Shown: positions 1 to 19,087 of the stretch, one piece after another
Position numbering within the stretch: the stretch's first letter is position 1
How the letters are laid out: every line of letters starts with the position of its first letter
Source: a virus
Length of the DNA stretch: 19,087 nucleotides
Reading direction: 5' to 3' (one strand)
IMG/VR virus record: IMGVR_UViG_3300043386_000006
Span: 1 to 19,087 of that record
Position numbers and translations under genes: made by a program
The notes under the pieces: generated by a model
What the model saw: only the letters and a program-made list of their open reading frames with translations
Databases searched by the model: none
Told to the model about the DNA's origin: nothing

Positions 1-115
1 GCGCCGGCACGAGGCGCTCGCCGGCGCTGTCCAGGGCGTCGAACGGGGTGAGCTGCCACCGGGCTTGGTAGTCGGTGATGATCCCGTCGACGTCGTAGTC
101 GGACTCGAGTCCGCT
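1..115. repeat. Left copy of an exact 115-bp terminal direct repeat (identical to 18973..19087)
   Basis: Read directly: gcgccggcacgaggcgctcgccggcgctgtcc...gtcgtagtcggactcgagtccgct is present at both ends of the window. The repeat lies inside an open reading frame, so it is most simply the overlap of a circular or concatemeric assembly. Confidence 0.95.
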
Positions 116-568
116 CAGACTCTGGACGATCTGGGCCCTGAGGTCCCGGTCGGTGTACGGCTCGGGGAACTGTTCGGCACCTGCGGGGTTGCCGGAGCGG
201 TCCGCGGCCGCTTCCGGGTCGTCCGGCTGGTCGTCGTGGCTGGTAATCAAGGGTTGTCCACCTTCCGGGTGAATGTCCGATGCATCATAATTGTCGTTTT
301 GGTGCAGTGGTTCGCCCTGGATATCGACGTGGCTGTCCGGGCCGATGCACGGGCACAGAGTGCAGTCCCCGGCCTCGTCGTGGTCGCTCTGTTTGTGCTG
401 GCACCCAAGGTTGGCGCACTCAGGTTCGGTGATCACGTAATCCGCCTTTTGATGTAGTCCCTCAAACTGCCTCATATGCCACCGGTCGATACATGGCCGT
501 TCGTCACCATCGAGCATCATCAGCACCGCGCCGGAACGGCCGCACGTAGGACAGCGGCCGGCCGTCAT
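1..568 (-). CDS. Hypothetical Cys-rich, acidic protein: N-terminal part of an ORF that crosses the window junction and continues at 18972..18644 (298 aa in total)
   Basis: Not in the ORF track because it has no stop inside the left edge. Hand translation of the minus strand from ATG 568..566 gives MTAGRCPTCGRSGAVLMMLDGDERPCIDRWHMRQFEGLHQKADYVITEPECANLGCQHKQSDHDEAGDCTLCPCIGPDSHVDIQGEP... There is an in-frame stop just upstream (586..584) and an ATGA overlap with the stop of the 565..759 gene. Third codon positions are mostly G/C. The frame runs through the 115-bp repeat into track ORF 18644..18982, and 568+329 nt = 897 nt = 299 codons. Confidence 0.75.
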   Translation of the reverse strand, partial: MTAGRCPTCGRSGAVLMMLDGDERPCIDRWHMRQFEGLHQKADYVITEPECANLGCQHKQSDHDEAGDCTLCPCIGPDSHVDIQGEPLHQNDNYDASDIHPEGGQPLITSHDDQPDDPEAAADRSGNPAGAEQFPEPYTDRDLRAQIVQSLSGLESDYDVDGIITDYQARWQLTPFDALDSAGERLVPA

Positions 569-759
569 GCGCCGTGCCTCAGCTCAAACCACCGATTCGG
601 CCAGATGCGCCACCCCTCAGCCCGTCTGAAGTAGCCCTTGTTGATCCGGACGGGATGGAGCAGTCCGAACGTGTGCGGCTGGTGAGCGACCAGGGTGTCA
701 TTGCAGGCAACGTACCGGCGCCACGCCGCCGCGCGTCGCCGCTGCCGGGCCCGGCTCAC
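565..759 (-). CDS. Hypothetical small basic protein (64 aa from GTG 759; alternative ATG 777 gives 70 aa)
   Basis: This is the C-terminal part of track ORF 565..864: ...SRARQRRRAAAWRRYVACNDTLVAHQPHTFGLLHPVRINKGYFRRAEGWRIWPNRWFELRHGA. It has a GTGA overlap with the stop of 756..983 and an ATGA overlap with the start of the junction-spanning ORF. The upstream 30 codons of the track ORF are Pro/Arg-rich and overlap the previous gene. Confidence 0.55.
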   Translation of the reverse strand: MSRARQRRRAAAWRRYVACNDTLVAHQPHTFGLLHPVRINKGYFRRAEGWRIWPNRWFELRHGA

Positions 760-983
760 GGCCGTACCGCCCTGCATACGCACTCGCAGACGTGCGGGGC
801 CCGGCGTGGGCGGTAGCAGCGGCACATGAACATCGTGCCGATCTCCTGCCAGCGCCGGCCGCATGCCTCCCGCGGAGCTTCGGCCGCAGGATTTCCTGTC
901 CGGGGTGCGGAGCTCGCGGGCTCCGACAGGAGATTTTGCGGCGCCGGCGCCATCCGGGCGCCGGCGTCGAATGGTCCGGTCAT
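756..983 (-). CDS. Hypothetical 75-aa protein with a Cys-rich C-terminus (MFMCRCYRPRRAPHVCECVCRAVRP); contains repeat copy A
   Basis: This is the internal ATG (983) of track ORF 756..1025. There are ATGA/GTGA overlaps at both ends. Third positions are mostly G/C except across the embedded hairpin element (codons caa aat ... gca ... aca gga aat cct). Confidence 0.45.
   Translation of the reverse strand: MTGPFDAGARMAPAPQNLLSEPASSAPRTGNPAAEAPREACGRRWQEIGTMFMCRCYRPRRAPHVCECVCRAVRP
885..942. repeat. Copy A of a roughly 58-bp hairpin element, degenerate, in opposite orientation to copy B at 12642..12699
   Basis: The 36-nt core 888..923, aggatttcctgtccggggtgcggagctcgcgggctc, is identical to the reverse complement of 12660..12695. 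The flanks match with a few substitutions. The second arm (ccgacaggagatttt) has diverged, so the stem is imperfect. Confidence 0.9.
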
Positions 984-1078
984 CCTCGAAACACCCCGCC
1001 GGCGTACCAGCTGTAAACCGCGCACGCGGCGAGGAACGCGGCCAGCGTGACGAGGCGGAACCTCTCGCGCCCGGTCAT
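980..1078 (-). CDS. Putative 32-aa single-pass membrane peptide
   Basis: MTGRERFRLVTLAAFLAACAVYSWYAGGVFRG. ATG 1078 overlaps the stop of 1075..1425 (ATGA) and its stop overlaps ATG 983 (ATGA). It has a hydrophobic core. It is short, so support is weak. Confidence 0.4.
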   Translation of the reverse strand: MTGRERFRLVTLAAFLAACAVYSWYAGGVFRG

Positions 1079-1425
1079 CCTCGCCACGCTCGCGGGTCTT
1101 CGTCGTCCATCGGGCACGGGATCGAGCACTCGCCGTTGCAATCGTGATCGCGGCGCGGCAGCTCGATCACGGGAGCGAGGGTCGGCGGGACGTCCGGCAG
1201 CGCGGCGAACTTCGGGGTGTTGTTGCGGATCCTGGCAACAGCGGACGGGGTGGGCCACGCGCCGATGATGTCGGTAAGGAACGTGGTCACGATCGCGACC
1301 AGGGCCTGAGTCGCCGCGGTTCCGCCGCGGTAGCCATCGGCCCGGCGGGCAACGGCGTACGCGGCACGTAGGTACTGGTCGACATCTTTCGCGAACTGTT
1401 CAGAATCATTCGCATCGAGGGGCAT
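1075..1425 (-). CDS. Hypothetical protein (116 aa)
   Basis: Track ORF 1075..1434 is trimmed to ATG 1425, which is preceded by GAAAGG 8 nt upstream (cgaaaggtgacaccgATG). Third positions are strongly G/C. The C-terminus CNGECSIPCP is Cys-rich. No family was recognised. Confidence 0.7.
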   Translation of the reverse strand: MPLDANDSEQFAKDVDQYLRAAYAVARRADGYRGGTAATQALVAIVTTFLTDIIGAWPTPSAVARIRNNTPKFAALPDVPPTLAPVIELPRRDHDCNGECSIPCPMDDEDPRAWRG

Positions 1426-2209
1426 CGGTGTCACCTTTCGAGTGAATGTTGCGCTTTGCTGTTGACTTTCTGGGTTGGATCTTTACTGCCTGCCGGAGGG
1501 AGCGAGGAAGGGAGCACCCCACCCCTACTCGGACAATTGTTCGAGTAGGAGCGGGGTGGAAGCTGCCGTCAGTCGGTCGTCGGTCGCGTTCCACGCTCAG
1601 GGCATTACTCCTGAGCTAGGGCGGGATATGACGATGCCTCTCCACCCGGTGGCCACTCGGCCGCGCCGGTCCCGAATCGGGCCTTTGGGCTGCTGGTTGC
1701 CTCCACCGGGTCGCGCTCTGCACGCGGGACTTTGGGCCTACCGTCTGCGCCGCGGGCTCGCGCCCGGGGTCAACAAGTCCGTGGGGATCGTCTCCATCGC
1801 GCGTGGCTAGCTTCTGAGGCACGGGACGCGGGGCCCGGTCGTTTGGTTCGCGACTCAGGGTCGCACGTAGTTTCCGCCCATCTACGTTCGTGAATCCGCA
1901 GGCTGCAACCCCAACGTGCCGAATGGTGACCTCGGCGTGATTCCGCAGGATGTTTCCGGTATCCTGAGCCCTAGTGTTTTTTGGCTCGCACAGCATGATC
2001 GCTCCCCGGTCGGACTGCAACCCACCGCGCGGAGCGATTTTGCTTTTCTGGCTCACGCGGTCGCCTTCTTCCTGCGCGGTAGATAGCGGCGGCCGCCCGC
2101 CCAGTCCATCAGCCACACCCCTAGCGGGGGGCATTCCGCGGCCGGCGCGTGCCGGGCGCCGCACGTGTGTGTGCGCCACCTCGTAGACACGTGCGCGGCC
2201 GGTATCGCG
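1426..2209. other. 784-bp ORF-poor, stem-loop- and repeat-rich non-coding region (candidate origin or structured RNA)
   Basis: No frame has coding-like third-position bias. Stem-loops occur at 1519..1559, 1595..1616, 1865..1887, 1998..2038 and 2160..2195. Direct repeats occur at 1678/1725 and 1889/1936 (both 47 bp apart). G+C is locally lower, with A/T runs. Confidence 0.7.
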
Positions 2210-2509
2210 CTAGGCATGGCTCGGCGCGAAGTGCTGTCCGAGCCCAGGCCGTACCGCGGCCATGTCCTCCTTGGTGGGGAGACGGCCGATCTTGTCGCGG
2301 ACCGCGGCGACGTCCGTCACCTCGCTGCCGAGGAGCATGGTCGGCACCTGCTCCCCTGGTGCGCCGGACGGTCGGTAGCCTCGCATGACTCCCCGGCTGA
2401 TCATGCGGTCCACCGTTCGGGTGGAGCATCGTAGCTGCGTGGCCGCTAGCTGCCTGGTCACGTAGCCAGACATGAACGGTCGGGTCACGGTCTGCGCATT
2501 CTCATCCAT
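2210..2509 (-). CDS. Helix-turn-helix DNA-binding protein (excisionase/MerR-like HTH), 99 aa
   Basis: Track ORF 2210..2668 is trimmed to ATG 2509 (MDENAQTVTRPFMSGYVTRQLAATQLRCSTRTVDRMISRGVMRGYRPSG...). The segment YVTRQLAATQLRCSTRTVDRMISRG reads as a typical phage HTH. The upstream 53 track codons overlap the divergent plus-strand gene. Confidence 0.7.
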   Translation of the reverse strand: MDENAQTVTRPFMSGYVTRQLAATQLRCSTRTVDRMISRGVMRGYRPSGAPGEQVPTMLLGSEVTDVAAVRDKIGRLPTKEDMAAVRPGLGQHFAPSHA

Positions 2510-2555
2510 GCCCACATCTTGACAGGCGTGCGCTTCCAAGCGCAACGTGGTCCGC
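2510..2555. promoter_or_regulatory. Divergent control region with putative overlapping face-to-face promoters and a central dyad
   Basis: Plus strand: TTGACA 2519..2524, 18 nt, CAACGT 2543..2548, 7 nt, ATG 2556. Minus strand: TTGCGC (2545..2540), 18 nt, CAAGAT (2521..2516), 6 nt, ATG 2509. Dyad GCGCTTccAAGCGC lies at 2530..2543. There is no Shine-Dalgarno before either ATG, consistent with leaderless mRNAs. Hexamers are only partial matches. Confidence 0.35.
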
Positions 2556-2903
2556 ATGTTTGACACACTGAAGCTTCCCGATGACCCGACCCCCGGCGAT
2601 TTGTTCCGCGCGATCGCGGACTGGTACGACGGCAATCCGCAGCTGCACATGCCGACCGTGACGCTCAACGACCACCACGTCTACCACCGGCCGGACTACG
2701 CGACCGCGATGGACTACCTGTACGCCGTCGTGCAGTCCAACGTGTCGGATATCCACCACAACAGCGGGTGCCGGTACGCCGCCGTGGACCTGTCCCCGGT
2801 GGCAGGGCCGGGCCGGGTGCGGCTGAACGTGTACGCGCCGCTGCACGCAGGGTGCGACATCGTCAACACCTGTCACCACCCATCGCACACCGAAGAGTCC
2901 TAA
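2556..2903 (+). CDS. Hypothetical protein (115 aa from ATG 2556; GTG 2547 is possible)
   Basis: MFDTLKLPDDPTPGDLFRAIADWYDGNPQLHMPTVTLNDHHVYHRPDYATAMDYLYAVVQSNVSD... Third positions are strongly G/C. His-rich. No family was recognised. Confidence 0.7.
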   Translation: MFDTLKLPDDPTPGDLFRAIADWYDGNPQLHMPTVTLNDHHVYHRPDYATAMDYLYAVVQSNVSDIHHNSGCRYAAVDLSPVAGPGRVRLNVYAPLHAGCDIVNTCHHPSHTEES

Positions 2904-3067
2904 TGGCGCACGACGGGGTGATATCCGCGCGGCTACTGCGGTTGTTCGGCCCGGACGTTGCGGACTGGCCGGCGGTCCGTCTGCCCGATGAGATCACCGA
3001 TATGGACCCGGCGTCCTATGTCGGCATCGACCTGGACCCGGCGCGGCGCGGGCAGGTGCCGCGGTGA
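2903..3067 (+). CDS. Hypothetical small protein (54 aa)
   Basis: This is the internal ATG of track ORF 2768..3067. It overlaps the previous stop (TAATG). MAHDGVISARLLRLFGPDVADWPAVRLPDEITDMDPASYVGIDLDPARRGQVPR. G/C third positions. Confidence 0.55.
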   Translation: MAHDGVISARLLRLFGPDVADWPAVRLPDEITDMDPASYVGIDLDPARRGQVPR

Positions 3068-3276
3068 AGCGGCCGCCGTACGTGCCGCAGCACGCGCACC
3101 GGTCGCCGTGGCCTGTCGACCAGCGGGCCCGGTCGCTCGAGGAACCAGAACCGGCCCGGGTCGACCCGATCCGGTACCTGATCGTCGTCGTCGTAGCCGC
3201 GGTGATCGCCGGCACGGCGGCCGGCGTGCTCGCGGTCGCGTTGGCCGGGCCCGGCCCGGTGTGGGTGTGGCCGTGA
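3064..3276 (+). CDS. Putative single-pass membrane protein (70 aa)
   Basis: GTGA overlap with the previous stop. Hydrophobic segment IRYLIVVVVAAVIAGTAAGVLAVALAG. Confidence 0.55.
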   Translation: MKRPPYVPQHAHRSPWPVDQRARSLEEPEPARVDPIRYLIVVVVAAVIAGTAAGVLAVALAGPGPVWVWP

Positions 3277-3446
3277 CCGCCCCGTACCCGGCCGGGTACC
3301 GGCGCTGCCCGATCTGTCAGGCGTACATCGGGGCGCCGTGCACGACCGCAGCACAGGCGATCATCGACGGGGTGGTGACCGGATCGGGCGTTCAGCTCGA
3401 TCACCCGCACAAGGCCCGGAAGGTTCGGGCGGGCTGGGAAGACTAG
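3273..3446 (+). CDS. Hypothetical small protein with a CxxC-x8-C zinc-ribbon-like motif (57 aa)
   Basis: GTG 3273 overlaps the previous stop (GTGA). MTAPYPAGYRRCPICQAYIGAPCTTAAQAIIDGVVTGSGVQLDHPHKARKVRAGWED. GTG 3261 and 3267 are alternative starts. Confidence 0.5.
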   Translation: MTAPYPAGYRRCPICQAYIGAPCTTAAQAIIDGVVTGSGVQLDHPHKARKVRAGWED

Positions 3447-3455
3447 ACCGGCCAG

Positions 3456-3503
3456 CACAGATCGGCCCGGCACCCAATCGGATGGGTGCCGGGCCGATCT
3501 GTG
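3456..3503. terminator. Bidirectional stem-loop terminator between the convergent plus operon and the minus-strand lysis genes
   Basis: Perfect 20-bp stem cacagatcggcccggcaccc / gggtgccgggccgatctgtg with an 8-nt loop aatcggat. It sits 10 nt after the stop at 3446 and 110 nt after the endolysin stop. There is no U-tract, which is common in high-G+C actinobacterial terminators. Confidence 0.7.
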
Positions 3504-3613
3504 TGTGGACCTCGCCCCCATCGCAGGTGGGAGCTCAGCGCCCGGGACGCGCGTTTCTGGGGGACAGTTGCGCCCGGGACGTCGCCCACCGTAGCGGGCA
3601 ACGTCCATGATCG

Positions 3614-4276
3614 CTATCCCGCCGCAGGGGTGCCGGCGGCGAGCTGCGCTTCGATGCTCTTCAGCCGGGAAATCTTCTCGTCGTTGTGGGCGATCGACTC
3701 CCTACCGGCGTGAATCAGGATGTACTCGAACGCCTGCTCGACCGTGACGACCGTACCGATCGGCTTACCGATGGCCTTACACGCGTCGTCGCTGAGGGTA
3801 AACGTGTCGCTGAGCTGCATTTCGTCTCCGTTCATCTCCCGTAGGAGCGCCTCAGTGTGGGGGAATTTCCACGCACGGCCGTCGCTCTCATTCTGCGAAT
3901 GAGACTCCCAGTGCGTGTGTTCGTCGTGCGGGCTCGAGCCGTTGTAGGCGAGCTCTTTCCAGTTCTGGTTGTCGTGCTGGGCGATCTTGCGGTGTGAGAT
4001 CCACAGGTGCGCCCGGGAGTCCGCTTCGAAGTCCAGCTTGAGCGCCTCGAGGATGGCCCGTTCGTCGTCGGTCCCGTTCGGGGTGCCGGAGTTGAGCAGG
4101 TTGTTGTCCATGTCGAACGCATCGACGGTGCCGTCGCCGTCCGGCTGGTGTTGGCTGGTCCCGCCGTGCGCATCGTCGGCGTACCCACCATCGGATTTGA
4201 TGCTCCGGCGCGGGAGCAGCTTGTTGACCCCGTTGCGCCACGCGGTCAGTGCCGGATTGAGTCCGCCCCAGGTCAT
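3614..4276 (-). CDS. Putative endolysin (zinc-peptidase-like cell-wall hydrolase), 220 aa
   Basis: It lies immediately downstream of, and is ATGA-coupled to, a 2-TM holin-like gene at the end of the tail module. Motifs DDAHGGTSQHQPDGDGTVDAFD and SSPHDEHTHWE resemble the S-x-H...D and H-x-H metal-ligand motifs of peptidoglycan peptidases. The exact family was not resolved by eye. Confidence 0.6.
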   Translation of the reverse strand: MTWGGLNPALTAWRNGVNKLLPRRSIKSDGGYADDAHGGTSQHQPDGDGTVDAFDMDNNLLNSGTPNGTDDERAILEALKLDFEADSRAHLWISHRKIAQHDNQNWKELAYNGSSPHDEHTHWESHSQNESDGRAWKFPHTEALLREMNGDEMQLSDTFTLSDDACKAIGKPIGTVVTVEQAFEYILIHAGRESIAHNDEKISRLKSIEAQLAAGTPAAG

Positions 4277-4566
4277 GGCCGATCGCTCCTGTCCGTGTCG
4301 TCGTTGAGCCGGTTAGTGTTCTCCTCCGCGGCGGACGCGGCCCGGCCGCCCGCCCAGGTGGCCACCGTGTTCACGCCCAGCAGCGGTACCGCGATGGCGA
4401 TGCCGATGGTCTGCACCCAGGACCGGAATTCGGCCAGGTCCTGAGCGTCGCCGTAGATCGACAACAGGACGTAGGCGCCGATCGTCGCCAGTCCGAGCAC
4501 AGTGGTCAGTCCGAAAAACCCGAGTACGACGGCAGTGGGAGCCTTTTTCAGCCAGTCCATGAGCAT
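4273..4566 (-). CDS. Putative holin (97 aa, two hydrophobic segments, charged C-tail)
   Basis: Track ORF 4273..4587 is trimmed to ATG 4566, which is preceded by GGGGAGAGG. Segments APTAVVLGFFGLTTVLGLATIGAYVLLSIY and TIGIAIAVPLLGVNTVATWAGG, then the acidic/basic tail EENTNRLNDDTDRSDRP. It overlaps the endolysin start. Confidence 0.65.
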   Translation of the reverse strand: MLMDWLKKAPTAVVLGFFGLTTVLGLATIGAYVLLSIYGDAQDLAEFRSWVQTIGIAIAVPLLGVNTVATWAGGRAASAAEENTNRLNDDTDRSDRP

Positions 4567-4581
4567 TGGGCCTCTCCCCAG

Positions 4582-4601
4582 GATCACCCGTATGGGTGAT
4601 C
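4582..4601. promoter_or_regulatory. Perfect 8-bp stem / 4-nt loop hairpin or dyad (GATCACCC gtat GGGTGATC) abutting a TAGAAT -10-like hexamer upstream of the lysis genes
   Basis: Read directly. On the minus strand, TAGAAT (4607..4602) sits immediately 5' of the dyad, which lies between 4647..4847 and the holin start. Its function (terminator, operator or promoter element) is undetermined. Confidence 0.35.
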
Positions 4602-4646
4602 ATTCTACGTCTGCCGTACGACTATCTACCCTGGTCAAACGGTCTG

Positions 4647-4847
4647 CTACCCCTCATACGTCGTGTCCAGGTCGACCAGCTCGAGCGGCCCCGTGACGGC
4701 GCCGGCGTCGTCGATGGTCAGCTTGACCGGGTCGGTGCCGGCGGTCGCAAGCCGGGCCCGCGTGCGCGGTACCGCTTCGGGCATGTCGAACCAGGGCTGT
4801 AGGCCCGGCATGCCGTCCGGGTCATAAATCAGGTACTGAGCGAGCAC
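4647..4847 (-). CDS. Hypothetical small protein (66 aa)
   Basis: The GTG start is preceded by AAGGAG 8 nt upstream. MLAQYLIYDPDGMPGLQPWFDMPEAVPRTRARLATAGTDPVKLTIDDAGAVTGPLELVDLDTTYEG. Confidence 0.65.
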   Translation of the reverse strand: MLAQYLIYDPDGMPGLQPWFDMPEAVPRTRARLATAGTDPVKLTIDDAGAVTGPLELVDLDTTYEG

Positions 4848-4859
4848 CGGGGGTTCTCC

Positions 4860-5441
4860 TTACGTCGGGTAGGCGAGCTTGAGCTCAAACGTGCTGGCGA
4901 ACTGGAACGACAGTGCGGTCAGCTGCGCGACGGCTGCGCCGTTCGTGTGCTGCGTCATCAGCTCGAGATAGTCGGTGCTCCCGTTCATGAACACGGTGAC
5001 CGGGGTGACCGGGAGCATGTTCGTCGACGCGATCTGCACGGACGGCAGCGGCGGTTTCGTCGCCGGCGGTATGGCCGTTGACCCGTTCTGCCGGATCCAC
5101 GAATACATGGTGATGTAGTCGGTCCGGTTGCCGAGTGCGACCGCCCCCCAAACTTCGTACCAGCCCTGAATGGTCGGGGTGAGCCGAGTGTTGTTGGTGA
5201 CGGTGTCGTGCCAGTTCGACGCGTCCAGGGTCTCGCTGGACGCGCCGAACTGCAGCGCCGTCGCAGTGTTGTGCGCGATGCTCTGCGTGGCCTGCGCGAC
5301 CAGCCGGGCCCGCGGCCGGGAGTCGACCGAGGCGACATCAGCGTCGATCGCGGTGGCCAGGTTCTGGAAGTAGGCGGCTAGCTGGTCGACAGTGTCGGTG
5401 AGCTGCGGGTACGGGTAGCCGCGCGCAGTGTTTGCGGTCAT
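4860..5441 (-). CDS. Minor tail protein / candidate receptor-binding protein (193 aa)
   Basis: The N-terminus MTANTARGYPYPQLTDTVDQLAAYFQNLATAID is the kind of conserved anchor seen in actinophage minor tail/fibre proteins. The C-terminal half is beta-rich. It is the last gene of the tail block. Confidence 0.6.
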   Translation of the reverse strand: MTANTARGYPYPQLTDTVDQLAAYFQNLATAIDADVASVDSRPRARLVAQATQSIAHNTATALQFGASSETLDASNWHDTVTNNTRLTPTIQGWYEVWGAVALGNRTDYITMYSWIRQNGSTAIPPATKPPLPSVQIASTNMLPVTPVTVFMNGSTDYLELMTQHTNGAAVAQLTALSFQFASTFELKLAYPT

Positions 5442-5442
5442 G

Positions 5443-6198
5443 TCAGCGACTCCATTGGATCGTGAGTTGACAGGATGCGGAGTACCGGCCGCGGCCGTCC
5501 AGGATGACGTACGGCGACCCGTCAGATTCGTAGACTGCGATCCCGCCGGCAGTCCCGTTGATCATTTCCTGGGCCCATGAGTTAGGCAGCTGCCACCGGG
5601 TCGCCTGTCCCCACGCCAGGTTTGGCCCGTCGGTGCTGGCGCCCAGCGTCGGCGCGCCGGACGGCCGGGTCCGTTCGGTGACCAGCCGCAGCGTCGTGTC
5701 TTGCGCCGCGGTGATCCCGCCGGCGGACCGGCGCCGCAGCTGCAGATAGCACGCGGTCGCGGTCGCGCCGGAGAGGCTGCGCGGACCGTTGCCGTAGAAC
5801 GCGCACCCGATGTGGTTTCCCTGCCCCCCGTACTGCCCCTGATAGACGTCGTCGTTGTCGGTGCGCCACTTCGAACCCTGCCTCGAGCGGGTCTCCACCG
5901 GGGTGAACGTCTTCGACCCGGTCACGACCGACGGTTTCGGTGGTGGCGGCGCCGGGTTGTCCGGGTCGCCGGCGGTCGCCGCGGTATCGAGCCGGCACGT
6001 CACCACCCACACGCCGCCGGCACGCATGAACGCAACCCGGTCGCCGGCGGCAAACGTCACGTCCCGGGCCGCGTTCATCGTGATAGCGATCCCGCCCACG
6101 GTCACGGACAGCAGACCGGCGGCTTTCGCGCCGGCCGCGATGCCGATTCCGGCCGCAATCCCGTCCAGGCTGGCCCGGTTTCCCGCTGGATCAGTCAA
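5443..6198 (-). CDS. Minor tail protein (251 aa)
   Basis: The TTG start is preceded by AAGGTGG and overlaps the previous gene by 8 nt. It has a Gly/Ala-rich N-terminus, a PAPPPPKP linker and a beta-rich C-terminal domain. Position is within the tail-tip block. Confidence 0.6.
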   Translation of the reverse strand: MTDPAGNRASLDGIAAGIGIAAGAKAAGLLSVTVGGIAITMNAARDVTFAAGDRVAFMRAGGVWVVTCRLDTAATAGDPDNPAPPPPKPSVVTGSKTFTPVETRSRQGSKWRTDNDDVYQGQYGGQGNHIGCAFYGNGPRSLSGATATACYLQLRRRSAGGITAAQDTTLRLVTERTRPSGAPTLGASTDGPNLAWGQATRWQLPNSWAQEMINGTAGGIAVYESDGSPYVILDGRGRYSASCQLTIQWSR

Positions 6199-7288
6199 CG
6201 GTGACCACCTTGATTTTCATCGGTCCGGTAGCGAACAGCGGCAGGTTCATCGCCTCGACCGTGCAGAGCAGGTCAGTCCCGTAGTCACAGGTGATCGTGA
6301 CGACGTCGCCGATCTGCAGCGTCGGATCGGGTACCGCGGTGATGCTGTACGCGCGGCGTGCTGCCTGCCGGAGTTTGTTGCGCATGATCGACCGGGCGGC
6401 CGAGTAGGCGCCGGCGCGGTCGCCGATCAGCGGGCTGGAGTAGACGTACGGCACGGGCAGCGGGTTGGCCTGTCCGCCCGGGTACGCCCAGGGCCCGGTG
6501 GGGACGTACTGGGTGCCGCGGACTTCGGTCCCGTCCGGCTGGTACCCGGTCGCGAGCACGGCGTTGAAAGCGCCGTCGCGGGTGGACTTGCCGGCCGCGG
6601 TGATCACGGTTCCGCCCGTGCCGGACGTGTAGGCGGCCACGATGTCCGCGGTGGTGGGTAGGTCGTCGGGGAGGACCTGGAGGTACCCGCCTTCGTTCAT
6701 GCGGACGCTCGCCGGCCACGTGTCGATGAGTTCGTAGAACGCGGCGAGCCTGTCGACGTCAAAGTTGACCGGGTTCGAAGGCAGCGCCTTGTCGGCCGGC
6801 GCGGCGGTCATGTCGATGGTCAGCGCCGGCTCGACCAGGGCCCGCGCGGTCGCCGCTACCGTCCCGGTCGGCTGGAACGGGGCGATAAACCGAGCCTCAT
6901 CGATGAGCGCCAGCAGACCGACCGCGGTAACGGTCAGCGTCTCGCCGTCGTCTGCCTGGTCGGTTTCCTGGATCAGGAACTCGCCGCGCTGAAACCAGGC
7001 GATGCCGTCGGGGCCCTGCCCGATGCCGAGTGAGATTTTCAGGGTCTGCCCGTTCGCTGCGAGCGGCGAGTCTTCGTCCGATGGTGTCCAGTCGGTACCG
7101 AACGCTCGTTTGGGCACGGTGAGCGTGACCCGTTCCGGGACGCGTAGGGACCGGTCGGTCTCTTCGGAACCGGCGGTCACCGGTACGTCCGTGGCCAGCA
7201 ACTCATCGCCGAGCCACGCTTGCGCGTTGAACCGGTATTCGTAGCTGCCGCCCAGGATGGCCCGCACTGTGTCGGAGACGTCGATCAT
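6191..7288 (-). CDS. Minor tail protein, Tal-like tail-tip protein by position (365 aa)
   Basis: Track ORF 6191..7498 is trimmed to ATG 7288, which has an ATGA overlap with the stop of 7285..8676. MIDVSDTVRAILGGSYEYRFNAQAWLGDELLATDVPVTAGSEETDRSLRVPERVTLTVPKR... The upstream 70 track codons are Arg/Gly/Pro-rich and overlap the previous gene. Confidence 0.65.
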   Translation of the reverse strand: MIDVSDTVRAILGGSYEYRFNAQAWLGDELLATDVPVTAGSEETDRSLRVPERVTLTVPKRAFGTDWTPSDEDSPLAANGQTLKISLGIGQGPDGIAWFQRGEFLIQETDQADDGETLTVTAVGLLALIDEARFIAPFQPTGTVAATARALVEPALTIDMTAAPADKALPSNPVNFDVDRLAAFYELIDTWPASVRMNEGGYLQVLPDDLPTTADIVAAYTSGTGGTVITAAGKSTRDGAFNAVLATGYQPDGTEVRGTQYVPTGPWAYPGGQANPLPVPYVYSSPLIGDRAGAYSAARSIMRNKLRQAARRAYSITAVPDPTLQIGDVVTITCDYGTDLLCTVEAMNLPLFATGPMKIKVVTVD

Positions 7289-8676
7289 GAGAGATCCGCC
7301 TGTGCGAGATCGATGAACGTCGCGTAGTCCGCGCCGAGGTCCTGCAGCGTGTTCGGGGGCGGGTACGCCGCTGCAAGGTCCGCCAGCGTGAAGCCGCGTG
7401 CGACCAGCGCCAGCGACCAGCCGTCGACCTCGGCGAATTCGATGGTCACGAGCCGGGCCTGTTTCGTCCCGTCCTGCAGCCACCGCCGGGTGCTCCACCG
7501 GTCAACGGCTAGGTACGCGTCGATGCCGTCGTAGCCGCCCGGCTGACGCACCTGGACGATGCCGTCGGTGGCTGTGGCCAGCAGGTCGATCAGGTTGTCG
7601 TACGACGTCGTGGTTTCCACCAACAGTTCGTAGCTGCCCTCATCCTGTCCAGCCGGGCCGACCACGACCACGTTGCGGCCTGCCACCCGCATCCGGGCCG
7701 CGTCTCTGCCGTTGGTCCGGTCTCCCTCGGCGCCGATGACGACTTCGGCGGCCGCCCCGGTGATCGCGTCGCTCAGCGCCACCTTGCCGCCGGTCAGCGT
7801 GTAGGTGACCGCCGATGTCGTGTACTCCGCGGCGCCGGCGACCACGATCACGTAGGCGACCGGTACGCCGAACGGCAGCTCAGCATCGAGGATCAGCGCC
7901 GCGGTATCGGTGGCCGCGGTGACCGCGCCGCGGAGCTCGGTGCGGACGCCGGCGACCAGCCGGTACGCGGTGACCGAATCGCCGATGGTCAGCCCGGTCA
8001 CGGCGATCTGGTTGCGGGGCGGCCACGTGTCCAGGTTGGTCACCGTGACCGCGGCCGCCGGCTTCAGGGCGAGGAGCAGGCCGCGGGAGATCGCCGCGGC
8101 GCCACCGGTGACGGTCACCGCGGCGGACACGATGTCCGCCTCGGTCGTCTGGATTTGGTAGTACATCGCCTGGAATGCATCGTCGCCGGTGGTCGTCGAC
8201 GTCATCCCGATAGCGGTCCACCCGCCCGGGGTGGTGAGGCTGGTGGCGTCGTCCTGCTTCCAGAGCGCCATCAGGAGCGCGTGAGCGTCCTCCGGTACGT
8301 CCAGGGATGGGTACGTGACGTTCTGGGCGCTGGCGTTGAGCACAGCGGCGCTGGTCGTCTGTGTGAGCGCGTCCGGGGACACGTTGCGGAACGCCGCGAC
8401 CCGGCCGATGGTGTCCGCGTTGGCCACGCCGCCGGTGAACGTGATCACGGGCGCGGTGACGGCCGGGTTGTAGAAGCGGCCGAGCACCGACACGTTGCCG
8501 CTGGTGGCCACCACCGACCAGCCGGACGCGCCGGCGACCGTGCCCGTGCCGGAGTTGCGGATACTCGCCAGTGCGAGGAGCAGGTCACCAGTGACGACGC
8601 CGGCCGGCAGCGCCGGCGACACCGATGCGTTGTTTCCGGTCGCGGCCGCGCCGGCGCCGACGTAGGTGATCGTCAT
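7285..8676 (-). CDS. Minor tail protein, distal-tail (Dit)-like C-terminal part with a long N-terminal extension (463 aa)
   Basis: Track ORF 7285..8700 is trimmed to ATG 8676, which has an ATGA overlap with the tape measure stop. It is the first gene after the tape measure, the usual Dit position. The N-terminal roughly 220 aa look like two related modules (see findings). Confidence 0.6.
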   Translation of the reverse strand: MTITYVGAGAAATGNNASVSPALPAGVVTGDLLLALASIRNSGTGTVAGASGWSVVATSGNVSVLGRFYNPAVTAPVITFTGGVANADTIGRVAAFRNVSPDALTQTTSAAVLNASAQNVTYPSLDVPEDAHALLMALWKQDDATSLTTPGGWTAIGMTSTTTGDDAFQAMYYQIQTTEADIVSAAVTVTGGAAAISRGLLLALKPAAAVTVTNLDTWPPRNQIAVTGLTIGDSVTAYRLVAGVRTELRGAVTAATDTAALILDAELPFGVPVAYVIVVAGAAEYTTSAVTYTLTGGKVALSDAITGAAAEVVIGAEGDRTNGRDAARMRVAGRNVVVVGPAGQDEGSYELLVETTTSYDNLIDLLATATDGIVQVRQPGGYDGIDAYLAVDRWSTRRWLQDGTKQARLVTIEFAEVDGWSLALVARGFTLADLAAAYPPPNTLQDLGADYATFIDLAQADLS

Positions 8677-10391
8677 CGGGTGCCGACTCTCTGGCGCCAC
8701 GCGTCGCGTTTGGACCGCGCGGTGATCATCCGATCGGTGGTCGTGTAGACGATGCTGCCGTCCAGGGTGACCGTCACGTAGTTGTCCAGGCGCTCTGCCA
8801 TCGGGGCCCGGGCGGGCTCGGCCGGCCGCGGTTCGCTGCCAGCGAACAGGAACGGGCTCGCCGAGTTGTTTTTGCTGATCGCGGACGCAAGCGCGGAATC
8901 GGAGAGTTTCGAGCCGGTGATCTTGCGCGCGATGGTGATCGTGACGGTCTTGCCTTTGAGCGAGTTGATCTTGTCCTGGAGTGCGCGAATGTCACCCTGC
9001 GCAGGTTTCGTGTTCGCGTTGATCTTGACATCTTTCTTCACCGGGATCAGCCCCAGCGACGTCGCGAGCTCCTCAGCTTTTTGCTTGCTCCCGGTCATCG
9101 ACGTAGCGAGCTTGACGAACTGGGCCCTGTTCTGCTCGGCGACCGCGGACGCTTCGGCGCCTTCGCCGTTGACCTTGACCGTCGCGTTGTACTGCTCGAT
9201 CAGGGCGGCCGCGAGCCCGGACAGCGCCTCACGGTTCGCGCGGCCCTTCTCTGTGTTCGCGTCCAGGGTCTGACCGTTCTTCTTCGCCGCGTCCGATACC
9301 TGATCGATCGCGGCACCGACCCGGGTCGCAGAGTTGAACAACGACTGTCCGGCGGTCGCAAGGCCGTTCACCTGTTCGGTGAAATTCGCGATCGCGGTGC
9401 TCGAGCCGAGAATGGCCCGGCCGTAATCGTCGAACTGGATCGCGCCGGCGCCGGCCGCGGTCGCGGTGCTGTCGACCCCGGCCCGGGCCATCCGGATCTT
9501 GCCGGTCACGTGCTCCGCGGCGCCTCCTGTGTCCTCGAGGAAGTGGGTTAGCGTGCCGATCGGGCCCAGCAGACCGGCGAAGAATTGCCCGGTGAAACCG
9601 ATCTTGCTGAGCCACCCGTACATGGTGGTCAGCGCGTAGATCGTGGGCCCGGTGATGTCCAGGACCAGCCCGATACCGTCGGTGACGTCGCCCAGGGCGG
9701 CCGCGGCGCCATCGCTGCCCTTGCTGACGGTGTCCAGGAACTGGCCGACGTCTTCGCCCAGGTCACCGATCGAGTCGCCGATCTGTGCCATGACCGGCCC
9801 GGACCGTGCGGTGAGTTTCTCGACCCCGTCGCCGATCCCCTCGATCCCGCGGGCCACGCCGTCGATCAGCGGTCCGACGTTCTTGGCGCCCTGAGCGAAG
9901 ATGGACTCGAAGTCGATCGTGTCGAGAGCGTCTTCGATCTTGGCGATGCCGTCGACGGTGGTCTGTACGAACGGCTGGGCGGCGTGGGTGAGCTCGATCG
10001 AGACCCGGTTCTTCATCCCTCGGGCGGCCGCCTGGACACGGGGATCATCGGCGACCAGGGCGATACCACCGACGATCCCGCCGGCACCGACCCCACCGAT
10101 CACCGCGGCGGACATTGAGGCGGCGATCAGCGGCGCCGCGGCGACCGCGGCGCCGGCCAGCAGGGGCGTCGCCGCTTCCGATGCGGACGCGAACCCGCGG
10201 GTCAGCCCGGCGGCGAGCTTCGGCGAAACGGCGGCCGCCATCTTGACCATGTTGTTCGCGAAGTCGCTGCCGAGCTTGTCGCCGTCTTTCTTAATCGACT
10301 CCGCGGTGCGTTTCATCCGGCGTTGCGCGGACGCTGCAGCCTCACCGGTCTTGTCGCTGGCCGTGTAGTTGAATTCGACGTCTCTGGGCAC
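8673..10391 (-). CDS. Tape measure protein (572 aa)
   Basis: It is the longest ORF of the tail block. It is Ala/Gly-rich and helical-looking, with a Gly-rich hydrophobic stretch AAVIGGVGAGGIVGGIALVADD. It lies between the chaperone region and the tail-tip genes. GTG start. Confidence 0.85.
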   Translation of the reverse strand: MPRDVEFNYTASDKTGEAAASAQRRMKRTAESIKKDGDKLGSDFANNMVKMAAAVSPKLAAGLTRGFASASEAATPLLAGAAVAAAPLIAASMSAAVIGGVGAGGIVGGIALVADDPRVQAAARGMKNRVSIELTHAAQPFVQTTVDGIAKIEDALDTIDFESIFAQGAKNVGPLIDGVARGIEGIGDGVEKLTARSGPVMAQIGDSIGDLGEDVGQFLDTVSKGSDGAAAALGDVTDGIGLVLDITGPTIYALTTMYGWLSKIGFTGQFFAGLLGPIGTLTHFLEDTGGAAEHVTGKIRMARAGVDSTATAAGAGAIQFDDYGRAILGSSTAIANFTEQVNGLATAGQSLFNSATRVGAAIDQVSDAAKKNGQTLDANTEKGRANREALSGLAAALIEQYNATVKVNGEGAEASAVAEQNRAQFVKLATSMTGSKQKAEELATSLGLIPVKKDVKINANTKPAQGDIRALQDKINSLKGKTVTITIARKITGSKLSDSALASAISKNNSASPFLFAGSEPRPAEPARAPMAERLDNYVTVTLDGSIVYTTTDRMITARSKRDAWRQRVGTR

Positions 10392-10394
10392 GGG

Positions 10395-10904
10395 TCACCG
10401 CCTCAGCTGGTCTAGGGCGCCGTCAACGGCACGGTCAATCGCGCCGTTGACCGTGTCCGCGGCGGCCGCGGCAGGCTCACGGAAGTAGCCGGGCGCCACC
10501 CGCACGGTGTGCCAGCTCGAACGGGTGCGGTGCCCCCATGACGGAGCTCGCACGCGGCCGCGGTCGATCGCGGCCATGTCGGAGCGGCCGCCGGCGGAGT
10601 TGCGGCCGCCGCGGAGCAGCATCGACACCCGCCGGGAGTTGATCTTGATGCTCGCGTTGACGCGGGCTGCGGCCACCCACCGGCCCAGCCCACCCCGCGC
10701 GGGCAACGTGGTCAGCGCCCGGGCACGGATCGTCTTGCGGATTGCGGGCAGCGGCTCACGCAGCCCCTTTCGCATGGCCTTGACGACCTCGCGCCGGCCG
10801 TCGAACGCGCGGAGCTCCGCGGCCACGATCCGCCAGTCCGCCACCCCGCTCACCCCTTCATGGTCAACATGTCTTCCAGCGTGATCAGGCACCGGTCGGT
10901 CCAC
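10395..10904 (-). CDS. Hypothetical tail-module protein between chaperone and tape measure; possibly the T-like extension of the chaperone (start uncertain: GTG 10904 or GTG 10844 with GAAGGGG upstream)
   Basis: G/C third positions. ...ADWRIVAAELRAFDGRREVVKAMRKGLREPLPAIRKTIRARALTTLPARGGLGRWVAAARVNASIKINSRRVSMLLRGG... Its frame stays open upstream to 11003, overlapping the last 44 nt of the chaperone gene. Confidence 0.55.
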   Translation of the reverse strand: MDRPVPDHAGRHVDHEGVSGVADWRIVAAELRAFDGRREVVKAMRKGLREPLPAIRKTIRARALTTLPARGGLGRWVAAARVNASIKINSRRVSMLLRGGRNSAGGRSDMAAIDRGRVRAPSWGHRTRSSWHTVRVAPGYFREPAAAAADTVNGAIDRAVDGALDQLRR

Positions 10905-10959
10905 ACGGTCGGATCCAGTAGGTCGCGCAGCGGTTGCCCGCTGGCCACCGCTAGGTGGA

Positions 10960-11241
10960 TCAGTCCTCGGCGGAACGATCCGGCTGGGTAGGGTCCACCT
11001 CGATCACGTCGTCCTCCGCCACCTCGGCGAGTAGGAGATCGGCGTTGAACTTCGGCCAGCTCAGCCCGGTTTGCTTCTCCCGGACGCTGGCGCAGTAGGC
11101 CCAGAACCGCATCCGGGTGACGGTCCGATCTTCCCGGTAGAAGTCCTGCATCTCCCAGGTGGCGTAATCGCGCTGGTCGATGGTGACGACGTACTTGCGG
11201 CCGTCGGCCATCTCGACGCCAAGTTTGAGACGGCCGGCCAT
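10960..11241 (-). CDS. Tail assembly chaperone (gpG-like by position), 93 aa
   Basis: A small acidic-tailed ORF directly after the major tail gene (start shares 1 nt with its stop) and before the tape measure. MAGRLKLGVEMADGRKYVVTIDQRDYATWEMQDFYREDRTVTRMRFWAY...EDDVIEVDPTQPDRSAED. Confidence 0.6.
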   Translation of the reverse strand: MAGRLKLGVEMADGRKYVVTIDQRDYATWEMQDFYREDRTVTRMRFWAYCASVREKQTGLSWPKFNADLLLAEVAEDDVIEVDPTQPDRSAED

Positions 11242-11645
11242 CAGGCGCTAGTGCTGGTCGTGACGGCGCCCTGAACGGAGAAGGTCACATCGAATTCGCG
11301 CCACGTGCCCTCTTCACCGCCCAGCGGCATGGACCCGGACGGGACGAACATCGAGAACGCGCGGACCGTCTTGCCCGTGCCCACTTCGGCCTGGAACTCG
11401 ACGTCCACCACCGTGCCCTGTGCGGCGACCAGCGCGGTGTACAACGCGCTGCCCTGCAGCCCCTTCAGCTGGAACGTGTAGGCGGGGGTGCCCTGGTCGA
11501 CAACCTGGCCGGTCGGTGCGAGGGTCGTATAGACCTCCGTGTTCGTCTCCGCGGACGGCATGAGCGCAGTGTTTACGTCGCTCGCGTAGTCCACATCGTC
11601 GATCGACACGACCGCGTACCGCTGCTTGCCCTTGGTATCCGGCAT
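11241..11645 (-). CDS. Major tail protein (134 aa)
   Basis: Strong SD (GAGGGAGTAGAGG) before ATG 11645. It is beta-rich and Thr/Val/Gly-rich. It sits between the connector genes and the chaperone, the canonical siphovirus order. Confidence 0.7.
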   Translation of the reverse strand: MPDTKGKQRYAVVSIDDVDYASDVNTALMPSAETNTEVYTTLAPTGQVVDQGTPAYTFQLKGLQGSALYTALVAAQGTVVDVEFQAEVGTGKTVRAFSMFVPSGSMPLGGEEGTWREFDVTFSVQGAVTTSTSA

Positions 11646-11650
11646 GACCT

Positions 11651-11995
11651 CTACTCCCTCTCACTCGTGATCAAAATCCCGTATACCGGGCTGTTGTCGA
11701 CACCCAAATTGGCCGGCTCATAAGCGGTCACCCACGTCACCGGTCGCAGCGCGGTCAGGACGTCGTCAATGTGGTCGTCGACCCATGCGTCCGCGGCCGC
11801 CTCACCCTGCGGGGTGACGATCACGATCCGCCACACGTGATCGAACCCGCCGGCGCTGTCGTCGCCGCGATCGGCCTGCCACCGTAGCCACGCGTCCCCG
11901 GTCCGCGGCGTCGACGGCCGGGCCGGGTAGCACTTGACCCCGTCGATCGTGTTGAGCGCCGCAGTGATCTCGGCCCGCGCGGTCGCGATGCTCAC
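11651..11995 (-). CDS. Head-tail connector / tail-terminator-like protein (114 aa)
   Basis: Track ORF 11651..12187 is trimmed to GTG 11995, which has a GTGA overlap with the adaptor stop. VSIATARAEITAALNTIDGVKCYPARPSTPRTGDAWLRWQADRG...VYGILITSERE. It lies directly upstream of the major tail gene. The upstream track codons are Arg/Ala/Pro-rich. Confidence 0.5.
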   Translation of the reverse strand: MSIATARAEITAALNTIDGVKCYPARPSTPRTGDAWLRWQADRGDDSAGGFDHVWRIVIVTPQGEAAADAWVDDHIDDVLTALRPVTWVTAYEPANLGVDNSPVYGILITSERE

Positions 11996-12582
11996 CTGCC
12001 GACCAGCTTCCGGAACGGCCGTTCGAACCGGCGGATTTCCTGGTCGAGAGTCGGGACCACCGACAGTGACCCGTCTTCGGCGCCGGGCACGGTCAGCGCG
12101 GGCTGACCGCGCATGATCAGATTGCGCCAGCAGCGGCGCAGCAGCGCTTGCCGCAGGTCCGGCGGGTACGCCGCCGGCACGTCGCACACGCGGCGCTGGG
12201 CGTTCGTCTCGGCGTCCAGGGCGTCGGCCAGTTGGTCATCAGTCCAGCTGTGATCCTCGAGGTACTCCGCCACGTCGACGATGGTGGGCATGTCCGCCGC
12301 GGTGACGACCCCGGTCACAAACGCGGTGAAGTCCACCGCACCGTGGCCGGTGGTGACGGCCCGGGCGATGTGCCGGCCGGGGGCGGCCACGATGTACTCC
12401 GCCCGGTACCAGCCGCACCCGTCGACCGCGACGGTCGGTACATCGGTGGTGGCGTCCGGCCGGGTCACCGTGACCACAGGCACGTCGCCGGCCAGTTCGT
12501 CGCCCTGCACGGCGATCACCCACAGGCCGGACACCGGCAGCTCAACGCTCGTCGCGGTTTTCGCCGTGATCGTGCTGGCCAC
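11992..12582 (-). CDS. Head-tail adaptor (gp6/gp15-like C-terminal part) with an N-terminal beta-rich extension of roughly 85 aa (196 aa)
   Basis: Track ORF 11992..12678 is trimmed to GTG 12582, which is preceded by GGGAAGGGGGG. The C-terminal segment MPTIVDVAEYLEDHSWTDDQLADALDAETNAQRRVCDVPAAYPPDLRQALLRRCWRNL reads like phage head-tail connector/adaptor proteins. The track N-terminus would run through the intergenic hairpin. Confidence 0.6.
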   Translation of the reverse strand: MASTITAKTATSVELPVSGLWVIAVQGDELAGDVPVVTVTRPDATTDVPTVAVDGCGWYRAEYIVAAPGRHIARAVTTGHGAVDFTAFVTGVVTAADMPTIVDVAEYLEDHSWTDDQLADALDAETNAQRRVCDVPAAYPPDLRQALLRRCWRNLIMRGQPALTVPGAEDGSLSVVPTLDQEIRRFERPFRKLVGR

Positions 12583-12600
12583 GGGCCCCCCTTCCCTACG

Positions 12601-12640
12601 GATTACCGGATTGCGATTACCGGTAATCCGATAATCCGCG
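12601..12640. repeat. Cluster of direct and inverted GATTACCGG / CCGGTAATC motifs, including a perfect 14-bp palindrome
   Basis: gattaccgg at 12601..12609 and 12615..12623. Palindrome gattaccggtaatc at 12615..12628. Related ccgataatccg at 12628..12638. It is locally A/T-richer than its surroundings and lies between hairpin B and the adaptor SD. Confidence 0.85.
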
Positions 12641-12641
12641 G

Positions 12642-12699
12642 CCGAAGGATTTCCTGTCCGAGCCCGCGAGCTCCGCACCCCGGACAGGAAATCCTTCGG
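12642..12699. terminator. Copy B of the hairpin element: perfect 19-bp stem, 20-nt loop, in the head/tail intergenic gap (candidate terminator, attenuator or processing site)
   Basis: ccgaaggatttcctgtccg (12642..12660) pairs perfectly with cggacaggaaatccttcgg (12681..12699). The loop is agcccgcgagctccgcaccc. It starts 8 nt after the stop of 12707..12946. There is no U-tract. Confidence 0.6.
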
Positions 12700-12706
12700 T
12701 TCTTTC

Positions 12707-12946
12707 TCAGCTGTCCCCGGTCCGCTTCGGGGTCCGCTTGCGGCCGGCGGCCGCGACCGGCTGGTCGTCGGCCGGCTCGGGCGCCTCGCCCTGGTCCTCG
12801 AGCTCCGCCGGCTCGGCCGGGTCGTCGCCGGCGGCCGCGACCGGCTGGTCGTCGGCGCCCTGCAGCACGGCGAGCTGTGCGCGAAGCTCGGCGTTCTCCT
12901 GCTCGAGCTCGGCCACCCGTGCCCGGGTCTGCGCGATCTTCGCCAT
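12707..12946 (-). CDS. Small coiled-coil / acidic Pro-rich protein with an internal repeat (79 aa); possible scaffold- or decoration-like head protein
   Basis: MAKIAQTRARVAELEQENAELRAQLAVLQG, then ADDQPVAAAG twice. An exact 30-bp DNA repeat occurs at 12743..12772 and 12827..12856. It lies directly after the capsid gene. Confidence 0.65.
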   Translation of the reverse strand: MAKIAQTRARVAELEQENAELRAQLAVLQGADDQPVAAAGDDPAEPAELEDQGEAPEPADDQPVAAAGRKRTPKRTGDS

Positions 12947-12949
12947 GAG

Positions 12950-14764
12950 TTACGCCGCCGTGTTCTGGTCGAAAATGACCTGACGGACGCCGGCGATGTC
13001 CAGGTTGGCCAGTGCGATATCGCCGTAGATGCCCACGGTGACGTGGCTGAGCTGCGGAATGTTCGAGCTCTGCACGGTCGCGCCGAAGTTCCAGTCGAGA
13101 CGCTCCGGAGCGCTCGCCCACCCGCGGACCTTGGCCGGGTCGAACATCCAGCTGTTGACCGACGTGTTCCCGCCGGCCGAACCGAGGGCCCACGCCGGCA
13201 CGGCGAGCACGCCGGCGACGTTGAGCGTGGCGAACAGCTCGGCCGCCGTGCCGTTGGCGTTGGTCGGGTTCAGCCGCGGGTACAGCGGCCGGCCGGCGTC
13301 GTCGGTGACCCGGGTCAGCAGCCGGTACAGCGCCTGGTGCACGGCGAACGCCCGGAAGCGGTTGCCGCCGCGGGTGAACTGCAGATCGGCAATCGCTGCC
13401 TCGAGCGACGCGGCGGACGCCTGGTCGTTGTCGTTGGTCGGCACGGCCGGCGACCCGGTCACCGTGATGTCGGTGGCCGCGGTCAGCGTGTTCAGGAACG
13501 TTGCGACTGCGGCTTCCCGGTCTTCGAAGTACTCGCGCAACATCTGATCCCACAGGATCCCGGAGAACTGCGGGCTGCCGCCGGCGCGCCAAGACTGGCG
13601 CTCGATCTCGACCTTGCCCCACACCTGCGTAGGGGTGACCGTCTGCGACGTGACTTGCATGTTTCCGGGCGCCGGCTCGGTGCCCGGGGTGGCCGGTCCG
13701 ACCAGGCCGGAAGACGAGTCGTACTTCGGAAGGTCGAACTTCCGGCCGTCCGTCGACCCGGAGTTGATCATGTTCCACAGCGGGGTGGCGTAGTCCATCT
13801 GCGGTTGCCACAGGTCCGGCCGGTACTGGTTCGGGGTCAACGCCAGGACGTCGGCGGCGTCGACTGCGAACGCGGCCCGGATCAGCGCGTTGACCCGGTC
13901 CTGTGCGGCCTGCTTCTCCGGCCCGGACGACGCCGGGTTGATCGCGGCGAACACGTCGGTGGAGAAGTCGTGCTCGGCCGCGGCGGAGAAAACGTGCTTG
14001 CCGTCGACGCGAGCGAACCGGTACGGCAGCGCCTCGACAACCTGGGTGGTCGCGACCGGGCGGTTGCCGTTGACGATCGGCCGGGCGGCCGGCGCCGGGG
14101 TCGTGGTCGGCAGGATGCCCACGCCGCCGGCGATCAGCGCCTGGACCTGCTCCGCGCTGAACATGACCGGTACGGGCGCGGCCGGCTCGGCGGCCGGCTG
14201 CGTGATGGTGGCGGTCACGGCCGGCGTGGTGGCGGCCGCCGCGGTGTCCTCGGTTGTTTCCTCGGTGCCCGGCATGCCGGCCCCTTCCTCGTGGTAGCTG
14301 ACATTGATGATCCGACTGTCGTCGAAAGCGGGGTCGCGTACGTGCCCGGCGCCGGTGAGGTTGGCCAGCGTGACCAGCCGCACCCCGGGCTCGGCCGGGT
14401 CGCGGCCGAAGTCTGCAGTGTCCATCTCGAGCTCGGCGCTCAGGCCCGTCTTTTCGCCGGTCGCGGCGAGCGCGAGCGCGCGGTCACCCGCCGGACCCGG
14501 GTCGATCTTGAACGTGACGATCAGCCCGAGCTCGGTGTCCTGGACGTCTATGGCCCGGCCCAGCCGTTGCGCCTGGTCGTGCTCGTCGTTGAGCCGCAGG
14601 TACTTCGCGTGCCCGTAGACGATGCTGCCGCGGCTGAACCGCCAGCGGCGGCCGCTCTTGTGCCGGCCGATCGACCCCCACGGGATCAGCACGCCGGTGA
14701 TCGTGCGGCGCTGGATGTCGGCTGAGAACTGCTCGGGTATCAGGTCGAATGCAACGGCTTCCAT
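12950..14764 (-). CDS. Fused prohead (HK97-type S78-like) protease and major capsid protein (604 aa)
   Basis: The N-terminal roughly 170 aa, ...TITGVLIPWGSIGRHKSGRRWRFSRGSIVYGHAKYLRLNDEHDQAQRLGRAIDVQDTELGLIVTFKIDPGPAGDRALALAATGEKTGLSAELEMD, follow the prohead protease pattern (L..eHd...lG....d..GL.v.f.....g...l.l...G...glS.e). An Ala/Pro/Thr linker follows, then a roughly 400-aa capsid-size C-terminal region. The start shares 1 nt with the portal stop. Confidence 0.8.
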   Translation of the reverse strand: MEAVAFDLIPEQFSADIQRRTITGVLIPWGSIGRHKSGRRWRFSRGSIVYGHAKYLRLNDEHDQAQRLGRAIDVQDTELGLIVTFKIDPGPAGDRALALAATGEKTGLSAELEMDTADFGRDPAEPGVRLVTLANLTGAGHVRDPAFDDSRIINVSYHEEGAGMPGTEETTEDTAAAATTPAVTATITQPAAEPAAPVPVMFSAEQVQALIAGGVGILPTTTPAPAARPIVNGNRPVATTQVVEALPYRFARVDGKHVFSAAAEHDFSTDVFAAINPASSGPEKQAAQDRVNALIRAAFAVDAADVLALTPNQYRPDLWQPQMDYATPLWNMINSGSTDGRKFDLPKYDSSSGLVGPATPGTEPAPGNMQVTSQTVTPTQVWGKVEIERQSWRAGGSPQFSGILWDQMLREYFEDREAAVATFLNTLTAATDITVTGSPAVPTNDNDQASAASLEAAIADLQFTRGGNRFRAFAVHQALYRLLTRVTDDAGRPLYPRLNPTNANGTAAELFATLNVAGVLAVPAWALGSAGGNTSVNSWMFDPAKVRGWASAPERLDWNFGATVQSSNIPQLSHVTVGIYGDIALANLDIAGVRQVIFDQNTAA

Positions 14765-15984
14765 CAGGAGGACCCGATCTGTTCGGTGGTGCTGCCGAGC
14801 ATCGACGGCACCCGCAGCGGCTGCAGCGGCGCCGCCGCCACGGTGCGCGGCGGCCGGCCCTCTTCGTGCCGGATTTCGGCCGGGTCGGTGACACCGATCG
14901 TGGCGTAGATCTGTGCGACCTGGGCGCGGGTGAGCGGGTCCGCCTTGAGGAAGTCGTCCAGGTCGAACCGGGCGGCCACGTCGTACGGGGTGACATCGTC
15001 CATCGACAGGCGGCCGGTCACCGCTTGCATGTACGGCGCGAGAGTGTCGTTGACCCGGTCCTTACGGCGGTCGACCGCGTTCGCGTACGTCCGGCTGGTG
15101 ACGTTGATCCCGAAGTCTTCCGGGTCGAGGCCCATCGCATTGATGATCTCGAGTGAGGCCCGCTGTTGCTGCGGGATCAGCATCATCTCGGCCGGCGAGG
15201 TGACCTGAATCTGTTTGTAGTCCAGGCCATCCACGTACCCGTAGGGACTCTCGGCGCGGCCGGTCGACCAGTCGTCCAGGAACTTTTGGACCTTGGTCTC
15301 ATCCGGCGGCGGATCCCCGGGCCGCGAGGTGAAGAATCCGCGCATCTCCGGATTCTCGGTGTACATCGCCGCAAGATCATCGAGCGCGAGCGCCCGGGAG
15401 ATCGCCGGCTGACCGACGACCAGCAGCGCCGGATTCGGGGAGTCGAACCGGATGTAGTCGCCGGCGTCGACGCGCTCGCCGGCCATCCACACGGCGCCGT
15501 GCGTCGCGATGTCCGAGGGTAGGAAGCCTTCGCGGTAGTCGCTGGGCGGGGTGAGAGACACGGACACCGGGTCGTAGCGGGTCGCCGCGGACGGGTAGCC
15601 GTCCGGCCCGAACTCCGTCACCCGCCACCAAGCCACCGCGTCGAAGAGCAGGTCCTCGATCGTCATCGCCAGCACGACACTGTTCGCGACGTTCGTATCG
15701 ATCTGGCGCAACAGGGCGTTGTCGACCGGCCGGTTGTCGCCCATGGTGGCCAGCAGCGGCAGCGTGGCGATGTCCCCGCAGATGAGGTTGCGGCCGCGGA
15801 GCACGGTCGGGACGGTCAACGCGACGGCCCTGTTGATGCTGCCGCGCCGGCGCATGAGCGCCTCGAGCAACAGCTGATTGGTGGGGAGCAGATCGGTCGC
15901 GGTGAAGCTCACCATGCGCGCCGGCGCCGGCCGGCGCGGAGACGCCCCGAACGCTGCGCGTATGTGATCCCACCGGCGGCCCAT
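14764..15984 (-). CDS. Portal protein (406 aa)
   Basis: Track ORF 14764..16326 is trimmed to ATG 15984, the first start codon after the terL stop at 16032 (MGRRWDHIRAAFG...). The 114 upstream track codons are Arg/Gly/Pro-rich and overlap terL. Size and the terL-portal-protease order are canonical. Confidence 0.8.
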   Translation of the reverse strand: MGRRWDHIRAAFGASPRRPAPARMVSFTATDLLPTNQLLLEALMRRRGSINRAVALTVPTVLRGRNLICGDIATLPLLATMGDNRPVDNALLRQIDTNVANSVVLAMTIEDLLFDAVAWWRVTEFGPDGYPSAATRYDPVSVSLTPPSDYREGFLPSDIATHGAVWMAGERVDAGDYIRFDSPNPALLVVGQPAISRALALDDLAAMYTENPEMRGFFTSRPGDPPPDETKVQKFLDDWSTGRAESPYGYVDGLDYKQIQVTSPAEMMLIPQQQRASLEIINAMGLDPEDFGINVTSRTYANAVDRRKDRVNDTLAPYMQAVTGRLSMDDVTPYDVAARFDLDDFLKADPLTRAQVAQIYATIGVTDPAEIRHEEGRPPRTVAAAPLQPLRVPSMLGSTTEQIGSS

Positions 15985-16031
15985 GATCGGGATGATAGGC
16001 GCCGATGCACAGGACCAGCAATGTCGGTTGA

Positions 16032-17612
16032 CTAGGTGGAACGCGGCCGCGGCCGCAGATAGGTCACCGACGTGTCCGCGGGCAGCGTCCGGGCGAGGTG
16101 CGCCGCGCCGGCCGCGGCGTACAGCGCGTCGCAGTCGCCGGCGCCGCGCCGGGAGAACACCCACGCGTCGCCGCGGGGGAGTTTCTCGGCGGTGTCTACC
16201 TGTCCATCGATCAGCGGTTCGGGCCCGCGCTGTACCTGGATCCCGTCGACCAGGGCGGCGAACCCCAGACACACCGCGGTCAGCTCGCCGCGGATCTCCT
16301 CCACCGCCACGCCGCGCGGCGGCCACACCCCGGGGCGGTTGGTGGACAGAGCGGACATGACCGCGGCCGCCGGCCCGGCCGGAAGCACGCCGAACGCCCG
16401 CGGTTTGAGCCGGCCGATCAGCCCCGGGAGCTCACGGCCGGCGCGGTCTGCGCACCCCGGTCCGACCCATTCGCGGACGGCGCCGATGCGGACCTTGCCG
16501 TCCGCCTGCTCCGCGGCGGCGTACAGCGTGGCGTGTTGCATGCTCGGCGCCACGTCGAAGCACATCGCCACTCGTCCGCGCAGGTCAGCGAACTGAACGG
16601 CTTGCATGGTGATCGTGAGGCACTCTTTCCACGCGGCGCCGTTGATCGCGGGGTCCATATGGCTCGCGGTGATGCACATCGCTTCGGTCTTGAACCCGGA
16701 CAGCGCGTCGCCGCCGGCGGCCACCGCGGTCCGCGCCTCGTTGACCAGGTCCTCAAACGGGTACCGGTGGCCGGCGTTCGGGTTGGCGTAGGCGAGCTGC
16801 CGACGATCGAGAGGATCGGCGTGTTCCTCGGCGGACCACTCGAGCAAACACATGCGGTCGTCGCCGTCCCGGGCCGCAATGTGCTGGACCGCGGCCGCCC
16901 GGAAGTCATTGAAGACGATCGATCGGGCGTCCAGGGGGGTCGTCAGTCCCCAGTACTGGGCGTCCGCGACGGCGCGCATGGCGTAGTACGCCGCGTTGTA
17001 CGCCCCGTAGCTGAACTGCCTGGACAGTTCATCGGCGATGACACGATTCAATGTCAGCGACCGGCCACCCTCCTCGTTGGACGGCGTGATCACGTACCGG
17101 CCGCCGGTGGTGGTGGTCCACTGCTCCTCACCGGCCTTGCGGCGCATCCCGCGGAGCTTCCCGGGCGGTAGCTCCGGCTCGAGCTCGGCGCACTCGAGCG
17201 CCATTTTGTGCGCCTTTGCCCAGGGTTCCGCGGCGTATTTCGTCTGCGTGCTGGTGCCGAGGATCGTCTCTTGCCCCTCGACGAATAGCCAGTACAGGAC
17301 CAGCACGATTAGCAACCACGTCTTGCCGTTCTGCCGCGCGACCACGATCAACACCCGCCGGAACCGCGGCCGGCCGTCCGGCAGTAGCTCGCCGGCGTGG
17401 ATCGCGGCGAGACGCTGCCACGGATCCAGCGGCGCGCCCAGGGTGTCCCGGGCGAAGTCGACCACCTCAAACCCGTACGACGTGTCACGGGTCAGCGCGC
17501 ACCCGCACCCGCACGGCCCGGGCGGTCCGGTGACGTTGGGCGGGGTCATGAGCCGCGGCATCGTCTCGCCGACCAGGACCTCAGGTTCCGGCGGCTCGAT
17601 CGCGAGGCTCAC
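16032..17612 (-). CDS. terL: Terminase large subunit (526 aa)
   Basis: Walker A-like VVARQNGKT and Walker B-like LNRVIADE lie in the N-terminal half, followed by a nuclease-size C-terminal half. The GTG start overlaps the terS stop (GTGA). Confidence 0.9.
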   Translation of the reverse strand: MSLAIEPPEPEVLVGETMPRLMTPPNVTGPPGPCGCGCALTRDTSYGFEVVDFARDTLGAPLDPWQRLAAIHAGELLPDGRPRFRRVLIVVARQNGKTWLLIVLVLYWLFVEGQETILGTSTQTKYAAEPWAKAHKMALECAELEPELPPGKLRGMRRKAGEEQWTTTTGGRYVITPSNEEGGRSLTLNRVIADELSRQFSYGAYNAAYYAMRAVADAQYWGLTTPLDARSIVFNDFRAAAVQHIAARDGDDRMCLLEWSAEEHADPLDRRQLAYANPNAGHRYPFEDLVNEARTAVAAGGDALSGFKTEAMCITASHMDPAINGAAWKECLTITMQAVQFADLRGRVAMCFDVAPSMQHATLYAAAEQADGKVRIGAVREWVGPGCADRAGRELPGLIGRLKPRAFGVLPAGPAAAVMSALSTNRPGVWPPRGVAVEEIRGELTAVCLGFAALVDGIQVQRGPEPLIDGQVDTAEKLPRGDAWVFSRRGAGDCDALYAAAGAAHLARTLPADTSVTYLRPRPRST

Positions 17613-17977
17613 CCCTGCTCAGCACGCTTGCGGCGCTGCTCCGCGACGCGGTCACGCTGCAGCTCGAGCGCCGTTTTCGGTTTGTCGGCCGGCGCCTGAA
17701 CGCCCTTACCCGACATTTGCGCCCGGGCATGGGGGGTCAACCCCAGGGCGGTCAGTGCCTGCCGGTACTCGGCGGCGAGCTTGACCACGGTCGCCGCCTC
17801 GAGCTCGGCCCGCTTGCCGGCGCCGTCGTCATCCTCGCCAGGCTCCCGGTCGGTCTGGCGTGCCCGGTCGATCAACTGTGCTAATCGGCGTGCTAGCGCC
17901 TGGATCGCCGTGTCTTCCGGGAGTCCCGGACGGGCCTTGACCGCGGCCGCGAACGCCCGTTCCTGGACGCCGGCCAT
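17609..17977 (-). CDS. terS: Terminase small subunit (122 aa)
   Basis: Small helical, charged protein immediately upstream of terL. ...KLAAEYRQALTALGLTPHARAQMSGKG... with a basic C-tail resembles P27-type small terminases. Confidence 0.7.
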   Translation of the reverse strand: MAGVQERAFAAAVKARPGLPEDTAIQALARRLAQLIDRARQTDREPGEDDDGAGKRAELEAATVVKLAAEYRQALTALGLTPHARAQMSGKGVQAPADKPKTALELQRDRVAEQRRKRAEQG

Positions 17978-18078
17978 CGTCAGAGTCCCGACTCACGGGG
18001 GGGAAAAAAAGGCCACTCGGGCGTGGGTGTTCGGGGGCAGGCCATACGGAAAAATCGGACACACACGATCATCGTGCA
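17978..18078. other. HNH-terS intergenic region; candidate packaging (cos) site region
   Basis: A 101-bp gap in an otherwise overlapping gene train. It contains G7A7 (17997..18010) and the 13-bp palindrome cacgatcatcgtg (18064..18076). In HNH-dependent cos phages the cos site normally lies just upstream of terS. Confidence 0.35.
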
Positions 18079-18366
18079 TCACCACCTTGTCACTACCGAT
18101 GCGCGCGCATTGCGTGCTCGCGCATCCTCTGCCCTACCTGGGTCCCCCACCTGTAGGTTGCACGGCTGACACGCGCTGACCAGGTGCGATGGATCATCCA
18201 CCCCACACCCACGGCACCGACCCTTGCCGTGCACGTGGTGCACCTGGGTAGCTGTGCCCGTGCACACCCCACGTGCCAGCTTGCAGCGGTAGCCATCGCG
18301 CTGCAGCACGGCAGCGCGCACCGTACGCCACCGCCTCGAGCTGCCACGCGCCCACGCCTTACTCAT
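18079..18366 (-). CDS. HNH endonuclease (95 aa)
   Basis: RRWRTVRAAVLQRDGYRCKL...TQVHHVHGKGRCRGCGVDDPSHLVSACQPCNLQVG has the Cys pairs plus the His...Asn pattern of phage HNH nucleases. Its position just before terS is typical. Confidence 0.85.
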   Translation of the reverse strand: MSKAWARGSSRRWRTVRAAVLQRDGYRCKLARGVCTGTATQVHHVHGKGRCRGCGVDDPSHLVSACQPCNLQVGDPGRAEDARARNARASVVTRW

Positions 18367-18565
18367 CGCGGCGTACCAGGTCCTCGAGGTTGACCGTCCG
18401 GGCGGTCATGATCCAGCCGGTCGGGCTCGCGTCGCTGCGCTCGATGCGGACTTGCACCGGGTCGGACCAGTCCTCGAGCGCGGCCGCCAGTTCGTCGCCC
18501 ACTAGTAGCTGTACTACCTGATAACCCTGCTCCATAGGTTGGGTCATCCCCTCATGATCAGGCAC
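18359..18565 (-). CDS. Hypothetical small acidic protein (68 aa from GTG 18565; ATG 18547 or 18535 possible)
   Basis: ...MEQGYQVVQLLVGDELAAALEDWSDPVQVRIERSDASPTGWIMTARTVNLEDLVRRDE. It overlaps the HNH start by 8 nt. Confidence 0.55.
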   Translation of the reverse strand: MPDHEGMTQPMEQGYQVVQLLVGDELAAALEDWSDPVQVRIERSDASPTGWIMTARTVNLEDLVRRDE

Positions 18566-18572
18566 AACGCGG

Positions 18573-18610
18573 CGGCCCGGCCACTCTGGCGTACCAGGGT
18601 GGCCGGGCCG
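18573..18610. terminator. Strong intergenic stem-loop after the junction-spanning ORF
   Basis: cggcccggccac (18573..18584) pairs perfectly with gtggccgggccg (18599..18610). The inner extension is ctgg/ccag around the tetraloop cgta, with one T-G apposition. There is no U-tract. Confidence 0.5.
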
Positions 18611-18643
18611 TACGATGCGCGCGGGATATGGCCGGGGGGCTGG

Positions 18644-19087
18644 TCAGAACGGTCCGGGTACGCCTTTGTCGGGGTGACGGGTACCCGGGCCGTTCGCCTG
18701 AAGGGCCGGGTCGTCGTGCTCCACCAGCCGGATCGTTACCAGGCGCCGGCCGTCGCGGGTGATGCCGCGGCGAGCGTCGATCACCGTGAGCACTTCCAGC
18801 CCGAGCAAGACCGCCGCAGTGTCCGCGGCCTGCCGCACGGTGGCCGGCTTGTTGCAGGGACAGTCTTCGGTGCACTCCGCGTCCGGCACCCACCCGTCGC
18901 AGTCCGCGGAGTGCTTCGGCTTGCCGTCGTCGTCGATCAGGGTGTGATTCGCCACCATGGCCCAGTACTCGAGCGCCGGCACGAGGCGCTCGCCGGCGCT
19001 GTCCAGGGCGTCGAACGGGGTGAGCTGCCACCGGGCTTGGTAGTCGGTGATGATCCCGTCGACGTCGTAGTCGGACTCGAGTCCGCT
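18644..19087 (-). CDS. C-terminal part of the junction-spanning Cys-rich ORF (frame open to the right edge; the last 115 nt duplicate 1..115)
   Basis: The track lists 18644..18982 from an internal GTG, but the frame is open upstream to the window end (SGLESDYDVDGIITDYQARWQLTPFDALDSAGERLVPALEYWAMV...). 444 nt = 148 codons including the stop. It contains CDGWVPDAECTEDCPCNKP. Confidence 0.75.
   Translation of the reverse strand, partial: SGLESDYDVDGIITDYQARWQLTPFDALDSAGERLVPALEYWAMVANHTLIDDDGKPKHSADCDGWVPDAECTEDCPCNKPATVRQAADTAAVLLGLEVLTVIDARRGITRDGRRLVTIRLVEHDDPALQANGPGTRHPDKGVPGPF
18973..19087. repeat. Right copy of the exact 115-bp terminal direct repeat
   Basis: Identical to 1..115 by direct reading. 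Confidence 0.95.

Follow-up and report, generated by a model that had tools for sequence, protein, structure and literature searches.

The window analysed here, positions 1-19,087 of IMG/VR virus record IMGVR_UViG_3300043386_000006, is a circular assembly with a terminal repeat of 115 bp and a unit genome of 18,972 bp. A leftward operon of ~17 kb carries HNH, TerS, TerL, portal, capsid, tail and lysis functions and opens with an ATG at 1425 or a GTG at 1434. There are no near-identical genomes among GenBank phages, and because TerL is ~30% identical to that of cultured actinophages, annotated relatives are uninformative; the HTH protein encoded near the operon, used as a query for relatives, returned no loci. 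Searches that included Pfam and PHROG revealed no recognisable replication genes, in agreement with the preliminary description of this DNA.

That description saw no convincing coding sequence between the HTH gene and the leftward operon (1426-2209). This stands for long coding sequences but not for the right ~160 nt, which are probably coding (the 54-codon ORF in Table 1), and the true gap is therefore probably ~1426-2052, smaller than first claimed. The ORF is probably a real gene filling the right end of the gap. Its product matched nothing in Pfam or PHROG and is probably a diverged member of a family of small CxxC...CxxH zinc-finger proteins that carry a basic tail. Homologues of this zinc-finger gene were found in 21 of the 21 loci that contain the RNA described below, always immediately upstream of it, and in no other loci.

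The longest ORF in the region is a 187-aa frame (1616-2179, minus strand), and weak tblastx matches in several frames could suggest that it, or some other frame, encodes a protein. These matches lie on both strands, however, as nucleotide-level conservation would give. The frame had been singled out as atypical and it is: GC3 is 0.69, compared with 0.82 in the HTH gene and 0.89-0.92 in the genes for TerL and the major capsid protein. A conserved protein homologue was looked for among 5.8 billion proteins with none at E <= 0.001, and the frame has no Pfam or PHROG match. Relative to its counterpart in the closest relative (L015), substitutions number 40/36/22 by codon position, with the third position changing least, and indels of 1, 1, 1, 3 and 17 nt together with stop codons break the frame. 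Lacking homologues and codon-like evolution, the frame was rejected as a gene; the protein-coding explanation is effectively refuted and we regard its probability as close to nil. Across 1440-2040, three-base periodicity of base composition is weak. A plus-strand ORF (1475-1810) hinted at by composition phase was also rejected, having a GC3 of 0.74, no substitution periodicity and a frame broken by indels.

Table 1. Features of the locus in window coordinates, ordered 5' to 3' on the minus strand.
Feature	Position	Strand	Description
Small ORF	2053-2217	minus	54 aa; GC3 0.84; ATG overlaps HTH stop codon (ATGcCTAG); homologues at the same place in relatives
A-rich tract	2039-2049	minus	AGAAAAGCAAA (minus sense); upstream of promoter hairpin; A-rich in most relatives
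Promoter hairpin	1998-2038	minus	Arms 2031-2038 and 1998-2005; loop holds the putative -35 box
Putative -35 hexamer	2015-2020	minus	TTGCAG; TTGAC in 15 of 21 homologues
Putative -10 hexamer	1992-1997	minus	CATGCT; 17 nt from -35; TAACCT in seven relatives
P1 hairpin	1946-1966	minus	Conserved loop UACCGGAAAC
P4 hairpin	1865-1887	minus	6-bp covarying stem; conserved purine-rich loop of 11-14 nt
Pseudoknot 1	1799-1837	minus	Stem Px and H1; small hairpin 1810-1820 nested inside
Core domain	1630-1792	minus	Closed by long-range H2 (1784-1792 with 1630-1638)
Pseudoknot 2	1617-1740	minus	UAGG (1737-1740) with CCUA (1617-1620)
H9 and H10	1591-1623	minus	H9, 1621-1623 with 1591-1593; H10 hairpin, 1595-1616
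C-rich CCGA-repeat linker	1566-1586	minus	CGACCGACGACCGACUGACGG; in relatives (CCGA)3-4, then UCGAGA
H11, GC-rich 3' hairpin	1517-1556	minus	CCCCRCCCC...GGGGYGGGG; terminator-like, no U-tract
Pyrimidine-rich tail, then ribosome-binding site and start	1426-1515	minus	CUCCC...; CUCCCAUCGAGAAG in relatives

A conserved, structured RNA in a clade of very small phages

Judged by comparison between genomes, the minus-strand segment from ~1985 to 1517 is a conserved, highly structured RNA of ~470 nt. Its 21 distinct homologues all come from viral or metagenome contigs of 16-20 kb, and the distribution of the RNA is limited to a clade of very small phages of high G+C, for which metagenomes are the sole source. 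Two pattern scans of 185,579 reference genomes gave 0 matches, so there is neither a prophage copy nor a host assignment. Many TerL-related small phages lack the RNA, which is thus not essential to such phages. A protein that might replace the RNA was sought in these RNA-negative relatives, whose gene orders proved too different. L092, one such relative, carries an ORF-poor region of ~900 nt in the corresponding position, but no similarity was detectable. A further candidate homologue (L022) proved to be a chance pattern match and was discarded.

The RNA core is 80-82% identical between genomes that share only 46-50% identity in the TerL protein. Measured against the closest relative, 74 of 470 positions in the RNA differ, with counts by codon phase of 29/18/27 that show no periodicity and with indels of 1-4 and 15 nt; in TerL from the same pair of genomes, used as a control, the counts were 88/71/213 and the indels measured 3 and 24 nt.

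The preliminary description had asked whether related genomes show compensatory base changes or codon-like conservation, and the alignments give the former. In a 16-sequence alignment, 94.1% of cells were paired, compared with 38-48% when the partners were slid, and 51 of 72 pairs changed on both sides. When all 21 sequences were taken with 95 pairs, among them those of both pseudoknots, 87.7% of cells were paired (36-50% with partners slid) and 70 pairs had changes on both sides. The observed value was reached by 0 of 500 shuffles for either alignment. Folding of the single sequence gave weak z-scores (-2.05 for the minus strand, -1.67 for the plus strand) that do not discriminate the strands, and the case for structure therefore rests on the comparative evidence. 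Five stem-loops had been proposed from the window sequence; four of these are conserved with compensatory changes (1519-1559, 1595-1616, 1865-1887 and 1998-2038), whereas the fifth (2160-2195) falls within the 54-codon ORF, outside the conserved element.

Searches against Rfam 15 (4227 models, which include riboswitches, ribozymes, 6S/Ms1, tmRNA, RNase P, GOLLD, ROOL, OLE and HEARO) gave no match in 1426-2209 when the whole window was scanned at E <= 1. When the region alone was scanned at E <= 10, just weak chance matches were obtained, at 11.6-18.9 bits against gathering thresholds of 44-140. ARAGORN found 0 tRNA or tmRNA genes in the window. With no Rfam match, the RNA appears to be previously undescribed, and fragments of it may stand unnamed in the catalogue of structured RNAs from IMG/VR of Fremin et al. 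2023 (PMC10690425).

Architecture of the RNA

From 5' to 3' the fold consists of a 5' hairpin domain, an H-type pseudoknot, a multi-helix core, a second long-range pseudoknot and a GC-rich 3' hairpin (Table 1). In the 5' domain, the stems of P1 were read by eye owing to a poor MAFFT alignment (53% of cells paired); on the plus strand, the P1 bases hold a conserved TAnnnT (TATCCT, 1960-1965). P4 is paired in 95% of cells and four of its six pairs have changes on both sides. Pseudoknot 1 is formed by Px, in which 1834-1837 pairs with 1822-1825, and H1, in which the Px loop CCNCGCGW pairs through 1826-1830 with 1800-1804. The Px stems were read sequence by sequence. H1 is paired in 93% of cells, and its pair 340/370 is AU in eight sequences and UA in eight.

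The core comprises, inside H2, H3 (1775-1780 with 1727-1732), H4 (1748-1772), H6 (1712-1726, with an invariant pentaloop GCAGA at 1717-1721) and H7 (1703-1711 with 1644-1652), the last around a variable insert. Pairing is found in 97.6% of cells for H2, 100% for H3, 90.5% for H4, 100% for H6 and 92.6% for H7, and nearly every pair shows compensatory changes. The H4 tetraloop (1758-1761) is GCGA in 19 of the 21 sequences and GUGA in the other two, always fitting GNRA. Model R1 scores the window at 95 bits.

Pseudoknot 2 is paired in all 21 sequences, and its two variable pairs are UA:9/AU:7/CG:5 and AU:14/UA:6/CG:1. Its UAGG strand lies within ACGG-NN-GGCCCA and its CCUA strand within CCCGCCC-NN-G. 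The invariant CCCGCCC is just 5' of H10, a hairpin with a conserved GUAAUG loop in which 96.6% of cells are paired and seven of seven pairs have compensatory changes. H11 is paired in 92.6% of cells, with covariation in its upper stem. No U-run follows H11 in any homologue, the tail being C/U-mixed, and the terminator scan did not call it. Neither an antiterminator partner for H11 nor an alternative covarying helix was found. A long-range pairing of a 5' CUAGGGC with GCCCUAG was rejected, as it has no covariation support.

A putative promoter and the strand of the RNA

The preliminary description noted two A-runs, both of which are real and conserved. The first (2039-2049) directly precedes the promoter hairpin, and the second (~1975-1983) is at the RNA 5' end. 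Between them lies what appears to be a sigma-A/sigma-70-type promoter conserved in position: 14 of the 21 sequences carry the pattern TTGNNN-N16-18-NANNNT at the homologous place, compared with 3.6% of shuffles. The hexamers of the window itself (TTGCAG-17-CATGCT) are weak matches that fell below the cut-off of a generic promoter scan. Transcription would start near 1984-1986. The hairpin that holds the putative -35 box covaries (pairs 669-674/727-732) and is a candidate stop for the upstream transcript of the HTH and zinc-finger genes. For the adjoining A-tract two roles can be considered, that of an UP-like element or that of the T-tract in a plus-strand terminator.

A rival reading assigns the structure to the plus strand. 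It would then be an RNA whose end is the hairpin and T-tract at 1998-2049, or it would form in single-stranded DNA, as an element resembling a single-strand origin in rolling-circle replication. Watson-Crick covariation is strand-symmetric, a canonical hairpin with T-tract terminator exists in the plus direction only, and the plus alignment folds worse by merely ~9 kcal/mol (-104.0, compared with -113.3 for the minus strand). Against this, the ratio of G-U to A-C combinations read in the minus sense is 72:18 over all pairs (39:15 over internal pairs), which favours the minus strand; a pair in the middle of H2, for example, is U-G in nine sequences where the plus strand would give C-A. Only the minus sense gives the GNRA tetraloop and, in variable hairpins, UUCG loops; no plus-strand promoter is conserved to the left of 1517, and the flanking genes are all on the minus strand. 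We consider a plus-strand structure very improbable.

Position before the late operon

The RNA always lies directly before the first gene of the leftward operon, and the flanking genes are co-directional. In every relative a co-directional ORF begins ~40-90 nt past H11, whatever its product, and the ~40-60 nt between H11 and the start codon in relatives leave no room for a separate promoter. A conserved CUCCC is located 8-12 nt upstream of a GGAG or GGGA ribosome-binding site.

Several lines of evidence (the covariation, the leftward promoter and the position) support a suggestion offered as the alternative in the preliminary description, that of a large structured RNA or regulatory leader of the leftward genes. 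RNA-type structure, conservation, strand bias, promoter motif and gene order are established at the level of aligned genomes; from them we infer transcription, the positions of the 5' and 3' ends of the RNA and a regulatory function. In the model that we propose, the minus strand would be transcribed from the RNA's own promoter just downstream of the HTH and small zinc-finger genes, and the transcript would run on into the first late gene. As no promoter is recognisable in between, the RNA would be the 5' leader of the late operon, whose transcript would cross the joined cos site. The folded leader might then decide in cis whether polymerase reads through H11 and later hairpins, its promoter-proximal place in a long operon being what antitermination RNAs of the put/EAR type require, or it might govern exposure of the first ribosome-binding site, which lies beside the anti-Shine-Dalgarno-like CUCCC. 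It could do so alone, like the put RNA of HK022, or with the adjacent zinc-finger or HTH proteins. We favour this reading, in which the leader acts in cis to control read-through or translation in the late operon of ~17 kb, and put it at about an even chance.

Some observations sit less easily with a leader. H11 has no U-tract and so may not terminate. At ~470 nt with two pseudoknots, the RNA far exceeds any known antitermination or attenuation leader, and such elaborate size argues for an additional or different role. The plus-strand hairpin and T-tract (1998-2049) and the plus-strand TAnnnT within P1 point to some transcription of the opposite strand. The promoter hexamers of the window are weak, and many TerL-related small phages do without the RNA.

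Discussion

Known RNAs resemble this one in part. The put RNAs are ~70 nt with two stem-loops, and EAR is ~120 nt. Like HK022 putL/putR (put is mentioned in PMC9974457) and Bacillus EAR, the phage RNA is a structured RNA just downstream of a sigma-70-type promoter, here a putative one, and heads a long phage operon with internal hairpins; it, too, might work in cis with no large protein dedicated to the task. The phage RNA is nevertheless much larger and doubly pseudoknotted, it has no detectable similarity to put or EAR in sequence or structure, and antitermination here is putative. The lambda pR'-qut-6S RNA-tR' region offers another parallel, in position as well as in genome logic, with a promoter, a short transcript to a hairpin and a single long late operon that continues through the joined cos site to the genes for packaging, head and tail. 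In lambda, however, the leader lacks a conserved fold and switching depends on the Q protein at the promoter, whereas here it is the RNA that is conserved and structured, and a Q homologue could not be recognised. Riboswitch, T-box and attenuator leaders share the arrangement of a 5'-UTR in which a folded domain is followed by a hairpin and by a ribosome-binding site beside an anti-SD-like CUCCC; the phage RNA differs in its length, roughly double that of the largest riboswitch leaders, and in having no Rfam aptamer match, no U-tract and no detected alternative pairing.

The complexity of the fold could instead indicate an independent RNA gene that acts in trans, for example a ribozyme, a component of an RNA-protein complex, a decoy or anti-defence RNA, or a self-assembling RNA like ROOL or GOLLD, which would share the late-operon promoter or be processed from the late transcript. 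Its size, with two pseudoknots, a GNRA tetraloop and single-stranded blocks that do not vary, is what one typically finds in ribozymes and large 'ornate' RNAs, not in leaders; the RNA has its own putative promoter and a strong 3' hairpin, and it co-occurs strictly with the small basic-tailed zinc-finger protein. GOLLD and ROOL are usually found near tRNA genes. Together with OLE and HEARO/omega RNA they are, like the phage RNA, large, with many covarying helices, pseudoknots and GNRA loops, frequently associated with phages or prophages, found by comparative genomics and without a known function. The phage RNA differs from them in architecture, in high-G+C hosts and in its fixed place at the 5' end of an operon, and it matches no Rfam ribozyme or large RNA. 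Large phage-associated RNAs with unknown function do exist (PMC12286853; PMC5737381). Weighing on the other side, we can name neither a trans target nor a cleavage site, and the lack of room for a promoter of the downstream operon after H11 in relatives means that some transcripts must continue into the operon. A trans-acting RNA is in our view unlikely, yet a serious contender.

The preliminary description had itself preferred an origin or host-factor recruitment site, and this found no support. The region contains no iteron family and no AT-rich unwinding element (GC is 0.63-0.66), DnaA-box-like sites number 3 against 2.98 expected with none inside the region, and the cumulative GC skew that it proposed as a check has its minimum near 2900, outside the element. 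Because no replication genes are recognisable, an RNA-primed origin still deserves some weight: a folded ~500-nt transcript that forms a persistent DNA hybrid and primes host DNA polymerase, in the manner of ColE1 RNA II, would explain how a phage without replication genes replicates. Like RNA II, the phage RNA would be a promoter-driven folded RNA of that size in a replicon without a replication protein, and the promoter arrangement is similar. G-runs and C-runs are present at the 3' hairpin, and the plus-strand TAnnnT, followed by the hairpin and T-tract, could give an antisense RNA of ~80 nt at the 5' end reminiscent of RNA I. This putative antisense RNA would, however, overlap the RNA by only ~15 nt, compared with ~108 nt in ColE1, and the phage RNA leads straight into a translated operon; its constant position directly before the ribosome-binding site is left unexplained by a primer. 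The missing origin elements and the GC-skew minimum elsewhere also argue against a primer, as do relatives of similar size that lack the RNA. We know of no ColE1-type replication in Actinobacteria. We therefore consider a replication primer improbable.

Large RNAs with complex folds supported by covariation are rare, and those that have been characterised are usually ribozymes, riboswitches or unusual RNA machines. It is possible, though we hold it tentatively and think it somewhat doubtful, that the element represents a new class of large pseudoknotted RNA which, in a minimal ~19-kb phage without the usual proteins, itself takes on work that proteins normally do, be it RNA-only processive antitermination of the 17-kb late operon, RNA-primed replication or catalysis. 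The ~21 divergent representatives suffice for a solid secondary-structure model with two pseudoknots, and the RNA sits at a single control point before all virion and lysis genes, which makes for a compact and testable model of one promoter, one RNA and one operon. If the RNA alone regulates late transcription, it would be related to the put-type RNA antiterminators but far more elaborate, and would be the first of its kind in phages of the actinobacterial type; if instead it primes replication, catalyses a reaction or self-assembles, it would represent a new RNA function.

Genome organization and extent of the noncoding gap

An exact 115-bp terminal direct repeat (bases 1-115 recur at 18973-19087) shows the window to be an assembly, circular or concatemeric, with a unit genome of 18,972 bp. 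It represents a small high-G+C tailed phage with no close relatives among GenBank phages and a TerL ~30% identical to those of cultured actinophages. Genes run leftward from 1425 round the circle to 3614, all except one short rightward block, and the 19 kb contain nothing recognisable as a gene for replication or integration (DNA polymerase, primase, helicase, initiator or integrase). At 3456-3503, between the ends of the rightward block and the leftward operon (3614), two 21-bp arms form a perfect inverted repeat around a 6-nt loop; this is probably a bidirectional terminator. A ~298-aa Cys-rich gene without a family match spans the 115-bp repeat junction and contains one copy of an 18-nt direct repeat (CACCTTYCGRGTGAATGT, 259-276 and 1432-1449, 89% identical); the other forms the region around the ribosome-binding site of the first late gene.

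Coordinates of genes and putative promoter elements in the window
Feature	Position	Strand	Remarks
small ORF	2053-2217	minus	ATG overlaps HTH stop; GC3 0.84; homologues at same position in relatives
-35 (TTGCAG)	2020-2015	minus	TTGAC site in hairpin loop
-10-like nAnnnT (CATGCT)	1997-1992	minus	16-18 nt after -35; TAACCT in seven relatives
HTH gene	2210-2510	minus
rightward block	2547-~3450		diverges from HTH gene
tape measure	8673-10391	minus
major head protein	12950-14764	minus
portal	14764-16326	minus
TerL	16032-17612	minus
TerS	17609-17977	minus
HNH	18079-18366	minus
tail proteins		minus

The preliminary description had singled out 1426-2209 as ORF-poor. The strong three-base G+C periodicity of the neighbouring genes is indeed missing there, but the small ORF at the right end is probably a real gene, so that the true gap is ~1426-2052 and a stem-loop at 2160-2195, formerly counted as noncoding, falls within coding sequence. 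The longest frame of the region (187 aa, 1616..2179, minus strand) is not a gene: its GC3 is 0.69 (0.82-0.92 in real genes), Pfam and PHROG gave no match, and a search of 5.8 billion proteins gave no homologue. Compared with L015, which at 82% nucleotide identity is the closest relative, its substitutions are not codon-like (40/36/22 by codon position), indels of 1, 1, 1, 3 and 17 nt break the frame, and stop codons occur. For TerL, used as a control, the corresponding counts were 88/71/213, with indels of 3 and 24 nt.

A conserved fold with two pseudoknots

Related IMG/VR contigs were pulled out with TerL and a 220-aa protein. In blastn comparisons of window positions 1-3700 with these contigs, matches were confined to the region of interest: 1498-1850 matched contig L004, and a core at 1714-1796 matched L005 and L006 with 78-82% identity, in genomes whose TerL is only 46-50% identical to that of the window. 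In a four-way alignment, hairpins were still paired after double changes, and indels were not multiples of three. Two degenerate DNA patterns built from the core and scanned against viral contigs, metagenome contigs and reference genomes matched 11 viral contigs of 16.4-20 kb, two shorter ones (6.1 and 10.6 kb) and 16 metagenome contigs, with zero matches in 185,579 reference genomes; one further pattern match, in L022, was due to chance. A TerL-profile scan gave 80 further loci, and R1, an 89-nt covariance model, located the element in only the window, L090 and L091 over 80 sources. The homologue set comprises 21 distinct full-length copies and one truncated copy.

RNAalifold, run on 16 sequences, predicted 72-79 pairs, 51-55 of them with compensatory changes; 94.1% of cells were paired, compared with 38-48% when partners were slid by 1-3 columns, and none of 500 shuffles reached the observed values. 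Scanning all columns against all others brought out a long-range pseudoknot, in which the NN of ACGG-NN-GGCCCA pairs with that of CCCGCCC-NN-G in four different Watson-Crick combinations. A second, H-type pseudoknot was found by inspection in the 5' half, where the loop CCNCGCGW of a 4-bp stem pairs with a downstream WCGCG. With both included, the 21 sequences share 95 pairs, of which 70 show changes on both sides (0/500 shuffles match); 87.7% of cells are paired (36-50% when slid), the low-scoring helices being those poorly aligned by MAFFT (P1, Px and the promoter hairpin). No Rfam family matches the element, the IMG/VR candidate-RNA catalogue (PMC10690425) lying outside this comparison, and ARAGORN found nothing. 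Helix H6 has a 5-bp stem and a GCAGA pentaloop, reminiscent of boxB-type GNRNA hairpins, a likeness that we treat as a lead only. Between helices H10 and H11 there are tandem CCGA repeats, (CCGA)3-4 followed by UCGAGA (1566-1586, minus strand, and homologous sites), with a second UCGAGA copy 3' of H11 (CCAUCGAGAAG); these could be protein-binding or rut-like sites.

Strand and transcription signals

Since Watson-Crick covariation cannot tell strands apart, we assigned the strand from asymmetric signals. Read in the minus sense, there are 72 G-U against 18 A-C cells in all, and 39 against 15 if only internal pairs are counted; a pair in the middle of helix H2 is U-G in nine sequences, where the plus-strand equivalent would be C-A. 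In the minus sense, the H4 tetraloop fits GNRA in every homologue (19 with GCGA, two with GUGA), and some variable hairpins have UUCG loops. The alignment folding energy is -113.3 for the minus and -104.0 for the plus strand, and the minus strand carries all the flanking genes. These signals indicate that the structure very probably forms on the minus strand.

Just 3' of the small ORF stop codon is an A-rich tract, and after it comes a covarying hairpin with TTGAC in the loop. In 14 of the 21 sequences, as against 3.6% of shuffles, the promoter arrangement is present at the homologous site, and most of the others have a spacer of 19-20 nt; transcription would start near 1985, ahead of an A-rich 5' end that is conserved. 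Read on the plus strand, the promoter hairpin leads into a T-tract (both within 1998-2049), and ~35 nt before the hairpin there is a conserved TAnnnT (TATCCT, 1960-1965), so that an antisense RNA of ~80 nt across the promoter and the first ~15 nt of the RNA is possible.

At the 3' end, hairpin H11 (1556-1517) is GC-rich with 11+ bp and has no U-tract after it; a pyrimidine-rich tail follows, with CUCCCAUCGAGAAG in most relatives, and then the ribosome-binding site and start codon of the next gene. In relatives this start codon is only about 40-60 nt from H11, too close for another promoter to fit between them. The next gene is not always the same: it is HNH in L004, and elsewhere there are unrelated ORFs. 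Upstream, the HTH gene and the gene for a small CxxC...CxxH zinc-finger protein form a constant pair. The zinc-finger gene, present in RNA-positive loci only, directly precedes the RNA promoter (for example, in L006 at 13100-13303 and in L090 at 6562-6786). Its products have ~50-75 aa, a VWLVLxLCxxC...YCxxH motif and often a basic tail, and match no Pfam or PHROG family; the window member, encoded by the small ORF, has lost the cysteines.

Possible roles of the RNA

From its position, the RNA would be the 5' leader of a single ~17-kb late operon. Because HNH is upstream of TerS, the cos site most likely lies between them, in which case the late transcript would have to cross the joined ends, like the lambda pR' transcript. 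A 58-nt near-perfect hairpin in the late operon, just 3' of the head-gene region (12642-12699, minus strand), is a candidate for internal attenuation, which a processive antiterminator would have to overcome; a mir-3660 match there (35 bits, E = 5e-4) is spurious and caused by this hairpin.

The preliminary description had favoured an origin or host-factor site, but iterons, DnaA boxes and an AT-rich element were looked for and none was found. By the same result, a replication primer resembling ColE1 RNA II, which would account for the missing replication genes, has no positive support. The covariation, strand bias and promoter motif, observed like the conservation of the structure and the gene order, fit, as does position, what had been offered as the alternative, a structured RNA or long regulatory leader transcribed with the leftward genes. 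We favour a cis-acting regulatory leader, which would control read-through of H11 and later hairpins or, alternatively, govern access to the first ribosome-binding site, and which may cooperate with the zinc-finger or HTH proteins encoded beside it. A stand-alone function, as a ribozyme, RNA-protein complex or self-assembling RNA, is a serious rival to such a leader, because the fold is larger and more complex than known leaders need.

The element is the mark of a subclade of these small phages. L092, a relative that has a homologous HTH gene but not the RNA, carries at the same position, before HNH-TerS-TerL, an ORF-poor, hairpin-rich stretch of ~900 nt (7870-8780) with no similarity to R1, suggesting that long structured leaders may be more widespread in this phage group and diverge fast.

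What the first reader, a model, noticed from the sequence alone, without database searches (positions are those of the whole stretch)
12642..12699. Perfect 19-bp-stem hairpin at the head/tail module boundary, duplicated in opposite orientation 7.2 kb upstream on the same transcript, with complementary 20-nt loops
Copy B (12642..12699) and copy A (885..942) share a 36-nt identical core and about 58 nt of overall similarity, but in opposite orientation. The stems are self-complementary, so orientation is defined by the asymmetric loop: agcccgcgagctccgcaccc on the plus strand at B and gggtgcggagctcgcgggct on the plus strand at A. On a single leftward transcript the two loops, and the whole 36-nt core, are therefore perfectly complementary to each other. 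That is a kissing-loop or long-range duplex geometry. It would bracket the entire early-distal + HNH + terminase + portal + capsid segment (about 7.2 kb through the circular junction). Possible roles are a terminator/antiterminator pair, an RNase III processing duplex that sets capsid versus tail mRNA stoichiometry, a shared protein-binding site, or a small REP/MITE-like mobile hairpin. I know of no described system that matches this arrangement in small actinophages.
Basis: partly seen in the sequence, partly recalled or inferred. Interest (0 to 1): 0.72.

Follow-up and report, generated by a model that had tools for sequence, protein, structure and literature searches.

The report
Twice-inserted hairpin in small actinophage
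A 58-base palindrome that folds into a long hairpin does occur twice, in opposite orientations, in this 19-kb phage genome. The phage's relatives lack both copies, so it is most likely a recently copied terminator-type hairpin and not a built-in long-range RNA switch.

Summary
Copy B (12642-12699) has a perfect 19-bp stem and a 20-nt loop. Copy A (885-942) is an inverted copy with an identical 35-36-nt core. Both lie in gaps between leftward genes of a circular 18,972-bp siphophage, 7.2 kb apart through the junction.

The headline interpretation, a kissing-loop or long-range duplex bracket, is not supported. Loop complementarity follows automatically from inverting a hairpin. Copy A folds poorly on the leftward transcript. 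None of about 24 related loci has such a pair.

Four relatives conserve the neighbouring motif TATCGGATTACCGGTAAT at the head-to-tail gap but lack B. B is therefore a roughly 68-nt lineage-specific insertion. A sits in a window-specific block of about 410 nt. No other copy was found in viral, genome, metagenome, phage or plasmid collections, so there is no evidence of a REP/MITE-like family.

My best reading is a duplicated transcript-punctuation hairpin (terminator, attenuator, 3' stabiliser or RNase III site), one of several intergenic hairpins in this genome. B has a U-tract only on the antisense strand. The function is inferred, not shown. Interest is low to moderate.

The parts
12642..12699 (-). 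Copy B: hairpin with a perfect 19-bp stem (21 bp in the MFE structure) and a 20-nt loop. It lies 8 nt after the stop codon of the last head-module gene.
   Evidence: -45.7 kcal/mol, z = -5.5 on the - strand; -42.1, z = -6.4 on the + strand; zero matches expected by chance.
885..942 (+). Copy A: inverted copy of B. The 35-36-nt core (5' arm plus loop) is identical. The 3' arm has diverged: 3 G.U pairs, 1 compensated pair and 1 mismatch when read as + strand RNA.
   Evidence: (I1). Folding: + strand -47.7 kcal/mol, z = -4.1; - strand -32.6, z = -0.9.
12700..12707 (+). T-tract TTCTTTCT directly after B on the + strand. It makes B a canonical hairpin-plus-U-tract terminator only for antisense (rightward) transcription. 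It is not part of the repeated unit.
   Evidence: only 18 of 18,972 + strand positions start an 8-mer with at least 6 T, and one of them abuts the hairpin..
12599..12638 (-). Conserved motif CGGATTATCGGATTACCGGTAATCGCAAT... between B and the ribosome-binding site of the 196-aa head-tail gene. It is probably a promoter or operator. It folds as a second hairpin in the window.
   Evidence: present in L029, L035, L036 and L037.; single copy in the window.
12707..12946 (-). 79-aa coiled-coil gene, the last gene of the head module. Its stop codon is at 12707-12709.
   Evidence: GC3 0.95. N-terminal homology to the 56-aa gene of L029.
11992..12582 (-). 196-aa head-tail gene, the first gene after B. 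It starts with GTG at 12582, preceded by GGGAAGGGGGG.
   Evidence: 196-aa homologues, and P0124 is the same protein.
939..969 (.). GC-only hairpin (12-bp stem, 1 mismatch) abutting A. On the leftward transcript it comes just before A.
980..1078 (-). 32-aa predicted membrane peptide gene. Its start overlaps the stop of the 119-aa gene (ATGA). Its own stop lies 37 nt upstream of A on the leftward transcript.
   Evidence: 50% identity over 40 aa to L029 4489-4608, where a 29-aa gene is called.
565..759 (-). 64-aa gene downstream of A on the leftward strand. Its stop overlaps the start of the 298-aa gene (ATGA). It is absent from L029.
   Evidence: three homologues of 61-64 aa.; no match in L029.

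Best explanation
The element is a lineage-specific hairpin cassette of 58-64 nt that has been copied to two intergenic sites of this phage in opposite orientations. Each copy most likely acts locally as transcript punctuation. Copy B was inserted between the stop codon of the last head gene and a conserved regulatory motif ahead of the tail genes. On the coding (leftward) transcript it forms a 21-bp RNA hairpin. Such a hairpin could attenuate read-through weakly. More likely it gives the head mRNA a protected 3' end or an RNase III processing site. On the opposite strand it is a canonical hairpin-plus-U-tract terminator that would stop antisense transcription entering the head genes. Copy A is a partly degenerated copy at the boundary between the first early genes and the next gene block, next to a GC-rich hairpin. 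Shown: the anatomy, the positions, the absence from relatives and the strand asymmetries. Inferred: every functional step, meaning termination, stabilisation or processing.
For: Both copies lie in non-coding gaps just downstream of stop codons on the leftward strand.

The genome carries other long, tail-less hairpins at gene-block ends. One is 3456-3503, a 21-bp perfect stem between the convergent gene sets. Another is 18573-18610, after the 298-aa gene.

B is missing from L029, L035, L036 and L037. All four keep the flanking motif TATCGGATTACCGGTAAT next to, or 2-20 nt after, the stop codon of the last head gene. B is therefore an insertion of about 68 nt.

A lies in a window-specific block of about 410 nt that holds the 64-aa gene and a 220-nt spacer. 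This block is absent from L029.

Unrelated hairpins occupy the same head-to-tail gap in L003 and L004.

The T-tract abutting B on the + strand is improbable by chance, roughly 0.001-0.003.

The differences between A and B preserve pairing: 1 compensatory pair and 3 G.U pairs.

Long-stem hairpins after structural genes are routinely read as terminators in actinophages (PMC4351075). Tail-less terminators were reported for phiC31 by Ingham et al. 1995, a paper cited in PMC3993855.
Against: There is no U-tract on the coding strand at either copy. Purified mycobacterial RNA polymerase does not terminate at U-less hairpins in vitro (PMC3993855).

The 20-nt loop and 19-bp stem are larger than in typical intrinsic terminators, and the consensus scan did not call either site.

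On the leftward transcript A is no more stable than shuffled sequence.

Most relatives manage with no hairpin at this junction, so it is dispensable.

No transcript data exist. With only two copies, covariation has no statistical power (243 of 500 shuffles do as well).
Confidence: 0.5

Rival explanations
1. The element is a selfish or neutral small palindromic mobile element (REP/MITE-like, or a captured foreign terminator) with no role for the phage. It inserted twice and is tolerated only in intergenic DNA.
For: The repeated unit is the hairpin alone, with no flanking homology (I1, 64 nt). B is a clean indel relative to four relatives. A lies in a variable, window-specific block. The stem is only 58% G+C in a 68% G+C genome, which hints at a foreign origin.
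Against: There are only two copies. No other copy was found by exact 35/36-mer, stem-pattern, 22-mer or 20-mer loop scans of viral, genome and metagenome collections. BLAST against GenBank phages and PLSDB plasmids found nothing. There is no target-site duplication, no terminal inverted repeat beyond the stem, and no transposase or RAYT gene in the window. The scans needed exact matches, so diverged copies could have been missed.
Confidence: 0.2
2. The two copies act as the same-sense RNA on opposite strands: A on a rightward (antisense) transcript and B on the leftward mRNA. In a related variant, B together with the conserved antisense GATAAT box 7 nt upstream is a self-contained antisense small-RNA unit of about 65 nt. 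The shared loop GGGUGCGGAGCUCGCGGGCU would then be a common recognition site. This resembles nutL/nutR or putL/putR, which occur in opposite genome orientation.
For: The identical core is the 5' arm plus loop in the A(+)/B(-) sense. All three transition differences give G.U pairs in A(+) RNA but C.A mismatches in A(-). A(+) folds at -47.7 kcal/mol (z = -4.1) against -32.6 (z = -0.9) for A(-). B(+) is a canonical terminator. The antisense strand of the conserved motif reads CCGATAATCCG just before B.
Against: No + strand gene or consensus promoter lies upstream of A. No -35 box lies at proper spacing for the GATAAT box. Three of three transitions on one strand has a chance probability of about 1 in 4 to 1 in 8. 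Neither copy is present in relatives. No Rfam family matches; the only hit is a sub-threshold miRNA-hairpin match.
Confidence: 0.1
3. A and B pair with each other on one 7.2-kb leftward transcript, by a kissing loop that extends to a 36-64-bp duplex. This creates an RNase III substrate or a terminator/antiterminator switch that sets head versus tail expression.
For: There are 36 nt of perfect complementarity and 64 nt at 88%. Cofolding gives -116.9 kcal/mol against -70 for the two separate hairpins. Both sites are intergenic on the same coding strand.
Against: The complementarity follows automatically from inverted duplication and is not an independent observation. No relative has it. B's local hairpin is very stable and forms co-transcriptionally. 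Other hairpins, and a hairpin-plus-T-tract site, lie between the two copies (18573-18610 and 18002-18080), so a single transcript is unproven. Ribosomes would traverse the 7 kb in between.
Confidence: 0.06
4. The element functions at the DNA level. The two copies are binding sites for a dimeric protein, or they form an inverted-repeat pair that allows recombination to invert the 7.2-kb head segment.
For: A 44-bp inverted repeat at 97.7% identity is long enough for homologous recombination. Relatives show historical inversions of packaging genes: TerL in L009 and TerS plus TerL in L031-L033. L009 has a hairpin at its inversion junction that weakly resembles the element (24 bits, E about 0.01).
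Against: Inversion would turn the head genes against the only evident leftward transcription flow. Gene order is colinear with L029 and L035. No recombinase or invertase gene was found. Perfect 19-bp arms separated by 20 bp are unlike known operators. The resemblance to the L009 hairpin is within chance.
Confidence: 0.08

Closest known systems
Tail-less ('I-shaped') Rho-independent terminators of actinophages and actinobacteria (phiC31 early region: Ingham, Hunter & Smith 1995, Nucleic Acids Res 23:370, cited in PMC3993855), and the stem-loop terminators annotated after structural genes in mycobacteriophages (PMC4351075)
   Same: A long hairpin directly after a stop codon at a module boundary of a high-G+C actinophage, with no U-tract on the coding strand. 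Several such hairpins occur in the genome.
   Different: The stem (19-21 bp) and loop (20 nt) are unusually large. The only U-tract is on the antisense strand. The same sequence is present twice in opposite orientation. The activity of U-less hairpins is disputed (PMC3993855).
RNase III processing and retroregulation hairpins (phage T7 intergenic R sites; lambda sib). This comparison is from general knowledge.
   Same: An intergenic RNA duplex of at least 20 bp just 3' of a highly expressed structural gene block. It could leave a protective 3' hairpin or trigger decay.
   Different: No cleavage data exist. There is no conservation in relatives. The internal-loop features of T7 sites were not examined.
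PeSL promoter/stem-loop cassettes of T4-type phages (Arbiol et al. 2010, PMC2839356; Comeau et al. 2014, PMC4122927)
   Same: Short repeated regulatory stem-loops in intergenic DNA next to lineage-specific genes. They are associated with insertion and deletion differences between close relatives.
   Different: PeSLs occur in many direct copies, include a sigma-70 promoter, and lie in hyperplastic regions. Here there are two inverted copies, no promoter in the repeat, and a different phage lineage.
REP/BIME and MITE-like small palindromic repeats of bacterial genomes (from general knowledge)
   Same: An imperfect palindrome of about 60 nt, intergenic, in either orientation, with the hairpin as the unit of repetition.
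   Different: These families have tens to hundreds of copies per genome, and REPs have an associated RAYT transposase. Here there are two copies in total and none in any database searched.
lambda nutL/nutR and HK022 putL/putR (from general knowledge)
   Same: One RNA hairpin element present twice in a phage genome in opposite genomic orientation.
   Different: Those elements lie on divergent early transcripts, so both are read in the same sense. Here both copies lie in a block of co-directional genes, so the mRNA reads them in opposite senses. No antiterminator gene was identified.

Membership tests
Canonical intrinsic (Rho-independent) terminator | A stable G+C-rich RNA hairpin immediately followed by a 7-9-nt U-rich tract on the transcribed strand | tested here: not met
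   On the coding (-) strand B is followed by CCGCGGAUUAUC and A by CCGAAGCUCC. On the + strand B is followed by UUCUUUCU, so the feature is met only for antisense transcription at B. The consensus scan called neither site.
Canonical intrinsic (Rho-independent) terminator | Located at the 3' end of a gene or operon on the strand where it has the U-tract | tested here: not met
   No + strand gene ends at B. The + strand ORFs there are antisense shadows of the 196-aa gene.
Tail-less actinobacterial terminator or 3'-end hairpin | A strong hairpin without a U-tract, just downstream of a stop codon and ahead of the next expression unit | tested here: met
   B lies 8 nt after the stop at 12707-12709. 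A lies 37 nt after the stop at 980. The same pattern is seen at 3456-3503 and 18573-18610.
Tail-less actinobacterial terminator or 3'-end hairpin | Produces transcript 3' ends in vivo or in vitro | not testable with these tools
   This needs Term-seq or in vitro transcription. The literature is divided (PMC3993855 versus Ingham 1995).
REP/MITE-like mobile palindromic repeat | Many dispersed copies in the same genome or in host genomes | tested here: not met
   There are two copies in the window. There are none in viral contigs, genome contigs, metagenome contigs (one chance coding hit), GenBank phages or PLSDB, or the window plus 23 loci searched with a covariance model. The collection scans required exact matches.
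REP/MITE-like mobile palindromic repeat | Target-site duplication, terminal inverted repeats, or an associated transposase or RAYT | tested here: not met
   The flanks share only trivial GC-rich bases. No transposase-like protein was found in Pfam or PHROGs scans.
Functional long-range RNA-RNA interaction or kissing-loop pair | Complementarity between two distant sites on one RNA | tested here: met
   36 nt are perfectly complementary and 64 nt are 88% complementary. Cofolding gives -116.9 kcal/mol. This follows automatically from an inverted duplication.
Functional long-range RNA-RNA interaction or kissing-loop pair | Conservation or covariation of both partners across related genomes | tested here: not met
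   Both partners are absent from the nearest relative, L029. B is also absent from L035, L036 and L037. No analogous dispersed duplicated hairpin was found in 19 related loci.
RNase III processing site | About 20 bp or more of near-continuous dsRNA in an intergenic region | tested here: met
   B(-) has a 21-bp continuous helix. A(-) does not.
RNase III processing site | Cleavage by RNase III | not testable with these tools
   This needs an enzyme assay or 5'/3'-end mapping in wild-type and rnc-mutant hosts.
nut/put-type antitermination RNA | Copies read in the same sense on transcripts from early promoters | tested here: not met
   All surrounding genes are leftward, so the mRNA reads A and B in opposite senses. 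No rightward promoter was found upstream of A.
Known RNA family (Rfam 15) | A match at or above the gathering score | tested here: not met
   The only match is a 35-bit hit to the mir-3660 hairpin model, whose gathering score is 70.

The most novel reading that the evidence does not exclude
The two copies really do pair on a single 7.2-kb leftward transcript, or a short antisense RNA made from B pairs with the mRNA. The pairing forms a perfect RNA duplex of 36 bp or more. RNase III cuts it, which physically excises or uncouples the whole replication-packaging-head mRNA segment from the tail mRNA. That would be a lineage-specific, recently evolved long-range RNA switch in a minimal actinophage.
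Probability: 0.06. Interest if true: 0.7.

Novelty: new member of a known kind. Interest (0 to 1): 0.27.

Why it matters
If the best reading holds, the element is ordinary phage transcript punctuation with one instructive feature. A terminator-type hairpin has been copied within a 19-kb genome, so a regulatory stem-loop has spread to a new intergenic site and the event can still be reconstructed by comparison with relatives. This bears on how small phages acquire and shuffle regulatory cassettes (compare the PeSLs of T4-type phages). It also bears on the unresolved question of whether U-less hairpins terminate transcription in high-G+C actinobacteria. B is a clean natural test case because it is canonical on one strand and tail-less on the other. 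The work also exposes a conserved motif at the head-to-tail junction of an uncultured family of about 19-kb Micromonosporaceae-type phages, and that motif is probably the more important regulatory element there.

Tried and rejected
(1) Near-identical phage in GenBank: none found by megablast of the whole window. Only distant capsid-protease fusions of Gordonia and Arthrobacter phages were found.

(2) Copies of the element elsewhere. The exact 35/36-mer, a gapped stem pattern, an arm-loop 22-mer and the 20-nt loop were scanned across viral, genome and metagenome collections. BLAST was run against phages and plasmids. Nothing related was found. The ten viral hits to TTCCTGTCCG...CGGACAGGAA are a coding coincidence (FLSG...TGQE). 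The single metagenome hit is a chance 22-mer in an unrelated gene.

(3) Covariance model R1 built from A(+) and B(-): no convincing hit in relatives. The best is L009 389-455, at 24 bits and E about 0.01. It is a hairpin between convergent TerS and TerL genes with vaguely similar arms and a GAGCTCGC loop. I left this as inconclusive.

(4) Rfam and tRNA/tmRNA searches: nothing found.

(5) CRISPR repeat or solitary repeat unit: rejected on reading the sequence. The element is a 58-nt palindrome in two inverted copies, with no repeat-spacer layout.

(6) Telomere-resolution or cos/pac site: rejected. The centre is asymmetric and there is no protelomerase. In HNH phages the cos site is expected in the HNH-TerS gap.

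(7) Hairpin as part of a gene: rejected. The long ORF 11992-12678 that starts inside B is an artefact. The true start is GTG at 12582.

(8) Function of the neighbouring genes (298 aa, 119 aa, 64 aa): no Pfam or PHROGs hits. A search for relatives of the 298-aa protein in viral contigs failed. The one viral homologue of the 64-aa gene (L034) has no hairpin upstream.

(9) Covariation statistics: two sequences give no power.

Full report
**What the window is.**
The first 115 bases equal the last 115, so the contig is a circle of 18,972 bp with 68% G+C. Third-codon-position G+C analysis and profile searches show one long leftward (- strand) gene series:
- HNH endonuclease, 18079-18366
- TerS-like protein, 17609-17977
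- large terminase, 16032-17612
- portal
- prohead protease / major capsid fusion, 12950-14764
- a 79-aa coiled-coil protein, 12707-12946
- a 196-aa head-tail protein, 11992-12582
- major tail protein, tape measure and distal tail genes

A short rightward block lies at about 2547-3446.

Protein relatives are numerous uncultured genomes of about 19 kb, plus prophage-like regions in Micromonospora, Asanoa and Actinoplanes chromosomes. GenBank phages are only distantly related.

**Check of the observation.**
Copy B is exactly as described. It has 19 perfect base pairs (12642-12660 with 12681-12699) around a 20-nt loop. Copy A (885-942) is an inverted copy. The repeat finder gives 64-nt arms at 88% complementarity. 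A 35-mer core occurs exactly twice, once on each strand, and none is expected in shuffles. BLAST gives 44 nt at 97.7%. The 7.2-kb distance through the circular junction is correct.

A's stem is imperfect. Against B it shows 14 unchanged pairs, three G.U pairs, one compensated pair (C-G versus A-U) and one C.C mismatch. The G.U pairs exist only in + strand RNA, so the strands fold differently:
- A as + strand RNA: -47.7 kcal/mol, z = -4.1
- A as leftward mRNA: -32.6 kcal/mol, z = -0.9
- B on the - strand: -45.7 kcal/mol, z = -5.5
- B on the + strand: -42.1 kcal/mol, z = -6.4

**Local anatomy.**
B starts 8 nt after the stop codon of the 79-aa gene. It is followed on the leftward strand by a 40-nt motif, then the ribosome-binding site and the GTG start of the 196-aa gene.

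I refined the gene map around A.
- The 119-aa gene (1075-1434) is ATGA-coupled to a 32-aa membrane-peptide gene (980-1078). That small gene has a homologue in relative L029.
- A 220-nt spacer follows. It holds a GC-only hairpin (939-969) and A.
- A 64-aa gene (565-759) comes next. It has three database homologues of 61-64 aa. It is ATGA-coupled to a 298-aa cysteine-rich protein that runs through the junction.

Both copies therefore sit just downstream of stop codons, in two of the few non-coding gaps of the leftward gene series.

**Comparative evidence.**
I fetched 18 related viral contigs through the capsid protein. I then fetched the closest genome, L029 (capsid 75% identical, about 75% nucleotide identity, colinear). 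Through the 196-aa protein I fetched L035/L036 (about 71% nucleotide identity) and L037.

All four of these closer relatives carry TATCGGATTACCGGTAAT between the last head gene and the 196-aa gene. In L029 and L037 this motif lies within 2 nt of the stop codon (TGA-C-CGGATTATCGG...). Only the window has GAAAGAA + hairpin + CCG in between. B is therefore an insertion of about 68 nt, lineage-specific, next to a conserved element.

The region holding A (spacer plus the 64-aa gene, about 410 nt) has no counterpart in L029. There the small membrane-peptide gene overlaps the next gene directly. The one viral homologue of the 64-aa gene has no upstream hairpin.

Self-comparison of 19 related loci found no other genome with a dispersed duplicated hairpin. 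A covariance model of the element found only the window's own copies. The best other hit scored 24 bits with E about 0.01, in L009. Unrelated hairpins do occupy the head-to-tail gap in L003 and L004, but most relatives have none.

**Search for copies elsewhere.**
- The exact 35/36-mer is absent from IMG/VR and from 185,579 species-representative genomes.
- A both-arms pattern with a free loop is absent from those genomes.
- A looser stem pattern in viral contigs hit only a conserved coding sequence.
- A 22-mer in metagenomes hit one unrelated gene.
- The loop alone is absent from viral contigs.
- BLAST against GenBank phages and PLSDB plasmids gave nothing.
- Rfam gave only a sub-threshold generic hairpin hit.

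The REP/MITE prediction of many scattered copies is not met. The collection scans required exact matches, so this is not a full exclusion.

**Strand asymmetry and terminator features.**
Neither copy has a U-tract on the coding strand. On the + strand B is followed immediately by TTCTTTCT. Only 18 of 18,972 + strand positions begin an 8-mer with at least 6 T, so this adjacency is unlikely by chance. In form, B is a canonical intrinsic terminator pointing against the flow of the genes. The T-tract belongs to the inserted segment at B but not to the repeat shared with A.

The other obvious punctuation hairpins of this genome also lack U-tracts. These are 3456-3503 between the convergent gene sets and 18573-18610 after the 298-aa gene. 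Tail-less hairpins are thus the norm here.

The literature is divided. Tail-less terminators were reported for actinophage phiC31 (Ingham et al. 1995, cited in PMC3993855). Purified mycobacterial RNA polymerase, however, requires a U-tract (PMC3993855). Long stem-loops after structural genes are commonly annotated as terminators in mycobacteriophages (PMC4351075).

**The long-range pairing idea.**
Cofolding the two sites as they appear on a leftward transcript gives -116.9 kcal/mol. The separate hairpins give -25 and -45. This would be true of any inverted copy of any hairpin. Complementary loops are the definition of the inversion and are not extra evidence.

Several points count against a designed interaction. 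It is absent from every relative. A(-) is weak. B's local helix is stable and forms first. Further hairpins and a hairpin-plus-T-tract site lie between the two copies. The intervening 7 kb is translated. I put this reading at about 6%.

**Best explanation.**
The element is a terminator-type hairpin cassette that has been duplicated within this lineage and now sits at two gene-block boundaries. Each copy acts locally, if it acts at all. On the mRNA, B is a 21-bp helix suited to 3'-end protection or RNase III processing, and at most weak attenuation. On the antisense strand B is a canonical terminator. A is a decaying or strand-specific copy beside another hairpin.

The non-uniform divergence could reflect RNA-level selection on the + strand, a short gene-conversion tract, or chance. 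All six differences between A and B lie outside the 36-nt core. Five are in one arm and four preserve pairing. The data cannot separate these options.

Rivals are a functionless mobile palindrome (0.2), a same-sense or antisense-RNA element (0.1), a DNA-level site or inversion substrate (0.08), and the long-range duplex (0.06).

**Verdict.**
The proposed mechanism is not supported. The element is a new member of a known kind (intergenic terminator-like hairpins and duplicated regulatory stem-loops), unique to this genome as far as public data show. Interest is low to moderate (0.27). The conserved junction motif noted in passing is arguably the better lead.

Noticed in passing
window 12599-12638; L029 11974-11991; L035 5072-5089; L036 5071-5088; L037 134-151: The motif TATCGGATTACCGGTAAT(N2)CAAT is conserved as a single copy in the head-to-tail gap of five genomes that are otherwise only 62-75% identical. 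It contains the 12-bp palindrome ATTACCGGTAAT and repeated CGGATTA half-sites. It is probably a clade-specific promoter or operator for the tail genes. Its antisense strand reads GATAAT just before hairpin B.
   Followed up: partly
L006 9914-9951; L009 5368-5471; L010 3055-3068; L016 (5 sites, including 5332-5369); L017 3179-3192: A different 14-bp perfect palindrome, GTTTCACGTGAAAC, recurs 1-5 times per genome in another subgroup of the same phage family. In L016 and L009 it occurs in tandem at the same head-to-tail gap. It looks like an operator system for a phage regulator.
   Followed up: partly
window 3456-3503: This is the strongest hairpin in the genome, with a 21-bp perfect stem and a 6-nt loop (about -56 kcal/mol on either strand). 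It lies between the end of the leftward gene series (3614) and the rightward block (ending 3276/3446). It has no T-tract on either side and is presumably a bidirectional tail-less terminator.
   Followed up: partly
window 18573-18610: A hairpin with a stem of about 16-18 bp lies 35 nt after the stop of the 298-aa gene and just before the 68-aa gene. It also lacks a U-tract.
   Followed up: no
window 17978-18078: The HNH-TerS gap holds the only T-rich run on the coding strand (CCTTTTTTTCC, 18002-18012) and a hairpin-plus-T-tract site (18058-18080). It is a candidate cos region or terminator.
   Followed up: no
window 12743-12772 and 12827-12856: A perfect 30-nt direct repeat, 84 nt apart, lies inside the 79-aa coiled-coil gene and duplicates the peptide DDQPVAAAG. 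The C-terminal half of this gene does not align with L029's 56-aa homologue.
   Followed up: no
window 980-1078 and 565-759 (- strand): Two small genes are easily missed. One is a 32-aa membrane peptide conserved in L029. The other is a 64-aa arginine-rich protein with only three database homologues (P0121-P0123). Each is coupled to a neighbouring gene by an ATGA overlap.
   Followed up: partly
L009 36-2055; L031 6304-8077; L032 82-1840; L033 91-1879: Packaging genes are inverted relative to the portal and capsid genes in some relatives: TerL alone in L009, and TerS plus TerL in L031-L033. In L009 a hairpin (389-455) sits at the convergent TerS/TerL junction and weakly resembles the element studied (24 bits).
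   Followed up: partly
proteins P0010, P0014, P0015, P0021, P0026 and others: Many relatives encode a single protein of about 1,000 aa that combines portal (PF04860), S78 protease (PF04586) and capsid domains. The window has a separate portal and a protease-capsid fusion. L031-L033 have ClpP-type protease and capsid as separate genes.
   Followed up: no
window 568 through the junction to 18645 (- strand): A 298-aa protein with several Cys clusters (CPTC, CTLCPC, CTEDCPC) has no Pfam or PHROGs match. It corresponds to two separate genes in L029 (124 aa and 200 aa). No recognisable replication or integration gene was found in the window.
   Followed up: partly
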